Positions 1 through 64,000 of a DNA stretch of 64,000 nt are shown in pieces. Each line of letters begins with the position of its first letter. Within the stretch, counting starts at the first letter, position 1. The notes under the pieces were generated by a model. The model did not search any database, was not told the origin of the DNA, and worked only from the letters and a program-made list of their open reading frames with translations. The stretch comes from a virus (Duplodnaviria > Caudoviricetes), in the IMG/VR virus record IMGVR_UViG_3300032226_000683, positions 4,568 to 68,567 of that record; one strand, given 5' to 3'. The translations under genes and the position numbers were made by a program.

Positions 1-3000
1 TATTTGGTGTCCTTCAACATGGCTGCGGAACCGCGATATAACCTGATGGTGGATATTGCGGGGAGAAAATTTAAAACTTCGTTTGCCAAGCTTGATCCAG
101 TTTTTAAGAACTTAATAAACAGCCTTAATGGCCATGCCTTGGCAGAGATACTTGTCAGGCCATCGGCCAGCAACCCAAACCAGCCTTCAAAATTGTTTGT
201 ATATGTTGATTGCGCTGCGAATGTTTTTGCTTTTTCCGTCAAATTTTTAACGCTCTCTTCGTCTGGTCTACCCTGCTCGAGAATTTCTTCTACCCGTAAC
301 GATTGCTGTTCGGGCGTTAAATTAAATTCCTTAGCCTCCGAGGCGGCTTTGGCCTCCGCACGCTTTCTGGCTTCAGGACTTTGATTTAAAAGGCGGGCAA
401 CTTCTGTTTCAATCTCATCGTTTGTCTGGAGACCTTGCGCGATTGCAATGTTAGTAGCTTCCGCAATCTCGTACATTTTTCGGGAAGAAATTTTATTGAT
501 CGCGTCACCAGCCGCCATGGCTCGACCGAAGAAAATGAATGGGGCAAGAGCTCCATACTTACTGCTAAGATATTTAGAATCTAGCGGAATTCGGTACTCT
601 TCACCAAATACATTTACAGGAAGCTCGGGCTGAACAGCCCCCGGTTTACCCGCTCGGTAATCTTCCCCTTGTTTTACAATTGCTTCCCAGATATTAACTC
701 CACCCAGCTCTTGGGTCAAAGCATCTTGAATATTTGAATAATCCCCATTAAAGAATACATTTGCAGCCGCGTTTAATGCTGGCTTTTCCCCCACTAAAAT
801 AGATGAGTTAAGGGCTTTTGCAGCATCTATGTAGCCTTTAGCCCTTGCCTTGTCCCCGCGAACCCCTTTCATCGCACCAACTGCCGCAAGAAGTGCGGCG
901 TTGAGCTGATTGCTCATCGACGAAGACCAAGCATTGATACCGATCGTTCCGACTCCCGCCAGCAAGTTAGAGGTTTGATAGTTGACAAGCAACTCTCCCC
1001 ACACTTGGGGCGAGACCAGCTTTACATACTGATACATTTCAGAAATCTTTTTGTTTCGAATCATTCCGACCGGATAGAGGGGCAGGTCTTCAATTAACTT
1101 ATTGAGCTTCTTGCGTTCTTCCTCTCTCAACTCAGGCAACCCAAGTTGAGAATGCATCTGTGCGAAGACTTCGCTGTCGGTTAAAACTCCAAGGTTAGTC
1201 GCCTCGATTAATCTATCCAGAGCTGAACGCATCTTCCTGGTTTTACGTTCTTTCTTTGCTTCGAACCTTTTCTTAATTCTTTCGAGTTCTAGTTTACGCT
1301 CGTTGGAGATAAGCTCTGTTAATCCTTCTCGTAGGAAGTCGGTCACTTCTTTCTTCTGTGCTTCGTCAAGAGTTGTGTTCTGGGTGAGCAACGCGCCCAT
1401 TTTATTTTCAAAATCCATGATGTCACCCTTACTCGATCGTATGAGACCACGAACATTTGTTTGAGGTCCCCCGATTGATTCAAGGGATCGAACTGCCTGC
1501 TTCAAGCTCGAGACGGTAAAGGGGCGGCCAAAGGCTTCGTCGATGAAAGGCTCAAGTCCAGCGAGTTCTTCTTCGCTATAAACTTCTTTCAGGGAGTCAC
1601 GTACATTGTCAATAAACTCCATGACATCTGGGTACTTCTCAATTCTGTCACGAAGAACTTCGGCTTCGGTCGGCTTCGGCTCTGGGGTATAGGTAGGCTG
1701 AAGACCGCCCTGTTCTTTTGTTCTCTGCGCGATCAGCCTACGAATACGGGCAGCAAACTCCTCCAATTGATCCTTCTTCTTGGGTTCTTCCTGAAGGCGG
1801 GCCGCCTGCTTTTGCAAAGCTTCTGCTGAAGCCTCCGCCAAAGCTTCAAGTCTCGAAGTAGCTTCGGTGGGGATTGCGACGGGGGCTTGGTCTTTGGCTT
1901 TAGCCTTGGCGTCAATCACCCGACGAATTGCTTCACCGCGGGTTGCCGGGGGTTGAATGCCTTCACGGGCGCGGGCCTCACCAAGAGCTTGAGCTGAGAA
2001 AATTTCAAGAGCGTTAGTCAAAGCCGCGTCAAAATAAAGATCGAGTTTGCGTCGAACATTCTCTTGATTTTTTGCATCCCGCAGGGCTGGGGTGAGCATC
2101 AGCAAGCTTTTGATTTGATCCTCGGAAGCGGCTGTCACGCTAGGGTTTTCTGAACGTTGAATAATCTCAAGAATCATTCGGCTCAGTGCGCCAGTTTGTT
2201 CTGGGTTAAGTCGAATACCGTCAGCGTCACTTCCTTCAACCTCAGGGGCAGCGGCTAGATCTGCCCCAAGGAATGCCGATCCATCCGCCAGTGCCTGCTC
2301 ACTACCAACATATTCTGCTACTGCCGCTTCGAGTTCGGCAACAGTTGCTTGCTTCTTATTGAGCTCTACAAGTTTCGCAATCTTTTCAATGGTCGACTTT
2401 GTCTTTTTATCCGTCGTTAGTTTATCGACAGCTCTACGAGTTGAGTCAACAAGACCGGAGGATATCTCGCTCTCTTCTTCCGCAAAGCCTGTCAGCCTTC
2501 CTCGAATCGACGAATCAATTTGTCTGCTGATGTACATCTTCATGGCTTCTGGATTGTTGGAGAGTTCTCCTAACGCATTCCAGAGATCAACGGTACGCCC
2601 GGGTTCAGTGCCATACTTCCTGCTCAATAGGAGCATTACCTCTGCCAACTGTTCTCTGGCGTACAGGTCTGTCTTAGCTTTCGCGCCAAGAGCATTGGCT
2701 AACTCAAACCCAATCGCACCCTGCAACGGCAAAGAACTTTTGATGTTGCCGCTCAAGAAAGCATTAAGAGAATTCTGAACGCCGTTTGTTGCGATGTAAG
2801 ATTTAGCATCAGCAAATTGTTGTTCGCGTGGAATGGACTGATAGTACCAGGCATCTAGAAGCCTGTCCTTTATCTTGCCTTCGGGAAGAACGTCGACGAA
2901 CTGCGTGACGATATTCTTTATGGCTCGGCTCTCACGGATCTCGGGAGCTGGTATTGCCATTGGTGCACCAGCTCGAACCATTTTTACATTCGTTACTTGC

Positions 3001-6000
3001 CCGGAATCAGAGAGTTCGTAGGTAAATACAGGAAGAGCATTAGGTACGGCCGCCACGGCGTTGTTTATTGCTTCTTCTTGAGAAACACCCGGCGTGGCTT
3101 CATCGGAAGCCTTCGATAGTTCAACAGCCAAACGATTGATTACTTCTGCATTTGGTTTTGGCTGGGCTTTTGGGAGTGATAGAATTTGTTCGCCGCTCGG
3201 CAAATAATATTTTCCTTTAAACTCTTTGATTCGCATATCCCTAATCTGTCGTTCAATAGCCGCTGGGTTGCCTCGAATATCATCTCTAATCTGTGCGACT
3301 TTTATTCTATCGCCTAAATCAAGAGCGGTATACAGGTCCATCGCTATGCCCGAATCTTCTTTGGGTAGATTTGCAATGTCTTCCATTACGTCAGAGTACG
3401 AACGACGAGCTTCAGAACCTTCAAAATTTGCCACGTCTAGCATTGCAGCTATTGGCTGAGTAGCACTTCCTTCTGTCAATACTAAGTCGTTTTGATAGGA
3501 TTTTTTATCTAGAGGTAATTGATTCTTTGGGTAAACGAGAACGACTCCACCACCAAACGCTTGGCCATTAAAGTCTGGACTGAAATTTGTCTCTGGTCTA
3601 ATTCCGCCAAGTAAAGAAGTGATCTGGTCTAAGCTTGTTCCGTGATAGGCCAACTCATTATTTTTCTCTAGGTTCAAAAGATTAGATAATGAAACTTTTG
3701 TTTTCATTTCAGGGGCTGGCGCTGGAGCGATAACCTTGGAGAACTTGTTATATCCAGCATCGCGGAGAGCGGCAATCAAGGCGCCTGGGCTAGAATAGCG
3801 TTGGCCGTTGTAGTTAACTACTTCCTGGTTTTCAAACAATCGGATGACAGCATTAGCCGTAGCTTTTGCTTCCGAGGAAGCTGTGGTCGCAACAGCTATG
3901 TTGCCTGGAATCTTAACTCGATACTTCTGCTGAGTTGGTTGGACTTCAAAACTTTGTTCGTTGCTGGTTACTTCGGCCGGTGCAGAAGTTGCCACAAAAG
4001 CTGCGACGGGTAGTGATCTTCCAGCTTCTTCCATGTTCTCGGCCAGCTCAAGGGCTTTATTGGCGATCGCTGGGAGACTTGCCCGGCCTCCGTCCATCAC
4101 GGCTTGCGTTGCGGAACGGAAAAGATCTCGCTCGTCAGCTGTGATAATCCCGCGGCGCCGGCTAATATCCAGAGCGTCTAACCACTCCTCCACACCTACG
4201 GTCTTAAATAAATCATCGGCAACCGTTACCCCAAGCACGCCTTCAGTTCTACCTTCCAGATGATTCTCAATCATGCGGTAGATTCGAAGATCGTATGAGT
4301 CGAATACGGTCGCGGCACGGGGCGCAGTCGGTGAAGTTCCCGGAGCGGGGATGGGTCCGGCTGGAGCTTCTCCAGCTTGTACAAATTCTTTTGATGTTTT
4401 GCGAAGTGTGGAGATTGCGTCTTCGATGCTTTGACGCATCACTAAGCGATCCTTGGCATTCGGAGCCAACCCCAATCCACGCTTGACCACTGTAGCCATG
4501 CTGTCAAACCACACGCCAAGTCTGGCAAGAACAGATTTATTCTCCGACTTTAAAATATCCTTGAGACGTTGTGTTGCCCGGGCAATGTCGCTCGCATTTA
4601 CTGAGTTAACTTGTTCGGTGATGCCTCCAGTTAATTTTAGCTGGGATAGCTGGCGAATTCCTTCCATGGCAACAAAGAAGGAATCATTCGCAAGAGCTTT
4701 AATTTTTGCCTGTGTATCTGAATTTGTTATATCAGATCCCAGCGATGAGTAATATAATCTCCCAATAGCTAGTCTAGATGCTTGAGATAGTGAATCTCCG
4801 ATCGCCGTAAGTTCCTCTATAGGATCAAGGCCAAGCTCTCGGTAGTATCGTAAAGTCTCTATGTGGATAGTTTCTTCCAGCAATGCTTGGGTTATGTAGG
4901 ACTTATAAGCATCAGGAGATAGCTTGTTCTTTCCTTCTTCAAGCCGGGCGGGGTTGATTACTATAACGTCGGAATCATTATCTGATCCCACGACAACAGC
5001 CATTGGGTGTGTGAAGTTTGGATCAATCTTTACGTTATAGTTATGGGCTTGGCCCTTGGCATCTCGGAATGTGATTACATTATTGTTATAGTCTTTCCCA
5101 AGAGCTGATTTTAAAATCTCTTCTGTAGTAGAAACTTGTTCGGGAGTTGCTTCGACTGTTGACTTCACCGGAGCGACAACTTCAGCCTTCAGCCCTTCAA
5201 AGCCGGCGCCAGTAGTGGCATCTAGCAAGCGAAGTTTGGCACGCATCCGGTCGATGTTCTGTTGGTCGACTTCGGCTTTCGACTCCAAGAAAATAAGATT
5301 GGGTCGGCTGGCACTGTCAGTACGCCATACCCTATAGATGAGCTGAACGGCTTGGATCGCACTGACGGGTGGCGACATAATAATCATGTCGCGAGGCTTG
5401 TCGCCGAACTTATCGTCGAGCTCAATTCCGGTTCCGCCCATCTCCTTCGTGGCGATCAGAACATCAGCTGCGTTTTCATTGAAAGCCGCGAGTGCTTGTT
5501 CCTTAGTCTGGTCTGAACCAGTATACATCCTTGCAATTTTGAGATCTGGAGCAAGGCGGAGGATCGCTGCCTCTACCGCGGCTGAAGTTGGGTCAACCGT
5601 TTCCCCGCGGGCATTTGTTTCAGAAACAAATCCAACATAGATAACTGGCTTACGACCTTGGCGGATAGATTGGATGGCTCGTTTGGCCGCGGCATCAACT
5701 TTATACTCTTCCAACGCCCGCTTCTGCGCGGCTACTAGTTTGCGTAATGATGCGATATCGGTGTTCTGCGCACCACCATACATGTTTTTGATATCTTCCA
5801 GTTGCTTAATGATTGCAGAGTCCAACGGAACATCTTGGAACTCTACATTCACACCATCCAATTTGAGGGATCGGGAACGTAGGATTCCATTCTTTACGAG
5901 TCCATCGAGATACGCTTCGAGACGATCTTGCATCTCTGCTTCGGTAACTCCGGGCGATAATGTCCAGTAAGATTTCTTTCCACCCCGGAGGTATTGCTTC

Positions 6001-9000
6001 TCAAATCCAAGTCTTTTGATCAAGGCATCGGGAGACTCGGTGTCGAAGATACCAAGTCGTCCAAGCGAGAGAAGCTGATCGGGTGTCTCAAACGGAGTTC
6101 CAGAAGCCATCAGTACTCGACCGGCTTTCTGTGAAATCTCATTCATCAGGATCGACCAGGCACGGCTCTTACCTTCTTGGATTGCTTTATGCAGGTTTCG
6201 TCCGGAGTGCTGTTCGTCAAAAATAACAACTGTCTTTGCATCCACTAATGGAAGAATCTTTTCCAAGTACTGCGAGGTGTAAGTGGAGACGACAACTTTT
6301 CCTGGCACATTCTCAATCGGAAGACCGCGACCACTCTCACCCTTACCACCACGAGCCGCAATCGGAACGCCCATCAGTCCGGCATCTTTCTCAATCGAAC
6401 CGCCGATTGTGTTGAGATCCCAGTTCGGGGTAACGGCATCGGGAGCCGTCAAATAAAATACATTAAATCCTTTGTTGAGATAGTATTTGGCTGCCGCCAA
6501 CAACACTCGGGTCTTGCCAGTTCCAGGACCATTAGCCAAGTAAAAAGCTTTATGCTTGGAGCTTTCCATCGTGGTGATGGCCGCCGCCGCATCTTGCTTT
6601 TGCTCTGGAGATAAGAGGCTAGTGGTTTCCGATCCGATCGGATCTAGAACTTTCTCGCTGTAAGGTTTGCCTAGCTGGTTGCGGGATTCGACGAAGGACT
6701 TGGGGATGGGGACGCCACGAGCGCGTTCAGCTCCAGGTCTCCCGACTCCGGTTGCCCCACCTGCAACAGCTCGTCCCACTTCTTCCCGCTTAACGGGAAC
6801 GGTTTCTTGAGAAACTCGCTTTGTGGTGGCAGCACGTTTGGCTTCGATTTCCGCGAGTTTCTGGCGAGCTTCCTCACGTCGATCATCGGCTGTTTTGGCT
6901 TTTGGCTTGGGGGTTGGTTTAGTTGTTGGTTCTTCATATGTTCCTTCCTCGTTGGTGGTAATTCCGCTATCGGCCAGAATCTGGTCGTTGACCTTTAGCA
7001 GATTTGATCGGAAGGTGGCGGCAATATTGTTCTTTGCCGGTCCCTCTTCCATTGTTTGAGAAGCCAGATAAGGCTCCGCAAGTTTGTTTAATTTGTCGAC
7101 ATAGTCATCGGACTGAGCTTTTGAAATGTTTCCGTCATCGAGGGCAGTCTTAAGATTGCTGTCGACCGCTTCAGCCAGTTCAGTGATACCCTCAGGAGAA
7201 AGTTTAGACTCAACTACGGAATCCATATATCCTTCAAAAGCCCGAAGAATATTAACGGAGCGGGTACTTTGGGTTTGTTCGAGCAATGCTTTGGCGGAGG
7301 CAAGCTCTACGTCGTCAAAGAAATCATCGGCCTGTAGTTTTCGGAAGCGTTCGATTGCTGGCTGGATTTGTTTAGCAGTTAGACTTCCCTCTCGGACAAT
7401 TCCTTCTGGTTCCACGACCTCTCGAACTGGAAGAGTTCCAGCTTCCTGATTCTTGCGGTATTCAGCCTGTAACGCAGAAACAAACTTCTGCTGAACCGCC
7501 GGCTTCAATGCATTGATGTTGTCGACAGTAGTTCCAATCTTAGCGGCATCTTGGGCTGTAACTCCTTTACCGGAAGTCACGGAGTCAAACGCGAGTTTCT
7601 CGGCTTCAGTTCCTAGCGATTGCCTAAAAGGTGCTTGAAGATTCTGGGCAAGAATGGAAAGAGCTTCCTGCCTCTGGGCTGGCGAAGGAACGTCAGAAGG
7701 ATTGGCAACTTGGTTATCCACTTCTGTTGCATCAATCTGGTCGAGGGCTTCATTGATCGCTCCGGCGACGGCGGGATTGATTCCTTGTTCCTCGGCCAGC
7801 GTGTCAGCATCGACTGCATTAACACGAAGACCGGGAGTCTCAAGGCTAACGGCCGCGCCAAGACCAACTCCAGCGCGCATCCGAGGAACAGCCCTGCGGA
7901 TAAAGTCCCGAAGTCGGCTATTAAAAATTGTGCTTAAGGAGAGATTATTCTTGCCTTGTCTGAGTTCATATAAAAAGCTGTTGATGGTTGCGGCAGATAC
8001 TTCATCTGCAATATTATATTTTTGATATCCAGCTAGCGACTTGCTCTGCAAATAAGATCTCTTACGGTTTACGTAAGCCATAACGGTTTCTGCTGGGGTC
8101 ATTATGTTGCGACCGTTCTCGTCGATCGCACCAAGACTTTGGAGCAACTCGATTGTCGCGGGATTCTTTAAATTAAATACTGCGCCGAGAGCTTCCTTTG
8201 AATTCTCTCGAGGGTCTGGCTCTAGCTTTTGATACTTCTGGAAAGACTCGCTTTCGGGGTTGTTGATCGGAAGAACGATGTCGGGACGGGCTTCCAATTC
8301 GGGGGCCAGCTTTCCGGTTCTGGCTTCTTTCGTAGCTTCGTTTTCAAATTGCTGAACTAGTTTAGATACCGATTCTTCACCACGCACTAAACGAGCAGCC
8401 TGTCCCTCAACCTGCATTGCCTGAAGCCTTGCAAGCTGTTCCTGCATGGCGACGGCTTCATCTGCCGGAGCTTCCTTTATTTTATTTTCGAGAACATTGA
8501 TTTGATCTTGAAGTCTTTTCGCATTGATCTCTGCTGGTTTCTCTTGCTCAATCAGCTCTTGGCTTTTAGCCAGTTGGCTTTCCAAGGCGACTTCATAATC
8601 GGTTGGGCCGAGATATTTTCTAGCAACTTCTTCGATGGCATCGTCTGTTCCGGCTTTCTCCAACTCGGAATTCATTTGGTCAATCTCGTCGGTCTCAAGA
8701 CCAATCTCTTCCGCACGCAGAATAAACTGATCTTTTAACTCTTGCTTAAATTCAATCGCAGGAATCCCGTTCATCCAATTGCCAGCGTCAGTTTTTACAT
8801 TCGTTACAGAATAGGTTTTTCCGTCTTCGGACAATTCACCAATTACGCGACCCTGACTCTCAAGCCATTGAATCTTCGAAGCATTCTCTGGTGTATTAGA
8901 AAGGTTAATGGTCGTGGCACCTTTCTCAAAAACACCAATCAACTCATTGAGTGCTGAAAGCTTTTCCTCTTCGGTTTCAGGAGCTCTGGTTTCAATCGTT

Positions 9001-10703
9001 GCTGGAATACCAATCTGCCCCTCTGCTTTTGAAATCTCCTGTGTCAGCATGGATTCAACCGATCCTTGCTTCGCGGATTCTACTGCTTCGTCTGCTACCT
9101 TTGTTGTCTCGGGAGTGGTTACCGTATCAAGAGAAGAGCGAACATTGACAGCATCAAAAAGGGACTGGGCTTTTGGAGATGTCAAAGACTCTCGGAGTTG
9201 AGCCATTTGCTCCATCTTTTGTTGGTCATTAAGATTTGGATCAACTTTAATACTTGATACTGTTTGTTCTAAAGATTTTGCAAACCGATCATCTGCCAGT
9301 TTATATATTTTGGCTCGACGATTTGCGATAGACGCTGCCCCTATAACTCCAGGGATTGCCATTCCAAGTCCGATACCACCAGACACGGCCAAGTTTTGGA
9401 GCAAAGGTTCTACGGGATCTTGCCCCCGCAGAACGGCTTCGATTTCTTCAGATGCAGTTTCTCCGAGAGTAGTTCCCACCACTCTGCCCGTGCTACCAAC
9501 CAAAGGGGCCAAAGCAGGAATTTTTGTGGCCAAGGCTTTTGCAGCTGCATGATTGGCTAGGGCATTATCAATCGAGTTTTCTAATTTGTTTCCAGCTCCT
9601 TCGGCTAAACCCAGAACGGCACTCTCGCTGAATATGGATGACAAACGCTGGGGTACGGTTAGATTCCGCGGGTCGCCCTCGAAAGATTGCGATGCCCCGA
9701 TAGTCGCATACGTTGCACCTCTGGAAAGAACGGTTGGAACTTTGATAGCTTGATCTGCAATCTGGCCAGCTTTACCCAATAGCTTTGTGGCGCCGGCGCC
9801 AACTCCGATAAACGAACCCACGGATCCGAGGGCTGCCCCGGCAAGAGTCCCGGTCATGTAATCTTTTTGAATTGTATTGTTGATCGCGTTTGTAAGAGCG
9901 GCCCGACGGGCAACCTGCTCGGGATCGTTTTCGTCTACTATAATATCTCCGATAGATACGAATGGTAGGAAAGCATCACCAGATTGAATCGCAAAGTTTC
10001 GAAGACTAGCCGATCCTAATTTCTTTGATTTGTCACTTTCAAGATCGCGAAAATAATTCTCTGCCATCGGCAGATTCATTCCGAGCTTGGCAGTGAGTGG
10101 CCCCGTACCAAAAGCCATTGCAGGCTTCTCATCCTTAGAAACAATTGATTTTCCGCTGTTTAATTCATCTTCAAAAAAGGGGGCCAACTCCAAAGCTTTT
10201 GCCGCTTTGGCTGGGTCGGTGATTGTCCCAATATAATTTCTAGCCGCAAAGCTTTGTTGCGTTGCTTCCGCCTCTTCATTGGTAATCCCGAGCCCGCCTT
10301 GCAAGTAGGCTCCAATGGTTTTGCCAACACCGAGAAGCGAGAGTTTAGTCAGCTCGCCCCAATCACCTTTTTTCTCTGCGTCAAGAATCTTTTGGCTGGA
10401 CTCAAGCGAATAGTTACGGACGTTGTTCTGAACGTCTTCCCAAGCCTGGGTATTAAATGGAAGTTTCTTTTCCTTAAATCGCGTGGCCAGCCCACCTATA
10501 AGGTCGGTTGATTTCGGATCATCCCTAAGAGCAATTAAATTCTGAGCCTGCGCCAAGTTAGTGGGCGGAGCTGAAAATAGGGAGTTAATTTCCTCCTCAG
10601 GGGTAGTTCCGGAAGGAGCAAACAAAGCATCAATAGCTTGTTGCTCACCCTCGGGGAGACTAGCTAGATCAAGCTCTGTCTCGGGGTTAAATGGATCCGC
10701 CAT
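1..10703 (-). CDS. Giant (>3,500 aa, runs off the left edge) polyvalent virion/ejection protein with sigma-like, SF2 helicase (strawberry-notch type), zincin-like and ART-like segments
   Basis: ATG at 10703 (MADPFNPETELDLASL...). The segments I translated are open, and the track lists no stop-terminated minus ORF in this frame. Motifs: GPGTGKT 6530-6510, DEQH 6218-6207, EETIH 4877-4863, YHGT 3647-3636. Last gene of the structural module. Confidence 0.9.
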   Translation of the reverse strand, partial: MADPFNPETELDLASLPEGEQQAIDALFAPSGTTPEEEINSLFSAPPTNLAQAQNLIALRDDPKSTDLIGGLATRFKEKKLPFNTQAWEDVQNNVRNYSLESSQKILDAEKKGDWGELTKLSLLGVGKTIGAYLQGGLGITNEEAEATQQSFAARNYIGTITDPAKAAKALELAPFFEDELNSGKSIVSKDEKPAMAFGTGPLTAKLGMNLPMAENYFRDLESDKSKKLGSASLRNFAIQSGDAFLPFVSIGDIIVDENDPEQVARRAALTNAINNTIQKDYMTGTLAGAALGSVGSFIGVGAGATKLLGKAGQIADQAIKVPTVLSRGATYATIGASQSFEGDPRNLTVPQRLSSIFSESAVLGLAEGAGNKLENSIDNALANHAAAKALATKIPALAPLVGSTGRVVGTTLGETASEEIEAVLRGQDPVEPLLQNLAVSGGIGLGMAIPGVIGAASIANRRAKIYKLADDRFAKSLEQTVSSIKVDPNLNDQQKMEQMAQLRESLTSPKAQSLFDAVNVRSSLDTVTTPETTKVADEAVESAKQGSVESMLTQEISKAEGQIGIPATIETRAPETEEEKLSALNELIGVFEKGATTINLSNTPENASKIQWLESQGRVIGELSEDGKTYSVTNVKTDAGNWMNGIPAIEFKQELKDQFILRAEEIGLETDEIDQMNSELEKAGTDDAIEEVARKYLGPTDYEVALESQLAKSQELIEQEKPAEINAKRLQDQINVLENKIKEAPADEAVAMQEQLARLQAMQVEGQAARLVRGEESVSKLVQQFENEATKEARTGKLAPELEARPDIVLPINNPESESFQKYQKLEPDPRENSKEALGAVFNLKNPATIELLQSLGAIDENGRNIMTPAETVMAYVNRKRSYLQSKSLAGYQKYNIADEVSAATINSFLYELRQGKNNLSLSTIFNSRLRDFIRRAVPRMRAGVGLGAAVSLETPGLRVNAVDADTLAEEQGINPAVAGAINEALDQIDATEVDNQVANPSDVPSPAQRQEALSILAQNLQAPFRQSLGTEAEKLAFDSVTSGKGVTAQDAAKIGTTVDNINALKPAVQQKFVSALQAEYRKNQEAGTLPVREVVEPEGIVREGSLTAKQIQPAIERFRKLQADDFFDDVELASAKALLEQTQSTRSVNILRAFEGYMDSVVESKLSPEGITELAEAVDSNLKTALDDGNISKAQSDDYVDKLNKLAEPYLASQTMEEGPAKNNIAATFRSNLLKVNDQILADSGITTNEEGTYEEPTTKPTPKPKAKTADDRREEARQKLAEIEAKRAATTKRVSQETVPVKREEVGRAVAGGATGVGRPGAERARGVPIPKSFVESRNQLGKPYSEKVLDPIGSETTSLLSPEQKQDAAAAITTMESSKHKAFYLANGPGTGKTRVLLAAAKYYLNKGFNVFYLTAPDAVTPNWDLNTIGGSIEKDAGLMGVPIAARGGKGESGRGLPIENVPGKVVVSTYTSQYLEKILPLVDAKTVVIFDEQHSGRNLHKAIQEGKSRAWSILMNEISQKAGRVLMASGTPFETPDQLLSLGRLGIFDTESPDALIKRLGFEKQYLRGGKKSYWTLSPGVTEAEMQDRLEAYLDGLVKNGILRSRSLKLDGVNVEFQDVPLDSAIIKQLEDIKNMYGGAQNTDIASLRKLVAAQKRALEEYKVDAAAKRAIQSIRQGRKPVIYVGFVSETNARGETVDPTSAAVEAAILRLAPDLKIARMYTGSDQTKEQALAAFNENAADVLIATKEMGGTGIELDDKFGDKPRDMIIMSPPVSAIQAVQLIYRVWRTDSASRPNLIFLESKAEVDQQNIDRMRAKLRLLDATTGAGFEGLKAEVVAPVKSTVEATPEQVSTTEEILKSALGKDYNNNVITFRDAKGQAHNYNVKIDPNFTHPMAVVVGSDNDSDVIVINPARLEEGKNKLSPDAYKSYITQALLEETIHIETLRYYRELGLDPIEELTAIGDSLSQASRLAIGRLYYSSLGSDITNSDTQAKIKALANDSFFVAMEGIRQLSQLKLTGGITEQVNSVNASDIARATQRLKDILKSENKSVLARLGVWFDSMATVVKRGLGLAPNAKDRLVMRQSIEDAISTLRKTSKEFVQAGEAPAGPIPAPGTSPTAPRAATVFDSYDLRIYRMIENHLEGRTEGVLGVTVADDLFKTVGVEEWLDALDISRRRGIITADERDLFRSATQAVMDGGRASLPAIANKALELAENMEEAGRSLPVAAFVATSAPAEVTSNEQSFEVQPTQQKYRVKIPGNIAVATTASSEAKATANAVIRLFENQEVVNYNGQRYSSPGALIAALRDAGYNKFSKVIAPAPAPEMKTKVSLSNLLNLEKNNELAYHGTSLDQITSLLGGIRPETNFSPDFNGQAFGGGVVLVYPKNQLPLDKKSYQNDLVLTEGSATQPIAAMLDVANFEGSEARRSYSDVMEDIANLPKEDSGIAMDLYTALDLGDRIKVAQIRDDIRGNPAAIERQIRDMRIKEFKGKYYLPSGEQILSLPKAQPKPNAEVINRLAVELSKASDEATPGVSQEEAINNAVAAVPNALPVFTYELSDSGQVTNVKMVRAGAPMAIPAPEIRESRAIKNIVTQFVDVLPEGKIKDRLLDAWYYQSIPREQQFADAKSYIATNGVQNSLNAFLSGNIKSSLPLQGAIGFELANALGAKAKTDLYAREQLAEVMLLLSRKYGTEPGRTVDLWNALGELSNNPEAMKMYISRQIDSSIRGRLTGFAEEESEISSGLVDSTRRAVDKLTTDKKTKSTIEKIAKLVELNKKQATVAELEAAVAEYVGSEQALADGSAFLGADLAAAPEVEGSDADGIRLNPEQTGALSRMILEIIQRSENPSVTAASEDQIKSLLMLTPALRDAKNQENVRRKLDLYFDAALTNALEIFSAQALGEARAREGIQPPATRGEAIRRVIDAKAKAKDQAPVAIPTEATSRLEALAEASAEALQKQAARLQEEPKKKDQLEEFAARIRRLIAQRTKEQGGLQPTYTPEPKPTEAEVLRDRIEKYPDVMEFIDNVRDSLKEVYSEEELAGLEPFIDEAFGRPFTVSSLKQAVRSLESIGGPQTNVRGLIRSSKGDIMDFENKMGALLTQNTTLDEAQKKEVTDFLREGLTELISNERKLELERIKKRFEAKKERKTRKMRSALDRLIEATNLGVLTDSEVFAQMHSQLGLPELREEERKKLNKLIEDLPLYPVGMIRNKKISEMYQYVKLVSPQVWGELLVNYQTSNLLAGVGTIGINAWSSSMSNQLNAALLAAVGAMKGVRGDKARAKGYIDAAKALNSSILVGEKPALNAAANVFFNGDYSNIQDALTQELGGVNIWEAIVKQGEDYRAGKPGAVQPELPVNVFGEEYRIPLDSKYLSSKYGALAPFIFFGRAMAAGDAINKISSRKMYEIAEATNIAIAQGLQTNDEIETEVARLLNQSPEARKRAEAKAASEAKEFNLTPEQQSLRVEEILEQGRPDEESVKNLTEKAKTFAAQSTYTNNFEGWFGLLADGLTSISAKAWPLRLFIKFLKTGSSLANEVLNFLPAISTIRLYRGSAAMLKDTK

Positions 10704-10742
10704 GGCTGCTATAATTCAAGGGATTATTCAGCCGTTCGTCAA
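10704..10742 (-). promoter_or_regulatory. Putative sigma70-like promoter for the giant gene
   Basis: TTGACG (overlaps the TGA stop of the upstream gene)-17 nt-TTGAAT, 10 nt before the ATG; the -10 match is weak. Confidence 0.4.
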
Positions 10743-12295
10743 CGATTTTGTCCTGAGTCTTCAACTGCTCCCGGGGATACCACGCTGGAGGGAAGATCGA
10801 CCCCAGGGATGGTGTACCCCCGGGCTTTTAGGGTTGCCAAAATCTCTCGGGCTGGTCTGCCGTAGATAACGGCATTCGGGTCTCGGCGATATGCTTCGGC
10901 TATCGTGGCTAGAGTGGAGTCAGAGATTTGAATAGGTTTATTTTTTGACGCTACTGGTATAGTGGTAGTTCCTGGACGAGCCCCTTCAAACGAGCTTTTA
11001 GTTCGGAATGGGAGCGCTGCTGCTTGAGTTGTTTCTTTTTTAGCTTTATCTGTGGGGGCTGCAGCGGGAGCTCCGGCCTGAAGTTGTTGCGTCTGGAACT
11101 GTCGAATCAATGGAACTTGGCCGTATAGGAAGTTTGGAGAAGTTACTTCATCTTCCCACTTTTTGATTCTGTCTTGGGCTGCTTTTGTAAGCAGACCCGT
11201 ATCTGGATCGATAGTTGCGTTATAACCTTCTCTCGGAGTTAAATCTGGACTTTCGTAAGTAAAAGTTCTGTAGGATTCTCCAGTTTGAGGATCGGTTTTA
11301 GTAATGGATAATCCGGGATTTTGAGTTATAAGGTTCTCAGAAATCCCGGCAAATCTGCGATCTATTGCCTCAAGTTCGGCAATTGAGTTGGCTTTATTGC
11401 GTTTAAAAGCCAAACCCTGCACAGCTTTTGTCGTATACTTTGTTGGATTGTTTTTTAAATCATCATACTGTTTTTGATACTCGGGCTCAAGTCTTCCTTG
11501 TTCCGCAAGGTCTTCGAAAGAATCCATCATTTGCCCAATTTCTGACTGCCTATATTTTTCGAGCTTACCCAGTGCATCCATTCTGATTTTAGAAAAAGGT
11601 TCGTTGACTCTTGGGTCGGTGTTATTCAAAGCTCTAAATTCGTTGTCTACTTTATCCACTTCTGCAACATATTGATCGGGAGTATAGTCCCTTGGGTTAA
11701 GTAGATTCAACCGATCGCCCAATGCTCTGGCTGGTGTGGCTGTTTTTAAATTTTGTTCAGCTTGCGCAAGTTCACGGTTCTTTTGAATTCCTCCGTAGAC
11801 ATTATCATAAATTGCTGTGCGTTGAAGACGATCAATATTGGCATTAGAAATATCTTCCATCGCGGCAGATATTTTGGCGGGATCACCTGAAAGTTGGGCT
11901 ATCCTAAACTTTTGCTCTAGAGCTCCAGCTGTTTTATCTTTTTCTTCTAGGATTCTTTTTTCCTCGAGCTTGTCTAACTCTTTCTGCTGATCTAATTGAA
12001 ACTTTCCATAAGCCAGCTCGTTCTCAAAACTTTTTTGACCCAATCCAGAACGATATTGTTCCAACTGACGTTCATTATCAATGCTTGCTGCTTGAATTCT
12101 TTGGGATTCAAGTTGAGCTTGCCGTGCGGAGTTTTCGCGTTGAGCTGCAAGTTGGGCATAACCCAAACCAAGCTGCGCCTTAGCCTGTTCGTCCTGCTGG
12201 AAAAGCTGCTGCTTTTTTAAGTAATTGTCGCGAAGATCACCGATAATCCCTCGGACTTGACTTATGTAATCGGGGGCGTTGGGGGAGAGGGCCAT
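10739..12295 (-). CDS. Putative internal virion/ejection protein (Q/E/K-rich, helical)
   Basis: 518 aa, coiled-coil-like; lies between the tail genes and the giant protein, where podovirus ejection proteins usually sit. Confidence 0.6.
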   Translation of the reverse strand: MALSPNAPDYISQVRGIIGDLRDNYLKKQQLFQQDEQAKAQLGLGYAQLAAQRENSARQAQLESQRIQAASIDNERQLEQYRSGLGQKSFENELAYGKFQLDQQKELDKLEEKRILEEKDKTAGALEQKFRIAQLSGDPAKISAAMEDISNANIDRLQRTAIYDNVYGGIQKNRELAQAEQNLKTATPARALGDRLNLLNPRDYTPDQYVAEVDKVDNEFRALNNTDPRVNEPFSKIRMDALGKLEKYRQSEIGQMMDSFEDLAEQGRLEPEYQKQYDDLKNNPTKYTTKAVQGLAFKRNKANSIAELEAIDRRFAGISENLITQNPGLSITKTDPQTGESYRTFTYESPDLTPREGYNATIDPDTGLLTKAAQDRIKKWEDEVTSPNFLYGQVPLIRQFQTQQLQAGAPAAAPTDKAKKETTQAAALPFRTKSSFEGARPGTTTIPVASKNKPIQISDSTLATIAEAYRRDPNAVIYGRPAREILATLKARGYTIPGVDLPSSVVSPGAVEDSGQNR

Positions 12296-12359
12296 ATAGC
12301 AGATATACTAGCAATACCAAATTCCATGTCTAGTGCTTCCTTGCGTATACATAAAAAGA

Positions 12360-13370
12360 TTAGAAATTAACCGCCTTACGGCGAGCTCCTATTGTTTGCA
12401 CTTCATTATATTGTCTCCAAGCCGCGTCTCTTGTTTTCTCAGCTCCGCTTGTTCCTTCGCCCACAAAAGCTTCACCTTTTTCTAAACGTCTTCTATTTTC
12501 TGCTGCCAGTTTATCACCCACATACATTGCATTAGTGCTTTGTCTGATTTTTTCTTTCTTTTTCCAAGCAGCTGTATCGGGAGAGTCGGGCCGAAGTTTC
12601 GAATAAGTTCCAGGTTCATAACCCACGTACATTCCTTTCTTAATATCAAACTGTCCTGGCAAAGGTTGGGATTGATACTCATTCATAAGATTTTGGTTTT
12701 GAATATCAAGATTAATCTTGGCCCGATTTGCCTCGGTGCTAAATACTGCGGTCGGGTCTATTTGGTTCATGGCCTGCATGGCCTGCGATGAAATCTGAAC
12801 GCTTTGACTCAATAAATTGGCACCCTGTTGTTTTACTCGCAACGAACTCAAACCAAAGTCCCGAGCTAATAAATTTCTGCCCATTCCAGATCTACCCCCA
12901 AATCCCCCGCTAAACCCAGCAGCAGCTGTACTTCTTCCAATTTCCCCAATCATGTCTCGACTAAGTTGACCTGTAGCCATTTGTGCTCCAGATGCTGATA
13001 AAGACCTTAGGCCAGCCTCTAGGTCTGGGTTCATCTCTTGAAACTGTTGGCGAAAAGGAGCGTTAGCTTCATAAGCTTTTTTTCCCATGTCGCCATAGTC
13101 CAAAGACAATTCTTTTAAGGTTGGGGCTTTACCCAAATAAAATTCTATCGGTGGCTCTGCCGGAGGTTCGGGCCAAATTGCGGAAGCTGAAATTCCTCTG
13201 CCGTAGGATATTCCGGAGCCTCCTCCTAACTTGGCAGCATTTCCTGTTCTAGCCGTTGAGATACCGCTAACTTTTTCACCCGTCGCTGTATTCGTCCAAC
13301 CTCTCCCAGCCGCGCCCTCACCTACATTTTTAGAATACGTGTTACCATCTATTCCCTGGACTGTGGCCAT
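12360..13370 (-). CDS. Putative ejection/pilot protein, paralog A
   Basis: 336 aa, G/A/Q-rich; core region aligns with 13374..14417. Confidence 0.6.
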   Translation of the reverse strand: MATVQGIDGNTYSKNVGEGAAGRGWTNTATGEKVSGISTARTGNAAKLGGGSGISYGRGISASAIWPEPPAEPPIEFYLGKAPTLKELSLDYGDMGKKAYEANAPFRQQFQEMNPDLEAGLRSLSASGAQMATGQLSRDMIGEIGRSTAAAGFSGGFGGRSGMGRNLLARDFGLSSLRVKQQGANLLSQSVQISSQAMQAMNQIDPTAVFSTEANRAKINLDIQNQNLMNEYQSQPLPGQFDIKKGMYVGYEPGTYSKLRPDSPDTAAWKKKEKIRQSTNAMYVGDKLAAENRRRLEKGEAFVGEGTSGAEKTRDAAWRQYNEVQTIGARRKAVNF

Positions 13371-13373
13371 AAC

Positions 13374-14417
13374 TTAATATCCAGGAAGTCTAGGCCCAAC
13401 ATACCGTGGATGATAGCCGTTGTATCCCGCGCGTTTTCCAGCCTCTAGAGCCTTTCTCGCAAACTCCGTCTGAGCGTCTTTTTTTGCCTGCTCATCGGGC
13501 GTTAAGGGTTTTGTCGAAGAGTAAGTTCCGGGTTGATATCCAACATACTGACCCTTGGAAATATCAAACTGACCCGGCAATGGTTTGCTTTGCCAAGCAT
13601 TCAAAAGATTCTGATTCCCAATCTGCTGATTTATGGAAGCTTGGTTTGCCGCGGTTGAGAATATCTCATTTGGCGAAACTGGTGTCATTGCTCCCATAGC
13701 CTGTGCTGTTAGCTGCCCTGCTTGTGCTAACAAATTAGCCCCCTGCATTTGAGCTTCGCGGACACTTAACCCTAAATCCCTTGCAGTTCTTGCTCGTCCA
13801 GCTCCAGATCGACCGCCAAGCCCAGTTGCAAATCCAATTACAGAACCAGCTCTACTAGCCTCGCTTATTTCATCCCTCCCAATTCGTCCAGTCGCGGCGG
13901 TCGCGCCGGCTTGGGATAAAGCCCTGATGCCAGCTTCTGCCATAGGATTAAATTGTCTAAATTGTTGCTCAAACGGTTTGTTTACCTCCATGACGCGTCT
14001 TCCCATTTCCCCGTAATCCAACTGCAATTCTTGTAGTGTGGGGGCGGGTCCTAGATAGTACTCAGTGGGTGCGGGCGTTTGGGCTTGTTGGGGCATCATA
14101 CTTCCGCCGCCGCCTCCTCCTCCTCCACTGAGCCCACCAGTTCTCGGTGTAGTTGCCGGCGTTCCACCAGTCCCTCTATCTCTTTGCGTGGCCGCAGCGC
14201 GGGCAGTTGGAATTCCAAAACCTGTATATGTTTTATTGAATGCATCTTGCTCCGCCATCCACTGATTCCAATCTTGACCTGGCTTTCTCGGAATTTCTCC
14301 GTAAGACATGCTACCCGGCCGCTTAGATTCTGCCAAAGCTCGTTCGTATGAATACTGCTCATACGATTTTCCAGAGCCCATGAAATTATTGTCTGCTGGT
14401 CTTGAATAACTTGCCAT
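13374..14417 (-). CDS. Putative ejection/pilot protein, paralog B
   Basis: 347 aa, G/A/Q-rich; shares YLGxAPTLxELxLDYG and PLPGQFDIxKGxYVGYxPGTYS with its neighbour. Confidence 0.6.
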   Translation of the reverse strand: MASYSRPADNNFMGSGKSYEQYSYERALAESKRPGSMSYGEIPRKPGQDWNQWMAEQDAFNKTYTGFGIPTARAAATQRDRGTGGTPATTPRTGGLSGGGGGGGGSMMPQQAQTPAPTEYYLGPAPTLQELQLDYGEMGRRVMEVNKPFEQQFRQFNPMAEAGIRALSQAGATAATGRIGRDEISEASRAGSVIGFATGLGGRSGAGRARTARDLGLSVREAQMQGANLLAQAGQLTAQAMGAMTPVSPNEIFSTAANQASINQQIGNQNLLNAWQSKPLPGQFDISKGQYVGYQPGTYSSTKPLTPDEQAKKDAQTEFARKALEAGKRAGYNGYHPRYVGPRLPGY

Positions 14418-14419
14418 AA

Positions 14420-15631
14420 TTATGCCATGTTCGGGATTTCTCCCATTGCGAACATCTCCATTTGAATCTGAGGTCTACCTATGTTTGCTCCTTCTACTTC
14501 CCTCAATTCTTCTTGTAGAAGGGCAACAGCTTTGCCTTCATATAGGGCAGCCTCGTCCAGGTTATTGTTTTCTTCTTTTTCAATGGCAATCGCCATCATC
14601 TTCAAAGCTCCAAGATTGGTCACAATCAAATCATCGTCATCGCTTACGACGGGAATAAACTTCCGCTTGGCCAAAACGGTAACCGTAGCGCCTTCTTCGC
14701 TTTCAAATCCAGGAATTGCGTAGCGTCGATATTGAGGCAAAGTCTCGCTCGGGGCAAGAATAGCGATGCAGGATTCTGAACCAGTAACTGGGTCGACTGC
14801 ATAGACGCGGACCCAACCTTTCGTGGGGCTTTTGTTTATGGCATCGATGGAGCGGAAAGCATTGACTGTGGTGCGGGGGAGTTCAGTTAGCGTTAGGGCT
14901 GGCGTAAAGGTTGCTTGCCAAGGATAATTACTGTTACCAGAAGAAATTGCGACTTGAGTACCAGATGCGTTTAAAACGCGCCAAACAGATGCGTTATTCG
15001 ATATAATCCAACCTTCAAGATTTCTATACTTAGGCTTTGAATTTTCGGTTGTAAAAAAAGCAAACACAGAATTTCCATCAGTATTGGAACCAGTAAATCC
15101 AGAAATCAACACGCTGGAATTACCTGAGCCAGCACTCAAGTTCAAACGTTCGCCGTCGATATAAACCCCATTCTCAATTGTCTGGATTCGGTTGTTATAG
15201 GTGTCAGAACCGCGGAACAAAATGGTTGAAGTGGAATCTTCAATCAGGTCGGTGTATACGCGGATATATTTTTGAGCTTCAATCGAACGAAAACAAGGAA
15301 CATATCCACGATCTTGTAGTTGCCTCCAAGCTCCTACTGTAGACATACCCGGACCATTCGCCATAAATTCATACCACTGGTTGTAAACTTGCGCCGGAGC
15401 GCCAGAGTAGTTGTAGCCAAGAATTGATTCAAACTCGCGCGGAAGAGTGATACATCCTCCGTAAACACAAACGGAATAACGTGCGTATGTACCAGCATAC
15501 AAACCTTTATTTAGCAAACGTTCCTGTGCTTCGTTGGTTCGGGCTAGCAACTGAGGATTATCCGCGCACATCCCATTCTGGGTTACGCGGGCCAGTTGTT
15601 CTTTGACCGATCCGTAAGTACGACGGATCAT
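14420..15631 (-). CDS. Putative tail adaptor / head-tail connector
   Basis: 403 aa; N-terminal helix NEAQERLL and helical C-terminus resemble podovirus adaptors; position in the tail cluster. Confidence 0.55.
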   Translation of the reverse strand: MIRRTYGSVKEQLARVTQNGMCADNPQLLARTNEAQERLLNKGLYAGTYARYSVCVYGGCITLPREFESILGYNYSGAPAQVYNQWYEFMANGPGMSTVGAWRQLQDRGYVPCFRSIEAQKYIRVYTDLIEDSTSTILFRGSDTYNNRIQTIENGVYIDGERLNLSAGSGNSSVLISGFTGSNTDGNSVFAFFTTENSKPKYRNLEGWIISNNASVWRVLNASGTQVAISSGNSNYPWQATFTPALTLTELPRTTVNAFRSIDAINKSPTKGWVRVYAVDPVTGSESCIAILAPSETLPQYRRYAIPGFESEEGATVTVLAKRKFIPVVSDDDDLIVTNLGALKMMAIAIEKEENNNLDEAALYEGKAVALLQEELREVEGANIGRPQIQMEMFAMGEIPNMA

Positions 15632-16053
15632 TCGTAGTACCCCACGTAAACTTTGTACCTACCATTTGTGGGTGGAACCGGAGTTACCGGAGTCAATTTG
15701 CTGATCCCGTTAACAACGTAAGCGGTATTCCCAACACCCCATGGAGATGAAATCTCGGAATTCACGTCTGTCAAGATAATATCGCCAAAAGAAAAAGGAG
15801 TGAATTCCTGCCACGAACCGTTTGAGAACAATCGTATTGATTGAGGTTCCCCCGGGTTGGCTGGATTTGTTTGAAACCAAACCTTATTGTTGTCGGAAGG
15901 TACTGGTGTTGTGCTAGATATAACAATAGAACTTAGCGTGCTGCTAGATACAACCGATAGATACGATTCTAAAAGCTGTAAGAGACCCTGAAGATTGGCT
16001 GGATATCCTGTATTTGCTGGCACAGTAGCAGCAGTTATTGAATATACGGCCAT
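15628..16053 (-). CDS. Small structural protein, paralog of 16087..16551
   Basis: 141 aa; shares YxITxxTVPxNxxYP, IxxPWG and YKxYVGY with its neighbour. Confidence 0.6.
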   Translation of the reverse strand: MAVYSITAATVPANTGYPANLQGLLQLLESYLSVVSSSTLSSIVISSTTPVPSDNNKVWFQTNPANPGEPQSIRLFSNGSWQEFTPFSFGDIILTDVNSEISSPWGVGNTAYVVNGISKLTPVTPVPPTNGRYKVYVGYYE

Positions 16054-16086
16054 AGCTTATTTAGATTAACGGCTTGGCTTTTTGTG

Positions 16087-16551
16087 TCAAGGACTCCTGG
16101 AACTCCAATACCCGACATATATTTTATACGCCAAGCCATCTGGCGTAGAGCCGGGTGTTAAAGTGGGAGTGTAATCGCCTAATCCAGTATCAGCTGGAAA
16201 ACTATAAGTATAACCTAGCTCACCCCACGGAGCGACAATTTGGGATCCTGCTGTGACTAAAATGGCGTCTCCCTGTCTTAGTGGAGCAAATTCTTTCCAT
16301 TGTCCGCTAACATATAGTCGAATTACTTTGGGTGTCCCATACTCATTTGCTCCGGGCGGAGAGGAGGTTTGAACCCAAACAACAGCACTTGAATCCAACG
16401 GTATAGCCTGGTTGGAAACGAGATATTGAACTGGGTCGCCTTCTATATGCACTTTGGAGTACTCAGCGATAAGATTAATGAGGTCTTGGACGGAAGGTGG
16501 ATAACAAATATTTGTTGGAACTGTCTCTGTTGTTATTGGATACTCATTCAT
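16087..16551 (-). CDS. Small structural protein, paralog of 15628..16053
   Basis: 154 aa; see paralog. Confidence 0.6.
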   Translation of the reverse strand: MNEYPITTETVPTNICYPPSVQDLINLIAEYSKVHIEGDPVQYLVSNQAIPLDSSAVVWVQTSSPPGANEYGTPKVIRLYVSGQWKEFAPLRQGDAILVTAGSQIVAPWGELGYTYSFPADTGLGDYTPTLTPGSTPDGLAYKIYVGYWSSRSP

Positions 16552-16563
16552 GGTGATAGGTTC

Positions 16564-16965
16564 CTAGTTATTATTACGACACGGTGGTTCTGTGCAAGCT
16601 AATACATACCATGTTACTTGCTGCCCATCAATACAAACTTGTAGTTCTTGGGGAGTAAATGTTTGGCCGGTAGCCAAACTAACAATTGTGGGGCCGTCGC
16701 TAAAAAAAGTTTCACAATTACACCCTGTTTGTGTGGAGTCAGGTGGAACGGTCGCTGGGCAAACTTCTTCATCGGTCGGCCCATCGCTTCCAGCCGGTGG
16801 GGTGGGTGATGGAGCTAAAGAAGTTGATAGATCATTTGTTGGCCCAAAATTTGGTGGTGAGGCGGAACTAATTCCAGGTAACTCAACGACTGCTACGGTC
16901 CCGCCCCCAAAGCCCGGCAGTCCAGCTGGTAACGGATTTCCGCTATACTCAATTCGTTCCGACAT
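16564..16965 (-). CDS. Pro/Cys-rich small structural protein
   Basis: 133 aa, co-oriented and tightly packed; CNC motif. Confidence 0.5.
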   Translation of the reverse strand: MSERIEYSGNPLPAGLPGFGGGTVAVVELPGISSASPPNFGPTNDLSTSLAPSPTPPAGSDGPTDEEVCPATVPPDSTQTGCNCETFFSDGPTIVSLATGQTFTPQELQVCIDGQQVTWYVLACTEPPCRNNN

Positions 16966-16968
16966 AAA

Positions 16969-18900
16969 TCAACACTCTCCCAAATCGCTTACGTCTTTTC
17001 TGGATGCGTGAAGGCGAAACACAGATAATTTTGCGTGCCCGGTCCAGGAAATTTTTGGCTGGAATAGATATCCAAAACGGGCTTTTCGACCAATACCCGT
17101 CACACAAGAATCGGAAGGTTTTACTGTTCTTACATTATAATACCCGAGAGCCAATTCGGAAGGAGCACACCCCTCAAAAGATTGTGTCTCAGTTTGGAAA
17201 GAGATTTGCCCAGATTGGACTGGGAAAAATGTTGGGTAATAATCCGGGGAGAATTCAAAAGTCCAGCTTACATCTCCGTAAATTTCTGAAAAGGCTAAAT
17301 CTGCTCGGACTAACTCTTTGATTTCAAAAGGAGTCTCAAAGGGTAGTCTTCTTAATTCAACGTAGGATTGAATTGGCAGAGATATTGTGGACTCTCCATT
17401 TGGGATGGTATCGGAATAATCGTCATAAGTAATTTCATATAAAGCATTATTCCCGTCAGATCCACAAACAAGGGCAAAGCATCTTTTGACTCCGTCAAAA
17501 ACACCAACTGCCATCTTGCATACCTGAAGTCCCGTCCACTCCCCGTCATAAGATGGTGGATAATTCCCTTGATAGGATCCTGGATTAAAATCCTGGCTAA
17601 CTAACTTTGTAAAAACAGTATTAAAAGAAGTTAAACTTCCGTTAATTTTTTGAATTTTAGGGGCACACCCATAGAGAGCTCGATAGTCAAAATAAGTTGC
17701 TGGAGAATATTTTACCCACCGTTCAGTGTCAAAATTAATGACTCGATCTGCCTCTACGCTGTCTACTAAAGTAACATTCGCCACCTTTGTTTCTTGCATA
17801 GTTTGCAGGAAAGATCGAATTCCGTCTAAAGAGCGAAAATAAACATCGTTGTTTGTAACAACCATAGAATCTGGACTCTCTGCTCCACCATTTAAAAATA
17901 TTCTTCTTTGCATCCCGGGGGTGCTTTGCCATTGAGCTCTATCAAAAACATTAGATCGAACTGCGTTGACTTGTTCTCGTGTAAATACAATTAGATCCCC
18001 CTGGCCGGTTGATGTGTCAGATCCTGGTAGGAATGAAAGTCCAGTAATTTCGGAATCAAAAGAGAAGCTCCCTCCACCAGTAAGATATTGAGTTTCAGAG
18101 AATCTGATTTCAGCCCCGGAATAACTTCCGGTTAAATCCCCAGCGAACAATTGATTTCCGTTGGCAACCCAAAGTCTTCCGTTACCAAACGCCATAATCG
18201 GTCCGATTGGGATAGACACATTTAACTGCAAGGGGCCGGGTGGAAAGAATTTTGCGGTTGCTATAGCTGTTAGTGTACAGTTATTGCTGAGTGTTACTTG
18301 AGAACTAGAGTCAACCGAAACAATTACTGTGCCAGGTGTGATTCCTCTTGATGCTTGTACTAGCATTCCTGGAAACAATCCTGCCGTGGAGGACACGTTA
18401 ACTCGTGGATTATTTGCTCCAATAGCAGTTTGTAACTCTATAAAAGATTCTAGTTCTTGTAAAATATTCCTTGATCGGAATGAACTTGCCCCGCTGTACA
18501 CTATAGGGGAACTCACACCATCCTGAATAACAAGAAAATTATTGGCGACGGCAAAAGAGGCTCTTCTTGATATATAATTATTTACTTCTCCGGCTGGTGT
18601 AATATCAAGAGCTGCTCCCGATGGGTCTGTCGGACGAAGACTATATAGTCGCCCGTCAATTAAAGACACTAATTCCTCAACTGAATTATTCTGGTAATAA
18701 GATGCTCCTTGAATGACTCCATTTGGTATTGCTTTTATGAATTTAAAGCCGGGGCGGGATTTAGGGTACCCGCCACGCACAACTATATTTTCAGCCCATG
18801 AATATTGCGTAGCTGATAGTAAAGCTGCGTCTACACTAGAGTTCGCTCCTCCGATGAAAGAGACGACTCCCTCCACCAGACGGTTTTGATCTTTGATCAT
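16969..18900 (-). CDS. Tail nozzle / stabilization protein (P22 gp10 or T7 gp12-like)
   Basis: 643 aa, beta-rich; N-terminal ENIVVRGGYPKSRPG motif, GRLWVA, and position in the tail cluster. Confidence 0.65.
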   Translation of the reverse strand: MIKDQNRLVEGVVSFIGGANSSVDAALLSATQYSWAENIVVRGGYPKSRPGFKFIKAIPNGVIQGASYYQNNSVEELVSLIDGRLYSLRPTDPSGAALDITPAGEVNNYISRRASFAVANNFLVIQDGVSSPIVYSGASSFRSRNILQELESFIELQTAIGANNPRVNVSSTAGLFPGMLVQASRGITPGTVIVSVDSSSQVTLSNNCTLTAIATAKFFPPGPLQLNVSIPIGPIMAFGNGRLWVANGNQLFAGDLTGSYSGAEIRFSETQYLTGGGSFSFDSEITGLSFLPGSDTSTGQGDLIVFTREQVNAVRSNVFDRAQWQSTPGMQRRIFLNGGAESPDSMVVTNNDVYFRSLDGIRSFLQTMQETKVANVTLVDSVEADRVINFDTERWVKYSPATYFDYRALYGCAPKIQKINGSLTSFNTVFTKLVSQDFNPGSYQGNYPPSYDGEWTGLQVCKMAVGVFDGVKRCFALVCGSDGNNALYEITYDDYSDTIPNGESTISLPIQSYVELRRLPFETPFEIKELVRADLAFSEIYGDVSWTFEFSPDYYPTFFPVQSGQISFQTETQSFEGCAPSELALGYYNVRTVKPSDSCVTGIGRKARFGYLFQPKISWTGHAKLSVFRLHASRKDVSDLGEC

Positions 18901-21017
18901 GACGCCGCGGCGCGTGTTACTAGGATATTAAAAGGAAGATCTGTTTGGGCGGTTGTCGCGCCAGCACTATTATTAGCCAAAAGAATAGTTACTTCATCAG
19001 CTGCGGACACATATCCTGATACAGTTACGATGTTTTTAAAATCGGTTACTGGTAGTGAACCGCCATACGTTACTTGAACAAAATCTCCTAAAGCTGCTCC
19101 GCTTACAGTAATTACAGACGAAGCATCAGTAGCTCCGGCCGAGATACTTGCGATGGATGCAATTGTGGTGGAAGCAAAATAAAAACCAGTAAGTTTTGCA
19201 GCACCGCTTCCAGTACTAATTCTATAATCGGTAGCTTTTACAGAACCACTTACATCTAGGGCAACTGTTGGAGAGGCTATATTGATGCCAACCCTATGAT
19301 TGCTTGCGTTGACTACAAAGTCATCTGTGTTGACAGAAAGGTTCGAACTGATTTTAGTCTCACCAACTACATCTAGGGCAACTGTTGGAGAGGCTATATT
19401 GATGCCGACGAAACTATTGTATGCATCAACCACAAAATCATCTGTGTTGACAACAAGATTTTCAGATATTCTAGTCTCTCCGACTACATCTAGCGCAGCT
19501 GCTGGGTTAGCGTTATTGATGCCAACCCGTCCGCTGGAGGAATTTACTTTGAGCGCACTGGAACCAATGGTTGTATTCCCGCTAATATTAGTAGCCCCAG
19601 ATACATCTAGGGCAACTGTTGGGGAAGCTACATTGATGCCAACACGATGGTTAGTTGTATTAACCACAAAGTCGTATCCAAATTCAGTGGCTGCAATCTT
19701 AGTATCTCCGAATACATCTAGAGCGTAATCCGGGGAGCTATTATTAATACCGACTCGATTACTGCTTACATTTACTGCAACTACATCGCCACCAATAGTT
19801 GTATTTCCAGTAAGAGTCGTCGCTCCATTAACTGCTAAAGTGCTAGTCAACGAAACTGCCCCGGTTACGCTTAGGGTGGTAGATAGACTTGTTGCCCCTC
19901 CAACCGTCAAAGTGCTGCTCAACGAAGTTGCTCCGCCTACGCTTAAAGTACTAGACAGGGCTGTTGCTCCGGTTACGTTTAGAGCGCCAGCTAGTGAAAC
20001 AACTCCAGTTACACCCAAAGCTCCGCCTACAGTTGTGGCCCCACTAATTGCTGCTGTTCCAGTTACATCCAATGAGGCTGTTGGGTTAGTATTAAAAATT
20101 CCAACTGCGTTAACTATTGAAGGAGTAGTTAGAGATTTTACATAAATAGGAACAGTTGAATTTGTTCCGTTAACACGGAAAGTTGCTGCGGAGGGGGAGG
20201 CAACTCCGCCAGGATTGACTACAAAAGAAATAGCTTGAGCGGATCCGGCTACATCTAAAAGTCTAGTTGGAGTATAAGTTCCAATTCCAACTCTACTTTC
20301 GCTTACGTCGACAAAAAATGTTTCTGCTGTAACTTGACCTTTTACAGAAAAATCACTTGCAGCAAGTTGGGAAGTATTGAAAGTAGCTGGGCCAATGAAA
20401 GAAGAAGAACCGGGCGCGGCGTCAATCCCGACTTTAAAGGTTCCGTCTACGTGTAGAGTTGTTTCTGGTTGATCGGTTGAAATGCCGACTCTCCCATTTG
20501 TCCCTCCGTTAGCATCGCAAAATAATAGATGTGTGTCGTTGTCGCCCTCAACTCTAAAGTTGGAATTATTCCCACTCTCATTAATTACAACTGGTCCATC
20601 TAAGTTAGAAAGCCCACCCTCGCTTACTGCCAAATCATCAAAAATCCCGTTTGTCAAAGACACCGCGGATGAGGGAGAGACTTTTAAACCTACTGGAATA
20701 GAATCTCCTTGGTTGATTCCATCGAAATTCAACAACTCAGCAGTTACTTGACTGTAAGGAGAATTAGGATCAAGGACTGTTACTCGATAAAATCCTGCTT
20801 CTTCTATGTAGATTGTTTGACCTATAGCCATCCATCTATTTTCGGCTACGTAAAAAGTAACTGTAGTGCCAATAGGTGGTTGATTTTGAGCTGGGGCTAT
20901 TACGGTGGTAAAGGCATTGATCCCGTTGGTACCATTCGTGCCGTTAATACCAGCAAGACCCTGAGGTCCTTGGGGCCCGGCTTCTCCAACAACAAGTGTA
21001 TTACAATCGCAGCTCAT
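18897..21017 (-). CDS. Tail fibre with short collagen segment and internal repeats
   Basis: GEAGPQGPQGLAGINGTNGTNG; RVGINxxxPxxALDVxG repeats; 12-aa GATxLSSTLxV repeats. Confidence 0.8.
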   Translation of the reverse strand: MSCDCNTLVVGEAGPQGPQGLAGINGTNGTNGINAFTTVIAPAQNQPPIGTTVTFYVAENRWMAIGQTIYIEEAGFYRVTVLDPNSPYSQVTAELLNFDGINQGDSIPVGLKVSPSSAVSLTNGIFDDLAVSEGGLSNLDGPVVINESGNNSNFRVEGDNDTHLLFCDANGGTNGRVGISTDQPETTLHVDGTFKVGIDAAPGSSSFIGPATFNTSQLAASDFSVKGQVTAETFFVDVSESRVGIGTYTPTRLLDVAGSAQAISFVVNPGGVASPSAATFRVNGTNSTVPIYVKSLTTPSIVNAVGIFNTNPTASLDVTGTAAISGATTVGGALGVTGVVSLAGALNVTGATALSSTLSVGGATSLSSTLTVGGATSLSTTLSVTGAVSLTSTLAVNGATTLTGNTTIGGDVVAVNVSSNRVGINNSSPDYALDVFGDTKIAATEFGYDFVVNTTNHRVGINVASPTVALDVSGATNISGNTTIGSSALKVNSSSGRVGINNANPAAALDVVGETRISENLVVNTDDFVVDAYNSFVGINIASPTVALDVVGETKISSNLSVNTDDFVVNASNHRVGINIASPTVALDVSGSVKATDYRISTGSGAAKLTGFYFASTTIASIASISAGATDASSVITVSGAALGDFVQVTYGGSLPVTDFKNIVTVSGYVSAADEVTILLANNSAGATTAQTDLPFNILVTRAAAS
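19251..19760 (-). repeat. 117-bp (39-aa) tandem coding repeats in the tail fibre
   Basis: TACATCTAG anchors at 19251, 19368, 19485, 19602 and 19713; the first two copies share about 39 identical bp. Confidence 0.9.
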
Positions 21018-21028
21018 TTAGTTCTCCT

Positions 21029-22915
21029 TTATACGTAACGCACTCCTGTGTTTATAAACGGAACGGCAGAATAAGTAAAGGTCTCGTGAGTTGTTTGATT
21101 ATAGGCAGTAGCCGTAGTGTAGGTAGGGATAAGGGCTGCTGCGCTAAGATCAGTTTTACCGAAAATTGATGAGTATATTCCGGCCGATCCCGGATTAATA
21201 GCCTCTAACGAAGCCCCGGCAAAGCTTGCTGCTGGGGTAAAAGACATATAATAAAAACCCACATTTAAAGTTGTGTTTGCAACACTTAGGGTAATTAAAG
21301 TGCTTGCGGCAGTTCCGGAATTCACAATTCCACCGACTACAAATGTTCCTGGAAGTCCTGTGGAGGCAACATTCCAAATCGCAATATGTACCGATATATT
21401 TGCGCTGGGAGGAGTAGACGATGTTTTAAATAAAAGCTCATCGATTTGCCCAGAAACTGGAATGTAAAGCAGGCCAAACCGTCTTCCGTTAATTGTTGGT
21501 GTAGTAGTCGACCCGGCCCCTCCCACTGAATAAACCCCAAGAATATTCGGAGTTTGAAATTTCGGAAGAATAGGCATTACCTCACTAGCTATGGCTACTG
21601 TGCCGGAAGTATCGGGAAGAGTAATAGTTCTAGCGGCGGTTGCCGATCCAGTTAGAGTGGTTCTAGTTGCGGAAACTCCGAGTTCAATTGAGCCGGTCCC
21701 ACGGGTATTAATAGACCCACCGCCATCATAAGTTGTTAAAGAACCACCAGGATTTGTTCCACCATAAGCAACAATGCTTCCACCTATTGATGGATAACTA
21801 GGGCCGGAAGTAGGTGCTATTGTCCCACCTCGTAAATCAATACTTCCGCCTGGGCAACTTCTTCCAGAAGTGTTAATACTTCCGCCAGCGGAACCTATAT
21901 AATCGTCAATACCAGGATTTACTGCGACTGATCCACTTCGGGTATCAATACTCCCACCGCTAGAAGCAACGCCTTTTGTCGTGATGCTTCCACCTGGTGA
22001 AGTGTCATATGTATTACCGCCGCGTGTATCAATTGACCCACCGGCAGATGAATACCCCTTTGTCACAATGGAGCCGCCATTACAGGCAAGTCGACCATCA
22101 ATATCACCGCCAGACGTGTCGACCCCTCCGCCAAAGTTTCCGGGCCCACCCGAGCCACCTCTTGTAACAATAGACCCACCAGCAGAAGAGCCTGATCCAG
22201 GTCCGCCTCTTCCTCCGCCTGTATTTATTGTCCCGCCGGGTGAGTCAGATGCTCCCCCGGATGTGTCAATTAACCCGCCACTTGCGTTAAGCTGGTCGCT
22301 TGCAGATGTGTTTATTGACCCACCTATGCCACCGAAGTCTCCTTTTGTATTAATATTTCCACCATTAGGTCCATAGCTAGAACCTCTTGTGTCTATGTAC
22401 CCACCTGCTCCATCGCTTCCGCTTGTATTAATATATCCACCATTAGAACCATTGTTAGTTGCCGATGTATCTATGTACCCACCTGATTGACCGCTTGCAT
22501 CCCCGCTTGTGTTAATATATCCAGCAGATCCAGCTGAATCAGTCATGGTTATAGTTCCACCATTTTCAAAAACGAGTGGGGACACTGGTGTAGTATCGGC
22601 TAGCTGGATATAAGACGCTTCCAAAATTTTCGAACCAGCCCCAGAATAAATCCATCTCTTTCCGTCTGTAGTTGCAACAATACTGCCCTCTCGAATCAAA
22701 GCCTGTTGTGCGGTAGTTAAATTGGCAATACCGCCTGAACTTACGATTACGTCATTTGTCTCTTCGAGAGCTGTAACGCGAGTGTCTAGAGCTGTAACGG
22801 AAGTGTCGATAGAATCAATTTCGGCCTGAATGGTGGCTGGAGGAGGAGTAGTATTTGCCCCGGCTGTTCCGCAATCGCAATCTCGGGCGTAGTTATCGGG
22901 ATTAGGAAAACTCAT
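21029..22915 (-). CDS. Second tail fibre / receptor-binding protein with glycine-rich GGxIxTxG repeats
   Basis: 628 aa; short coiled coil, many GGxIxT repeats, then a beta-rich C-terminal domain paralogous to 46157..46849. Confidence 0.75.
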   Translation of the reverse strand: MSFPNPDNYARDCDCGTAGANTTPPPATIQAEIDSIDTSVTALDTRVTALEETNDVIVSSGGIANLTTAQQALIREGSIVATTDGKRWIYSGAGSKILEASYIQLADTTPVSPLVFENGGTITMTDSAGSAGYINTSGDASGQSGGYIDTSATNNGSNGGYINTSGSDGAGGYIDTRGSSYGPNGGNINTKGDFGGIGGSINTSASDQLNASGGLIDTSGGASDSPGGTINTGGGRGGPGSGSSAGGSIVTRGGSGGPGNFGGGVDTSGGDIDGRLACNGGSIVTKGYSSAGGSIDTRGGNTYDTSPGGSITTKGVASSGGSIDTRSGSVAVNPGIDDYIGSAGGSINTSGRSCPGGSIDLRGGTIAPTSGPSYPSIGGSIVAYGGTNPGGSLTTYDGGGSINTRGTGSIELGVSATRTTLTGSATAARTITLPDTSGTVAIASEVMPILPKFQTPNILGVYSVGGAGSTTTPTINGRRFGLLYIPVSGQIDELLFKTSSTPPSANISVHIAIWNVASTGLPGTFVVGGIVNSGTAASTLITLSVANTTLNVGFYYMSFTPAASFAGASLEAINPGSAGIYSSIFGKTDLSAAALIPTYTTATAYNQTTHETFTYSAVPFINTGVRYV

Positions 22916-22950
22916 CGCAGTGATTATGCCTGTCTATAATTATGAGTCAA
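22916..22950 (-). promoter_or_regulatory. Sigma70-like promoter, probably leaderless mRNA
   Basis: TTGACT-16 nt-CATAAT, 7 nt before ATG 22915. Confidence 0.6.
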
Positions 22951-22957
22951 GCAATCC

Positions 22958-23350
22958 CTACTTGAGAGCTGACCAGTTATCCCGCCATTTACAGTTTGGT
23001 TCAAGATAAATGGATTTGGTGCGGGGAAGCTTTTCTCTAGGTATTACAAACAAAGCGTCCAAGGTTGTATTCAAAAATATAAAAGCGTCGCAATCCCCCT
23101 TGGTGTATAGCCTCTTCTGCATATGCCCAAATCCGGGCCCGCGGAGGGCCAAAAACTTTAACTTTCTCCTGCGACAGTCTTCACCTCCAATGGTGGTTTT
23201 AACTTGGACGCGTACCATCTTTCCTCTCCAATCGGTTACTAAGTCGTATCCATCGTCATAGATGGGAAGGCTTACGAGAAAGCCTTGCTCCATCAATCTG
23301 GTGGAAACCTTTTGTACGCCTATTGCTCCTAGTCTAATGTTATTACTCAT
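22958..23350 (-). CDS. PD-(D/E)XK endonuclease (PDDEXK_5-like)
   Basis: GFLVSLPIYDDGYDLV...RVQVKT motif. Confidence 0.75.
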   Translation of the reverse strand: MSNNIRLGAIGVQKVSTRLMEQGFLVSLPIYDDGYDLVTDWRGKMVRVQVKTTIGGEDCRRRKLKFLALRGPGFGHMQKRLYTKGDCDAFIFLNTTLDALFVIPREKLPRTKSIYLEPNCKWRDNWSALK

Positions 23351-23889
23351 AACCAGCTCCTTGCGAGTATTGTACCAAGGGGTCGACGCTTGCGATAGAC
23401 CCCATCCCCATCTCTACTACCATCGTCGTTTGTATTACCCTCTATCGTTACAGCCCATTTCCCGTCGACTTTTTCGATGATACCCGTATGAGCCACGCGT
23501 TTAAGACTTTGAAAATAAATCCCAAAGGCATCGGCTCGATCTGGCTTCTTTCCGCGACCTCTGTCCCATGTAGGACTTTTAACGAAATCTGGGCTCCAAG
23601 CAGATCTCGGGAACGGGTTCTCTTTCTTGCCGAACGCTTCATCGCCTATGTATACCACCCAAGCTGCGCACCAAGGAGCCCTTGTCCCTTCTAGCCCTAC
23701 TGAGGCTAGGATCTTGTCCACCAAGGGCCCGGAGTTTCTGCCGACTTCTCGCCATCCAATGGTTCCCCGAGCCACTTCAATAAGTCGCGATAGTCTTTCT
23801 CCTCGCGTCGGTACGACTCCTTCAGCAATTGCTTCTCGGGTACCCAGCAAAGATATAAACGCCAGAGCCAATGCATAAATTATCCGCAT
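23347..23889 (-). CDS. CHAP-domain endolysin with N-terminal signal/anchor
   Basis: PWCAAWV, HTGII and TIEGNT motifs; hydrophobic N-terminus ending in AIA. Confidence 0.85.
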   Translation of the reverse strand: MRIIYALALAFISLLGTREAIAEGVVPTRGERLSRLIEVARGTIGWREVGRNSGPLVDKILASVGLEGTRAPWCAAWVVYIGDEAFGKKENPFPRSAWSPDFVKSPTWDRGRGKKPDRADAFGIYFQSLKRVAHTGIIEKVDGKWAVTIEGNTNDDGSRDGDGVYRKRRPLGTILARSWL

Positions 23890-24221
23890 AACAGGGCAAA
23901 AGATATGACGAGTCCTAAGAACACGGCGATTAATATAGTAGCTCGTGTCTGCCCATCTAACTCCTGCCAGTCGTCCTCCAAAGCATTGTTGTCCATGTAC
24001 CGATCCAAAAACTTAAACTCAATATTGATTATTAGCCAGGCTAATGTAACTGCAAAGAGTAGCTTAACACCCGCAAACAGAACGACATGAAGGGCTCCGA
24101 GGTCGACAACCCCAGCTCCAGGGTCAAGGATTCGGAGGATCGGGCCTAAAGCCAAGAATAGAGTGAGTCCGCATAGTAAAGCGCCCAGTCCCTGGACGTT
24201 ATCCTTTAGCCACTTTTTCAC
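23880..24221 (-). CDS. Putative holin (3 TM)
   Basis: Three hydrophobic segments; adjacent to the endolysin. Confidence 0.6.
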   Translation of the reverse strand: MKKWLKDNVQGLGALLCGLTLFLALGPILRILDPGAGVVDLGALHVVLFAGVKLLFAVTLAWLIINIEFKFLDRYMDNNALEDDWQELDGQTRATILIAVFLGLVISFALLCG

Positions 24222-24614
24222 TTAAAAGAGTTTAAGAAAGGGAAAGAAATTACGCAAGGCCAAAAATGCGGGTAGAAGAAGCATCCCACCGATACCAATC
24301 AAACGCCACTTCCAAAGCATTCCAACGGCTTTGCTGTATTTGGCCTCAAGATACTCGAGCCTTTCGGCCATCTCGGAACGTTCTTTGAAATTCTTATCGA
24401 CCTGAGACTGAAGCTTTAGGATCTGGTCTTTTGTATTGTCCAGCTCGTCGGCTACGGGTTTACAAGCAGGGATTGAACGGGCAATCGACTGAGCCTTTAA
24501 GACTGAATCAGTTGTCGCCTGAAGGGTGAGAGAGCCGGAAGAAGTCGTTCGTGTTGTGGAGGCGCAACTAACTAAAAAAACACTAAACAAAGAAATTACA
24601 AGGCTACGAATCAT
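24222..24614 (-). CDS. Putative unimolecular spanin
   Basis: Lipobox LVSC after a signal peptide, coiled-coil middle, C-terminal TM; in the lysis cassette. Confidence 0.6.
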   Translation of the reverse strand: MIRSLVISLFSVFLVSCASTTRTTSSGSLTLQATTDSVLKAQSIARSIPACKPVADELDNTKDQILKLQSQVDKNFKERSEMAERLEYLEAKYSKAVGMLWKWRLIGIGGMLLLPAFLALRNFFPFLKLF

Positions 24615-24916
24615 TATCCAGCTTTATAAGCCATTACTTTTCCGGAAGCTAATGTAAATCCGGTAAAAGGACCATAAAGAGTAACATTTGCTGGGATTGT
24701 CAAAGCATAGAAATTAGCTGCATTTGGTGTGAAACTAGAATTCAAAGAACTTAAAGATGAAAATTGAGTGCTAGCCAAAGTGAGAATAGACGCATAATTT
24801 GCAGTCATTGCGGTAGTGTCGCCTACGTAATCGAAACCACGCTGGCCAAGAGCGACAAGACCAGCATCTGATGGAGTTACGCTTGTCGTTAGATTTTCGT
24901 CAAAAAAAGTTGGCAT
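24614..24916 (-). CDS. Small hypothetical (probably virion) protein
   Basis: 100 aa, beta-rich; AGGAG SD and TTGACA-16-CACAAT promoter upstream. Confidence 0.6.
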   Translation of the reverse strand: MPTFFDENLTTSVTPSDAGLVALGQRGFDYVGDTTAMTANYASILTLASTQFSSLSSLNSSFTPNAANFYALTIPANVTLYGPFTGFTLASGKVMAYKAG

Positions 24917-24951
24917 ATGGTTCTCCTATTGTGTGGTCTTATTTTTAATTG

Positions 24952-25167
24952 TCAACTATGTTTGCCAAAAATCTTTGACCAAAAGAATTCAGCAAAGGTT
25001 GAAATCATAAATGTCATGACTGCCACGACTCCATAACCCATGTGCATATGCTTCTCAACCTTACCGATTCGTTGGTCGTGTTTATCTCGGTCTTCGAGCA
25101 AGGAATCAAGCTTCTCGTCCATGCGGGCGGTACGCTCAACAAGGGTAAGTAGATGATCATTTTCCAT
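24952..25167 (-). CDS. Coiled-coil plus single-TM protein (XhlA/holin-like)
   Basis: 71 aa; ARMDEKLDSLLE coiled coil followed by a TM segment. Confidence 0.55.
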   Translation of the reverse strand: MENDHLLTLVERTARMDEKLDSLLEDRDKHDQRIGKVEKHMHMGYGVVAVMTFMISTFAEFFWSKIFGKHS

Positions 25168-25381
25168 GGCTAAATATCCTATCGAGGGTGGGGTATAACC
25201 GTGATTTCATCTTATTGGCAGTATAGCTCTCAACACCCAGCAAAGGCAAGAATAGTTCGAAGCATAACTCGAACGACTCCCGCTCATAACAGGCTTTTGG
25301 CCTGGCAGGTTTCTTACCGGCGTCAAGATCCTGGAGGTCGTTCCAGGCTTGCTTGACAACCGCCAAGATGAGCTTATCCAC
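25157..25381 (-). CDS. Hypothetical protein
   Basis: Likely GTG start at 25381, just after the upstream stop; LILAVVKQAWND helix. Confidence 0.45.
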   Translation of the reverse strand: MDKLILAVVKQAWNDLQDLDAGKKPARPKACYERESFELCFELFLPLLGVESYTANKMKSRLYPTLDRIFSHGK

Positions 25382-25385
25382 GGCT

Positions 25386-25634
25386 TTACGCCATTTCGTT
25401 ATCTGACATTCCTTTTTCAACAGCTTGAACCATACCCATATCTTCTTCAGGCATTTCGGTTTCAGTTTCAACTTCGACTTCTTTGCCGGGAGAAACTGCT
25501 ACACCTTCAACTGATGAGAGATACATGGTCGGTCCTTTGAAATAGCCGCTGGCCATGAAGTCGAATGCATCGCCTTCTTTAACACCTTCTGGGGGTGTAA
25601 AGCCTTTAGGTACGGGAAATGAGATATTTTTCAT
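25386..25634 (-). CDS. Small acidic hypothetical protein
   Basis: 82 aa, co-oriented in the head module. Confidence 0.55.
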   Translation of the reverse strand: MKNISFPVPKGFTPPEGVKEGDAFDFMASGYFKGPTMYLSSVEGVAVSPGKEVEVETETEMPEEDMGMVQAVEKGMSDNEMA

Positions 25635-25660
25635 AAGAGTTATCTTTCTTGAAAGAGTAT

Positions 25661-25691
25661 GATCCCCCGGGGGGTAGAACCCCAGGGGATC
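25661..25691 (-). terminator. GC-rich hairpin after the capsid/decoration genes (partial terminator or stabiliser)
   Basis: Plus-strand GATCCCCCGGGG...CCCCAGGGGATC inverted repeat; weak U-tract. Confidence 0.55.
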
Positions 25692-25702
25692 AATTAATTT
25701 AG

Positions 25703-26005
25703 TTAAGCATTCAGATTACGCAACAAGGTTAAAATAGTATTAACCTTTGCGGTAACGGAGGCCAAACCATTTTTAACTGCGGTCATGTCGTCTGTGAGCG
25801 ACGTAGTCGCATTCGCAGCCGGAGCAGTGATTGCAGCAATAGTGTTGGCAGCCGTACCACCTGTTGAGTCAGTGATTGCCGTCAGACTCGTTGTGGCTGA
25901 AGAGCCGGTCAAAGTGGATGTCCACTCTGGGCCGTTATTCAATACACCACGAACCTGAGCCGCCAGGACGTTATCCTGAGTACGCACTTGAAGAGGGGAA
26001 CTCAT
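25703..26005 (-). CDS. Head decoration / head-fibre protein
   Basis: Directly downstream of the major capsid gene; T/A-rich; ends ASVTAKVNTILTLLRN, like head-fibre trimerisation helices. Confidence 0.65.
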   Translation of the reverse strand: MSSPLQVRTQDNVLAAQVRGVLNNGPEWTSTLTGSSATTSLTAITDSTGGTAANTIAAITAPAANATTSLTDDMTAVKNGLASVTAKVNTILTLLRNLNA

Positions 26006-26025
26006 GAGAGATCTCCTTTCTTCAA

Positions 26026-27429
26026 TTAGCTAACGTAGTCAAGGCTGATGGTAGGCCGAGTATGCATTACGACGTAGCCGTACTGCGGGAACACGGGCCG
26101 AGCACCGCTCGCACAAACTCCGCGAAAATATCCGACATTACCGTCCGGATTATTTTGGCGATCCAAGATGTTAACCCATTTGAACTCACCACGGTAGTTC
26201 TGAGGATTGAATGCCATCTTGTTGTTGGTGCTGATAGGAGACGGAACCACAGAGCGGAATACATCTTGATGGAAGATGTAGCTGATCTCGTAGGCCGCGG
26301 TCTCGTAGGCGGGGTTGATGTTGTACGCCGTACCCTTGGTCGTGACTTCCTTACGGAAAGGATACACACGGAACAAGTAGGCAGGGCTCGTACCAGCCAC
26401 GGCAAAGCGCGGAGGATACGGATCGATGGAGTGGTAGAAACCACCGTAAGAACGCTCAATACCGAGAGGCGTGAGCAATTCATTCGGCTTTGCGTACCGG
26501 TAATCCTGGCGAATGTCAGCATTCAACCGAATCAGGTTTTCGCTGGTTTCGGCACCGCAGATCAACATGAACACCGGAGCGCCGTTTTCACGGCCCATGG
26601 CGTTAGTTCCCGCGCCGTCGCGGATAAGTTTCATGTAGAGCCGCTTGAGGATGCCTTGAGTCAACTGGCTCTGAGGGAGCGCAGTAGATGTGATTGCACC
26701 GCCACCTACTGCCGACACCGAGCCATTAACAACGGCATTATAGACAGCTTTAGCGTCACCAACGGTTGTAGTGCCAGAGGTGGGATTAGCAATAGCACCA
26801 ACTCCGGGATAAACGAGGTTATTTCCCTCGATGACCACCGAGCGGGTGTACAGATTCCGGTAGCGATCTTGCCAAACCAAGGAGGTCGACTCAGTGAGGA
26901 CATCCATGATGTTGGAGAGCTGTTCTTTGCGTTTAACGGCAAAGCGCAAATCTTCCAAGGAAATATCGGGGGAATCAACCGAGGCCCATTCCAGCGAGTA
27001 CTGACGGAGCTTTTGTCCGAAAGTAACGCCAGTAAGAGCTACGGGCAGCGCATTACCAGAGGTAGAGGCTGAATCAACCGGATCTCCGAATGATGCTAGA
27101 GTGCTGGTAACCTGAGTATAAGGGTTGAAGCCCTGATAGTCCTGGGTAACCTGATTTGAACCGAGTGTTCGCCATCCTTGTCCTGCGTCTTGTCTGATAT
27201 CGTTTACGGCATAGCCAACTGCGGTATCACCGGCAGTAGCCAAAGCACGGGAGGGGTAGAAACGTTCGAAAGTGACCGAGCTGATCACATCGCCCATTTC
27301 CTCGGGGAACTGTTCCTGCTTGGTCAGTTTGAGCCAAGCAGAGGTATCGATCGTCCGGCGATAAATCTCCGGTCCGATACGACCCGCTTCTTTAACCAGC
27401 AACTGCTGGATATTATAAGTCGTAGACAT
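26026..27429 (-). CDS. Major capsid protein
   Basis: 467 aa after portal and scaffold; strong SD (GAAAGGA); followed by decoration gene and hairpin. Confidence 0.8.
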   Translation of the reverse strand: MSTTYNIQQLLVKEAGRIGPEIYRRTIDTSAWLKLTKQEQFPEEMGDVISSVTFERFYPSRALATAGDTAVGYAVNDIRQDAGQGWRTLGSNQVTQDYQGFNPYTQVTSTLASFGDPVDSASTSGNALPVALTGVTFGQKLRQYSLEWASVDSPDISLEDLRFAVKRKEQLSNIMDVLTESTSLVWQDRYRNLYTRSVVIEGNNLVYPGVGAIANPTSGTTTVGDAKAVYNAVVNGSVSAVGGGAITSTALPQSQLTQGILKRLYMKLIRDGAGTNAMGRENGAPVFMLICGAETSENLIRLNADIRQDYRYAKPNELLTPLGIERSYGGFYHSIDPYPPRFAVAGTSPAYLFRVYPFRKEVTTKGTAYNINPAYETAAYEISYIFHQDVFRSVVPSPISTNNKMAFNPQNYRGEFKWVNILDRQNNPDGNVGYFRGVCASGARPVFPQYGYVVMHTRPTISLDYVS

Positions 27430-27447
27430 AGTAGTTATTTTCCTTTC

Positions 27448-27684
27448 AACCTTCCCCTTACTCGCGCAAAGGGTAGGTTATGATTTGTAATAAGTATGCC
27501 AGCCCCTATCGAGGCTATCCATTCTCATCACGACTCAAAACTTTTCCCTGGCGGCATCCCAGAGCTTTTAATGCCCGAATTCTGCTAGACCGTCTCAATC
27601 TTTATAGGTCTTGTTCGGCAAGGATCTCAGTCTTTATACCTGTACCGAACTAGTTAAAAGTATCAACCGGGTGGAACGTGTCAA
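27448..27684 (-). promoter_or_regulatory. Major capsid promoter and long structured 5' leader
   Basis: TTGACA (27684-27679)-16-TACTTT; 14-bp direct repeats; hairpins. Confidence 0.5.
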
Positions 27685-27699
27685 TACCTTTTTACGATT

Positions 27700-28908
27700 T
27701 TATTTCAATCCACGCTCTAAAGCTTCTAGGAAGCCCAAGTCGGATGGAATTTCTGGGGCGCTACCTTTATCTCCACCAGAAGACGGTAGTGTAGACCGAA
27801 GTTCTTTGGATAGCTTTTCTAGTTCAGAAATACGGGACTGTGTTTTAGCCACATAATCCTGGAATACGTTCATAATCACGGGCATTGCGGCAGCATTAAA
27901 GGTCAATTTAGCTTTAGCCCGCGGGTCTAGTTCAGTATTTTCGATCTGCAGCGCTTGTTGCTGAATGCTGTTTAGAGTGCTATTCCAGGCTTCGTTTCCT
28001 TCAATAGGTCGCAATAAAGCATTTTCCTTCTGAAGGTTTTGCCATTCAGAATCATAAGCAGTTTTAACTTCTGACTCCATTCTCTCTTTAAAAGCTGCCG
28101 CCTCTTTCTGCTCTTCCGCTTGAATCATTTGAAGTACGGTATTAACATCTTTAGTTAAAATTTCTCGTCTTTCAAATACTTTTTGAAGTTCTTCCGCCTT
28201 GCTTCGAATAGCTAGGGAATCTACTGGATCAAATGAACTTGTGGCTTCTTTTAGCAGGGCTCGACGTTTCGCTGCATCTGGCTCAACCATCGCGGAATAA
28301 ATATTCCTGGGGTCAACTCCCTCGTATAATTTACTGATCTCAGAAACCTCTTTTTGAATGTTGTTAAGAGGCTCGGTAACAGCCTGTTTATATTCCTTAG
28401 TAGACTCCAGTCGGGAGAATTTCAATTCGTTTTCGTACTCATCGCGTTCTTGCTTGAGAGTATTCAACTGATTCTGCAAGTCGATTTGCTCGATTGAATT
28501 AGTTGGAGCTTCGGAGACTTTGCCCTCCAGTTCTTTTAGCTTTGTGCGAGCTTCGCGTAAATCTTTAGTCAAACGGGCCCAAGCTGTCTGAGCCTCCGGC
28601 TTAAGATTCTCTGGAGCCTTAACATCTGAATCATCGGAAATAGTTTCAGTCTTTGCGACTTCTTCTTGCCCAGTCATACGCTTGGTCAGGATATCCAGCG
28701 GATTAGTGCTAGAAGACGCATCAGTTTTAGAGACTTCCACAGATTTTGTAGTTTCAGCCGGAGCTGTCACAGCCGTTGCGACGGGAGTTTCAGCTGCGGG
28801 AGCTTTATTTAGGGCTTCAAATCCGGCGTCAAATGCGTCGGCAAAGCTAATGTTTTGGGAGGCGTCGGCTCCCGATACTACGGGTTCTGCTGTGGCTGTT
28901 TCGCTCAT
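27700..28908 (-). CDS. Capsid scaffolding protein
   Basis: 402 aa, acidic and coiled-coil, between portal and major capsid. Confidence 0.7.
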   Translation of the reverse strand: MSETATAEPVVSGADASQNISFADAFDAGFEALNKAPAAETPVATAVTAPAETTKSVEVSKTDASSSTNPLDILTKRMTGQEEVAKTETISDDSDVKAPENLKPEAQTAWARLTKDLREARTKLKELEGKVSEAPTNSIEQIDLQNQLNTLKQERDEYENELKFSRLESTKEYKQAVTEPLNNIQKEVSEISKLYEGVDPRNIYSAMVEPDAAKRRALLKEATSSFDPVDSLAIRSKAEELQKVFERREILTKDVNTVLQMIQAEEQKEAAAFKERMESEVKTAYDSEWQNLQKENALLRPIEGNEAWNSTLNSIQQQALQIENTELDPRAKAKLTFNAAAMPVIMNVFQDYVAKTQSRISELEKLSKELRSTLPSSGGDKGSAPEIPSDLGFLEALERGLK

Positions 28909-28920
28909 AATTAATGTTCC

Positions 28921-29214
28921 TTATTGTTGGTTGGTTTCTTCTGGTTTTGTTTCCCAAGGTTCTGGTAAAGGGGTCGGTTCATTTAGATCTTCGGATAACG
29001 CTTTAAGTACTCGAAGTGCTTCGTGATATCCTTCTCGTCGTGCGTTTAGAGTTGCGTTCCAGTCAATGAAATCAACGTTCTGAGGCGGAAGTGAAGGAAT
29101 TGGACTTCCAAGATTTAATAGAACTTGATACAAAGATGAACCGGTTTCAGACTTTAAAAAAGCTTTCCACTCAGCTTTTAAATGACTTCTATTATTCCAA
29201 TCTTTTAACGTCAT
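28921..29214 (-). CDS. Small head-assembly protein
   Basis: 97 aa immediately after the portal; REG motif like Bbp19-type proteins. Confidence 0.5.
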   Translation of the reverse strand: MTLKDWNNRSHLKAEWKAFLKSETGSSLYQVLLNLGSPIPSLPPQNVDFIDWNATLNARREGYHEALRVLKALSEDLNEPTPLPEPWETKPEETNQQ

Positions 29215-31481
29215 GCTTTTGGTGCTTTGGGGGTATTCATAGCGACACGCAGATTAGCTGCGGCTTGCGCATCTTGTAAAGCTAATTTTTGTTTTAATTC
29301 TGCTTCTTTGAATCTCGCGTCTAGCTCTGCTCTCTGTTGCTTCAATTGCATGTCGAGCTCGTGCTCTTGCATTTTCATTTGCATTTGTGGCGATATCCCT
29401 TGTATCTCTCCTTGTTCAAGGGCCATTTGCTGTTGCTGTTCATTTGCTACCCGAATATCCTGCTGTACATCTCTCTGCAAATTAACCACGGCTTCACGGA
29501 GCAAATTCATAATAAGTTTAGCTTGGCCTAATTCCTGTTGCCGATTCTTATCGTCAGCAATTTTAAGAAGGTGCTCATTACAATGTTCGTATACCATGGT
29601 AAGGAACATCATTGTTTTTTGTTTATCTTCTATCTCATTGTTTTGGACGGCTTGTACTATTGGTTGAACTTCTTTCAAGTGAACTGATAAATGAATAGCG
29701 TGATTCTCGTTTGGCATAACTGTTACTTGCCGTCCGGCCTGCATCGACCCGTTCTCTAGTTCAGCAATTTTAGCATCCATTGGAATTCTATTTTTGACGG
29801 TAGGATTGGGTAAATATCGATCAACTTGATCATAACCCACTCTTGCTGCAATCCGATCCCTCAAAGCATTAATCTGTCCGACTTCATCAAATTTAGGCAG
29901 AAGTTGCATAAATTCATTAAAGGTTGAAAGGCGGGCAGCTGGAGAACCCAGACCGATTGCTTTTACGGCGTCAACGCTGAACACAGATTTTACTGCCTGC
30001 CAAGGAACATTTCTCTCTACTAATCTTTTTCTGAATTCAATTGCTCCAGCATAGCCAGGCTCGCCAGGAATCCACGTATCACGTTGCAGTCTTCGGAATT
30101 GTTCTTTCAATAGTTTTCCCCAAGGCACATAAAACAAATTCATGGCATTTGTAGTTAAAATAGACTCGGTAGCCAATTGCGCCTCTACCTCATATGCGGT
30201 TCTGGGGTTCCCGCTACCACTGCCAGCTATTGGCATATATGATCCGGTGTTACCTTGTCGAACTGCTGCCATATCGTCAATTAAAGGTTTAACATTCTCA
30301 GCAAGATTTGGAAAATTGGTATTGACTACACTCAATCCTGGCGGAAGGAAAGACAGCGGACCGGAATAAGCCATCGTCATTCTAGAAATATCTTCGGAGC
30401 TTTGCGGCTGTAGCAATACAGAAGTTTGTAACATGGCTCCGTCCGCCATAGCGCAACGCAACCGATTGGTCATTTGAATATGGGGAAAGATTTTATACCC
30501 AAGTCCTCGGATAGAATGATACATTCCGTTCCCAACTCCATATGTAAAAATATGAAAAGCCTCCGAGGCAGTTTTAAAACGGTGTAACTTTTTAAACAAG
30601 AAATCACCTTTTCCGTCACGACGCCCGATAGCGTGTGAATAGCTGCCGTCAAATTCTCGAACGTAATAATGTACTACGTGAATCTCGCGGCTCCTAACGT
30701 GAGCAAAATAAAGATCGTTATCTTTAATCTGTCTTTGCAACTCTTCCCAATTAAATCCGTCTTGTGGAAAAGTGGTGGTAGCATCTCGGATTGCGTCCCT
30801 GACAGCTTGGACATTCCATCCCGCTTGGGTGGCAATTTCCGGATTCTCGATGTACTGAAACAATTCGTGAGTTAAATAAATTCGGCGTACACAAGCAATT
30901 TCCACTTTATCTTCTGTAGCGGAAGTTCCTCTTGGGATAAAAAAATCTCCAATTGGACATACATTCCATTGCCAATTACGTTCGTCCTCAAAAAAAGCAA
31001 TACCTAAGCCTTGTGATACAAAATAATAAGAAAGAAGCTGTTGTTTAAAGTAAAAGCTTGACCAATCTTTTGTCAACAATCTATGAAACTCTTCTGCAAT
31101 AATAGAGCCATATTCCTCACGTTGACTTTCGTCTCCATACGAAGTTTTAATATTTACAAGTCTATCTACAGAAGTTACTAAATCATTGTATGAAGTTAAA
31201 GCTCTTTCTAAATCAGCCCCTGCTTCGCCAAAATTTAAATTTGCCCGATAACCTTGGCCCAAGCGTCGAAGTGCAACGGGATCGTATGGGGCAGCCCCGT
31301 CAAACATATCCATAATTCTAGTACGATCACGAGCAGAAGCTTCATCCGCTAAATACAAATTTTGATAAAGACTATAAAGTCCGTTGTGGTCGCTAATGCG
31401 AGTTTTCGGAACTTTTCCGCTTTCGCTTATTGTTAACAGGTCCGAATCTGGTACAGAATAAGTGTTATATTTGGGTTCCAC
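29211..31481 (-). CDS. Portal protein
   Basis: About 756 aa after terL, with a Q-rich C-terminal coiled coil (P22-type barrel). The track start TTG 31520 is a -35 box; GTG 31481 follows TTGACA-17-CATACT. Confidence 0.75.
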   Translation of the reverse strand: MEPKYNTYSVPDSDLLTISESGKVPKTRISDHNGLYSLYQNLYLADEASARDRTRIMDMFDGAAPYDPVALRRLGQGYRANLNFGEAGADLERALTSYNDLVTSVDRLVNIKTSYGDESQREEYGSIIAEEFHRLLTKDWSSFYFKQQLLSYYFVSQGLGIAFFEDERNWQWNVCPIGDFFIPRGTSATEDKVEIACVRRIYLTHELFQYIENPEIATQAGWNVQAVRDAIRDATTTFPQDGFNWEELQRQIKDNDLYFAHVRSREIHVVHYYVREFDGSYSHAIGRRDGKGDFLFKKLHRFKTASEAFHIFTYGVGNGMYHSIRGLGYKIFPHIQMTNRLRCAMADGAMLQTSVLLQPQSSEDISRMTMAYSGPLSFLPPGLSVVNTNFPNLAENVKPLIDDMAAVRQGNTGSYMPIAGSGSGNPRTAYEVEAQLATESILTTNAMNLFYVPWGKLLKEQFRRLQRDTWIPGEPGYAGAIEFRKRLVERNVPWQAVKSVFSVDAVKAIGLGSPAARLSTFNEFMQLLPKFDEVGQINALRDRIAARVGYDQVDRYLPNPTVKNRIPMDAKIAELENGSMQAGRQVTVMPNENHAIHLSVHLKEVQPIVQAVQNNEIEDKQKTMMFLTMVYEHCNEHLLKIADDKNRQQELGQAKLIMNLLREAVVNLQRDVQQDIRVANEQQQQMALEQGEIQGISPQMQMKMQEHELDMQLKQQRAELDARFKEAELKQKLALQDAQAAANLRVAMNTPKAPKA

Positions 31482-31527
31482 AAGTTCGACTAGTATGGGC
31501 GAGCCTGCTAGCCCTGTCAATCAACTT

Positions 31528-33267
31528 TTAGCTTCCTAAGAAGGACGACTCAGCAACTGCCTGGTCTAGCTTCCTTACTTGTTCCGTCCAGCTAGCTCTT
31601 AACTTTCCTCCGACTAAAGACCCGGCATGAATACCCAACTTCTGCCTTGCTAAATCTAAACCTAAAAAGAAGGCATCAGCCAAATCGGGAGACCGGCCTA
31701 GTCTAAGTTTATAGTCTCTTTTAGGCTCAACTGTTACTTTTCCTCCCCCTGTGGTCGTATATTTTCTACCGGTCATCTCTTTAGCTAAATCAGGAACAAT
31801 ACCTTTAAGTTGACCCGCTCGCATGTACTCCACCCCAGAAAACCATAATTCGGTCACGCGATTAGTATACTTATCTGATCCCTTGACGGGATTAGTAATA
31901 CTTACTGGAAGACTGGAGGCTCGTTCTCCAAATTTGATTCGAAGGATCCTGGGGGACCATAGCTCCGCAAGGATATCACAAAAGGGATCTCCGGCTCCAG
32001 TAGCGTCTATCGCTAATCGTTCTGGGGGAATCCCGGATTCGTGGCAAATACGCATAACTTCTCTGGCAATTTGGAAATTCCTAGGTTCTGGTTTGGTTAC
32101 ATCTTCCCGTAAATAATGAAACTTTTGTAACGCTACAGCGGGACCGGCTTCCTCGCTTTGTCCATACTTTAGAATAGCCAGAACAGATCGATCCCCGCCA
32201 TTCGTAAAGGCTGGGTCAAACCCGGCTAAATACATGGGTGTGGAGGACCATCTTGGCTCTTTTGTCACATCATATTTACGAAAATCAGCTTCTGAATAGA
32301 TCCCCTCCTCCGCCCCAACAGGAGCTGGAAAGCTTCTAATAAATCGCCAAAATGAAAGGGAGTTTTCCCCTTCATTGTCAATCGCATACTTAACTTGCTT
32401 GGACGTCAGCAAAAAAGGCCATTTATCGTTATGCTCGATATTTGGAGTCTTCAGTCCGTCCAAATGAATACATTTTCCACTTTTAGTTTCCCACTCATCG
32501 GCATCTACTGTAATTGAATTCCAACCATCCTTTGGTGTCGAGAAAACCCCAAACGGATCGTATTGAGAATTAAAGTTACCTAATGCAACACATTGGAATT
32601 GTGGATTGGCATTCAAATTATTAATTGCCTCGAACACCGAATTAGTAACATCGGTTGCTTCGTCAATAATCAAGAACACCCTTTTATTTTTTAGACCAAT
32701 AAGTTTTGCTGTTGCTTCCTTTTCTTTATCGGGACTTGAAGGTACTAGGGTAATGGAGGAACGGTCCGATGCTTCGCCGGATTCGGACACGTCTAGAACA
32801 ATCTTCCCCATCGAGTCAACTAATTTGCCCGGCAATCCTGGAACTTGCATATACCGTTCACGAATTGATCCCCACAAACGTTTACGGGCTTCTCGAACGC
32901 TGGTCGTGGTGACAAGCACTAAAGTTTCGTGTGGGGCGCAAAGCCAATTTACTAAACCCCACATCGCCATAGTGGAAGTCTTGGCCGAAGACTTCGGACC
33001 GGAAATAGCTAAATAGTTTTCTTCGCAAGCACGTTCAATCATCCAATCAGCCCAAGGATGCCAATGAAATCCGTTTTTGCTTTTAGTTTTGTGATAAGGC
33101 CAAAGCAAATTAACTACATTCTTGAAATGTTGAGCCTTGCCCAAACCTCCATCCTCGGGTCTTAACCCAAGTTTAAAAGCGAGCAATTCAATGTCGAGGT
33201 CTCCAGCTCCATCTGGCCAGGACTTTCCATATTTTTCTATAGGCAAGGGACTACTCTGCATAATCAC
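31528..33267 (-). CDS. terL: Terminase large subunit
   Basis: Walker A-like GPKSSAKT, Walker B LIIDEA, nuclease AGFDPAF...GGD, C-terminal SPDLADA. Confidence 0.9.
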   Translation of the reverse strand: MIMQSSPLPIEKYGKSWPDGAGDLDIELLAFKLGLRPEDGGLGKAQHFKNVVNLLWPYHKTKSKNGFHWHPWADWMIERACEENYLAISGPKSSAKTSTMAMWGLVNWLCAPHETLVLVTTTSVREARKRLWGSIRERYMQVPGLPGKLVDSMGKIVLDVSESGEASDRSSITLVPSSPDKEKEATAKLIGLKNKRVFLIIDEATDVTNSVFEAINNLNANPQFQCVALGNFNSQYDPFGVFSTPKDGWNSITVDADEWETKSGKCIHLDGLKTPNIEHNDKWPFLLTSKQVKYAIDNEGENSLSFWRFIRSFPAPVGAEEGIYSEADFRKYDVTKEPRWSSTPMYLAGFDPAFTNGGDRSVLAILKYGQSEEAGPAVALQKFHYLREDVTKPEPRNFQIAREVMRICHESGIPPERLAIDATGAGDPFCDILAELWSPRILRIKFGERASSLPVSITNPVKGSDKYTNRVTELWFSGVEYMRAGQLKGIVPDLAKEMTGRKYTTTGGGKVTVEPKRDYKLRLGRSPDLADAFFLGLDLARQKLGIHAGSLVGGKLRASWTEQVRKLDQAVAESSFLGS

Positions 33268-33295
33268 TTGACAGTTGTCAATTTGAGTTCACTCT
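33253..33295. promoter_or_regulatory. Divergent overlapping promoters between the structural and replication arms
   Basis: TTGACA-GT-TGTCAA inverted repeat at 33268-33281. Confidence 0.6.
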
Positions 33296-33324
33296 ACCCA
33301 GCACGATGAACATACCACTAAAAA

Positions 33325-33726
33325 ATGAACAGTTGTACAAAAGGCAAAGTCGGAGAGCGTGAGTGGCGCGATGTCCTCAAAGCGAAGGGCTTCGAAGCGC
33401 GCCGCGGTCGGCAGTTTTCGGGCAGTCCGGAATCGCCCGATGTTGTCAGCAACCTCCCATTTCACTTTGAAGTCAAACGGGTTGAGGCCCTCAACATTAA
33501 CAAAGCTATGGAACAGGCCAAACGAGACAGTGGCAAGAGTGTGCCAGTGGTGGCCCATAGAAAAAACAAGTGCCCGTGGCTTGTTACGATGGCTGCGGAA
33601 GATTGGCTTGAACTAGTTCGTGAAAAACACTCAGACGCTTGTTCAACTCCGCCCGTGGCAGGAGAAATCAAAAAGTATTATACTTCAGGCAATTCAGAAC
33701 CACTCGATCGCGCTGGATTGCTCTGA
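33325..33726 (+). CDS. Holliday junction resolvase (Hjc-like PD-(D/E)XK)
   Basis: MNSxxKGKVGERE...SPDV...FEVKR. Confidence 0.85.
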   Translation: MNSCTKGKVGEREWRDVLKAKGFEARRGRQFSGSPESPDVVSNLPFHFEVKRVEALNINKAMEQAKRDSGKSVPVVAHRKNKCPWLVTMAAEDWLELVREKHSDACSTPPVAGEIKKYYTSGNSEPLDRAGLL

Positions 33727-34924
33727 TACTGGAACGGGAAAAACTGTTACGGCTTGCGCTGTAGCAAAAGAACTTGGCTTTGAATTTGCCGTAATAGCTC
33801 CCAAAATTGTACTTCCTGCTTGGAAAAGTTGGTGTAGCACTTTTGGGCTACAACCAAAATTTGTGCTCAACTATGAAAAGCTGCGGACGGGTAATACAGA
33901 ATTCATAACTAAGCTGGCTAGTAAGCAATGGAATTGGAAGCATAAGGGAAAAGATTTCCTTTATATATTTGACGAGGTGCATCGTTGCAAGAGTTACAAA
34001 TCTCAGAATGGAGCAATGCTCGAGGCCGCGGCTGGATCGAACGTTCTCATGCTGTCTGCTACCGCCGCGGGAAGTCCTATGGATATGCGGTTTACTGGGC
34101 GACTTCTCGGGCTTCACAACGGGGTAGATTACTTTAGGTGGCTCCACAAAAACGGTGTGGTCAAGGCTCCGTGGGGTGGCATGACATTTCGTGGCGGGAA
34201 GCGTGTGCTAACCGATATCCACTCCAAGATATTTCCAGCTAAAGGCGTTCGTATTCGGATCAGTGAACTTGGGGATGCGTTTCCGAGTAACCAGGTAAAC
34301 GCCGAGGTGCTGGACATCTCTCCAAAGATTGGTGAGTTATACCAGAAAGTTGAAGAGGAAATTTTGGAATTAAAAGATCGGTCTCGTACTGACGCAGACC
34401 CAGAGAATCCTCTCACTAAGCGTTTACGCATGAGGCAAGAAATTGAACTGCTTCGAGTTCCTGTGATTACGGAAATGGCGGAGGAGTTTATCGAGGAAGG
34501 CAAAAGCGTTGTGTGCTTTGTAAACTTTAGACAAACGCTTGACGCCATCGGGGAGAGAATGAAAAAGCACAAACCGGTTTATATTCTTGGCGATCAGACA
34601 ACCGACCAAAGAGAATCGGCCATTGCTTCTTTCCAAGCAAACAAGTCGCACTTAATCATCTGCCAAATTGCGGCTGGGGGTGTGGGCGTAAGTCTTCATG
34701 ATCTGCACGGAAGGCCAAGAGTTTCGCTAATTAGTCCGACGTACTCTGCTGTTGACCTGAAACAAGCTCTCGGTCGTATTCACCGCACGGGAGCTAAAAC
34801 TCCCGCGCTACAATACATCCTGTTTGCGGCTAACTCGGTTGAGGAAGAAGTCAGTAAATCAGTAAAAGCCAAACTTCGAAATATTGATTTGCTCAATGAC
34901 GGCGATTTGCTCACTCACAATTAG
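33620..34924 (+). CDS. SF2 DNA helicase
   Basis: DTGTGKT, DEVH, SAT, GGVGVSLHD, QALGRIHR. Confidence 0.9.
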   Translation: MKNTQTLVQLRPWQEKSKSIILQAIQNHSIALDCSDTGTGKTVTACAVAKELGFEFAVIAPKIVLPAWKSWCSTFGLQPKFVLNYEKLRTGNTEFITKLASKQWNWKHKGKDFLYIFDEVHRCKSYKSQNGAMLEAAAGSNVLMLSATAAGSPMDMRFTGRLLGLHNGVDYFRWLHKNGVVKAPWGGMTFRGGKRVLTDIHSKIFPAKGVRIRISELGDAFPSNQVNAEVLDISPKIGELYQKVEEEILELKDRSRTDADPENPLTKRLRMRQEIELLRVPVITEMAEEFIEEGKSVVCFVNFRQTLDAIGERMKKHKPVYILGDQTTDQRESAIASFQANKSHLIICQIAAGGVGVSLHDLHGRPRVSLISPTYSAVDLKQALGRIHRTGAKTPALQYILFAANSVEEEVSKSVKAKLRNIDLLNDGDLLTHN

Positions 34925-34927
34925 CAC

Positions 34928-34955
34928 TTGACGATTACGTTTTTGGGGTCACAAT
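34928..34955 (+). promoter_or_regulatory. Sigma70-like promoter
   Basis: TTGACG-16-CACAAT, 13 nt before ATG 34969. Confidence 0.55.
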
Positions 34956-34968
34956 CCACGGCACGCTG

Positions 34969-35205
34969 ATGGATACACAACACGCAAGATATAGTCCTAG
35001 TACCCTAAAGAGCCGGGAACTGTGCCCAGGTTACGAACCTAAACGGGATGGGGAAGTTCACATAGTTACCCAACGTGGCACCGCCATGCACTACGCATGC
35101 GAGGTATCTGACTTTTCAAAATTAAACGCTGATGAAACCAAGCTAGTTATGAAATGCTTAGATTACATTGAGCGTTTGCGAGCGGAGTTATCCACCGATG
35201 CTTGA
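34969..35205 (+). CDS. N-terminal part of a Cas4-like / DUF2800-type exonuclease
   Basis: HARYSPSTLKSRELCPG...RGTAMH. Confidence 0.75.
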   Translation: MDTQHARYSPSTLKSRELCPGYEPKRDGEVHIVTQRGTAMHYACEVSDFSKLNADETKLVMKCLDYIERLRAELSTDA

Positions 35206-36070
35206 TTTAAAAGAAATTAAGCTAGAGGTTTTTGACCAATGGGGTTTTGTAGACCGATTGATGATTCGTGGCGACAAGGCTCATCTTATCGATTATAAAT
35301 TTGGTTTTAACCCTGTTGATGATGCCGAGCATAATGCTCAAATGTGGGCGTATACTCTAGGTGTTTTTGATAAACACGACTACATCAAAGAAGTTACTGT
35401 ACACATTTTACAACCTCGTCTAGATCTTATCTTCACTCACACATTTACCCGTGAGGGAGACTACCAAAGAATACACAAAAGAATAAAAGGAATCATCGAC
35501 AAATGCAAAAATCATACAGAAGCCGATTATACACCTGGGGATCAATGCGTTTACTGCCACAAGCTAGCAGACTGCCCAGCAGTCCACGGAGCCACAATGC
35601 AGATAGTTAAAGCTTATGACATGGCGCATGACGCTCAGTTGCCAGAACTATTTCAACCTAGCCAGTTGTCCACGCCAGAGCGTAGGGCTCAAGCCCAGCG
35701 TATAGCGATGGTCATGGAAGCTTGGTGCTCTAGCGTTCGTAAACATAATTTAGAATTTGCTAAAGAGGGTGGTGAAATACCAGGCTATGGATTGAAAGAA
35801 ATCCAAGGCCGCAGGGAGATTAAAGACTCTCAGAAAGCTTGGGATTTGGTGAAAGGTAAACTTACTCCGGAGGAGTTCAGCTCCGCCTGCGAGATTAAGT
35901 TCACAGATTTGGCCGATCTAGTTGCGGCCAAGGCGCCTCGCGGTCAGAAGACCGTGGCGAAAGAACAACTGGAAGATGACCTCATCGCTGCTGAAGCAAT
36001 GACGCGTGGTGAGCCATCTTATCAACTAAGAAAAAATAAAGAGATAAAAGAGATAAAACAAATAAAATGA
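35198..36070 (+). CDS. C-terminal catalytic part of a Cas4-like / DUF2800-type exonuclease
   Basis: GFVD...IDYKFG, QMWAY, CVYC...CP; ATG 35198 overlaps the upstream TGA. Confidence 0.8.
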   Translation: MLDLKEIKLEVFDQWGFVDRLMIRGDKAHLIDYKFGFNPVDDAEHNAQMWAYTLGVFDKHDYIKEVTVHILQPRLDLIFTHTFTREGDYQRIHKRIKGIIDKCKNHTEADYTPGDQCVYCHKLADCPAVHGATMQIVKAYDMAHDAQLPELFQPSQLSTPERRAQAQRIAMVMEAWCSSVRKHNLEFAKEGGEIPGYGLKEIQGRREIKDSQKAWDLVKGKLTPEEFSSACEIKFTDLADLVAAKAPRGQKTVAKEQLEDDLIAAEAMTRGEPSYQLRKNKEIKEIKQIK

Positions 36071-36783
36071 AAACATCATTCAGTAAGAAAGATAAAGAAG
36101 CCGTAGAGGTAACCGAAGATAAAGCGTTGGCTGTGGCGGAGAGCAAGTCTCCATCCATTACCAATCGTAACGCTGGTGTAGACGGAGAGTTTAAAGCCTC
36201 CGACTTCCTTATCCCGAGGATTAACCTTGTGGGTAAGACTGGCAACCTTAGCAATAACTTCCAACCAGGCTCCTTTGTGTTCAACAAAGAGATGGTCGTT
36301 GGGAGTAAGGACTCCGCAATGGAGGCCATTATTACTCACATCCAAAAGAAATACATCCAGGAAATCCCTTATGGGACGGATGTCATCCCGAAGATTTTTG
36401 CCTCGCAAGCCGAGGTGGAAGCTGCGGGTGGAACTTTAGATATTTCTGAGTCAGAGGATGTGGATCGGTATATTCCGTTCCTTGTCTTGACCCTTTTGGT
36501 TGCAGAGCCGAAAGATAAGAATCCGATTTTCTCTCTTGAGGGACCGGATAAAAAGAACTATGCGCTGGCGCAATACAATCTCACCAAGAGTGCGTACCGC
36601 GGAGCGGGTCGTCAGTTGCTAACCGACAGTCAAACCGTCCTGCGTGGCGGGCTGACCAAAGGTCGGTATCAAGTCAGCAGCAAGCTAAACACCAACACGA
36701 TGGGTAGCTGGTTTACGCCCACGTTCAAGTTGGCTGGAACAAACAATGACGAGTTCCAGGCTTGGGCTTCCAGCTTGATCTAA
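36067..36783 (+). CDS. Putative phage single-stranded DNA-binding protein
   Basis: DFLIPRINLV and GSWFTP motifs; position between exonuclease and polymerase. Confidence 0.6.
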   Translation: MKTSFSKKDKEAVEVTEDKALAVAESKSPSITNRNAGVDGEFKASDFLIPRINLVGKTGNLSNNFQPGSFVFNKEMVVGSKDSAMEAIITHIQKKYIQEIPYGTDVIPKIFASQAEVEAAGGTLDISESEDVDRYIPFLVLTLLVAEPKDKNPIFSLEGPDKKNYALAQYNLTKSAYRGAGRQLLTDSQTVLRGGLTKGRYQVSSKLNTNTMGSWFTPTFKLAGTNNDEFQAWASSLI

Positions 36784-36948
36784 GTAGATGAAAAAGGGGA
36801 GACGTTCCGGCATGGTGCGGCGCGAGAAGCGCCGACAGGTTAGGTGTGTCCTGCCGCGTGAAACACCGGACGTCCTCCGCCAAGCAATAAGATTTTTTTC
36901 TGAACTGATAGAATCAAAATTTCAAAACGTGACACAAGTAAAGGGTAT

Positions 36949-37251
36949 ATGGATCAAAACGAAATAGTCCCACCTTCAATTTACGAGGTAGCTTCAGAAG
37001 CTTTTACAACTGTTACAAAAATTATGGAAAAAGGTTCTGACAAAAGCGCTTTTGGCGAATGGTTTCATAAAGATTCTCGACGATATAATTCTGATAGGGT
37101 AATTAGCCACATTTGCCAGGCAATGATGCAAATTGATGGTAACAGGCAAGACCCCGATAAATACAATGAGACATCTATTGATCATCTAGAAAGGGCTCTC
37201 GTTCGGACAGCTTTTTTATTGTTCAAATGCAAAAGGGGTAAAATCGAATGA
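36949..37251 (+). CDS. Divergent dATP/dGTP diphosphohydrolase-like (DUF5664-like) protein
   Basis: VTKIMEKGSDK..W...SHI...D..SIDHLERA pattern. Confidence 0.5.
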   Translation: MDQNEIVPPSIYEVASEAFTTVTKIMEKGSDKSAFGEWFHKDSRRYNSDRVISHICQAMMQIDGNRQDPDKYNETSIDHLERALVRTAFLLFKCKRGKIE

Positions 37252-37430
37252 TTGATTCAATTTTATTGTGGATATTTGTTTGGATTAGTAAGCGTTGGTT
37301 TAATTCTGTTATTTTTGGGACTGACCCTGAAACAGACCGTGCTACATCTATTTCATTCTTTGAACACGAGGAGCACGCTGAACAATATTTGGAATTAATT
37401 CAAAGAGGAAAAAAGGAGATGGACAAATGA
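37248..37430 (+). CDS. Hypothetical protein
   Basis: ATGA overlap with the upstream gene. Confidence 0.5.
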   Translation: MIDSILLWIFVWISKRWFNSVIFGTDPETDRATSISFFEHEEHAEQYLELIQRGKKEMDK

Positions 37431-37618
37431 TATTTCATTGGGTTTGGAAGAAAACTGGGTTTCCCTATTTGGAATCCCCTGAAACAGAAACAAAAAGTAC
37501 AACCATGCCAAAAAAGAAAGGTAAGGTGTCAAGTGGAAAATCAAAGCGATCTAAAAAACGATAGACTTGCTCAAGAAGTTGTTGCAGAATTGGATTACCT
37601 TTTAAAGGAAGGATTTTT

Positions 37619-37981
37619 ATGTCTAAAGAACACGAAGGAACCTCGCATTGTTTTAAACCAGGAGGCGAACATATGAGCTTGGACGCAATCATTGATACAG
37701 ATACAATGCGTAAACAACCAGAATATATGCAAAGGGAACTTCATAGGGTGCATCAGTTTTACAAACGTGTAACAGATCTGGCAGAAACAAACCACAAAAC
37801 CGCCTCTACTCTTGTGGAGGAGAATGGGCGGTTAGAAAATGAGAACGAGGGGCTGAGAGAGTTCTGCCAGGAACTCCTTAGCTCTATGGCAGACCTTGAA
37901 GACGAATGCTCGGGGTTCAGACACAAGGTTAGGTCAGCCGTGCTCGAACTACTACCACATCAGAAAGAAGAAAATAAATGA
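37619..37981 (+). CDS. Coiled-coil hypothetical protein
   Basis: SD AAGGA; heptad pattern. Confidence 0.55.
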   Translation: MSKEHEGTSHCFKPGGEHMSLDAIIDTDTMRKQPEYMQRELHRVHQFYKRVTDLAETNHKTASTLVEENGRLENENEGLREFCQELLSSMADLEDECSGFRHKVRSAVLELLPHQKEENK

Positions 37982-38322
37982 TTGACTTAACTCTTAGAAT
38001 TGAAAACGAAAAGGGGACCGACAAAATTAAGGTTGAGGTTTTGCCTTATGATAATGAAGCAAATAATATAGAGAAAGACGTTCTTACTGGACTTTTTCCT
38101 CATGTCGTAAACCTTCTTAATGGTTTATTGGGTGGCGAGGGATTCCGCAAAAATGAAAAGGTACTTCAGCCCATTCCAGAACAAGAATCTTCAATTTTGG
38201 ATAAAAATGGAGCACCTACCTCTATCCCTATGAATGAGGAATATCTCCGGAAGAAGGGTTTGATTGAACCAGAAGAAGGCCCTGAAATTCGAGATAAAGA
38301 CTCTACTATTATCATAGACTAA
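37978..38322 (+). CDS. Hypothetical protein
   Basis: ATGA overlap. Confidence 0.6.
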   Translation: MIDLTLRIENEKGTDKIKVEVLPYDNEANNIEKDVLTGLFPHVVNLLNGLLGGEGFRKNEKVLQPIPEQESSILDKNGAPTSIPMNEEYLRKKGLIEPEEGPEIRDKDSTIIID

Positions 38323-38618
38323 TGTCTTCTGCCGGTGAAAAACTGGCCGAAGAATTCACCGTGATTCCCTACCCATTCGTGGGTGAGCATCGCGATGCAA
38401 TCGAGGCTGAATATGCGATGCTGCTTAATGGTGGGATAAGACCAACTGAAGTAGTTGATCTCATTCTTCATGCCTTAGAAATATTATTAAACAAAAGAAA
38501 AAAAGCAGAAGGAACGAACACTTACGATGAAGCTACAACTCAGGTGTCTGATATGCTTGGGCGCCTTGTGGTTTTTGAAGAAATGTTCTCAAATAAAAAA
38601 CAAAAAAAATCAAAATGA
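38322..38618 (+). CDS. Hypothetical protein
   Basis: TAATG overlap. Confidence 0.6.
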   Translation: MSSAGEKLAEEFTVIPYPFVGEHRDAIEAEYAMLLNGGIRPTEVVDLILHALEILLNKRKKAEGTNTYDEATTQVSDMLGRLVVFEEMFSNKKQKKSK

Positions 38619-40405
38619 ATATATATGCAATTGACTTTGAAACATATTACGACAAGGAAACTTCAATCACTACAATGGGGCAGTGGCACTATTTGCGTAG
38701 CCCGGCCTCAGACATCTACATGGTTGCCATTCAGGGGCCAGATGTTGATTACGTAGGCTGCCCTAAAAAAGCACCGTGGGCCAAGATTGATGGCCACAAG
38801 TGGGTGGCTCATAACTACAGCTTTGACGGCGCGGTGATCGAGAGATTGCGGGAACAGGGATGTGTTCAAGCCAAGCCCGCAGCTTGGGACTGCACTGCAA
38901 ACCTTTCAGTTGCTGTGGGTGCTCCGCGTAATTTGTTGGGGGCTTCTAGGGAATTGCTAGATCGGCATATCGACAAAGATCCGCGAGATAAAATGCACTC
39001 CAAGAAGTGGGGCGATGTTGAGGGTACTGAATTTGGAAAAGAAGTATTGGAGTACGCTCGCCAGGACGCCAAGGCATGCCTCGGTATTTATGAGAAGTTT
39101 TCCAGCGATATGCTTCCGGTGGAGTCCGAGCTATCGAAACACACTATTGAGATGGGTTGGCGCGGGATTCAGGTTGACCAGGACGCTGTTTCCGCGGGTA
39201 TTAAGGCTCTTCAAAAGGTCACTTGGGAAAGTGAAAATGCTTTACCCTGGATCGACGAGACAGATGGAGTGGTTCTTTCAACGAAGGCATTCCGCAGAGA
39301 ATGTGCGAAGGCTGGTATTCCATGGCCTACGTCTTTGGCGGAGAACTCTGAAGAGTGTGCATTGTGGGAATCTCAATACGGCGAGCAAGTTCCTTTTGTC
39401 GGGATCATGCGTGACTGGCGTAAGGCAAACTCTTTGTTGGCCAAGCTGAAGGTCATGCAGGCCCGCATCAAACCGGACGGAACGATGAGTTACGGATTGA
39501 AATACATGGGGGCTCATACTGGGCGTTGGTCCGGGGACTCGAAGTTCAATGTTCAGAACCTTCCTCGTAATGAAATGTTCGGAGTAGACCTTAGGGGTTG
39601 CATTGTACCCCGGCCAGGTAAGAAGTTTGTTATCTGTGACTTGGCTCAGATTGAGCCGCGGGTACTTGCTTGGCTGTCTGGCAACGAAGGACTCTTAGAC
39701 GCGATCAGGAACGGTTACGGAATCTACGAGGCAGCGGCTAAGAACATGGGGCTATGGGATGGCCCGAAAGGGACATTGAAAAAGACTGACGCCCCATTGT
39801 ATCAGTTGGTAAAGGCGATGGTTCTTGGCCTTGGCTATGGTGCCGGGGCGAAGAAGTTTGCTCTTATCGCTAAGATGCAATATGGAATTGATATGACGGA
39901 AACTAAGTCGAACATGATCGTCAATGATTTCCGAACTAGGAATCAACCAATCTTGGACTTGTGGCGAAAGCTGGAGGGAGACTTTCAAAGGGCGAAGGCA
40001 GATAAGCAGTTTGAGGTGGGCTTGCCGAGCGGTCGGGTTCTTACCTACCGGAACATTATGTCCCAATGGCCGGATAAACAGAAATATGACAAAAGTGGTA
40101 AATCTAGGAAATCGGCTTGGACGGCTAGAGTTGAAAGGGGAGGACCGCAGATTCCATTCTACGGAGGGAAGCTGTGCGAGAACCTTGTTCAGGCAGTAGC
40201 TCGCGACGTCATGGGCGCGGCGGTATTACGTTTGGAAAAGGCTGGTTGCCCTGTTGTAATGCACATTCACGACGAGGCCGTTTGCGAAGTTGACAATTCA
40301 GTTCCGGCTGGTGAGATTGAACGTCTCATGAGCGTCTGTCCTGAATGGTTGGATGGGTGTCCAATAGGTGCAGAAGCGACCGATGCAGTGAGGTATAAAA
40401 AATGA
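38615..40405 (+). CDS. polA: DNA polymerase family A with 3'-5' exonuclease
   Basis: AIDFET, AHNYSFD, YARQD; TGRWSG, motif A DLAQIEPR, motif B KAMVLGLGYG, motif C HIHDE. Confidence 0.95.
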   Translation: MNIYAIDFETYYDKETSITTMGQWHYLRSPASDIYMVAIQGPDVDYVGCPKKAPWAKIDGHKWVAHNYSFDGAVIERLREQGCVQAKPAAWDCTANLSVAVGAPRNLLGASRELLDRHIDKDPRDKMHSKKWGDVEGTEFGKEVLEYARQDAKACLGIYEKFSSDMLPVESELSKHTIEMGWRGIQVDQDAVSAGIKALQKVTWESENALPWIDETDGVVLSTKAFRRECAKAGIPWPTSLAENSEECALWESQYGEQVPFVGIMRDWRKANSLLAKLKVMQARIKPDGTMSYGLKYMGAHTGRWSGDSKFNVQNLPRNEMFGVDLRGCIVPRPGKKFVICDLAQIEPRVLAWLSGNEGLLDAIRNGYGIYEAAAKNMGLWDGPKGTLKKTDAPLYQLVKAMVLGLGYGAGAKKFALIAKMQYGIDMTETKSNMIVNDFRTRNQPILDLWRKLEGDFQRAKADKQFEVGLPSGRVLTYRNIMSQWPDKQKYDKSGKSRKSAWTARVERGGPQIPFYGGKLCENLVQAVARDVMGAAVLRLEKAGCPVVMHIHDEAVCEVDNSVPAGEIERLMSVCPEWLDGCPIGAEATDAVRYKK

Positions 40406-42531
40406 ACCTCTTTCGTATACCTAATTTATCGTCATCGATTGCCAGCTCATGCACACCTTGGGATGGTAACGTCAATCAGCCACCTAGTCTTGAGCCAGAA
40501 GTTGCGAAGCGTTGGGCTGTTCAGAATTCAACTGACGGAATGTTCGTCAGCGGATTCGAAGGTCGTGCCGCGGCTATGCGTGTCACCAGAGATAATCCTC
40601 CGGCCAAGATGCATGCGTTCATTGCGGACTATGACTGTGAGCTTTCATCCGAAGAGTTTATCTCTGGGATTGGGTCTCGCGCAAAAGCCGGACTAAAACC
40701 TATGTTTGCTCACCGTACTCCGAGTGGGGGTGCGCGAGTTATCTGGATGTTTGAAACACCCATGCAGATTCCAGTTGGATTATTGTCGGCGTTCTTAAAG
40801 CGCGTGGCAAAGGAACTGGGAGCGAAGCGTTTGTTTGCTGGGCTGGACGACAACCACGTCAAACCAGAACAGTACTATGCTTGGTATCTGCCAGTTACAA
40901 AAGTAGGTGATGTCCCTTTAAGGACAGAGACTTTGTATAGTTGGTTTGCTTCGACAATCGATGCAGACCATAAGTACCGTGGTGAGGGTCCAGTTGAGAT
41001 CCCGATGGATCGTATTCGTACTCGGGTGCAGGAAATGTATCCAGACAAGTTGCTCGGTAACCTTGAGGTCAACGGAAGAACCAATGCGTTCTGGACTATG
41101 ACTTCGGATAACCCGACTGCCTGCGTGGTCACTCCTACCGGTATCGTCAGTTTTTCTCAGGACAAGAGTTTCTATAGCTGGGCTGAAATTCTTGGTGCCG
41201 GCTGGGTCAAGGAGTTTGAAGAGGATCGTCTAGGCGCGCCTCTCTCTAACTATTATTTCGACGGCAAACGGTACTGGAGGCAAGACGGTCGTGGCATTTG
41301 GCGCGATACAGACTCCGAGACTACCCGCAAGGATATTGCTGGTATCTACGGACTGTCCCTCGCTCCAATGCAACGGGGTGGAATGTGCGAGGTCGACCAG
41401 ACTATATTACGTGTGCGTGAAACACGTCGGGTTGACGATGCAGGTCCAATCCTGTTTAGCAAAGAGGAAGTAGTCTACATGGGCGGGCGTACCGTTCTAA
41501 ACATCTCGAGGGTAAAGGTTCTGGAACCTAGATCGGAGCCTTGCGAGAAGTGGGGAGATGGATTCCCTTGGATCGCAAAGTTCCTTGATGGGTTCTTTAA
41601 TCCACACGACTCCCTCCAATACTTCCTAGCGTGGCTTCATCACTTCTACGTGTCTGCCAAGTCGGGAAAGCAGTCACAAGGTCAGGCGATCTTTATCGCT
41701 GGCCCGGTAGGAGTAGGTAAGACGCTCATGGGTACTCAGATTGTATCCAGACTGATGGGCGGTGGTTGCGACGCTTCGGGTCATATCTCCGGAGAGAGTG
41801 AGTTTAACTCGGAAATGTTCGAGGTGGGCGTACTCAACGTTGACGATACCATTGCTTCGACGAGCCACGAGAAGCACTTGCTCTTCTCCAATACGGTGAA
41901 GAAGTTTGTCGCTAATCGTCGCCATCGTTACCGCGCCATGTGGAAGAATCCTGCTACCATCGAGTGGTCGGGTCGTGTGTTCGTTACTTTGAACGACGAT
42001 CCCGACTCCATGCGGGCGGTTCCATACACGGACGCGAGTATTTTGGACAAGCTTATGCTGTTCAAAGCATCGTCCAAGGGTATGGACTTTCCCCATTCTC
42101 AGGAACTACAGCGTATCCTAGACGGTGAGCTTCCAGCGTTTGCAAGATGGTTGACTGACTTTGAGATTCCGGAGGAGCTTAAGTGCTCAAATCGGTTCCA
42201 AGTTAAGTGCTACCACCACGCCGATATCCTTGAGGATACCCGGACTACTCATCCTAACCATGCCTTCTCGGAGTTGCTGGACGAATTCCTTATCGGGTTC
42301 AACCAGGCCAACCCAAAGGAGAAAACATGGAAGGGTTCGGCCACCCAGCTACTTAATCAGATGCTAAATGACCAGAGTCTCACCAACCTTACCCGCCACT
42401 ATGCCTCAACGCCGGAGAAAATGGGTCAACGGCTGGCAAAATTGATGACAACTAAGGGTATTGAGCGGGTGACGATCCAAGGCAAGGTGCTCTGGAAAAT
42501 CCCGGTTGACGACGTTAAGCCGGTTGTTTAG
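40402..42531 (+). CDS. Primase-helicase (AEP-like N-terminus plus SF3/DUF5906-like NTPase)
   Basis: ADYD and RTPSGG primase-like motifs; GPVGVGKT Walker A. Confidence 0.75.
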   Translation: MNLFRIPNLSSSIASSCTPWDGNVNQPPSLEPEVAKRWAVQNSTDGMFVSGFEGRAAAMRVTRDNPPAKMHAFIADYDCELSSEEFISGIGSRAKAGLKPMFAHRTPSGGARVIWMFETPMQIPVGLLSAFLKRVAKELGAKRLFAGLDDNHVKPEQYYAWYLPVTKVGDVPLRTETLYSWFASTIDADHKYRGEGPVEIPMDRIRTRVQEMYPDKLLGNLEVNGRTNAFWTMTSDNPTACVVTPTGIVSFSQDKSFYSWAEILGAGWVKEFEEDRLGAPLSNYYFDGKRYWRQDGRGIWRDTDSETTRKDIAGIYGLSLAPMQRGGMCEVDQTILRVRETRRVDDAGPILFSKEEVVYMGGRTVLNISRVKVLEPRSEPCEKWGDGFPWIAKFLDGFFNPHDSLQYFLAWLHHFYVSAKSGKQSQGQAIFIAGPVGVGKTLMGTQIVSRLMGGGCDASGHISGESEFNSEMFEVGVLNVDDTIASTSHEKHLLFSNTVKKFVANRRHRYRAMWKNPATIEWSGRVFVTLNDDPDSMRAVPYTDASILDKLMLFKASSKGMDFPHSQELQRILDGELPAFARWLTDFEIPEELKCSNRFQVKCYHHADILEDTRTTHPNHAFSELLDEFLIGFNQANPKEKTWKGSATQLLNQMLNDQSLTNLTRHYASTPEKMGQRLAKLMTTKGIERVTIQGKVLWKIPVDDVKPVV

Positions 42532-42558
42532 ACTGGTTCCACGCTCGAAACACTGTTT

Positions 42559-42963
42559 ATGAGAAATATAGCCATAGCCTTAGCTATGCTGTTTTCAATT
42601 CCTACGTTGGCTTCCAATGTATTAATTGAAACACAGCCTAAAAAGCCTGCCAAAAAAATCAAGGTAAGGCTCACAGCCTATTGGTGTGGGCAAGATCCGG
42701 ATACCTCAAGGTTCAAATCCTCAACTGGGTATACCCTAAAGTCTGGCAGGACATGTGCAGTTGATCCAAGAATCATACCGTATGGCAGTACCGTAATCAT
42801 CGACGGGAAGGAGTTTAAAGCGATTGATACGGGTACAGCAGTTATTGCCAAGAAAGCGTCGCACGGTAAGCTTCCTGTTGTGGATCTCTTTTACAAAACA
42901 GAACGGCAGGCTATGGTTGCGCTAGGTAATATGCCAATGCATCCATGGGTGGAGATTCGATAA
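42559..42963 (+). CDS. Secreted 3D-domain (MltA-like) peptidoglycan hydrolase
   Basis: Signal peptide; TAY, AVDPRIIPYGS, AIDTG, VDLF. Confidence 0.85.
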   Translation: MRNIAIALAMLFSIPTLASNVLIETQPKKPAKKIKVRLTAYWCGQDPDTSRFKSSTGYTLKSGRTCAVDPRIIPYGSTVIIDGKEFKAIDTGTAVIAKKASHGKLPVVDLFYKTERQAMVALGNMPMHPWVEIR

Positions 42964-43592
42964 TGTATGTAGGGGTAACAGCAAGTACGGGGGGAGCTCG
43001 ATCGACCCAAACAATATCTGATCTTACTGTAAATGGAAATTTAGTTGAAACATTTAACGAAAATTTTTTACAAGACGGTAGGAGACTTCCACCCAGTCCC
43101 TCTACTGGAAAAGCATCAATACCGTGTGATTGCAAATGCGGCGTCGTTTATGGTAAAAATCCGTTCAGGCTTACTGATAATGAATATGCCAAAGCATCCG
43201 CAATCTGGGCGGCTAATACTGTTAATCCAGGTTCTTTTACTGCTTCTTATAGATATTTTATCGAGGGAGATTCTGTCGCAGACGGTTTTACTATTTGTTT
43301 TTCTAGATTCGTATTTGTTGCCGGTGGGGGTGGTGGGCTTGGATACGAAGGTTCGGGACCCAATTCAGTTGCGATTGAAGTTGATTCATATCAAAACTTT
43401 TTTGACCCAAATAACTCTCATGTCGCAATTATATCTGCCGGATCTGTTTATACGCACCTTCAATTGGCAAGCGTAACCATAAGGCCGTCGGGACTTATAA
43501 GTGTAGATTATTCTGGCGGAAGATTGAAAGTTCAGCATAATCAAATACCAATTCTTGACTACCCGATTGATATACCGAGTATTGCTGGCTAA
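42963..43592 (+). CDS. L-type (legume/ConA-like) lectin, circularly permuted
   Basis: RLT, ADGF, GGGLGY, SVAIEVDSYQN, DPNNSHVAI; YVGVTASTGG is at the N-terminus; TAATG overlap start. Confidence 0.75.
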   Translation: MYVGVTASTGGARSTQTISDLTVNGNLVETFNENFLQDGRRLPPSPSTGKASIPCDCKCGVVYGKNPFRLTDNEYAKASAIWAANTVNPGSFTASYRYFIEGDSVADGFTICFSRFVFVAGGGGGLGYEGSGPNSVAIEVDSYQNFFDPNNSHVAIISAGSVYTHLQLASVTIRPSGLISVDYSGGRLKVQHNQIPILDYPIDIPSIAG

Positions 43593-43601
43593 CAGTATTA
43601 T

Positions 43602-43841
43602 ATGGAAAACAAAATACAAAAGTTTGCTAAATCCATGGGTACTTGGGCTGGATCGGGATTTAAAAAGGTACAGCAACATGTCTACGAGAAACGAATTGCC
43701 ATCTGCCGTAAGTGTCAGTTTTGGGAAGAGAAAGGAAATCTGGGCATGGGAAAGTGCTTGAAATGCGGATGCGGAAAGGGTAAACATTGGTTGCCGCACG
43801 AGCAATGCCCAATTGGTTTGTGGGGCAAGGAGAATACATGA
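43602..43841 (+). CDS. Small Cys-rich protein (DUF6171-like)
   Basis: RIAICRKC...CLKCGC...CPIGLW. Confidence 0.65.
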   Translation: MENKIQKFAKSMGTWAGSGFKKVQQHVYEKRIAICRKCQFWEEKGNLGMGKCLKCGCGKGKHWLPHEQCPIGLWGKENT

Positions 43842-44110
43842 AAAAACAAAAAAGTATTTTATCGGCAAAGCGGGTTCCATTGTCCCCAAAGATTGGAAAA
43901 CTTCCTGCTATTAAAATTATTGCGGAGCGCAAGGTTGACTACGTAGAATTAGACCTTGACGTGGATGACGAAGCGGTGGCAGTATTGGCGAAAGCTGGAT
44001 TGGAAACAATCCGGAATGATAAGGAGGCTTTGGTGAATTACGCGATCGTCAAAGCCCTACAAGACCTTGTCAAAAACGAGAAAGAAAAAAATGCAAGACA
44101 CATTGCTTAA
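43838..44110 (+). CDS. Hypothetical protein
   Basis: AAGGAG SD, ATGA overlap. Confidence 0.55.
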   Translation: MKKQKSILSAKRVPLSPKIGKLPAIKIIAERKVDYVELDLDVDDEAVAVLAKAGLETIRNDKEALVNYAIVKALQDLVKNEKEKNARHIA

Positions 44111-44252
44111 GACGTTTCTCGGAGCGGTAGCCGCGTTGCTTGGAGGTGCAATATGTATATTCTTAGCCGTGGTTTGGTACGAATGTTTTTCGTACTTTCG
44201 GTCGTTATTTCGCCGCTTTCCAAAGCGGAAAACCAAGTCCTCCCGTCGGTAG
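44091..44252 (+). CDS. Small membrane protein
   Basis: Single TM followed by a basic tail. Confidence 0.45.
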   Translation: MQDTLLKTFLGAVAALLGGAICIFLAVVWYECFSYFRSLFRRFPKRKTKSSRR

Positions 44253-45100
44253 TTCGCATTCAGGTTATTACCCCTAACGGGACATTCCGCGGGACGGGAT
44301 TTGCCGTAGAGGGTGGTGTCATAACCGCGGCTCACATTGTGGATAAATCAAACGAAGTAAGTGTGCTTTGCGACGACGGAGACGACACGGTTGCTTTTGA
44401 AGGGGATGTGGTACGAAAAGACACCCTGCTGGATATAGCTCTTATCAAGGTCAAGAATGATTTTGAAAAAGCAATCAACTTGCCACCCGTTAAATTTGAG
44501 ACAGCTTTCCCCGCAAAACCTGGAACGCCTGTTTACGCCATCGGCAATTCTTTGGGATTTACACGCTCTATCTCCGCGGGGATTGTTTCAGCCTCCGGCA
44601 AGAAGTCTGGAGAGCGGTTCCTATATTCCGACGTTCTGGTGCGGAAGGGTAATTCGGGCGGACCGCTAATCAATTTTAAGGGAGAAGTTATCGGTATGAC
44701 TTTAGGGACAATCGACATGTCTCCTGCCGGGGAGCTAAAGACTAAGGATCCTGCTCCTGAGTTTGCATACTGCTTATCGGCGGCTGATATAGTGGAATTC
44801 CTGGAAGCCGAAGAAACTCACCAAAAGGTGGATGGGTTCCTGGGGGTAATAGGTAAACCTGTGACAACTGGGTATAACCAGCCAGGGTGCGATCAAGGGC
44901 TTCAAATAACCCGTGTTGTACGCTCCTGTGGGCTTAATGTAGGCGATATTGTGTTTATGCTGGCCGATACCCCTATTACATCACAACGCGACATGATAAG
45001 GGTTATACGAGCATTGCAGCCTGGTACTATGGCAAGCGCAGACATTATTAGAAATGCACAGTTCCAAACAGTTGAAGTATCTATAACTAAAAGTCCTTAA
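44153..45100 (+). CDS. HtrA/DegS-like trypsin serine protease with PDZ domain
   Basis: GTGF, TAAH, DIAL and GNSGGP triad motifs; FLGV PDZ start. Confidence 0.9.
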   Translation: MYILSRGLVRMFFVLSVVISPLSKAENQVLPSVVRIQVITPNGTFRGTGFAVEGGVITAAHIVDKSNEVSVLCDDGDDTVAFEGDVVRKDTLLDIALIKVKNDFEKAINLPPVKFETAFPAKPGTPVYAIGNSLGFTRSISAGIVSASGKKSGERFLYSDVLVRKGNSGGPLINFKGEVIGMTLGTIDMSPAGELKTKDPAPEFAYCLSAADIVEFLEAEETHQKVDGFLGVIGKPVTTGYNQPGCDQGLQITRVVRSCGLNVGDIVFMLADTPITSQRDMIRVIRALQPGTMASADIIRNAQFQTVEVSITKSP

Positions 45101-45101
45101 C

Positions 45102-45665
45102 ATGAAATTTGATACTAGAACCGAACTGGTTAGAAACCTGGTTAGATCGGGTGGAGTGATCGCGGAGGTCGGAGTCCTCAACGGAGAGTTTTCAAAGGAA
45201 CTAATCGAGATCCTCAATCCTTCCAGGATCTACATGATCGACCGATTCGAGGGACAATGCTTCTCGGGCGACCGGGATGGAAACAACGGCAAGATCCATG
45301 ATCTAGATAGGGCTTACAGCAGCCTTATGGAATATGCTAAGTTAAATCCAACGGTAACCATTTTGAAGGGGGATAGCTCTACGTTGCTAGGTACTTTAGA
45401 GCCTGATTCACTGGACATGATCTACCTAGATGGTGATCACGAATACCAAGGATGCAAAAAGGACATAATTGCGTCCTATAGGCTCTTAAAAGACGGGGGA
45501 TGGCTTATGGGTCACGACTACGCTATCAACCTGGCCAAAGCCCTAAATCACTATGTTTTTGGCGTAAAGAAGGCTATCGACGAGTTCTGTCAGGAATACA
45601 ACCAAACCATTCATGCTTTTGGAGCTGATGGTATGGTATCCTTTGCTATTAAGATCTCCAAGTAA
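45102..45665 (+). CDS. Class I SAM methyltransferase (Methyltransf_24-like)
   Basis: AEVGVLNGEFS, YLDGDHEY, GGWLMGHDY. Confidence 0.85.
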   Translation: MKFDTRTELVRNLVRSGGVIAEVGVLNGEFSKELIEILNPSRIYMIDRFEGQCFSGDRDGNNGKIHDLDRAYSSLMEYAKLNPTVTILKGDSSTLLGTLEPDSLDMIYLDGDHEYQGCKKDIIASYRLLKDGGWLMGHDYAINLAKALNHYVFGVKKAIDEFCQEYNQTIHAFGADGMVSFAIKISK

Positions 45666-45749
45666 TTGATATAGAGGTGGAAGCACTTCTGCTTTCAGCA
45701 AAGAGACTTACGTAAGGTACATGTACGTTTTGTAAGTCCTTGATACAGT

Positions 45750-46072
45750 GATAGGGTGGGGGTATGAAACAGTGGTGCAATTGATCTATGTGTTTGTGTG
45801 TCAAGGATTCATAGCTTCTAGGGTGGTAGGGTGGGGGGTGTAGGGGTGGTTTTGAACTCGTTGTTCCTACAGCTTTGTGTGTGCGGCGTGTGTGTGCAAA
45901 CAACCGGAACGAGTTGGGATACCCCCACCCAGTGGGACCACCCCCACCCTCTCTTTCTTTATATTTATATATATTAATAATAAACATATACTTACACAAG
46001 GACCCAAGGTTCAAAATTTGGGTGGGGGTACCTATTTTTGACCCCCCACCCTGGGCGACACCCCCACCCTAA
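45750..46072. repeat. GGGTGGGGG / CCCCCACCC iteron cluster flanking an AT-rich tract; candidate replication origin
   Basis: Copies near 45753, 45828, 45921, 45940, 46020, 46041 and 46060 in both orientations; AT-rich tract about 45955-45990. Confidence 0.6.
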
Positions 46073-46089
46073 CTGTAGCCCTTTGGGGA

Positions 46090-46123
46090 TAAAACAAGGG
46101 CCAGTCCATTGCTGAACTGGCCC
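46090..46123 (-). terminator. Intrinsic terminator of 46157..46849
   Basis: GGGCCAGT-loop-ACTGGCCC followed by TTGTTTTAT on the minus strand. Confidence 0.7.
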
Positions 46124-46156
46124 TAGACCGTTTAACCGGGTTTTAAAAGACTTTGG

Positions 46157-46849
46157 TTAGGCGTATTCAACAGTCATGTTAACCAGATTCACGTGTGCCT
46201 CGACAAAGGTTTCATGAGTCTTTTGATCGTATGATGTCGCGGTAGTATATCTGAGAATATTTGGCCTTGCGGCTGGCTCCGATTTTCCAAAAATACTCCC
46301 ATAAATTCCGTCAACGGTGGCATTGAGAGATGTAATATTTCCAGAAACCATCGAAGTTGCGCTTGTAAACGACATATAGTAGAAGCCAGGACCAACATCA
46401 ATATTTGAAGCCAACGCAGTTTCGATTACAGTATTCGCCAATGTACCAGTAGTCGTCAGAGCTTCACCAAGAAAATCAGCTGGCTTTCCATCCGCACCCA
46501 CTGCCCAGAGAGCTAATTGTACATTATGAGAAGAAGACGGCGCAGTCGATGCGGTTTTAAACGCGAATTTGTTTAAGCTTCCAATTGCCGGGAGATAGAT
46601 TAATGAGAATCTCCGGTCTCCAGCTACTGGCCCCGTGGTGCTACCGTCCGCACCAGGACAGAAGACACCGACCGGGTTCGAAGGTTTATATTGCGGCAAG
46701 ATCAATGCTATGGATCCGGCACCAATAGGAGCCGCTCCAATATCCTGCGGCCTCATGTCGTTGATAATCGTGTCGTCAAATACACGTCTGATTTGAGCCG
46801 CTAAAACCCGATCTACAGTTCCTACGCTTACTGAAAAGTTGTCAGCCAT
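46157..46849 (-). CDS. Stand-alone chimeric protein: decoration-type N-terminus plus tail-fibre tip domain
   Basis: N-terminus matches 25703..26005; remainder matches the C-terminus of 21029..22915; own promoter (TTGACT-16-TAGAGT) and terminator. Confidence 0.8.
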   Translation of the reverse strand: MADNFSVSVGTVDRVLAAQIRRVFDDTIINDMRPQDIGAAPIGAGSIALILPQYKPSNPVGVFCPGADGSTTGPVAGDRRFSLIYLPAIGSLNKFAFKTASTAPSSSHNVQLALWAVGADGKPADFLGEALTTTGTLANTVIETALASNIDVGPGFYYMSFTSATSMVSGNITSLNATVDGIYGSIFGKSEPAARPNILRYTTATSYDQKTHETFVEAHVNLVNMTVEYA

Positions 46850-47031
46850 CTCATTACTCTATGAATTCATTTTATGAAGTCAACCCTTTTTCCATATCAA
46901 ACAGTCTTTATCTAGATCAATAGATTTGTTCATGCAGAACTGGTAGAACTTCCAGGACCAAGGATCCCAACCGAACCAAGGAAGCCTAGATGCAATGTCT
47001 CCTAACCAGTAGAACAAGTAGCAAAGGGCTC

Positions 47032-47736
47032 TCATGACTTCGCCTTAACCAATGAAACCATTTCCTCGTATTTATCTGCCATTGTTTTCTGGAAACCGCA
47101 AAAATGAAATAATTGCTTGGATAAGTCAAATGGACTGTACCCAGCAAATAATTGCGACCTATCAGATATATCGTAACTTTTGCTCAAATCAAAATCCGTC
47201 GCAAGACACATACCGTAATTAAAGGAAGTCTGTTCCAACATAGCGTCTTCTATTAGGTTGTGTTGTATATGCGGCTCAAATAGCTTTCTAATGCTACCGG
47301 TAAATTTTATATGCCTGAACCCAAATGTACCAGCATTTATCCCTTTTAGCATAAAAAACTTTAATCTATCTGAGTTTGGCGCCCGCTTGTAATTAAACCA
47401 TGAGCCACTCATACTTTCTCTTGGCTCGTATATAGTAGTGAATTCTTTGTTCGGATCGATTAGGTTCATCGGGTTGCCGAAGCAAACAATGTCTGGATCC
47501 AGAAACAAGTAGTAGTCATACCCTTTGGGAATAAGTTTTGAGTATTTGAGGAAACCACCGTATACGTAGTCCCGCGGATCTACGATAACTTTGTGGCTAA
47601 ATCCTTCCGGGCCCGACTTGTTGGATATCACACAGAAGTCGACGCCGTCCGGTAAGGTCATGTTCGCAGCCAAAAGATTGATACACTTGTGCGAGTCATC
47701 GTTAAAATCAGTTGCAGTGTAGACCAGAACTTTCAC
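47032..47736 (-). CDS. Glycosyltransferase (GT-A fold)
   Basis: YLFLDPDI DxD motif, INAG, EQ, FHFCG; promoter TTGACT-16-TACAAT 7 nt upstream. Confidence 0.7.
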   Translation of the reverse strand: MKVLVYTATDFNDDSHKCINLLAANMTLPDGVDFCVISNKSGPEGFSHKVIVDPRDYVYGGFLKYSKLIPKGYDYYLFLDPDIVCFGNPMNLIDPNKEFTTIYEPRESMSGSWFNYKRAPNSDRLKFFMLKGINAGTFGFRHIKFTGSIRKLFEPHIQHNLIEDAMLEQTSFNYGMCLATDFDLSKSYDISDRSQLFAGYSPFDLSKQLFHFCGFQKTMADKYEEMVSLVKAKS

Positions 47737-47792
47737 CCGGGCGATTGTATTTAACCCTTTACAAAAGTCAAAGTATTTGAGACACTCTGCGG

Positions 47793-47882
47793 ATGCTATG
47801 GGGATTCTTTCTTGGGTTGTTTGTCTATTGGATCTATCATCAAAGCCGTAGACGGTGCGGTTGGTGCAGGAGGAAACTATGA
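47793..47882 (+). CDS. 29-aa membrane peptide (not in the ORF track)
   Basis: MLWGFFLGLFVYWIYHQSRRRCGWCRRKL; TTTACA-17-GACACT 6 nt upstream; ATGA overlap with the next gene. Confidence 0.45.
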   Translation: MLWGFFLGLFVYWIYHQSRRRCGWCRRKL

Positions 47883-48061
47883 AATCAGCAGGAATTACCT
47901 TCAGACTGTTCGGCTACATCTTTAACTTCCAGGTCAATCTTTATCGATCCGCGCACCAAGCCCCCGTGTTCCATTACGGTTCGATGTCAAACTTTGGTAA
48001 GTGGAAAGTTCCCCCCGCGGGGATAAGCAACGAGTACAAGCCAAAAAGAAAACGCCGATAA
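47879..48061 (+). CDS. Hypothetical protein
   Basis: AGGAGG SD; TAATG overlap with the next gene. Confidence 0.5.
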   Translation: MKSAGITFRLFGYIFNFQVNLYRSAHQAPVFHYGSMSNFGKWKVPPAGISNEYKPKRKRR

Positions 48062-48693
48062 TGTCTACCCTTAACGAAAACATCCCCAGCTTCAAAGCGA
48101 TGGTCAGAAAGTCCTTCTTCACGAAAGACGAAACAGATAAGAACGAGTTCTACAACGTATACGTGTTTGCCTTGCAGTCTTACCCCGGGACGATCCTCAC
48201 CTTCCACGTCATGACCGATTCAGGGATGCTTCGAAGCCGAGTTCCCATTTCTGAGATCTACACGGACGAACCTACCGACGACATTCCGTTTAATTATAAA
48301 CAGCTTTGGGATTGTTTTTCAGAGAACGTGACCGTCAGCGAATACAGCTTTCTCGGTTACCACCGAGCCCAGATTGTTTTGAGGGACGGATCTAAGGTGT
48401 GGGGCACCTACCTATTTACGGTTGACTGGTTTAACAACCCCTACTCGGACGAACCTTCCGATTACAAATGCGGCCACGTATTCGCCGCGGACGACGGGTA
48501 TTTGCTTTGCATGCCTAATAATCGAATCTTCTGGAGAGACTCTAACTGGGTCACCAAGAAGCTTCCTGAGAACCTCAAGCAATTTAAGGTAGACACCGAG
48601 CTGCCTTCTGTGGAGAATCAGTCCGACAGATGGGTGACGGAGGATACGGATTCCTTCTATTACGACATCCATAAAAGAGAAGAGTCAACATAA
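48061..48693 (+). CDS. Conserved aquatic-phage hypothetical protein
   Basis: LNENIP, QLWDCFS, YLFTVDW and PNNRIFW motifs recalled from aquatic phages. Confidence 0.65.
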   Translation: MSTLNENIPSFKAMVRKSFFTKDETDKNEFYNVYVFALQSYPGTILTFHVMTDSGMLRSRVPISEIYTDEPTDDIPFNYKQLWDCFSENVTVSEYSFLGYHRAQIVLRDGSKVWGTYLFTVDWFNNPYSDEPSDYKCGHVFAADDGYLLCMPNNRIFWRDSNWVTKKLPENLKQFKVDTELPSVENQSDRWVTEDTDSFYYDIHKREEST

Positions 48694-48704
48694 AGGAGAC
48701 ACAT

Positions 48705-49505
48705 ATGAGTAAGAAAGTTAAGGTTCGCGAGACGAAGGGCATTGTTGTGGCTACCCCAGCCTATGGCGGTCAGCTCACAGTGAGCTACGTAAACTCTCTT
48801 CTCCGATCTCAGGTTCTATTTCAACAGTATGGGATTCAATTTCACGTTATGTTTTTGTGCAACCACTCCCTTATTACAATGGCTCGCAATAGGATCGTTG
48901 CTCAGATATTTAGAAACGATAAACACGACTGGGATAGCATTGTTTGGATCGATGCCGACATTTCTTGGGAGCCCGAAGATCTCCTCAAGTTGTGCTTGCA
49001 TGACGAAGACGTCGTTTGCGGAACTTATCGAAAGAAAATTCATGAAGCCTGTCACTTCACGATGAAACTTATAGCCGGAAAAGAAGAACCAGATGAACGT
49101 GGACTTATTGAAGTTGAGGCCACGGGCACTGGATTCCTTCGGGTATCCCGCAAGGCTATGGAAGATCTTTTGTCTAATGAAAAAGTTGCGTATACCGAAA
49201 AGGTTACCCAGGTTGAATTCGCAAACTCCAATATGGAAATTAAGAATCTATTTGAGTCTGGGATTAAGAATGGGGAAATGCTTTCTGAAGATTTCTTCTT
49301 TTGCGCCAAGCTTCGCGATCATGGTTATAAGATAATGCTCGATACCAAGATTGATTTAGGTCACGACGGGGGCTTTACTTATCGCGGAAGCATGTCCCAT
49401 TACTTAAACTTCCTCAAAGAGGAAAAAGCCAAAACAGAGTCTCCCTACCTGGACTTTCTTAAAGATCAAAAAGACAAGGCCGATGCTAAAGACAAAGTGG
49501 ATTGA
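48705..49505 (+). CDS. Glycosyltransferase (GT2-like)
   Basis: ATPAYGG, SLITMARN, WIDADI, GTGFLRV, SEDFFFC. Confidence 0.8.
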   Translation: MSKKVKVRETKGIVVATPAYGGQLTVSYVNSLLRSQVLFQQYGIQFHVMFLCNHSLITMARNRIVAQIFRNDKHDWDSIVWIDADISWEPEDLLKLCLHDEDVVCGTYRKKIHEACHFTMKLIAGKEEPDERGLIEVEATGTGFLRVSRKAMEDLLSNEKVAYTEKVTQVEFANSNMEIKNLFESGIKNGEMLSEDFFFCAKLRDHGYKIMLDTKIDLGHDGGFTYRGSMSHYLNFLKEEKAKTESPYLDFLKDQKDKADAKDKVD

Positions 49506-49896
49506 TCTAGCCATGCGGCTGGCAGATGCCGCGGCAAAGACAAGTCAGGATCAATTTGTTCGAGTTGGCGCAGCAGTCCTTCGACAAGATGGATCGGTCT
49601 GCGGCATTGGATACAACGGATATCCCCCGGGCTTTGACCTGATAGCAAACGAATCTCACGACCGTGATTACCGTCGGGACTTTATGGTCCATGCCGAGAC
49701 CAACGCCCTGGCATACAGTCGACCTGGCGAGCCACACCTTTTGGCCGTGACTTATCCGCCTTGCAAAGCTTGCGTTTTGGAAGCCGTCCGATATGGCGTC
49801 AAATACATTGCTTACCGCGAGAACAAGGGTCGCGACATCTTTCCGTCTGACTATTTGGCGGCTCGACTTGGCGTTACCCTGATCGCCGAAAAATAA
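49483..49896 (+). CDS. dCMP deaminase
   Basis: GYNG, HAETNA, PCKAC. Confidence 0.9.
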   Translation: MLKTKWIDLAMRLADAAAKTSQDQFVRVGAAVLRQDGSVCGIGYNGYPPGFDLIANESHDRDYRRDFMVHAETNALAYSRPGEPHLLAVTYPPCKACVLEAVRYGVKYIAYRENKGRDIFPSDYLAARLGVTLIAEK

Positions 49897-49899
49897 AAT

Positions 49900-50020
49900 A
49901 AATTTTTAAAGTATATATACCCATATTGGGGCTGGCTGGGAGGGGGGTGGGGGGTAGGGTGCGTATAGGGGTTGTCCCGCAAACCCAAACCCCCATAAGG
50001 GGGAGGGGGAGGGGGGAAAC
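49900..50020. other. AT-tract plus G-tract region; candidate genome terminus/packaging site and early promoter
   Basis: Multiple G3-G6 runs, near terS, at the boundary of the small-gene region. Confidence 0.45.
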
Positions 50021-50038
50021 CAAAAAGGAAACATAACA

Positions 50039-50464
50039 ATGGAAACATCAATCGTAACTCAATCAGCAATCGAAATCAAAGCGAAACGCACAGCCAAGAG
50101 TGGCCGAATCCTCAAAGCGGTATTCGGCAACTGGAACGGCGAAGCCTTGGTCACTGAAGCAGGGAGACTCGCATCCCGAAAGGACTTCGGCATCGTGACG
50201 GAAACCAAGGGAGTGCAACTCGCCTCCCGCTACGATGAAGCGGTCAATGCCTTCAACACCCTAGGCAAAGCCCGCCTCTCCTTTGAGTCCACCGAAATCG
50301 CATCGGGCAAGCGTGAGATGAAACGCATCTACACCAACCCCAAGACTGGTCGTACCATCTTGGAAACCGCCCCTGCGAATAAGGATGCCTCCCTCATTAA
50401 GACAATGAAGGAAGCAGGATGCACAGAAGCACAAATCGAGGCGGTACTAGCCAAGCGTAAATAA
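50039..50464 (+). CDS. Hypothetical early protein
   Basis: AAGGA SD; followed by a strong terminator. Confidence 0.7.
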   Translation: METSIVTQSAIEIKAKRTAKSGRILKAVFGNWNGEALVTEAGRLASRKDFGIVTETKGVQLASRYDEAVNAFNTLGKARLSFESTEIASGKREMKRIYTNPKTGRTILETAPANKDASLIKTMKEAGCTEAQIEAVLAKRK

Positions 50465-50469
50465 CGCAA

Positions 50470-50513
50470 GAGGCGGAGGGGGGAGAGAAATCTCCCCCCT
50501 CCCCTTTTTATTT
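50470..50513 (+). terminator. Intrinsic terminator
   Basis: GGAGGGGGGAGA-GAAA-TCTCCCCCCTCC followed by CCTTTTTATTT. Confidence 0.85.
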
Positions 50514-50551
50514 CAAAGAATCCAAGAATCTAAGAATCTATGATACCAAGC

Positions 50552-51016
50552 TTAACCAGCTGCAATGTCGATGGCCTGCTTCATCGCATCATCGCTTCGA
50601 AGGACTGCCAAATTCACGATCGTTTTCCCGTTGCTTCCTTGATTCTGCGAAGCCAAGCCCAATGCAGGGCGAGCTATGCGATCAACTTTCTCCAAGACTT
50701 CGATATGATCTTTCAATTCCTTGCGGGTTCCAGGCATCTCGGATTCGAGGACGTCCAAACTATGGTCAACTTGATTAGCAATCCTGTTCAGATATCGAGC
50801 CTGCTTATCGACACTGTTCTGTATGATCGTGTCTGTTCTAACCTGTGCAATCTTCTCTGTTATCTGGTCCCTCTTTGTCACCCATTTGTACCGTCTTGCA
50901 CGGGCATCAAGGGTATTCAAGCTTATCCCGTACTGCGAAGCAATGAAGCTTCGAGTCTTGCCTCCAAGGAACTCTCGCTCAATGACTTTCCAATCGACAG
51001 CCAATGCTTTACCCAT
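50552..51016 (-). CDS. terS: Terminase small subunit (HTH)
   Basis: DWKVIEREFLGG...IASQYGIS..TL..RARRYKW; promoter TTGACC-17-TAAGCT 6 nt upstream. Confidence 0.7.
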   Translation of the reverse strand: MGKALAVDWKVIEREFLGGKTRSFIASQYGISLNTLDARARRYKWVTKRDQITEKIAQVRTDTIIQNSVDKQARYLNRIANQVDHSLDVLESEMPGTRKELKDHIEVLEKVDRIARPALGLASQNQGSNGKTIVNLAVLRSDDAMKQAIDIAAG

Positions 51017-51192
51017 AAGTCAAGCTTATACGACATCGTACATCAGGTCAACGAATCTTTGATTCAAGGAATCGTTGAGAGTACACCTTCCAACATCCAT
51101 CCCCCCTACCTATCGGGTCGTTCCCGTAGGGGGAGGGGAAGCTCGGAGCGTATAAGGAGTATGGAAGCAACCCTAACCCAAGGAGAAAACAA

Positions 51193-51678
51193 ATGAGTAA
51201 CACATACCTTCAAGACTTCGGTCTGCTACGCAAGCAGGCCAATGCACGGCAGGTCAACGACCCTATGTCTGGCAGTGAAAGATGGGAGGACTTGCAGATG
51301 GACTTGCGCAAGCCCCATATCCCACAGCCTCGGCGGGCCAACATGCCTGCCAACCGCAAGCTCACGATTGCTGGTGTAACCATCGATATCAAGAAGCCCG
51401 ATGCCAAGCTTACTACGAGTCTTGGCTTCGTCAGCGGTGGCTGTGCCAAGTATGCGTTGTCCAGTCCCAAGGCTATCAACTACCGCACTCGGTTGCAGGA
51501 CAGCCGATGCCAAGTCCGTGACCCCAAGGAGTCGGAGCTTTACTGCCCCTATGGTTCGGTGGCCGAGGCTATCCGTCGGTATGTCCGCAAGGCTAGGTTC
51601 TCCACCATTCCAAGCGTGGCTGACAAGTATCGCGAGAAGATCAGACTGCTCTGGCCAGCACGGAGGGTCGGGCGATGA
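51193..51678 (+). CDS. Basic hypothetical early protein
   Basis: AAGGAG SD. Confidence 0.65.
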   Translation: MSNTYLQDFGLLRKQANARQVNDPMSGSERWEDLQMDLRKPHIPQPRRANMPANRKLTIAGVTIDIKKPDAKLTTSLGFVSGGCAKYALSSPKAINYRTRLQDSRCQVRDPKESELYCPYGSVAEAIRRYVRKARFSTIPSVADKYREKIRLLWPARRVGR

Positions 51679-51926
51679 AGTGTGTCATCTGTGACGACCT
51701 TATCGAGGCCGAGCGTATCAACCTAGGCTTCTCCAAGTGCAAGGGCTGTGCGTTCCTGCACCCCGAAGAGAAGGTCAAAGGTGCGATGGTCTATCTGGAT
51801 AAGACTGGCGGGGCAATCAATGTGATGAGTCCCGAAAGCTTTGATAACTACAAACGAATTTCGCGCAGGGTCGGTCAGCGTTCGGCACTAAGGAATGTGC
51901 TGGACAATGGCGGTCGCTCGCAATAA
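51675..51926 (+). CDS. DksA/TraR-like C4 zinc-finger protein
   Basis: CVICDDLIEAER...CKGCA. Confidence 0.6.
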   Translation: MKCVICDDLIEAERINLGFSKCKGCAFLHPEEKVKGAMVYLDKTGGAINVMSPESFDNYKRISRRVGQRSALRNVLDNGGRSQ

Positions 51927-51946
51927 CCAAAAGGAGACACAAGACA

Positions 51947-52150
51947 ATGAGCAGAGAAATCGACGGCCAGACCCGCTGGAGCCCCGAGCAGTTCGGGGCT
52001 TTCGCCGCGGGCACAGCGGAAGGTGCAGACCCTGCCAAGACTGCCTGCCCTGTCTGCAAGGGCACGGGCTTGGATTGGAACAATGTATGGCCTAACGGCA
52101 TGGCCTCGCACTGCGAGGAATGCGATGGCTACGGGGAGGTAACCAAATGA
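51947..52150 (+). CDS. Small protein with DnaJ-type CxxCxGxG zinc finger
   Basis: CPVCKGTG...CEECDGYG. Confidence 0.65.
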   Translation: MSREIDGQTRWSPEQFGAFAAGTAEGADPAKTACPVCKGTGLDWNNVWPNGMASHCEECDGYGEVTK

Positions 52151-52443
52151 ACAAACGCGAAGACGCTCCCCTGTTTGATGTCCGCCAAGACCAGCTTGGT
52201 AAGATGCAGGACAAAGGCTTCTTCATCCGTTTCAATAACGGATACGAGGTCAGCGTCCAGTTCGGGACCTACAACTACAGCGACAACGGGCAGACCACGG
52301 CGGAGGTTGCCGTGTTCAACCCCGAAGGTGGCTTGGTCAAGTTGGGGGAACACGACGATGTTCTTGGGCGTGTTACTCCCGAGCGCGTGGCAGAGCTGAT
52401 CTACGAATACTCGCTGATCAAGAAAGAAGAGGTAACCAAATGA
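52147..52443 (+). CDS. Hypothetical phage protein
   Basis: FNNGYEVSV...TAEVAV; GAGGT SD and ATGA overlap. Confidence 0.65.
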   Translation: MNKREDAPLFDVRQDQLGKMQDKGFFIRFNNGYEVSVQFGTYNYSDNGQTTAEVAVFNPEGGLVKLGEHDDVLGRVTPERVAELIYEYSLIKKEEVTK

Positions 52444-52805
52444 GCGTGATACTACCAATCGATGCTTACATTCAACTCAACGGAGTCGAGTACTATGGCA
52501 AGGTTGTAAAAGACGGAACACGAAACCACCACCCTATGTCCGAGTATGTCGGCAAGCGTGTGTTTGATGTATCCAAGATTCAGTCAGACGAGTCATGGAC
52601 TCATTGGTATGTCTTCGAATCCGAGATGCCATTGCCCAACTTCTATGACTCTACGTTCATTCACTCGCTGGACTATGCCAGCTGGATGGATGTGGACAGG
52701 GATGACTGCGAAGCAGCGGGACAGATGTTCCGTCGCAGAGCTTACATCTCAAAGATGGGTCAGTGGAAGATGGTCATCACCCAAAGCGGAGGGCGTGACA
52801 TATGA
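52440..52805 (+). CDS. Hypothetical protein
   Basis: GAGGT SD and ATGA overlap. Confidence 0.6.
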   Translation: MSVILPIDAYIQLNGVEYYGKVVKDGTRNHHPMSEYVGKRVFDVSKIQSDESWTHWYVFESEMPLPNFYDSTFIHSLDYASWMDVDRDDCEAAGQMFRRRAYISKMGQWKMVITQSGGRDI

Positions 52806-53086
52806 GAGGTAGGTCTATCGACCCCAAGTATGTCATGACCAATGCAGTCCAAGCTCACTATGGGCGAAGGCTGACTAGGAAAGACTGGGAAAGGAACGTC
52901 AAGATGGCCAGACGCACGAGCCGAACTACCATCGCGCTCAAGCGGAGCCAAGGCTTGGAGTATCAGTATGCCTTGACCGACATCCATCGGGCAATCATCA
53001 AGAAAGCTATGATGACCCCCGACCAAGCGTATCAGAAGAACAAGGTAACCAAACAGCATGGGCTGGCTTGGGTTCTGTGCGGATGA
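52802..53086 (+). CDS. Basic hypothetical protein
   Basis: ATGA overlap. Confidence 0.55.
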   Translation: MRGRSIDPKYVMTNAVQAHYGRRLTRKDWERNVKMARRTSRTTIALKRSQGLEYQYALTDIHRAIIKKAMMTPDQAYQKNKVTKQHGLAWVLCG

Positions 53087-53169
53087 GTGTCGAGCGAATT
53101 AAGTTGTGGATTTGGCTGGCTTGCCAGACTCCATCACCCAAACTTTGGCACGGAAACAACTAGGCGGAT

Positions 53170-53227
53170 AGACAGAGTGCCCCCCTAACACGGGGGCACA
53201 AGTCTGGCCGATAGGCTGGAAACAAAA
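53170..53227 (+). ncRNA. Repeated structured intergenic element, copy 1
   Basis: AGAC-N3-stem/7-nt loop-N2-GTCT overlapping TCTGGCC-GATA-GGCTGGA-AACAAA. Confidence 0.5.
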
Positions 53228-53257
53228 GTAACACTAACCAAGAAAGAATCAGTAAAT

Positions 53258-53491
53258 ATGAAACTGAATAACGAAGGTAAGATAGTCATTGAAGTGAAAC
53301 ACGGCGTGTCATCGGACGGGAGTCTGAACGGCCGTTATTATATGGCCAGCATTGATGGCTGGACTGGTGAGGGCTTGACCGAAGCGGACGCGGTGCGCGA
53401 TGTGCACCAAACCCGTGCGGAAGCTTTGACCAAGCTTCACCACAACAACCGCGTGTTTGGAACGCGCCTAAACTTCGAGGTGGTCTCGTGA
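53258..53491 (+). CDS. Hypothetical protein
   Basis: ORF after the structured element; GTGA overlap with the next gene. Confidence 0.55.
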   Translation: MKLNNEGKIVIEVKHGVSSDGSLNGRYYMASIDGWTGEGLTEADAVRDVHQTRAEALTKLHHNNRVFGTRLNFEVVS

Positions 53492-53628
53492 GTTGGGCAG
53501 AGTTCTTTGAGGTGATGACAATCATCATCCAACTCGTGTGTGCGTTTCTGGTAATCCCCGCCTGTGTTGTAGCAGGCGTGATTCTCATCAACCGCCTTCT
53601 CAAGATGGCCGCGGAGGAACTCTCTTGA
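53488..53628 (+). CDS. 46-aa membrane protein (not in the ORF track)
   Basis: MSWAEFFEVMTIIIQLVCAFLVIPACVVAGVIL...; overlaps both neighbours by 4 nt. Confidence 0.5.
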   Translation: MSWAEFFEVMTIIIQLVCAFLVIPACVVAGVILINRLLKMAAEELS

Positions 53629-53978
53629 AAGCTGGGGACAAGCTATGGGTTGATGCCCAAATGATTGAGATCTTGAAAGGTCACAATCTTGGGCGGAAGT
53701 TCCGCTTGAACACTGGCGTGGTCGAGGTGGCTGGTGACATCTACACCGATGACACGATGGTGCCGAAGGAACTGAATGTAAAAGTCGGTGATGCCCGCTG
53801 GGTCAGCTTGCCTTTGGGTGAGCTGGAACGTCCGTGGCGTTTCCCAACCTTCCGCCGTTTGCTTGCGGTTATCCGCTCGTGGACTGGTGACTGGTTGTTC
53901 CGTGCTCGCAAGAAAGAGCAGGGAATCGACATCGAAGAAACAATCAACAATGAGGAGAACGACAATGATCAAAGTTAA
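53625..53978 (+). CDS. Hypothetical protein
   Basis: GGAGG SD, TTGA overlap. Confidence 0.55.
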   Translation: MKAGDKLWVDAQMIEILKGHNLGRKFRLNTGVVEVAGDIYTDDTMVPKELNVKVGDARWVSLPLGELERPWRFPTFRRLLAVIRSWTGDWLFRARKKEQGIDIEETINNEENDNDQS

Positions 53979-54165
53979 GCTTGGTTGGGAGTGGATGCGT
54001 TGCGGATTCTTTATAAATCGATTCTATTCGAATCGGTTCGAAAAAGTAATGGTTGCAAGCTTGCAGTTCAAGCCTCTCGGGTTTGAATTATATCCTTCAA
54101 CCGAATCGGTAATCATTTACGTGGAGCTTGTCATCGGTTCGCTGATGATCAAGTTGAGCAAATGA
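53965..54165 (+). CDS. Hypothetical protein
   Basis: GAGGAG SD. Confidence 0.45.
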   Translation: MIKVKLGWEWMRCGFFINRFYSNRFEKVMVASLQFKPLGFELYPSTESVIIYVELVIGSLMIKLSK

Positions 54166-54329
54166 AGGCTGACAAATACTTAGATACTTGCACGGAAGCA
54201 GAGTGCGAGTTTGTATATGAGAGGTTTTACGGCCAATCGACGCATGAATTGGTTGAAGATCTCCTAAGTTACATTGACCACGAACCTATCAAACAATTAG
54301 TCGAAAACTATAGAAAGGAAACCAAATGA
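54162..54329 (+). CDS. 55-aa hypothetical protein (not in the ORF track)
   Basis: ATGA overlaps at both ends. Confidence 0.5.
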   Translation: MKADKYLDTCTEAECEFVYERFYGQSTHELVEDLLSYIDHEPIKQLVENYRKETK

Positions 54330-54712
54330 GTTACCCAATAGAAGTCGTAGCTGAAAAGGGGACGCTCCAGCGCAGGCTGGGGCTGACCCCTATCGACCGA
54401 ACCTCAACGGCAGCCTTCCCGAAAGGGAAGGTGACCATCAGAACAAACAGAGTTCCTACCTTGTCAGAGGGCGGAGCTTATGCGTTCTACTACACTGACC
54501 CCAAAGGTTGGAGAGCAGTGTGTCACGTCGGCCCTGTGTTTGAATACACAAGCCAAGGAAGAGTTGCCAGTGATGAAATGTATTATCACTTCAATTCTGG
54601 AGTCCTGAAGAAATCTGAACTCGATGCGTTTGTCGGAACCATCAAGGCCATCGAAGCCAAAGTCGATGCCCTTATGAGAAAGGAATCCAATGGCTACCAA
54701 AACGAAATCTAG
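54326..54712 (+). CDS. Hypothetical protein
   Basis: AAGGA SD. Confidence 0.6.
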   Translation: MSYPIEVVAEKGTLQRRLGLTPIDRTSTAAFPKGKVTIRTNRVPTLSEGGAYAFYYTDPKGWRAVCHVGPVFEYTSQGRVASDEMYYHFNSGVLKKSELDAFVGTIKAIEAKVDALMRKESNGYQNEI

Positions 54713-55076
54713 TAAGAGGAAGCTGACCAAAGACGAGTTCAAGCGTATTCTTAATACGCATCGTCAGGAGAAGCCGAGCAAAGCCCAGTTCGATAGGCTC
54801 AAGATACTTGAGTTCATCGACATCTACGCTGATGAAGACCACAAGGAAAACATCATCCTAGCCGATGGCTTGGACAAAGCTTTCCTTGGGCTTGCCTATC
54901 GAGATGGTGAACACGGAGCACAAGTGGCGGTGTATGGAATCTTTTCCTGCATCCACCAACTTCAACTCGACAACAAGTGGAGCTGGGATGAAGCTGAAGA
55001 ATACTTCAACTTCAACACCCGCTGGGCTTATGTTGGCGAATATACCCCGATGTTCATCGAGGAGATGATGCGATGA
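54690..55076 (+). CDS. Conserved phage hypothetical protein
   Basis: LADGLDKAFLG...AVY...EAEEYFNFN...AYVGEYTPMF pattern. Confidence 0.7.
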   Translation: MATKTKSSKRKLTKDEFKRILNTHRQEKPSKAQFDRLKILEFIDIYADEDHKENIILADGLDKAFLGLAYRDGEHGAQVAVYGIFSCIHQLQLDNKWSWDEAEEYFNFNTRWAYVGEYTPMFIEEMMR

Positions 55077-55321
55077 CTGCCAAGCTAACACCTCAAGAGA
55101 TTAGGCAAGGCGACACCGTGTGGTGGCGCGGAAGCTTTGGCAACGATGGCTGGGAGAAGGCGAAGGTTCATAGGATTGAACTCGTTCGCCCAGGCCAAAA
55201 AGAAAACGGACTCCTTGTGCCTTGGGTGCCTACAACCATTATCGAGAACTGCGTTTTCGATCTGGACAATGGGCATTGGGCATATGGATATCAAATCAAA
55301 CCAGTGGAGGAAGCTATATGA
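55073..55321 (+). CDS. Hypothetical protein
   Basis: GDTVWWRGSFG, DLDNGHWAYG. Confidence 0.65.
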   Translation: MTAKLTPQEIRQGDTVWWRGSFGNDGWEKAKVHRIELVRPGQKENGLLVPWVPTTIIENCVFDLDNGHWAYGYQIKPVEEAI

Positions 55322-55695
55322 TCATACCAGACTTTGACAACAAGAGTGATCGCTTCGAGATCACTGAACAGGAGAGGTCGGAAAGTTGGACTCATTGGCT
55401 AGCAGTAGACAAAGAGAACAGGGTAATCCAGCAAGCGATGGACAAGGCTGAAGGATTAATAGTCCTCCAGAGAACCCATACGCTTGATGGAAGACGTGTT
55501 CACAAAGTTGTGGACACTGGTTCCCTCGAGATTGACGGTGTTGACGGCAGAGATGCTCCAGACTTCTCCGACGCCTACTTCAGTGCTGGTCAGTTTAAAG
55601 ACGGCACTGATATGACGGACGAAGAACTCAACGAGCTAGCCGCCGAGCATCCCGATCTTTTATACGAGAAGATCTACCACTACGCGTCGGACTAA
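55318..55695 (+). CDS. Acidic hypothetical protein
   Basis: IDGVDGRDAPDFSDAY motif; GGAGG SD. Confidence 0.65.
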   Translation: MIIPDFDNKSDRFEITEQERSESWTHWLAVDKENRVIQQAMDKAEGLIVLQRTHTLDGRRVHKVVDTGSLEIDGVDGRDAPDFSDAYFSAGQFKDGTDMTDEELNELAAEHPDLLYEKIYHYASD

Positions 55696-55705
55696 AGGAG
55701 GATAT

Positions 55706-55918
55706 ATGAAGAAACCATTACTTATTACAGTCGAGCAAGGACTCGTACATGGGTACAGACTTCCCAGGGGAGTCGATGTTCTTGTTGTTGACTTAGATAC
55801 TGCAAAGCACGAAGGGCAAGAAACAAAAGCTAGGCGTTGGCTCAGGAGAGTATCAGACGGTTCTTCCCCAGAAACAACATCCGAAGAGATTGGTTGGGGA
55901 GAGTGGGAAAGATTATGA
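55706..55918 (+). CDS. Hypothetical protein
   Basis: AAGGAGG SD. Confidence 0.6.
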   Translation: MKKPLLITVEQGLVHGYRLPRGVDVLVVDLDTAKHEGQETKARRWLRRVSDGSSPETTSEEIGWGEWERL

Positions 55919-56127
55919 GATTCTTCTACCACTTCAACAAACCTTTGACGCAACGACGCAAAGATATCTGGTGGACAATCCACTACCAGAACCAGTGCGT
56001 CCCCATCAAGGGCTTTGACTGTCGTGTGGCTACACACGATCGAAAACGCAAGAAGCAACCACTCGCAGTTGTATGGGGCGATGCCAGTAGCATCGTCATT
56101 CAGAACGACCGCGCAATCATTACATAA
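55915..56127 (+). CDS. Hypothetical protein
   Basis: RFFYHFNKP; ATGA overlap. Confidence 0.6.
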   Translation: MRFFYHFNKPLTQRRKDIWWTIHYQNQCVPIKGFDCRVATHDRKRKKQPLAVVWGDASSIVIQNDRAIIT

Positions 56128-56237
56128 GGAGATTATATGACAGAAGCTGAACAGAAAGAAATTCTGGCTAGAATCACCATTGATGAATGGCTAGGCAAGA
56201 TGGAAAACGAACGAAAACTAAACGAAAGGAAGACATC

Positions 56238-56540
56238 ATGAAAAAGAAAAAAGCAAAGGTAACAGAGAGAGTTATGACGATCGACAGGAAAGACGGAAAC
56301 CTCAACGGAGTTCCATTTATTCAGTTCCTCGTAGCGATGCAAGGGCTGGAAGCTTTGAATCGTGGAATGATGTTGACTCGAACAGCAACCTCGGGTCGTT
56401 GTATGGAGATTATATCCCAGATAACGGGGAATAAATACAAACGAACTGACAGGAACAAAGCGTTGTATGATGCGGAAGTAATCATGCATGCGCTTCGTGA
56501 AGAGAAGAGACAGCTAGCCGAGGACGCGGCACTCGCATGA
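56238..56540 (+). CDS. Hypothetical protein
   Basis: AAGGA SD. Confidence 0.6.
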   Translation: MKKKKAKVTERVMTIDRKDGNLNGVPFIQFLVAMQGLEALNRGMMLTRTATSGRCMEIISQITGNKYKRTDRNKALYDAEVIMHALREEKRQLAEDAALA

Positions 56541-56863
56541 GAATCGAAGTCGAGAAGGATGATGTTAAGTTCGAATACGACGGCAAGAAGTATTCGGTAA
56601 CTGGCACAGCTATCCACAATACCGAGAAGGAAGACATCGGTATTGGTTCTTATGAGTTCTGGGGTTCGCGTGGTTATGACAGCCAGATTGTCAACCAAAG
56701 CGAGTTCTCGGAATGTGAGTTCGATAGCTTGGCAATCTATCCAGACGAAGGAATGGAAGAAGTTCCAGAACCTTCTAAAGAACTTGTCGAGGCTGCGCAG
56801 GAAGCTTTGTATCAAGCGACCTACGAAATCGCGGAAGAGCGGGCTGTCGAGTTAAGCGACTAA
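56537..56863 (+). CDS. Highly acidic hypothetical protein
   Basis: GIGSYEFWG motif; D/E-rich. Confidence 0.65.
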   Translation: MRIEVEKDDVKFEYDGKKYSVTGTAIHNTEKEDIGIGSYEFWGSRGYDSQIVNQSEFSECEFDSLAIYPDEGMEEVPEPSKELVEAAQEALYQATYEIAEERAVELSD

Positions 56864-56877
56864 GAAAGGAGGTTTGT

Positions 56878-57054
56878 ATGGCAAAATTCAAAGTTGAAAT
56901 CAATACGGACAACGCGGCTTTCGGGGATAACCCCGAGCTTGAGTTATCCAGGATTTTGAGTGAATTGTCTTTTGATGTTGCTGAAGATCAGCGCGAAGAA
57001 TATAACATTCGCGACGAAAACGGCAACACTGTTGGCAAAGCTATTTGGTCTTGA
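56878..57054 (+). CDS. 58-aa phage protein (not in the ORF track)
   Basis: MAKFKVEINTDNAAFGDNPELELSRIL...RDENGNTVG; AAGGAGG SD. Confidence 0.7.
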   Translation: MAKFKVEINTDNAAFGDNPELELSRILSELSFDVAEDQREEYNIRDENGNTVGKAIWS

Positions 57055-57059
57055 TGGTC

Positions 57060-57114
57060 AGACCCCGCACGCCTGATGAGGGCGTGTCGGTCTGCCCGTG
57101 TGGGCGGAAACAAA
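57060..57114 (+). ncRNA. Repeated structured intergenic element, copy 2
   Basis: AGAC-N3-stem/7-nt loop-N2-GTCT overlapping TCTGCCC-GTGT-GGGCGGA-AACAAA. Confidence 0.5.
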
Positions 57115-57140
57115 CGAAAACCAAAATGAAAGGACACAAT

Positions 57141-57458
57141 ATGGAACTAACAATACCATCAGAAGTGGTAGATGAGTTCGGTCGGGCGACCGAGTGGCTC
57201 AAGCTATCCAATGAGAAACGCAAAGAGTATCGGAGTCTATTCCTAGAATCCGCGAAGCAAGGAATCAAAAGCTGGGTAGGCCAGCACTTCACGGTTCAGA
57301 TGGATGAGCACGATAAGGCAAGACTTGCCAAACCTTTGCTCAAATCCAACCTGCTCAAGTATCTGACGCCAGAGCAAGTGAACCACATTATCGATGCCTC
57401 AACAGTATCGAGCGAAGAGTGGCACTTTACGGCGCGAAGGATTCCGACAGGTGAGTGA
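57141..57458 (+). CDS. Hypothetical protein
   Basis: AAGGA SD. Confidence 0.6.
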   Translation: MELTIPSEVVDEFGRATEWLKLSNEKRKEYRSLFLESAKQGIKSWVGQHFTVQMDEHDKARLAKPLLKSNLLKYLTPEQVNHIIDASTVSSEEWHFTARRIPTGE

Positions 57459-57660
57459 GGCCGTAAAGATTGCAAACGAGATAACAAAGTGGGATGGCTA
57501 CGCTTTGTTTGACAAAGACAATGTATTAATCAACGACCAGTTATTCACACACTACGAACGGGCGCAGAAAATTGCTTCCTGTTACGAGAATGGTGAAGCC
57601 ATCATCTGGAAAGTTGAACTGAACAGAAAGGAAAAAGTCAATGATAATTACGTCATCTAG
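57451..57660 (+). CDS. Hypothetical protein
   Basis: GTG start overlapping the upstream stop. Confidence 0.5.
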   Translation: MSEAVKIANEITKWDGYALFDKDNVLINDQLFTHYERAQKIASCYENGEAIIWKVELNRKEKVNDNYVI

Positions 57661-59986
57661 AAACACGCCAGTATCAAGCGGGGTTACCGACACGATCGAT
57701 TACAAGATCGATGTGTCCAACCTCGGTCACATCGCCAGTATCTTACGCAAAGCTTACTCTGACCCGATCAGAGCGGTTGTGCGTGAGTATGGCACCAATG
57801 CCTGCGAGGGTCACATCCTCAATGGTAAAACCAACAAGCCCATCCAAGTCTCGCTTCCGACTGGTATGAAGCCAGTCTTCACGATTCGTGACTTCGGCCC
57901 TGGACTTGGCAAGGAGAAGTTCCAAGAGTTGTTCTGCTCGTATGGCGGTAGCGACAAGCGGACAAGCAACGCCTTCACTGGCTGTCTTGGTATCGGTTGC
58001 AAATCGTATGGTGCCTACACAGATGCCATCACGGTAACTGATTACAACGGAGTTACCCCCCACAAAGACGGAGTCAAGCGCATCTGGAATTGTCACATCG
58101 ACGAGAGTGAGGTGGGTAAGGCATCGCTGTTAAGCGAGACCAAGACCAACGAACCCTCTGGTGTTGAGATCTCGATTCCAGTTCGGCCACAAGACATTAG
58201 TAGATTCCGCGAAACTGCGATGCAAGTCTATCGTGTCTTTGATGTCCGTCCTGACATCGTTAACCTATCGCCAGAAGAGAAGAAAGCATATGCCGCTCAG
58301 ACATACAAGGATGGCATTATCAAAGGAACCAACTGGTCTTTCAATGGTGAAGGTCAAAGCTGGCTCCAGATGGGTCTTGTGCTTTACCCGCTCAAGTCCG
58401 ACTTCTCTGGCTCACCAGTAATCAAGCAGTTGATTGACGCTGGAGTCTACGTGAGGGTCGATCTTGGCGATGTCCAAGTCGCTCCGTCTCGTGAGGACTT
58501 GCAGTATTCGCAGAAGACAATCCAAGGCTTGGTCAAGCATCTCAATCCAGTCATTGACTCGATGGGGTCGACCTTGCTTGCGGATATTCAAGCGGCTCCA
58601 GACTTCTTCCAAGCTCACATGATCTTGCGTAGATTCACTGGCACTGGCGGATATAGTTCCTCCAGTTTCCGTGAGGGCATCGTCAAGAAGCTGAAAGGCA
58701 AGCTGAAGTGGAAGGGAATCGCTATGTATGATGACAATCGAATTCCTCTATGTGTCTCGCCTCTCAAGAAAGATCAGACTGAAATCGAGTTGCTTAGATC
58801 TCACGGCATCACTGCTATGAGCATAGGCAAGCGTAGTTGGGGCAAGGCTAGGTTCAATGTCGATCGCTCCGTTGACGAGCTGATTGTCCACAAGGACACA
58901 CTCGTCATGATCAACGATACTGGCACTGGCTCTGGTGAAGCTCGCGTTCGTCACTGGTTGATGAACGGTGGTCCGTCTGGCGCGACCGTGACTATCATCA
59001 ACTTCAAAAACGGTGGCAAGGAGTTTCTCAACAAGACTCTGCCGTGGTTTGCAACGACGACATTCCAACAGGTGTCGTCTCTACCAATGCCCCCACCGAA
59101 GCAGAAAGGTGTGGGCGCAGACGGAGTTGAGGTTGAATACGACAAGAATGTCAAACACACCAAGGGGAATGTGTTTGGCTTATATGCCAAGTATCAACGC
59201 CAAGACAAGCGTAGTGACTATTGGGGAATCTCAGCAGTACCTACGACTGGCAAGAAAGTCTACGTAACACTCGACCAATTCAAGTGGTCAATGCCTGGTA
59301 AGGACTACGAGATGGAGGAGTATTATCCTCTGTATCGGGCAAAAGAATACTTGAAGGCAATCGGGTATTGCGATCAAATCTATGGCGTGAAGGAAGCTGA
59401 TGTCGACAAGAAGGTTGATGCAACTTGGACTAAATTACAGGATGCAATCGAGCAGGGGACACAAGCCTTCCTCAAGGCTAATCCCGATAAGGCTCAGAAG
59501 ATTGCTGATCGTTATGCTGTCTTGAGTTTCTTCAACTCTCGATCGGTATACAACAGCGATCGTTTTAGGAAAGAAGGATGCTTCTTTGAGCGATGCTCGC
59601 TTGGTCGTTGGGTCGGCAATTCCAAGATTAGTCTACTCAAAGACATCAAGTCAGACAGCCCATTCCGAATCTTTATGGACAAGGTTCTGGAGATGTCTGG
59701 AGGATGCGCAGAAGAAGGAGACAAAGACTTGCCAGTCTGGCTTGAAGAACCACAGAATACTTGGGCTCTTGGCCGATCGAATAACGATGATAAGAAAGGT
59801 GTATACCAACAACTCAAAGCGTCGTTGCCTAAACCTTCTTATGATCTGAAAGGTGAGGGAACTGCAATAGCTTCGAGGTATCCATTACTTTGCCACAGTA
59901 ACTGGCAATCAGATGTAATGGAATATCCAACCGAACACACTGTCGAGTATGTGCATCTTGTAGATGCAGCTCGCAAAACAAAATAA
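57641..59986 (+). CDS. rIIA: rIIA-like protein (GHKL/HSP90-like ATPase N-terminus)
   Basis: YSDPIRAVVRE..TNA, IRDFGPGL, SDKRTSN..TGCLGIGCKS; followed by rIIB. Confidence 0.85.
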   Translation: MIITSSRNTPVSSGVTDTIDYKIDVSNLGHIASILRKAYSDPIRAVVREYGTNACEGHILNGKTNKPIQVSLPTGMKPVFTIRDFGPGLGKEKFQELFCSYGGSDKRTSNAFTGCLGIGCKSYGAYTDAITVTDYNGVTPHKDGVKRIWNCHIDESEVGKASLLSETKTNEPSGVEISIPVRPQDISRFRETAMQVYRVFDVRPDIVNLSPEEKKAYAAQTYKDGIIKGTNWSFNGEGQSWLQMGLVLYPLKSDFSGSPVIKQLIDAGVYVRVDLGDVQVAPSREDLQYSQKTIQGLVKHLNPVIDSMGSTLLADIQAAPDFFQAHMILRRFTGTGGYSSSSFREGIVKKLKGKLKWKGIAMYDDNRIPLCVSPLKKDQTEIELLRSHGITAMSIGKRSWGKARFNVDRSVDELIVHKDTLVMINDTGTGSGEARVRHWLMNGGPSGATVTIINFKNGGKEFLNKTLPWFATTTFQQVSSLPMPPPKQKGVGADGVEVEYDKNVKHTKGNVFGLYAKYQRQDKRSDYWGISAVPTTGKKVYVTLDQFKWSMPGKDYEMEEYYPLYRAKEYLKAIGYCDQIYGVKEADVDKKVDATWTKLQDAIEQGTQAFLKANPDKAQKIADRYAVLSFFNSRSVYNSDRFRKEGCFFERCSLGRWVGNSKISLLKDIKSDSPFRIFMDKVLEMSGGCAEEGDKDLPVWLEEPQNTWALGRSNNDDKKGVYQQLKASLPKPSYDLKGEGTAIASRYPLLCHSNWQSDVMEYPTEHTVEYVHLVDAARKTK

Positions 59987-60007
59987 AAACGAAAGGACAC
60001 AGTAAGT

Positions 60008-60859
60008 ATGAACTACATCATAACTGACGAAACAATAACAGCGGTCATCAACGGGAAGTCTCACACTATCCGTCGTGACCACGCAAATGCAAAGATGGTA
60101 ATCAACGCGATCGCAGAGGGTCGTGCGGAGGGTGACATCGAGCAATTGATGGACATCACCAACGCACTCAATGCGTATCTCGGCAACTCCGTCGAGGTGA
60201 AAGACGGTTCGGTGTATCACCGCGGTGAGATCGTTGACGAGCGTATCGCCAAACGAATCCTCAACTTTATGCAGGAGAGTCTACCAGTGGAACCGATGAC
60301 TCGGTTCTTGGAGAATCTCTACAACAATCCGAGCCACAATAGTCGTGCTCAACTCTACCAATTCTTGGAGCACAAGAACATGCCGATCACTGAGGACGGC
60401 TGTTTCTTGGCCTACAAGTCGGTTGACCAAGACTATATGGACCACCACACTGGCAAGTTCTCTAACCGAGTCGGCCAGGTGTTGAGCATCGCTCGTCGCA
60501 GTGTGGACGACAATCCCGAGAACGGATGTTCTTACGGATTCCACGCTGGCTCGCTCGAGTACGCCAGCAACTTCGGTGGTGGTGATCGTCGGGTCGTGAT
60601 CGTCAAGATCAACCCCGAGGATGTGGTGTCGGTGCCCAATGACTGCGAGTTCCAGAAGCTTCGCACTGCCAAGTACGAGGTTGTTGCGGACTACACGGGC
60701 CCGCTACCCAAGACATACGCTGAGTCGTATGACTCTACAGAAGATGACATCTATGAAGAGGACGATGTCGAAACCGATGAAGCTGACAGCGATGACAGCC
60801 TTGTTACGGCCATCCGTACCGCGGCTCGCCAGTTGCTTGACGCAGTAGAGAATCGCTAA
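60008..60859 (+). CDS. rIIB: rIIB-like protein
   Basis: PITEDGCFLAYKSV, CSYGFHAGS, KINPEDVVSVP, YEVV. Confidence 0.85.
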   Translation: MNYIITDETITAVINGKSHTIRRDHANAKMVINAIAEGRAEGDIEQLMDITNALNAYLGNSVEVKDGSVYHRGEIVDERIAKRILNFMQESLPVEPMTRFLENLYNNPSHNSRAQLYQFLEHKNMPITEDGCFLAYKSVDQDYMDHHTGKFSNRVGQVLSIARRSVDDNPENGCSYGFHAGSLEYASNFGGGDRRVVIVKINPEDVVSVPNDCEFQKLRTAKYEVVADYTGPLPKTYAESYDSTEDDIYEEDDVETDEADSDDSLVTAIRTAARQLLDAVENR

Positions 60860-60865
60860 TCATTC

Positions 60866-60894
60866 GGGGCGGGTGGGCAAATCCCATCCGCCCC
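60866..60894 (+). terminator. GC-rich hairpin after rIIB
   Basis: GGGGCGGGTGGG-CAAAT-CCCATCCGCCCC; no clear U-tract. Confidence 0.45.
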
Positions 60895-61064
60895 ACTTGA
60901 AAGGAAATTATGAAGATTAAATATATGACTAAAGAAAACTTGATTAAGAAACTTGAAGACCTACGGACGTCTTATCCAAAAACGGATGAGCGACCTGCGA
61001 AAGGCGACGAATCCGCTAGCCTATACGCGAAACACATTGTGGAAGAACTAGCGAGGAGATCATA

Positions 61065-61340
61065 ATGGAAGCCATCTATACAGGTAAGCAAGCTCGTGAC
61101 ATCGCGGGAACTAAGTTCCCCTATGGCTTGGGCTGGCATAAAGACGATGCGTCAATCATCGAAACATTGAAGCTTCGAGGCGGAGACGCTTCGACTCTTC
61201 TTGCCGAATGGTGTGAGGCAACTGGATTGGACAGCAACAGCAATCTGGTCCGCAAGGAACGGTTCGAAGGTAAGAAACCTTGGAATCAAAAAGATGAGAA
61301 CAAGAAGATCTACACTCGTGAAATCAGACTCTCTGTTTAA
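61065..61340 (+). CDS. Hypothetical protein
   Basis: GAGGAG SD. Confidence 0.55.
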   Translation: MEAIYTGKQARDIAGTKFPYGLGWHKDDASIIETLKLRGGDASTLLAEWCEATGLDSNSNLVRKERFEGKKPWNQKDENKKIYTREIRLSV

Positions 61341-61968
61341 AAATAAAAAAGAGGCGGAGAAGATAGTCGGCACTCTATCTAAGCCTTCCAAAATGCCTGG
61401 GTTCGCATACTCGACCCCAGCTAAACACTGCCTCATTGGGCAGAAAATGAGGAAGGTTGCGGGTAGTATCTGTGCGTTTTGTTACGCACTGAAGGGGCGT
61501 TATGTGTTTCCAAACGTCATTGCGGCGATGGAAAAACGTTTCAAGTCTCTGACTGACCCGCTCTGGGTGAGCGCCATCTCGTATCTAATCGGAGGACGTA
61601 AGAATTCTTATTTCCGCTGGCATGATTCGGGAGATCTTCAAGGTGTATGGCATCTAAAGAATATTGTTGAGGTAGCAAACAACCTACCAAACATTTTCTT
61701 TTGGTTGCCGACCCGTGAGTATGCCTTTGTATCAAGTTACATTGAGCAAGGTGGATTGGTTCCAGACAATCTATGCATTCGGTTGTCGGCTCTAATGATG
61801 GATGGCCCTGCCCCAGAGGGCATAGCCAAACGTCTTGGGTTGACAGTATCGGGTGCCAGCATGACTGGTAACTTTAACTGCCCATCCTCGAAGCAAGGAA
61901 ACAAATGCGGTTCATGCCGTAAATGTTGGGATAAAAATGTATTCGCAATTGATTACAAAAAGCATTAA
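61294..61968 (+). CDS. GP88-family (radical-SAM-like, Cys-rich) protein
   Basis: LSKPSKMPG, C..CYALKG, FRWHDSGD, WLPTRE, CP...CGSCRKCW; start uncertain. Confidence 0.75.
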   Translation: MRTRRSTLVKSDSLFKNKKEAEKIVGTLSKPSKMPGFAYSTPAKHCLIGQKMRKVAGSICAFCYALKGRYVFPNVIAAMEKRFKSLTDPLWVSAISYLIGGRKNSYFRWHDSGDLQGVWHLKNIVEVANNLPNIFFWLPTREYAFVSSYIEQGGLVPDNLCIRLSALMMDGPAPEGIAKRLGLTVSGASMTGNFNCPSSKQGNKCGSCRKCWDKNVFAIDYKKH

Positions 61969-62100
61969 ATCGTTAACCCTAAGTTTACTTTTGGTTAACG
62001 CAATGATGGACTGCGTTCCTGATAAGTTCTGGCCTGTGTGGGCTAGACCTGGGAACGACAACATCATATCCAGAATTAAAATATTTGGAGAAAGGCACGT

Positions 62101-62319
62101 ATGAGTCTAATAAATCGAGCATCAGTTAAGCGGTCAGCTCTGGACATGGCGAGCGCCAAGTTCAAGGAGCGGAACAAGACGAGGATGGAAATGGGGCTTG
62201 CCCCTACGAAGTCTGCCCCGTCGAGAGTTAGTAGTGAATTCATCGATACCTTCGAAGCCAAGGTCATTGGCTTGTTGAGTGTTATGGTTCACGAGCACAA
62301 GTCAGGAGCAACACTATGA
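62101..62319 (+). CDS. Hypothetical protein
   Basis: SLINRASVKR...SRVSSEFID. Confidence 0.6.
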   Translation: MSLINRASVKRSALDMASAKFKERNKTRMEMGLAPTKSAPSRVSSEFIDTFEAKVIGLLSVMVHEHKSGATL

Positions 62320-62476
62320 GTAAAACAAAAAAAATAACACCAAGGATGGTTGAAGATTGGTTAATAGAAATGGATGATGTCTATTACATTTTAGCCGATA
62401 TAGCCAATGGAAAAATTAAACCATCAGAGTTAAAGTCAGACATTTCAATCTATATAGATAACGAAAGGAGCTCACG

Positions 62477-62701
62477 ATGAATTGTTATTGTATTACAAAA
62501 CCAACGGAACAAAAGTTCCTATCGATCGATGAAACGTGGGTGGACTTTATCACGGGTATCCGTAATGACTCCATCCGAGGCTATACCTCCGAGGAGATGG
62601 AAGCCTTGAACAACGATGCAACGAAGCATGGAGGCGAGGTGCGACAGCATCCGTCTCCCGACGGAGTCACACTCCCCTTGTTTTATGACTGGGGTACGTG
62701 A
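62477..62701 (+). CDS. Hypothetical protein
   Basis: AAGGAG SD. Confidence 0.55.
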   Translation: MNCYCITKPTEQKFLSIDETWVDFITGIRNDSIRGYTSEEMEALNNDATKHGGEVRQHPSPDGVTLPLFYDWGT

Positions 62702-63323
62702 AGTATTTGAGGGACTGAAGTCCCGAGAGGTCAGCCGTTACGTCAATTACTGGGACAAGATTAAACCCAAGTCCCGTGAAGACGAATGGCGCTTCTGGAT
62801 ATTCTCGATTCTCGCGGCCAACTTCGGTTGGAAGCAGAACGTGAAAGCCTTTAACGCAATCAAGAATCGCGACTCGTGGAAGTCCGACCTTGGCAAGCTA
62901 CAGTTCGAACTGTATCAAACAAAGACTGGACTGTGGCGAACGAAAGCCGTGAGCATCTGGAAGTTTGATCAGATGTTTGCAGCCAAGCCCCACATCTTCG
63001 AGCGTTATCCCAATGAGCCGTTGATGCAATACCGTGACAGGATTGCCGACAACGTCCCAGGATTGGCGATTGCCAAGTCAAGCTTCTATGTGGAGATGAA
63101 ACATCACGAAGAGTCAAACGTTGTTTGCCTCGATCGTCGTGTGCTTAAGTCTATCCACAAGAGGGATAGGAACGTGAACAGGACTGACTACCTCGCGCTT
63201 GAGAACGAGTGGCAGACCTGCTCACAGGAGTACGGTATCCCAGCGGCCTCCGCCAGATTCATCTGGTGGGACAAGTTGCAGGGGTATAAAAATAGTCGGT
63301 ATTGGAGTGAGGTATTAGAATGA
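62685..63323 (+). CDS. HhH DNA glycosylase/lyase (Ogg-like)
   Basis: VPGLAIAKSSF (HhH with Lys), VCLDRRVL (Asp), YLALE; start uncertain. Confidence 0.7.
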   Translation: MTGVREVFEGLKSREVSRYVNYWDKIKPKSREDEWRFWIFSILAANFGWKQNVKAFNAIKNRDSWKSDLGKLQFELYQTKTGLWRTKAVSIWKFDQMFAAKPHIFERYPNEPLMQYRDRIADNVPGLAIAKSSFYVEMKHHEESNVVCLDRRVLKSIHKRDRNVNRTDYLALENEWQTCSQEYGIPAASARFIWWDKLQGYKNSRYWSEVLE

Positions 63324-63529
63324 ATATGAAAAAAGTAAATGGTGAGATTCTTTGGGGCGCTGGTGACAGCATCCATAAGGTCTCATTTAACGCAGTAGTG
63401 GACACAGCCAAGGAAAAGGTCGACAGCCTTAAACTTGAACTGGACCCGCAGTTCCTTGATGACGTTCTTCAGAACGTGTACAAGGCGGGTGCAGACGAAG
63501 CCCTCCGATTGGCCGCTGTCCACGGATGA
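63320..63529 (+). CDS. Hypothetical protein
   Basis: GAGG SD, ATGA overlap. Confidence 0.5.
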   Translation: MNMKKVNGEILWGAGDSIHKVSFNAVVDTAKEKVDSLKLELDPQFLDDVLQNVYKAGADEALRLAAVHG

Positions 63530-63691
63530 AGAACAAACAAAGATTAGTATCGAAAGTGTTGGAGAGTATTTACTTGTTCTTCACGCTCGTAGGTATGATG
63601 GTGGTATGTTGGTCCGTCTACTCGATGGCCCTCGGTACTTATGTCAAGACCTGCGAAACGATTCAAAAGAAACTATTGATGCGGTGATGAT

Positions 63692-63925
63692 TTAGAAATG
63701 TTCGCCTAGCCACGTTTCGAAGTCATCTAATTTATTCCCGAGTTCCTCAGGGGTGATGATACCCAAGGAACAAGCACGCGCAAATTGCAAAATATCCGTG
63801 ACTTGTTCTGGAAGTATCGCCAACTCTGGGGACTCGGGAATATTTTTTAACACAGTTTCATCCTTCTTCCGATAAGTATACACACAGTTTTGATAATTGA
63901 AAGCGTGACCAGATACGTCAGCCAA
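63692..63925 (-). CDS. Hypothetical protein (convergent)
   Basis: ORF track only; start uncertain. Confidence 0.35.
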   Translation of the reverse strand: MADVSGHAFNYQNCVYTYRKKDETVLKNIPESPELAILPEQVTDILQFARACSLGIITPEELGNKLDDFETWLGEHF

Positions 63926-64000
63926 ATAATATCACGCTTTGTGTTCCTCATTTCCCCAGTTTGTCCCAGCTATATTGACTTGGCAACCCTGCCAGTCAGC

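What the first reader, a model, noticed from the sequence alone, without database searches (positions are those of the whole stretch)
7460..8070. Sigma-70-like domain embedded in the virion-delivered giant protein (candidate injected sigma factor system)
Seen by manual translation, in the expected order: a region-2-like segment IADEVSAATINSFLYELRQGKNNLSLSTIFNSRLRDFIRR (compare AEDxxQxxFL...IxxNxxxDxxRR); a VSLETP segment (compare SLDxP); and a region-4-like segment FRQSLGTEAEKLAFDSVTSGKGVTAQDAAKIGTTVDNINALKPAVQQKFVSAL (compare LxxLxxxERxxF...GxSxxEIAxxLGxSxxxV...KL). Established: phage sigma factors are normally free-standing middle or late genes, and virion-delivered transcription is known from N4 and crAss-like virion RNAPs. 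Inference: this phage may inject a sigma (or sigma-mimic/anti-sigma) domain that redirects host core RNAP immediately. It pairs with the non-sigma70 motif at 49941 and 51128, while structural genes have TTGAC promoters, the reverse of the usual arrangement. The similarity is degenerate and judged by eye.
Basis: partly seen in the sequence, partly recalled or inferred. Interest (0 to 1): 0.85.

Follow-up and report, generated by a model that had tools for sequence, protein, structure and literature searches.

The report
Sigma-like module inside giant phage protein
A 3956-residue phage protein that is probably carried in the virion contains a stretch predicted to fold like a bacterial sigma factor, which could let the phage seize the host's RNA polymerase on entry, though this has not been tested at the bench.

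Summary
The three peptide segments exist as written. They lie on the minus strand, in order, at aa 898-1078 of a 3956-aa ORF in an uncultured 68.6-kb phage.

At sequence level the sigma resemblance is not above chance: Pfam, NCBIfam, PHROGs, PDB profiles, a 1.84-billion-protein profile search and hhalign all found nothing.

At fold level several weak but concordant results point to sigma factors:
- 42 of the top 50 Foldseek PDB rows are sigma or initiation-complex entries (E 0.07-1.1).
- 18 of 50 BFVD rows are phage sigma factors.
- With the N-terminal domain folded alone, the top three of 48,161 chains are sigma-2 domains (Z 4.8-5.0).
- Region-4 structures align over 64/65 and 69/69 residues.
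- Language-model neighbours of the whole region are mostly viral sigma clusters.
- A complex model docks the sigma-2-like domain on the E. coli beta' clamp helices (0.67; best control 0.41).

My best reading is a very divergent ECF-like sigma-2/linker/sigma-4 module in an ejected polyvalent-type giant protein that engages host core RNAP.

Not established: virion packaging, real RNAP binding, and promoter recognition. The proposed partner motif is conserved but looks like a structured element and does not covary with the putative recognition helix.

The parts
3..10703 (-). Giant ORF: 3567 aa inside the window and 3956 aa in the full record, where it continues left of the window.
   Evidence: ORF list and translation. 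Full length from the laid genome. 47 homologues of 3406-4629 aa.
7869..8219 (-). Sigma-2-like domain, aa ~829-945. It has a small N-terminal winged-helix-like part with a beta hairpin, then a helical bundle.
   Evidence: Domain-only AF2 model has pLDDT 89.4 and pTM 0.82. VIA-align over 48,161 chains ranks three sigma-2 domains first: 1h3l_B (Z 5.0, rmsd 3.3, 74 of 78 residues), 5zx2_F (Z 4.8) and 9m84_F (Z 4.8). 14 of 50 rows are sigma entries.
7959..8012 (-). Helix aa 898-915 (IADEVSAATINSFLYELR), the region 2.2-like helix predicted to touch the beta' clamp helices.
   Evidence: Interface residues 98, 101, 105, 108-109 and 112 of the 326-aa piece (add 799 for protein numbering). Greedy hhalign pairs it with RpoE residues 44-60.
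7869..7937 (-). Basic helix aa 923-945 (LSLSTIFNSRLRDFIRRAVPRMR), region 2.3/2.4-like. It is the best conserved stretch of the module.
   Evidence: L124, S125, T126, F128, N129, S130, L132, F135, I136 and R137 are >=90% conserved and A139 and R142 are invariant in 23 sequences. Net charge is +5.
7809..7868 (-). Gly-rich flexible linker, aa 946-965.
   Evidence: pLDDT is below 50 for model residues 148-160.
7683..7808 (-). Acidic helical insert, aa 966-1007.
   Evidence: Helices 167-174 and 178-201 in the model. Net charge is -9, family median -9.
7437..7682 (-). Sigma-4-like helix-turn-helix domain, aa 1008-1089.
   Evidence: VIA-align: 2h27_D sigmaE region 4 (Z 5.0, rmsd 3.3, 69 of 69 residues, model 214-284) and 5fgm_A SigR region 4 (Z 4.6, rmsd 2.5, 64 of 65). 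The first two helices are conserved: R1011, L1030, E1035, A1038 and D1040 are invariant. The putative recognition helix is variable.
5211..6608 (-). Strawberry-notch/SNF2-type SF2 helicase, aa 1366-1831, about 280 aa downstream of the sigma-like module.
   Evidence: Pfam ResIII 7.9e-06 (above cut-off). AAA_34 2.8e-05 and Helicase_C_4 5.6e-04 are below cut-off.

Best explanation
Residues ~829-1089 of the giant protein form a very divergent sigma-70-family module of the two-domain (group 4/ECF-like) type. It has a sigma-2-like bundle, a flexible Gly-rich linker with an acidic helical insert, and a sigma-4-like helix-turn-helix.

The host protein is a 3956-aa multi-domain protein encoded last in the structural gene block. 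By analogy with N4 vRNAP, P1 DarB and polyvalent proteins, it is most likely packed in the virion and ejected with the DNA (inferred).

Once in the cell, the sigma-2-like domain would dock on the beta' clamp helices of host core RNA polymerase. That would let the phage capture host polymerase at the entering genome and start or steer the first transcription without new protein synthesis, as an injected sigma or sigma-like recruiter. The neighbouring SNF2-type motor may help on the DNA.

Shown: the conserved domain, its predicted fold, and its best structural neighbours. Modelled only: the beta' contact. Inferred: packaging, ejection, promoter use.
For: 1. Foldseek of the 326-aa model (pLDDT 81.5) against the PDB. 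42 of the top 50 rows are entries titled as sigma factors or RNAP initiation/holoenzyme complexes, mostly chain F. Alignments run 216-356 columns, so they span both halves.
2. The same model against BFVD. 17 of 50 rows are named phage sigma factors and 1 more is named 'RNA polymerase subunit'. The top row has prob 0.69.
3. The N-domain folded alone (pLDDT 89.4, pTM 0.82). VIA-align over 48,161 chains, independent of Foldseek, puts sigma-2 domains at ranks 1-3, and 14 of 50 rows are sigma entries.
4. Region-4 structures align end to end: 69/69 and 64/65 residues.
5. ESM Atlas features of the whole region. The first named cluster is 'Sigma-70 family' at 0.95, and 17 of 30 hits fall in the Sigma70_r2 set, mostly viral proteins of about 200 aa.
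6. Complex prediction with E. coli beta' 225-345. The verdict supports binding: score 0.67, best of 3 controls 0.41. That mark was reached by 58 of 80 solved complexes and 2 of 110 mismatched pairs. Runs share >=83% of contacts and partner pLDDT is >=78. The interface is beta' 271-298 against helix aa 897-911.
7. The charge pattern mirrors RpoE: basic sigma-2, acidic linker, near-neutral sigma-4.
8. The module is conserved in all 47 homologues and in more distant giant proteins.
9. No phage RNA polymerase or free-standing sigma was recognised in the genome, so host polymerase is probably used.
Against: Sequence methods:
- None sees sigma. Pfam hit 0 of 23 members. PDB profile searches found none at E<=10. 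The 1.84-billion-protein profile search returned only 11 giant proteins or fragments.
- hhalign probability was <=1.1%. My sigma profile was shallow (Neff 2.3-3.8), so this negative is weak.

Structure searches:
- No Foldseek row reaches E<=0.001.
- VIA Z values are <=5.0 and do not stand above unrelated helical rows (4.7). The tool warns that Z under 8 can be a common arrangement.
- In one search the best row is unrelated (NttA, Z 6.5), and some sigma rows align the C-terminal half to sigma domain 2.
- The N-domain alone is not seen as sigma by Foldseek (1 of 40 listed rows) or by the Atlas (no sigma, scores <0.9).

Complex model:
- The control with beta' replaced scored 0.41.
- E. coli is a stand-in host.
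- A pass may reflect memory of solved sigma complexes.
- 3 of 18 contact positions are invariant against 2.5 expected, so there is no enrichment.

Function:
- The putative recognition helix is variable and carries few basic residues.
- No promoter class was found.
- Packaging is untested.
Confidence: 0.42

Rival explanations
1. The fold is sigma-like and it binds core RNAP, but it is not an initiation factor. It would act as a sigma decoy that blocks host sigma binding (host shut-off). Alternatively it would be a tether holding host polymerase at the ejection complex, so that transcription pulls the genome in.
For: The structural and complex evidence is the same as for the best explanation. 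The putative -35 recognition helix is variable and weakly basic. No repeated promoter motif was found.
Against: The region 2.3/2.4-like basic helix is the most conserved part, which suggests a conserved nucleic-acid or polymerase contact beyond simple docking. Nothing here separates a decoy from a sigma.
Confidence: 0.25
2. It is a generic helical plus winged-helix/HTH nucleic-acid-binding accessory of the neighbouring SNF2-type helicase. The likeness to sigma is a common helical arrangement with no link to RNA polymerase.
For: All scores are sub-threshold (E >= 0.02, Z <= 5.0). 13 of 23 members give weak hits (E >= 0.024, below cut-off) to the HA2 helicase winged-helix. The weak top Foldseek rows for the N-domain alone are DEAH helicases. 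hhalign is negative.
Against: Four different methods and libraries independently put sigma first. Alignments are colinear and cover whole sigma domains. The complex model chooses the canonical beta' surface.
Confidence: 0.2
3. The giant protein is not packaged. It is made late with the structural genes and acts inside the infected cell, for example as a late transcription or DNA-handling factor.
For: Packaging rests only on gene position, size and hydrophobic segments. No PHROG virion family matches it.
Against: It has the size, multi-domain build, variable cassettes and place at the end of the structural block. These are typical of ejected giant proteins (N4 vRNAP and P1 DarB, as described in PMC5512222 passages).
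Confidence: 0.08

Closest known systems
ECF (group 4) sigma factors, e.g. S. coelicolor SigR (1h3l, 5fgm), E. coli sigmaE (2h27), M. tuberculosis sigmaH/sigmaL (5zx2, 6dv9)
   Same: Two-domain sigma-2/linker/sigma-4 order. They are the best structural neighbours. The charge pattern is alike. Docking on the beta' clamp helices is predicted.
   Different: No HMM-detectable sequence similarity. The module has an extra winged-helix-like N-terminal part and a roughly 40-aa acidic helical insert. It is embedded at aa ~829-1089 of a 3956-aa protein. Its recognition helix is variable.
Free-standing phage sigma factors (BFVD rows such as Bacillus phage and cyanophage sigma factors; viral Sigma70_r2 clusters in the ESM Atlas)
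   Same: They are the nearest viral structures and language-model neighbours.
   Different: Those are separate genes of about 190-300 aa, made after infection. This is an internal module of a giant, probably virion-borne protein.
Virion RNA polymerases of N4-like (Schitoviridae) phages
   Same: A giant (~3500 aa) protein thought to be ejected with the DNA to start early transcription (abstracts of PMC13434306 and PMC11445570 seen in the search listing).
   Different: N4 vRNAP carries its own polymerase. No RNA polymerase domain was found here, so the module would co-opt host core enzyme instead.
Polyvalent proteins of phages and conjugative elements, including P1 DarB (Iyer et al. 2017, PMC5512222)
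   Same: Giant multi-domain protein with an SNF2/Strawberry-notch-type ATPase. Cassettes vary between homologues: HATPase_c in P0046 and P0047, and lengths of 3406-4629 aa.
   Different: The word 'sigma' occurs 0 times in that paper's main text (supplements not seen). No methylase, MuF or metallopeptidase domain was detected here.
T4 Alt (packaged ADP-ribosyltransferase acting on host RNA polymerase)
   Same: A virion-delivered factor that retargets host polymerase at once (passage of PMC5512222).
   Different: Alt modifies the polymerase enzymatically. The proposal here is sigma-like docking.

Membership tests
Sigma-70 family (Pfam Sigma70_r2 / r4 / r4_2; ECF type) | Sequence match to the family HMMs above the curated cut-off | tested here: not met
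   No hit at E<=10 for the region. 0 of 23 members hit. Six-frame PF04542 and PF08281 searches of the genome found nothing. hhalign against an RpoE/E. coli sigma alignment gave prob <=1.1%.
Sigma-70 family (Pfam Sigma70_r2 / r4 / r4_2; ECF type) | Sigma-2 helical-bundle fold | tested here: inconclusive
   Sigma-2 domains take ranks 1-3 of 48,161 chains and 14 of 50 rows, with 74 of 78 residues aligned. But Z is 5.0, against 4.7 for unrelated rows. Foldseek on the domain alone shows 1 sigma row in 40.
Sigma-70 family (Pfam Sigma70_r2 / r4 / r4_2; ECF type) | Sigma-4 helix-turn-helix fold | tested here: inconclusive
   2h27_D gives Z 5.0 with 69/69 residues and 5fgm_A gives Z 4.6 with 64/65. They sit at ranks 6 and 17, below unrelated helical proteins.
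Sigma-70 family (Pfam Sigma70_r2 / r4 / r4_2; ECF type) | Sigma-2 before sigma-4 on one chain, joined by a flexible linker | tested here: met
   Foldseek alignments to sigma chains are colinear and near full length. 6dv9_F aligns over model 37-286 = chain 9-177. The linker has pLDDT <50.
Sigma-70 family (Pfam Sigma70_r2 / r4 / r4_2; ECF type) | Binding of region 2.2 to the beta' clamp helices of core RNAP | tested here: inconclusive
   A model only: score 0.67 against best control 0.41, which passes the mark. E. coli beta' is a stand-in, and the pass may come from memory of solved complexes. No measurement exists.
Sigma-70 family (Pfam Sigma70_r2 / r4 / r4_2; ECF type) | Promoter-specific initiation with core RNAP | not testable with these tools
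   This needs in vitro transcription. No repeated promoter class was found.
Polyvalent / ejected giant phage proteins (P1 DarB-like, N4 vRNAP-like in role) | Very large multi-domain protein with effector-type domains that vary between relatives | tested here: met
   3956 aa. It has an SNF2/Sbno-type helicase. Homologues are 3406-4629 aa, some with an extra HATPase_c.
Polyvalent / ejected giant phage proteins (P1 DarB-like, N4 vRNAP-like in role) | Present in the virion and delivered into the host | not testable with these tools
   The only support is context. It is the last large gene of the minus-strand structural block, downstream of the terminase-like, virion-protein-like and tail-fibre-like genes. 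It also has hydrophobic Gly-rich segments.
N4-type virion RNA polymerase | T7-like single-subunit RNA polymerase domain | tested here: not met
   No RNA polymerase family appears among Pfam hits at E<=1 on the whole protein or on its pieces.

The most novel reading that the evidence does not exclude
This phage lineage injects a sigma factor. A sigma-2/sigma-4 module built into an ejected giant protein would load host core RNA polymerase onto the entering genome and start early transcription with no new protein synthesis. That would be a third strategy, beside host-sigma-70 early promoters and virion RNA polymerases. It might be coupled to the adjacent SNF2 motor to draw the DNA in.
Probability: 0.3. 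Interest if true: 0.9.

Novelty: new variant of a known kind. Interest (0 to 1): 0.72.

Why it matters
Known phage sigma factors are small proteins made after infection. The known virion-borne transcription devices are complete polymerases (N4-like, crAss-like, jumbo phages).

A sigma-like module inside a delivered giant protein would be a new way to take over host transcription at the moment of entry. It would also add a domain type to the repertoire of polyvalent proteins.

It gives a concrete, cheap test: express about 300 residues and ask whether they bind core RNAP. It also shows that sigma-like folds can lie beyond the reach of HMM annotation in uncultured phages.

Tried and rejected
Searches that found nothing:
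- Megablast of 5000-12000 against GenBank phages.
- tblastn of the module and of the helicase against phages.
- tblastn of the DNA polymerase found only <60% identity hits, so there is no cultured relative and no host clue.
- Pfam, PHROGs, NCBIfam and PADLOC on the protein and its pieces: only helicase-type hits.
- PDB sequence searches with the whole-protein and region profiles: no sigma.
- Rfam and tRNA scan.

Comparisons that were not significant:
- Protein comparison of the region profile against E. coli RpoE.
- Local hhalign against RpoE orthologues plus E. coli sigma paralogues: prob <=1.1%, P 0.05-0.12.

The sigma profile was shallow:
- The search with RpoE listed only 86-100% identical orthologues.
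- The genome scan returned 65-100% identical ones.
- So the negative hhalign result is weak.

Single-domain checks:
- ESM Atlas on the N-domain alone gave no sigma and scores <0.9.
- Foldseek on the N-domain alone gave weak DEAH-helicase rows.

Promoter idea:
- AGGGGG-N15-CGTATA has 2 sites here.
- A genome-wide CGTATA listing shows no further G-rich partners.
- The sigma-70-type scan gives 22 found against 22.0 expected.
- The motif does not covary with the HTH.

Rejected reading: a tape-measure protein. That is a helical giant with Gly-rich hydrophobic segments, and two BFVD rows are tape-measure proteins. I judged it less likely because the gene follows the tail-fibre-like genes and carries an SF2 helicase. 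It would still be virion-borne.

Full report
**What is there**

The finding's coordinates carry no open frame on the + strand. On the minus strand they lie inside one huge ORF, window 3..10703.
- aa 898-937 = window 7893-8012
- aa 952-957 = window 7833-7850
- aa 1026-1078 = window 7470-7628

The window is bases 4568-68567 of a 68,567-bp virus record. In the full record the ORF is 3956 aa.

The only curated family on the whole protein is a Strawberry-notch/SNF2-type SF2 helicase at aa 1366-1831:
- ResIII, 7.9e-06, above cut-off
- AAA_34 and Helicase_C_4, below cut-off

**Genome context**

The gene is the last large one of a minus-strand block. That block starts with a terminase-like gene (31528-33267). 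It contains virion-structural-like and tail-fibre-like genes (16969-21017).

The plus-strand half holds these genes:
- helicase
- exonuclease
- DNA polymerase
- a DUF5906 primase/helicase-like protein
- dCMP deaminase
- rIIA and rIIB

No phage RNA polymerase and no free-standing sigma were recognised.

No cultured relative was found. The host is unknown.

**The module is a conserved domain**

A search with aa 840-1110 found 47 proteins of 3406-4629 aa among 4486 candidates. They are 38-99% identical over the region and mostly sit on contigs of about 57-70 kb.

A profile of aa 800-1125 (A2, 23 sequences) against 1.84 billion representatives found only 11 proteins:
- eight giant proteins of 3762-4629 aa
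- one of 2241 aa
- two of 307 aa that start or end in mid-domain, which I read as contig-edge fragments

So the module is not known as a separate gene. No ordinary sigma factor is within HMMER's reach.

**Sequence-level tests for sigma: all negative**

- Pfam, NCBIfam and PHROGs gave no hit at E up to 10 on the region.
- 0 of 23 family members hit any sigma family.
- PDB profile searches found no sigma.
- hhalign against E. coli RpoE alone found nothing.
- hhalign against alignments I built gave probability <=1.1% and P 0.05-0.12. The alignments used 80 RpoE orthologues and the six E. coli sigma-70-family paralogues.

That sigma profile is shallow, so the hhalign negative is weak.

The greedy, non-significant hhalign path is nevertheless colinear: region 73-285 against RpoE 24-191.

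**Fold-level tests: weak but concordant**

The AF2 model of aa 800-1125 has pLDDT 81.5. Its pTM is 0.47, reflecting two bodies joined by a disordered linker at model residues 148-160.

*Foldseek against the PDB.* No row reaches E<=0.001. Still, 42 of the top 50 rows (E 0.07-1.1, prob <=0.51) come from entries titled as sigma factors or RNAP holoenzyme/initiation complexes. The matched chain is mostly F. That this chain is sigma is my reading from titles and chain lengths. The alignments are near full length.

*Foldseek against BFVD.* The 50 rows break down as:
- 17 named phage sigma factors
- 1 named 'RNA polymerase subunit'
- 15 with no name
- 12 uncharacterised
- 5 other

*VIA-align of the whole model over 48,161 chains.* The best row is unrelated (NttA, Z 6.5). 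13 of 50 rows are sigma entries, including:
- sigmaE region 4: Z 5.0, rmsd 3.3, 69/69 residues
- SigR region 4: Z 4.6, rmsd 2.5, 64/65
- SigR sigma-2: Z 4.7, 74/78

Some rows align the C-terminal half to sigma domain 2. That shows how promiscuous such helical matches are.

*The N-domain alone.* I folded it with a deeper alignment (A4, 21 sequences). The model has pLDDT 89.4 and pTM 0.82. VIA-align then ranked three different sigma-2 structures first, at Z 5.0, 4.8 and 4.8. 14 of 50 rows were sigma entries. The Z values do not rise above unrelated rows (4.7), and the tool warns that such values can reflect a common arrangement.

Foldseek on this domain alone did not favour sigma (1 of 40 listed rows). 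It gave weak DEAH-helicase rows instead. That fits the weak HA2 winged-helix Pfam hits in 13 of 23 members.

*ESM Atlas.* On the whole region the nearest named clusters were sigma factors. The first scored 0.95, and 17 of 30 hits were in the Sigma70_r2 set, mostly viral. On the N-domain alone it found no sigma and scores were <0.9.

Sigma factors are a small fraction of each library. Their repeated first place across four methods and libraries is hard to put down to chance, even though each single score is sub-threshold.

**Contact with polymerase: model only**

I ran complex prediction with E. coli beta' 225-345 and residues 15-150 of the region. The results were:
- verdict: supports binding
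- score 0.67 (runs 0.67, 0.69, 0.61)
- best of 3 controls 0.41, with the other two at 0.00
- the mark was reached by 58 of 80 solved complexes and 2 of 110 mismatched pairs
- >=83% of contacts shared between runs
- partner pLDDT >=78

The interface is beta' 271-298, which is the clamp-helix coiled coil (its role as sigma's main dock is recalled knowledge).

Caveats:
- E. coli is a stand-in host.
- The pass may come from memory of solved sigma complexes.
- The partner also scored 0.41 against an unrelated protein.
- 3 of 18 contact positions are family-invariant against 2.5 expected, so there is no enrichment.

**Other features**

The charge pattern matches RpoE:

| Part | This module | RpoE |
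|---|---|---|
| Sigma-2 part | +8 | +4 |
| Linker | -1 | -7 |
| Acidic insert | -9 | none |
| Sigma-4 part | +1 | 0 |

Conservation is uneven:
- The basic helix aa 923-945 is the most conserved stretch.
- The first two helices of the sigma-4-like part are also conserved.
- The putative recognition helix varies between relatives.

**The proposed promoter partner**

AGGGGG-N15-CGTATA occurs twice in the window, against 0.14 expected. A looser form occurs 1-2 times in each of 5 of 5 related records, with none for the reversed pattern.

It sits in a conserved G-rich island with a hairpin that shows a two-sided compensating change. It is unchanged in relatives whose helix-turn-helix differs. I read it as a conserved structured element of unknown role, not as evidence for a promoter class. 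CGTATA resembling ECF -10 elements is recalled knowledge, not tested.

Sigma-70-like promoter matches near the structural genes are at the level expected from shuffles: 22 against 22.0.

**Verdict**

I put about 0.75-0.8 on a real sigma-like fold. I put about 0.4 on the fuller story of an ejected, polymerase-engaging sigma-like module.

Because the HMM criterion fails, I do not file it as a member of the Pfam sigma families. I describe it as a new architectural variant that probably works like an ECF sigma.

I found no description of such a module in polyvalent proteins: 'sigma' occurs 0 times in the main text of PMC5512222 (supplements not seen). Two full-text searches also found nothing relevant, judged from listings and abstracts only.

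Noticed in passing
window 49941-50020 (+) and 51128-51154 (+); relatives L095-L102: A conserved G-rich island (runs of 5-6 G, then GCGTATA, then the hairpins GGGGTTGTCCC and CCCCC-ATAA-GGGGG) lies just upstream of ORF 50039-50464. A partial second copy lies upstream of ORF 51193-51678. It is present in 5 of 5 related records. One hairpin shows a two-sided compensating change in two relatives. No Rfam match.
   Followed up: partly
window 3537-3668 (-), giant protein aa ~2346-2389: A weak PARP/ADP-ribosyltransferase-like hit (PF00644, E 0.071, below cut-off) around 'ELAYHGTS'. It lies inside a cassette (aa ~2325-2585) that differs between homologues, some of which carry HATPase_c instead. A PDB phmmer search found nothing. 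If real, it would recall T4 Alt.
   Followed up: partly
whole record G000 compared with G001: The 123-bp 'direct terminal repeat' is probably a circular-assembly overlap. In the 99%-identical record G001 the G-rich sites lie at 1.6-2.8 kb, against 54.5-55.7 kb here. So the contigs are differently permuted and the true genome ends are unknown.
   Followed up: partly
window 8097-8264 (-), giant protein aa ~814-869: The motif ELLQSLGAIDENGR gives weak HA2 helicase winged-helix hits in 13 of 23 homologues (best E 0.024). The model has a small beta hairpin here. This is a winged-helix-like add-on at the start of the sigma-2-like domain.
   Followed up: partly
window 19238-19757 (-strand ORF 18897-21017): Four to five tandem 117-nt repeats lie inside a tail-fibre-like gene.
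   Followed up: no
window 45902-46070: Three copies of a C-rich 30-mer (ACCCCCACCC...), the complement of the G-rich runs, lie near the start of minus-strand ORF 45649-46014 and in the gap before ORF 46157-46849.
   Followed up: no
window ~50470-50504: A GC-rich hairpin (GGGGAGGGGGG ... CCCCCCTCC) lies between ORF 50039-50464 and ORF 50540-51196. It looks like a terminator.
   Followed up: no
giant protein aa 287-305, 438-456, 3582-3600, 3686-3710: Hydrophobic, glycine-rich segments near both ends of the giant protein. They are compatible with membrane insertion of an ejection protein.
   Followed up: partly
window 57641-60859 (+): Clear rIIA-like (E 5e-88) and rIIB-like (E 4e-69) genes in an otherwise poorly annotated phage.
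   Followed up: no

What the first reader, a model, noticed from the sequence alone, without database searches (positions are those of the whole stretch)
46157..46849. Chimeric gene: capsid-decoration anchor fused to a copy of the tail-fibre tip domain
Seen: the N-terminal VGTVDRVLAAQIRRV matches VRTQDNVLAAQVRGV of the decoration protein 25703..26005 (10 of 15 identical). The rest aligns with the C-terminal domain of fibre 21029..22915 (RRFSLIYLP/RRFGLLYIP, FKTASTAPS/FKTSSTPPS, GFYYMSFT, GIYGSIFGK/GIYSSIFGK, YTTATSYDQKTHETF/YTTATAYNQTTHETF), with many synonymous differences. It is a moron-like unit with its own promoter and terminator, about 20 kb from the structural module. Inference: the phage displays its receptor-binding domain on the head as well as the tail, competing with the plain decoration protein for capsid sites; the 15-aa motif would be a portable capsid-display tag.
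Basis: partly seen in the sequence, partly recalled or inferred. Interest (0 to 1): 0.75.

Follow-up and report, generated by a model that had tools for sequence, protein, structure and literature searches.

The report
Swappable adhesin with shared head-fibre anchor
An uncultured N4-like phage carries a small accessory gene that joins a conserved 45-residue docking tag, whose core it shares with the head-fibre-like protein encoded next to the capsid gene, to a sugar-binding-type domain copied from the tail-fibre tip, so the phage head may also stick to host cells.

Summary
ORF 46157..46849(-) encodes 230 aa. Residues 50-229 are 43% identical (E 1e-43) to the C-terminal tip of fibre 21029..22915. 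Its N-terminal motif is shared with the 100-aa protein 25703..26005 (p100): a profile E of 2.7e-5 among 244 window ORFs.

New findings:
- The first ~45 residues form a portable module, found on 12 distinct proteins (100-230 aa) with at least 8 unrelated heads.
- In 6 of 19 related loci this gene lies in the structural module. In the window it sits in a clean 947-bp insertion with its own terminator.
- The gene is accessory: three near-complete relatives lack it.
- p100 follows the capsid gene in 19 of 19 loci. Its C-terminal part links, through a bridging sequence, to Shigella phage B2 gp45, a solved capsid decoration ("head fiber") protein.
- The AlphaFold model's best solved match is cyanophage A4 gp25, a capsid-bound N-anchor plus carbohydrate-binding module (Z 19.5; tail-tip domains 13.4 or less).

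Best reading (about 0.5): an optional, cassette-swappable adhesin docked on the capsid. Main rival (about 0.27): a secondary receptor-binding protein docked on the tail. Capsid binding is not shown; competition with p100 is speculation.

The parts
46157..46849 (-). ORF230: 230-aa modular protein (N-module, linker, beta-sandwich head)
   Evidence: AF2 model with pLDDT 89.3.
46715..46849 (-). N-module, residues 1-45 (MADNFSVSVGTVDRVLAAQIRRVFDDTIINDMRPQDIGAAPIGAG). Predicted helices at 4-23, 26-31 and 34-37. Ends at the DIGAA boundary where homologues diverge.
   Evidence: Invariant columns F5 V9 T11 D13 R14 V15 L16 A17 A18 Q19 F24 I37 across 12 sequences. Profile hits. Model.
46160..46678 (-). 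Beta-sandwich (CBM-like) head, residues 58-230, paralogous to the fibre tip
   Evidence: 43% identity, E 1e-43. pLDDT mostly above 90. VIA Z 19.5 to A4 gp25, 13.4 to Douge gp20, about 10 to CBMs.
46097..46124 (-). Intrinsic-terminator-like hairpin (12-bp stem, then TGTTTT) just downstream of ORF230. It is also the left edge of the insertion.
46856..46883 (-). Promoter-like site TTGACT-16-TAGAGT, 6 nt upstream of the ATG. Weak: it does not exceed shuffles.
46096..47042 (.). 947-bp insertion cassette, absent from the same site in relatives G002 and G003. Holds the terminator, ORF230, the promoter-like site and a 51-aa ORF.
   Evidence: blastn breakpoints: window 46095 and 47043 both map to L022 position 2749. 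No flanking repeats.
46880..47035 (-). 51-aa Trp-rich ORF inside the insertion. Unknown; may not be a gene.
47032..47736 (-). 234-aa protein of no known family, upstream on the same strand. Conserved in relatives with or without ORF230. A better promoter-like site lies at 47771..47744.
25703..26005 (-). p100: 100-aa protein with the shared motif at its N-terminus and a head-fibre-like C-terminal module (residues 39-97)
25934..25993 (-). Shared motif in p100, residues 5-24 (LQVRTQDNVLAAQVRGVLNN)
26026..27429 (-). Major capsid protein (HK97-type, N4-like)
   Evidence: The AF2 model is only moderate (pLDDT 56.8). Foldseek top hits are N4, Moo19, DEV and B2 capsids, E from 2.8e-4.
21029..22915 (-). 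628-aa tail fibre; its tip domain (residues 449-628) lies at 21032..21571
24917..24951 (.). Empty 'position A': the 35-bp spacer between the 71-aa gene (24952..25167) and the 100-aa gene (24614..24916). 6 of 19 related loci carry the N-module gene here.

Best explanation
ORF230 is an optional virion-surface adhesin built from two exchangeable parts.

The first part is a conserved N-terminal docking module of about 45 residues. Its core (V-x-T-x-D-x-V-L-A-A-Q) is shared with p100, the small head-fibre-like protein encoded directly after the capsid gene.

The second part is a carbohydrate-binding-type beta-sandwich head from the same domain family as the phage's own tail-fibre tip.

Most likely the module docks the protein on the outside of the N4-like capsid, on the major capsid protein or together with p100. 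The arrangement would resemble cyanophage A4 gp25 (N-anchor plus CBM) and head fibres whose N-terminal base binds the capsid.

The head would bind a host-surface glycan and give reversible, multivalent first contact alongside the tail fibres. Its specificity changes by swapping the head at the DIGAA boundary. The whole gene moves as a cassette: it lies in the structural module in some relatives, in a 947-bp insertion in the replication region here, and is absent in others.

Shown: the chimeric architecture, the portability of the module, the shared motif, the insertion, the accessory status, the fold and its nearest solved analogue.

Inferred: capsid location, glycan binding, trimeric state, role in adsorption.
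For: 1. Architecture.

2. Portable module. The exhaustive phmmer search found N-module-only hits P0028, P0035, P0037 and P0041. A scan of viral contigs found 8 loci. Together these give 12 distinct proteins of 100-230 aa with at least 8 unrelated heads, including one weakly C1q-like head.

3. The motif shared with p100 is statistically supported and recurrent.

4. p100 follows the MCP gene in 19 of 19 loci, across MCP identities of 44-98%. p100 residues 39-97 are 63% identical to P0084 (E 2e-12). P0084 is 31% identical over 97 aa to B2 gp45 (E 3e-4). B2 gp45 is a solved 99-aa homotrimeric capsid decoration protein of an N4-like phage (PMC11654681, passages). The p100 profile ranks B2 gp45 second and the crAss001 head-fibre proteins fourth among 177,635 PDB sequences, but at non-significant E values of 0.81 and 3.8. 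Pfam PF11133 matches gp45 residues 55-99 to the distal C-terminal end of the phi29 head-fibre profile. In phi29 the N-terminal base binds the capsid (PMC6542822, passages). In p100 relatives the fibre module is joined to several different N-termini, as expected if the N-terminus is the capsid-specific anchor.

5. The best solved match of the ORF230 model is A4 gp25. Foldseek: E 2.2e-7, TM 0.64/0.72. VIA: Z 19.5 over 192 of 201 residues, against 13.4 for the next hit. Chain Z is gp25 by length, 202 aa. gp25 is a capsid-bound trimer of N-anchor plus CBM (PMC12002296, passages).

6. The module occurs only on short proteins (230 aa or less), never on long fibres.

7. In relatives the gene lies among the small genes after the MCP gene and is separated from the fibre genes by the lysis cassette.

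8. It is accessory. None of 5 further records has it, and three of those are at least 96% complete.

9. The MCP model's nearest solved structures are N4-like capsids.
Against: - No result shows binding to the capsid.
- The fold is equally used in tail tips (Douge gp20, Bxb1, phi812; collagen-like and minor tail proteins) and in this phage's own fibre.
- Similarity to A4 gp25 is structural only. BLASTP finds nothing and hhalign gives E 0.004 with 8% probability.
- The direct link from p100 to B2 gp45 is weak. hhalign gives E 0.0057 with 6.5% probability, BLASTP gives E 2.9, and Pfam PF11133 does not hit p100 or its 20 aligned relatives. The link rests on one bridging sequence.
- I did not see which end of B2 gp45 touches the capsid.
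- The shared core is only about 18 residues. The rest of the 45-aa module is not shared with p100.
- The profile built from only 5 N-module sequences did not pick p100 in the window's own genome.
- The DIGAA-type linker, fibre-tip heads and a head matching a 'tail protein' PHROG also fit a tail location.
- The MCP model is of low confidence (pLDDT 56.8).
Confidence: 0.5

Rival explanations
1. ORF230 is a secondary receptor-binding protein on the tail. The short conserved N-terminal peptide would plug into a primary fibre, adaptor or neck protein. This is the 'anchor-branch' arrangement recalled from KP34-like Klebsiella podophages and from gp63.1/gp66 of the N4-like phage G7C. On this reading the motif shared with p100 reflects a common docking partner outside the capsid shell, or a common oligomerisation helix.
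For: - The head is a fibre-tip domain.
- In L007 a different head is 48% identical to that phage's own fibre tip.
- The P0035 head hits a 'tail protein' PHROG (E 1e-5) and, weakly, C1q.
- The fold occurs in solved tail tips and in minor tail or collagen-like fibres.
- A conserved short N-terminus with a hypervariable C-terminus is the classic pattern for receptor-binding proteins.
- In L028/L029 a homologous tip protein of about 230 aa follows tail-like genes.
Against: - The motif partner p100 is MCP-adjacent in 19 of 19 loci and links to a solved capsid decoration protein.
- The module is never found on long fibres.
- The best solved analogue of the whole architecture is capsid-bound.
- No fibre in the window has a recognised branching or adaptor domain, although that test is inconclusive because there were no family hits at all.
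- The gene lies on the head side of the lysis cassette in relatives.
Confidence: 0.27
2. ORF230 is not a virion component. It would be a free receptor-binding decoy made in the infected cell. It would mask the host receptor or glycan, giving superinfection exclusion or preventing loss of progeny on cell debris. Alternatively it acts as an assembly factor for the fibre tip.
For: - In the window it lies in the replication or early region on the opposite strand, in its own cassette.
- The head is paralogous to the fibre tip.
- The gene is dispensable in relatives.
Against: - In 6 of 19 related loci the gene is inside the structural module.
- A strictly conserved 45-aa N-module shared across unrelated heads argues for docking to a conserved structure.
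- By reading the sequence there is no signal peptide or membrane segment, and the model shows soluble helices.
- In only 2 of 5 whole genomes tested does the head match the phage's own fibre.
Confidence: 0.08
3. The shared N-terminal motif is a targeting or processing signal, such as a capsid-targeting sequence that loads proteins into the prohead or a protease or chaperone recognition site. On this reading it is not an external anchor.
For: The motif sits at the extreme N-terminus of both proteins. N-terminal capsid-targeting sequences are recalled from T4 internal proteins.
Against: - A CBM- or C1q-type adhesin head inside a capsid makes little sense.
- The p100 module resembles external head-fibre or decoration proteins.
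- The module is 45 aa of conserved helices rather than a short cleavable peptide.
Confidence: 0.04
4. The motif match is fortuitous and ORF230 is a decaying remnant of fibre recombination with no function.
For: The shared core is short. The promoter is not supported above shuffles.
Against: - The profile match is significant and recurs across divergent homologues.
- The frame is open and the start codon is conserved.
- The AF2 model is confident.
- Module residues are invariant across 12 sequences.
- There is one module gene in each of the 6 records found through it.
Confidence: 0.03

Closest known systems
Cyanophage A-4(L) gp25, auxiliary cement protein (PDB 9jwb chain Z; PMC12002296)
   Same: About 200 aa. 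A short N-terminal extension is followed by a CBM-type beta-sandwich. It is the best solved structural match (Z 19.5, TM 0.64/0.72). The A4 authors also suggest that the CBM may bind host receptors. It is encoded away from the capsid gene, next to the fibre gene.
   Different: No significant sequence similarity. The gp25 N-anchor is an extended arm, whereas here three helices are predicted, with 21 extra N-terminal residues. gp25 is not reported as a swappable family and is not a sequence paralogue of A4's own fibre. A capsid location is solved for gp25 and only inferred here.
Shigella phage B2 gp45 / phi29 gp8.5 head-fibre family (PF11133; PDB 9d82, PMC11654681, PMC6542822). Relevant to p100, the partner that carries the motif.
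   Same: About 100 aa, in an N4-like phage. Collinear weak similarity, and a clear link through bridging sequence P0084. The C-terminal helix is of the LN-x-L type. In phi29 the N-terminal part binds the capsid.
   Different: p100 itself is not hit by PF11133. Its N-terminal 30 residues are unrelated to those of gp45. The gp45 gene is not next to the B2 MCP gene, whereas the p100 gene always is.
Anchor-branch secondary receptor-binding proteins of podophages (KP34-type; G7C gp63.1/gp66).
   Same: A short conserved N-terminal docking peptide, an exchangeable C-terminal host-binding domain, and a gene that may lie away from the primary fibre gene.
   Different: Those proteins dock on another tail fibre and usually carry depolymerase or esterase domains. 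Here the head is a small CBM-like domain and the motif partner is an MCP-adjacent head-fibre-like protein.
Ig-like capsid decoration proteins: N4 gp17, T4 Hoc, T5 pb10 (PMC11768535, passages)
   Same: Dispensable capsid-surface proteins with a proposed adhesion role. N4 gp17 is encoded far from the structural genes (recalled).
   Different: The fold is different: Ig-like there, jelly-roll CBM here. None appear among the top 50 matches. No shared portable N-terminal tag is described in the passages I read.
The phage's own tail-fibre tip (21029..22915) and the tip domains of fibres P0003 and P0004
   Same: The same domain family: 41-43% identity, forming a clade with 99/98 support.
   Different: Those are 555-876-aa fibres with repeat shafts. 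ORF230 has only the 45-aa module and a linker.

Membership tests
A4 gp25-like capsid auxiliary cement protein | CBM-type beta-sandwich domain | tested here: met
   Foldseek E 2.2e-7, TM 0.64/0.72. VIA Z 19.5, rmsd 8.7, 192 of 201 residues aligned.
A4 gp25-like capsid auxiliary cement protein | Short N-terminal anchor preceding the CBM, in a protein of about 200 aa | tested here: met
   Model residues 1-57 precede the sandwich. The alignment covers model residues 22-230 against chain residues 2-202.
A4 gp25-like capsid auxiliary cement protein | Sequence homology to gp25 | tested here: inconclusive
   BLASTP finds nothing. hhalign gives E 0.004 at 8% probability. The profile finds no PDB hit at E up to 10.
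A4 gp25-like capsid auxiliary cement protein | Trimer bound at capsid threefold axes through contacts with the MCP | not testable with these tools
   Needs cryo-EM or virion biochemistry.
Tail-fibre tip domain family (window fibre 21029..22915) | Significant sequence homology across the whole domain | tested here: met
   43% identity over 180 aa, E 1e-43. Clade support 99/98.
Tail-fibre tip domain family (window fibre 21029..22915) | Domain carried at the end of a long repeat-containing fibre shaft | tested here: not met
   ORF230 is 230 aa, and only 49 residues precede the domain.
Head-fibre / decoration family of B2 gp45 (PF11133), tested for p100 | Match to PF11133 above the gathering score | tested here: not met
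   No hit for p100 or its 20 aligned relatives. B2 gp45 itself scores 40.4 bits.
Head-fibre / decoration family of B2 gp45 (PF11133), tested for p100 | Homology to a solved member | tested here: inconclusive
   The transitive link is good: p100 to P0084, E 2e-12, and P0084 to gp45, E 3e-4. The direct link is weak: E 0.81 against the PDB, and hhalign E 0.0057 at 6.5% probability.
Anchor-branch secondary RBP | Short conserved N-terminal peptide with a variable C-terminal host-binding domain | tested here: met
Anchor-branch secondary RBP | A primary RBP with a branching or docking domain in the same genome | tested here: inconclusive
   Pfam gave no hit for the 628-, 706- or 643-aa proteins. PHROGs gave none for the 628-aa fibre, and only generic tail-fibre or virion-structural families, none a branching or docking domain, for the other two.
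Moron-type insertion | A discrete insertion between conserved genes that is absent from relatives | tested here: met
   947 bp, with both breakpoints mapping to one position of L022.
Moron-type insertion | Own terminator and own promoter | tested here: inconclusive
   The terminator is good. The promoter-like site matches 9 of 12 but does not exceed shuffles.

The most novel reading that the evidence does not exclude
This group of uncultured N4-like phages may use one short N-terminal docking motif as a general capsid-display tag. The motif would anchor the universal head-fibre-like protein p100 and also an optional, cassette-swappable set of host-binding heads (fibre-tip CBM, C1q-like and others). 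The capsid would then act as a second adsorption organelle whose specificity is exchanged independently of the tail. The 45-aa module could serve as a natural tag for displaying foreign domains on such capsids.
Probability: 0.3. Interest if true: 0.8.

Novelty: new variant of a known kind. Interest (0 to 1): 0.6.

Why it matters
If the module docks on the capsid, this would be a natural, modular capsid-display system. The same anchor would carry many different host-binding domains, drawn from the pool that feeds the tail fibres.

It would extend single-phage observations such as A4 gp25 and T4 Hoc to a recombining gene family. It would give a sequence handle, the 45-aa module, for finding head-borne adhesins in metagenomes. 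It would also offer a candidate tag for phage display or engineering.

If the module docks on the tail instead, it is a new anchor type for secondary receptor-binding proteins in N4-like phages. That is still useful for predicting host range.

Either way, the finding annotates two genes (ORF230 and p100) that match no family in Pfam or PHROGs.

Tried and rejected
- Pfam and PHROGs gave no hit for ORF230, the fibre, p100 or the MCP. tblastn against 50,697 phage records gave no hit for ORF230, the MCP, p100 or P0084.
- A single-protein scan of viral contigs with ORF230 confirmed no relative. The alignment-based scan worked.
- Complex prediction with two MCP copies plus N-module residues 1-60 gave no answer: score 0.00 in both runs and no controls folded. 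This is neither support nor evidence against binding.
- The protein atlas search for p100 gave only a rank-15 lead to 'head fiber' (score 0.90). Pfam did not confirm it for p100. The atlas search of module residues 1-50 gave nothing usable.
- The N-module profile does not match B2 gp45 or the p100 relatives that carry other N-termini. A 'VLAA' string in gp45 is therefore not evidence of homology.
- A4 gp25 is not a sequence paralogue of A4's own fibre gp24, so 'a tip copy on the head' is not a shared feature.
- The idea of a recent intragenomic duplication of the tip is rejected.
- No flanking repeats mark the insertion.
- Cluster look-ups gave no informative names.
- Supplementary figures were not seen. 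These include A4 SI Fig. S3A on N-anchor contacts and the B2 supplementary tables. They may show which residues or which end of the proteins touch the capsid.
Full report
**Setting.** The window is bases 4568-68567 of a 68,567-bp virus record with direct terminal repeats, rated complete. Most of its structural proteins have no Pfam or PHROG family. An AlphaFold model of the 467-aa protein at 26026..27429 is only moderate (pLDDT 56.8). Its best solved matches are the capsids of N4, Moo19, DEV and B2, all N4-like podophages (E from 2.8e-4). The phage also has an ORF of more than 3,567 aa at the window's start, an rIIA-like gene, a family A DNA polymerase and a genome of about 68 kb with terminal repeats. 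It therefore looks like a distant, uncultured N4-like phage. That classification is my inference.

**The observation.** ORF 46157..46849(-) encodes 230 aa.
- Residues 50-229 align with residues 449-627 of the 628-aa fibre at 21029..22915: 77/180 identical, E 1e-43.
- At DNA level the two domains are 47.4% identical. 50 of the 77 conserved residues use different codons, and blastn finds nothing.
- Residues 7-26 match residues 5-24 of the 100-aa protein at 25703..26005 (p100): 10/20 identical, E 5e-4. That is marginal for a pair picked from about 100 ORFs, so I tested it with a profile.
- An HMM of 12 distinct N-modules, run against all 244 window ORFs of at least 60 aa, finds p100 as the only second hit, E 2.7e-5; the next hit has E 0.34.
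- The same HMM finds the p100 homologue in 17 of 19 related loci and 43 of 62 p100-family proteins. A smaller 5-sequence profile did not find p100 in the window's own genome and found it weakly in 2 of 5 relatives.
- The motif is real. Only about 18 residues of it are shared with p100.

**The N-terminus is a portable module.** An exhaustive phmmer search of 1.84 billion representatives gave 41 hits. Four small proteins (P0028, P0035, P0037, P0041; 100-192 aa) match only residues 1 to about 50. A scan of viral contigs confirmed 8 loci out of 79 pattern matches.
- In all, 12 distinct proteins of 100-230 aa share about 45 N-terminal residues. F5, V9, T11, D13-Q19, F24 and I37 are invariant.
- They diverge right after a DIGAA-like boundary into at least 8 unrelated C-terminal domains.
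- One head is weakly C1q-like and matches a 'tail protein' PHROG.
- In L007 the head is 48% identical to the tip of that phage's own fibre, and that tip is a different domain from the window's.
- A head paralogous to the phage's own fibre is seen in 2 of 5 whole genomes tested: the window and G003 have one; G001, G002 and G004 do not.
- The module never appears on a long fibre.

**Genomic position.** In L005/L006, L007, L008, L009 and L010 the module gene lies in the structural module. The order there is MCP, p100, three small genes, the module gene, a homologue of 24614..24916, the lysis genes, then the fibres.
- Among 19 loci fetched through p100, 6 have the module gene there. The window has only a 35-bp spacer at that site.
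- In the window, L003 and L004 the gene instead follows a 234-aa protein on the minus strand, inside the replication region.
- Relatives G002 and G003 have that 234-aa gene alone.
- blastn shows that window 46096..47042 (947 bp) is a clean insertion. Both breakpoints map to one position of L022. No flanking repeats mark it.
- The insertion starts with a strong terminator hairpin. It also holds ORF230, a promoter-like site that does not exceed shuffles, and a 51-aa ORF.
- Each of the 6 records found through the module has exactly one module gene. None of 5 further records found through p100 has one, and three of those are 96-100% complete. The gene is therefore accessory and mobile within the genome.

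**The head.** The tip domain occurs on long fibres (628, 555, 876, 482 and 336 aa). It also occurs in a larger family of proteins of about 230 aa with a different N-terminus, MGFFGGGG....
- I built a tree from 27 of the 41 hits. I left out 14: fragments P0018, P0020, P0021, P0025 and P0026; module-only hits P0028, P0035, P0037 and P0041; long repeat proteins P0034 and P0036; and weak or partial hits P0038-P0040.
- The tree puts ORF230 in a 99/98-supported clade with the window's fibre, P0003, P0004 and P0006. ORF230 is not sister to its own fibre (89/69), and branches are 0.65-0.8 changes per column long.
- The head therefore comes from the fibre-tip pool but is not a recent copy of this phage's own tip.

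**Structure.** AlphaFold2 with a 42-row alignment gives pLDDT 89.3. It predicts helices at 4-23, 26-31 and 34-37, a linker, and a beta-sandwich at 58-230.
- The best solved match is 9jwb chain Z: Foldseek E 2.2e-7, TM 0.64/0.72; VIA Z 19.5, rmsd 8.7, 192 of 201 residues.
- Next come the Douge central fibre (Z 13.4), the Bxb1 tail tip (12.7), a phi812 baseplate protein (10.6) and carbohydrate-binding modules (about 10).
- Chain Z is A4 gp25, by its length of 202 aa. In the passages I read, the A4 paper (PMC12002296) describes gp25 as an auxiliary cement protein: 20 trimers on the threefold axes, each subunit a CBM plus an N-terminal anchor lying on the MCP N-arm and A-domain. The authors add that the CBM might bind host receptors.
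- Sequence similarity to gp25 is not significant.
- In BFVD the fold occurs both in long collagen-like or minor tail proteins and in small proteins of 190-230 aa, including A-4L gp25.
- The fold alone does not say head or tail. The whole architecture is closest to a capsid-bound protein.

**What p100 is.** Its gene follows the MCP gene in 19 of 19 loci, with MCP identities of 44-98%.
- Its 61 homologues keep the N-terminal motif and a C-terminal helix, and vary in between. Some carry other N-terminal segments joined to the same C-terminal module.
- p100 residues 39-97 are 63% identical to P0084 (E 2e-12). P0084 aligns over 97 residues with B2 gp45 (31% identity, E 3e-4).
- B2 is an N4-like phage. 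Its gp45 is a 99-aa homotrimeric capsid decoration protein, annotated as a head fiber (PMC11654681, passages; record).
- A p100 profile against 177,635 PDB sequences returns four hits. B2 gp45 ranks second (E 0.81) and the crAss001 head-fibre proteins fourth (E 3.8). Neither is significant alone.
- Direct comparisons are weak. Pfam PF11133 hits gp45 residues 55-99, matching the distal end of the phi29 fibre profile, but does not hit p100.
- In phi29 the N-terminal 110 residues of gp8.5 form the base that binds the capsid, and the C-terminal part is the fibre (PMC6542822, passages).
- By analogy, the N-terminus of p100, the part that carries the shared motif, is the likely capsid-proximal anchor. 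This is an inference. I did not see which end of gp45 touches the capsid.

**Synthesis.** The evidence fits an optional adhesin made of a conserved docking module plus an exchangeable glycan-binding head. I favour a capsid location at about 0.5 for these reasons:
- the motif partner is an MCP-adjacent, head-fibre-like protein;
- the best solved analogue is capsid-bound;
- the module occurs only on short proteins;
- the gene lies on the head side of the lysis cassette in relatives.

A tail-docked secondary receptor-binding protein remains plausible at about 0.27. The heads are fibre-tip domains, and short conserved N-terminal docking peptides are known for branched fibres in podophages (recalled). 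A free decoy, a targeting signal and a functionless remnant are less likely. Competition with p100 for sites is untested.

**Literature.** I searched for 'cyanophage A4', N4 gp17 decoration, tentaclins, decoration protein + CBM + N-terminal anchor, head fiber + Schitoviridae and gp8.5. In the listings and passages I read, none describes a shared N-terminal tag that joins a head-fibre protein and swappable receptor-binding heads. A4 gp25 is the nearest precedent.

Noticed in passing
L100:6358-6729, L101:6379-8184, L102:7007-7981, L103:6975-9314, L106:6382-8844, L107:7018-7824, L108:6762-7595, L109:6387-7040: There is a second tag-plus-variable-cargo family in relatives. These proteins start with MPKLGLGL (MKLGLGL in L109) and continue into unrelated domains of 123-820 aa. 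They are encoded right after the homologue of 24614..24916. Some match PHROGs of unknown function or 'virion structural protein'. No such protein is in the window.
   Followed up: partly
window 45670-46100: An intergenic region is rich in GGGTGGGGG / CCCCCACCC motifs around an AT-rich palindrome at 45959-45980. It is conserved at 83-88% in relatives G002 and G003. It may be an origin or a regulatory region. It lies between converging genes and borders the insertion.
   Followed up: no
window 44153-45665 and 47032-47736: ORF230 has unusual neighbours for a phage replication region. They are a trypsin-like protease with a PDZ domain (44153..45100), a Methyltransf_24/TylF-like methyltransferase (45102..45665), and a 234-aa protein of no family that shows a D-x-D-like 'LDPD' string by eye. 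A similar methyltransferase-like N-terminus also sits near the portal gene in L024/L027.
   Followed up: no
window 3-10703 (-): An open frame of more than 3,567 aa runs off the window start. It has no PHROG match. It is about the size of the virion RNA polymerases of N4-like phages (B2 gp30 is 11.2 kb).
   Followed up: partly
window 26026-27429 and homologues P0167-P0225: The MCP family (332 homologues) varies from 386 to 516 aa through a central insertion. Two relatives carry PF12195, an endosialidase beta-barrel, in that position. The capsid surface itself therefore seems to carry exchangeable domains.
   Followed up: no
L007:9977-10390 and L007:13836-14753: In this relative the module protein's head (residues 46-135) is 48% identical to the C-terminus of its own 305-aa fibre. 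The same 90-aa tip also ends the fibres of L005 and L008.
   Followed up: partly
window 22958-23350 (-): A PD-(D/E)XK endonuclease gene (PF11645, E 3.8e-13) sits between the CHAP endolysin and the fibre genes. It is conserved in all relatives that reach that far.
   Followed up: no
L024:7980-8681, L027:7636-8340, L028:7950-8636, L029:3032-3730: In unrelated phages, the MGFFGGGG tip proteins of about 230 aa are always followed by a conserved protein of about 100-115 aa (NLDG..F.DTRT.EEA.EENL). In L024 they lie between the major head protein (phrog_1357) and a tail fibre gene.
   Followed up: partly
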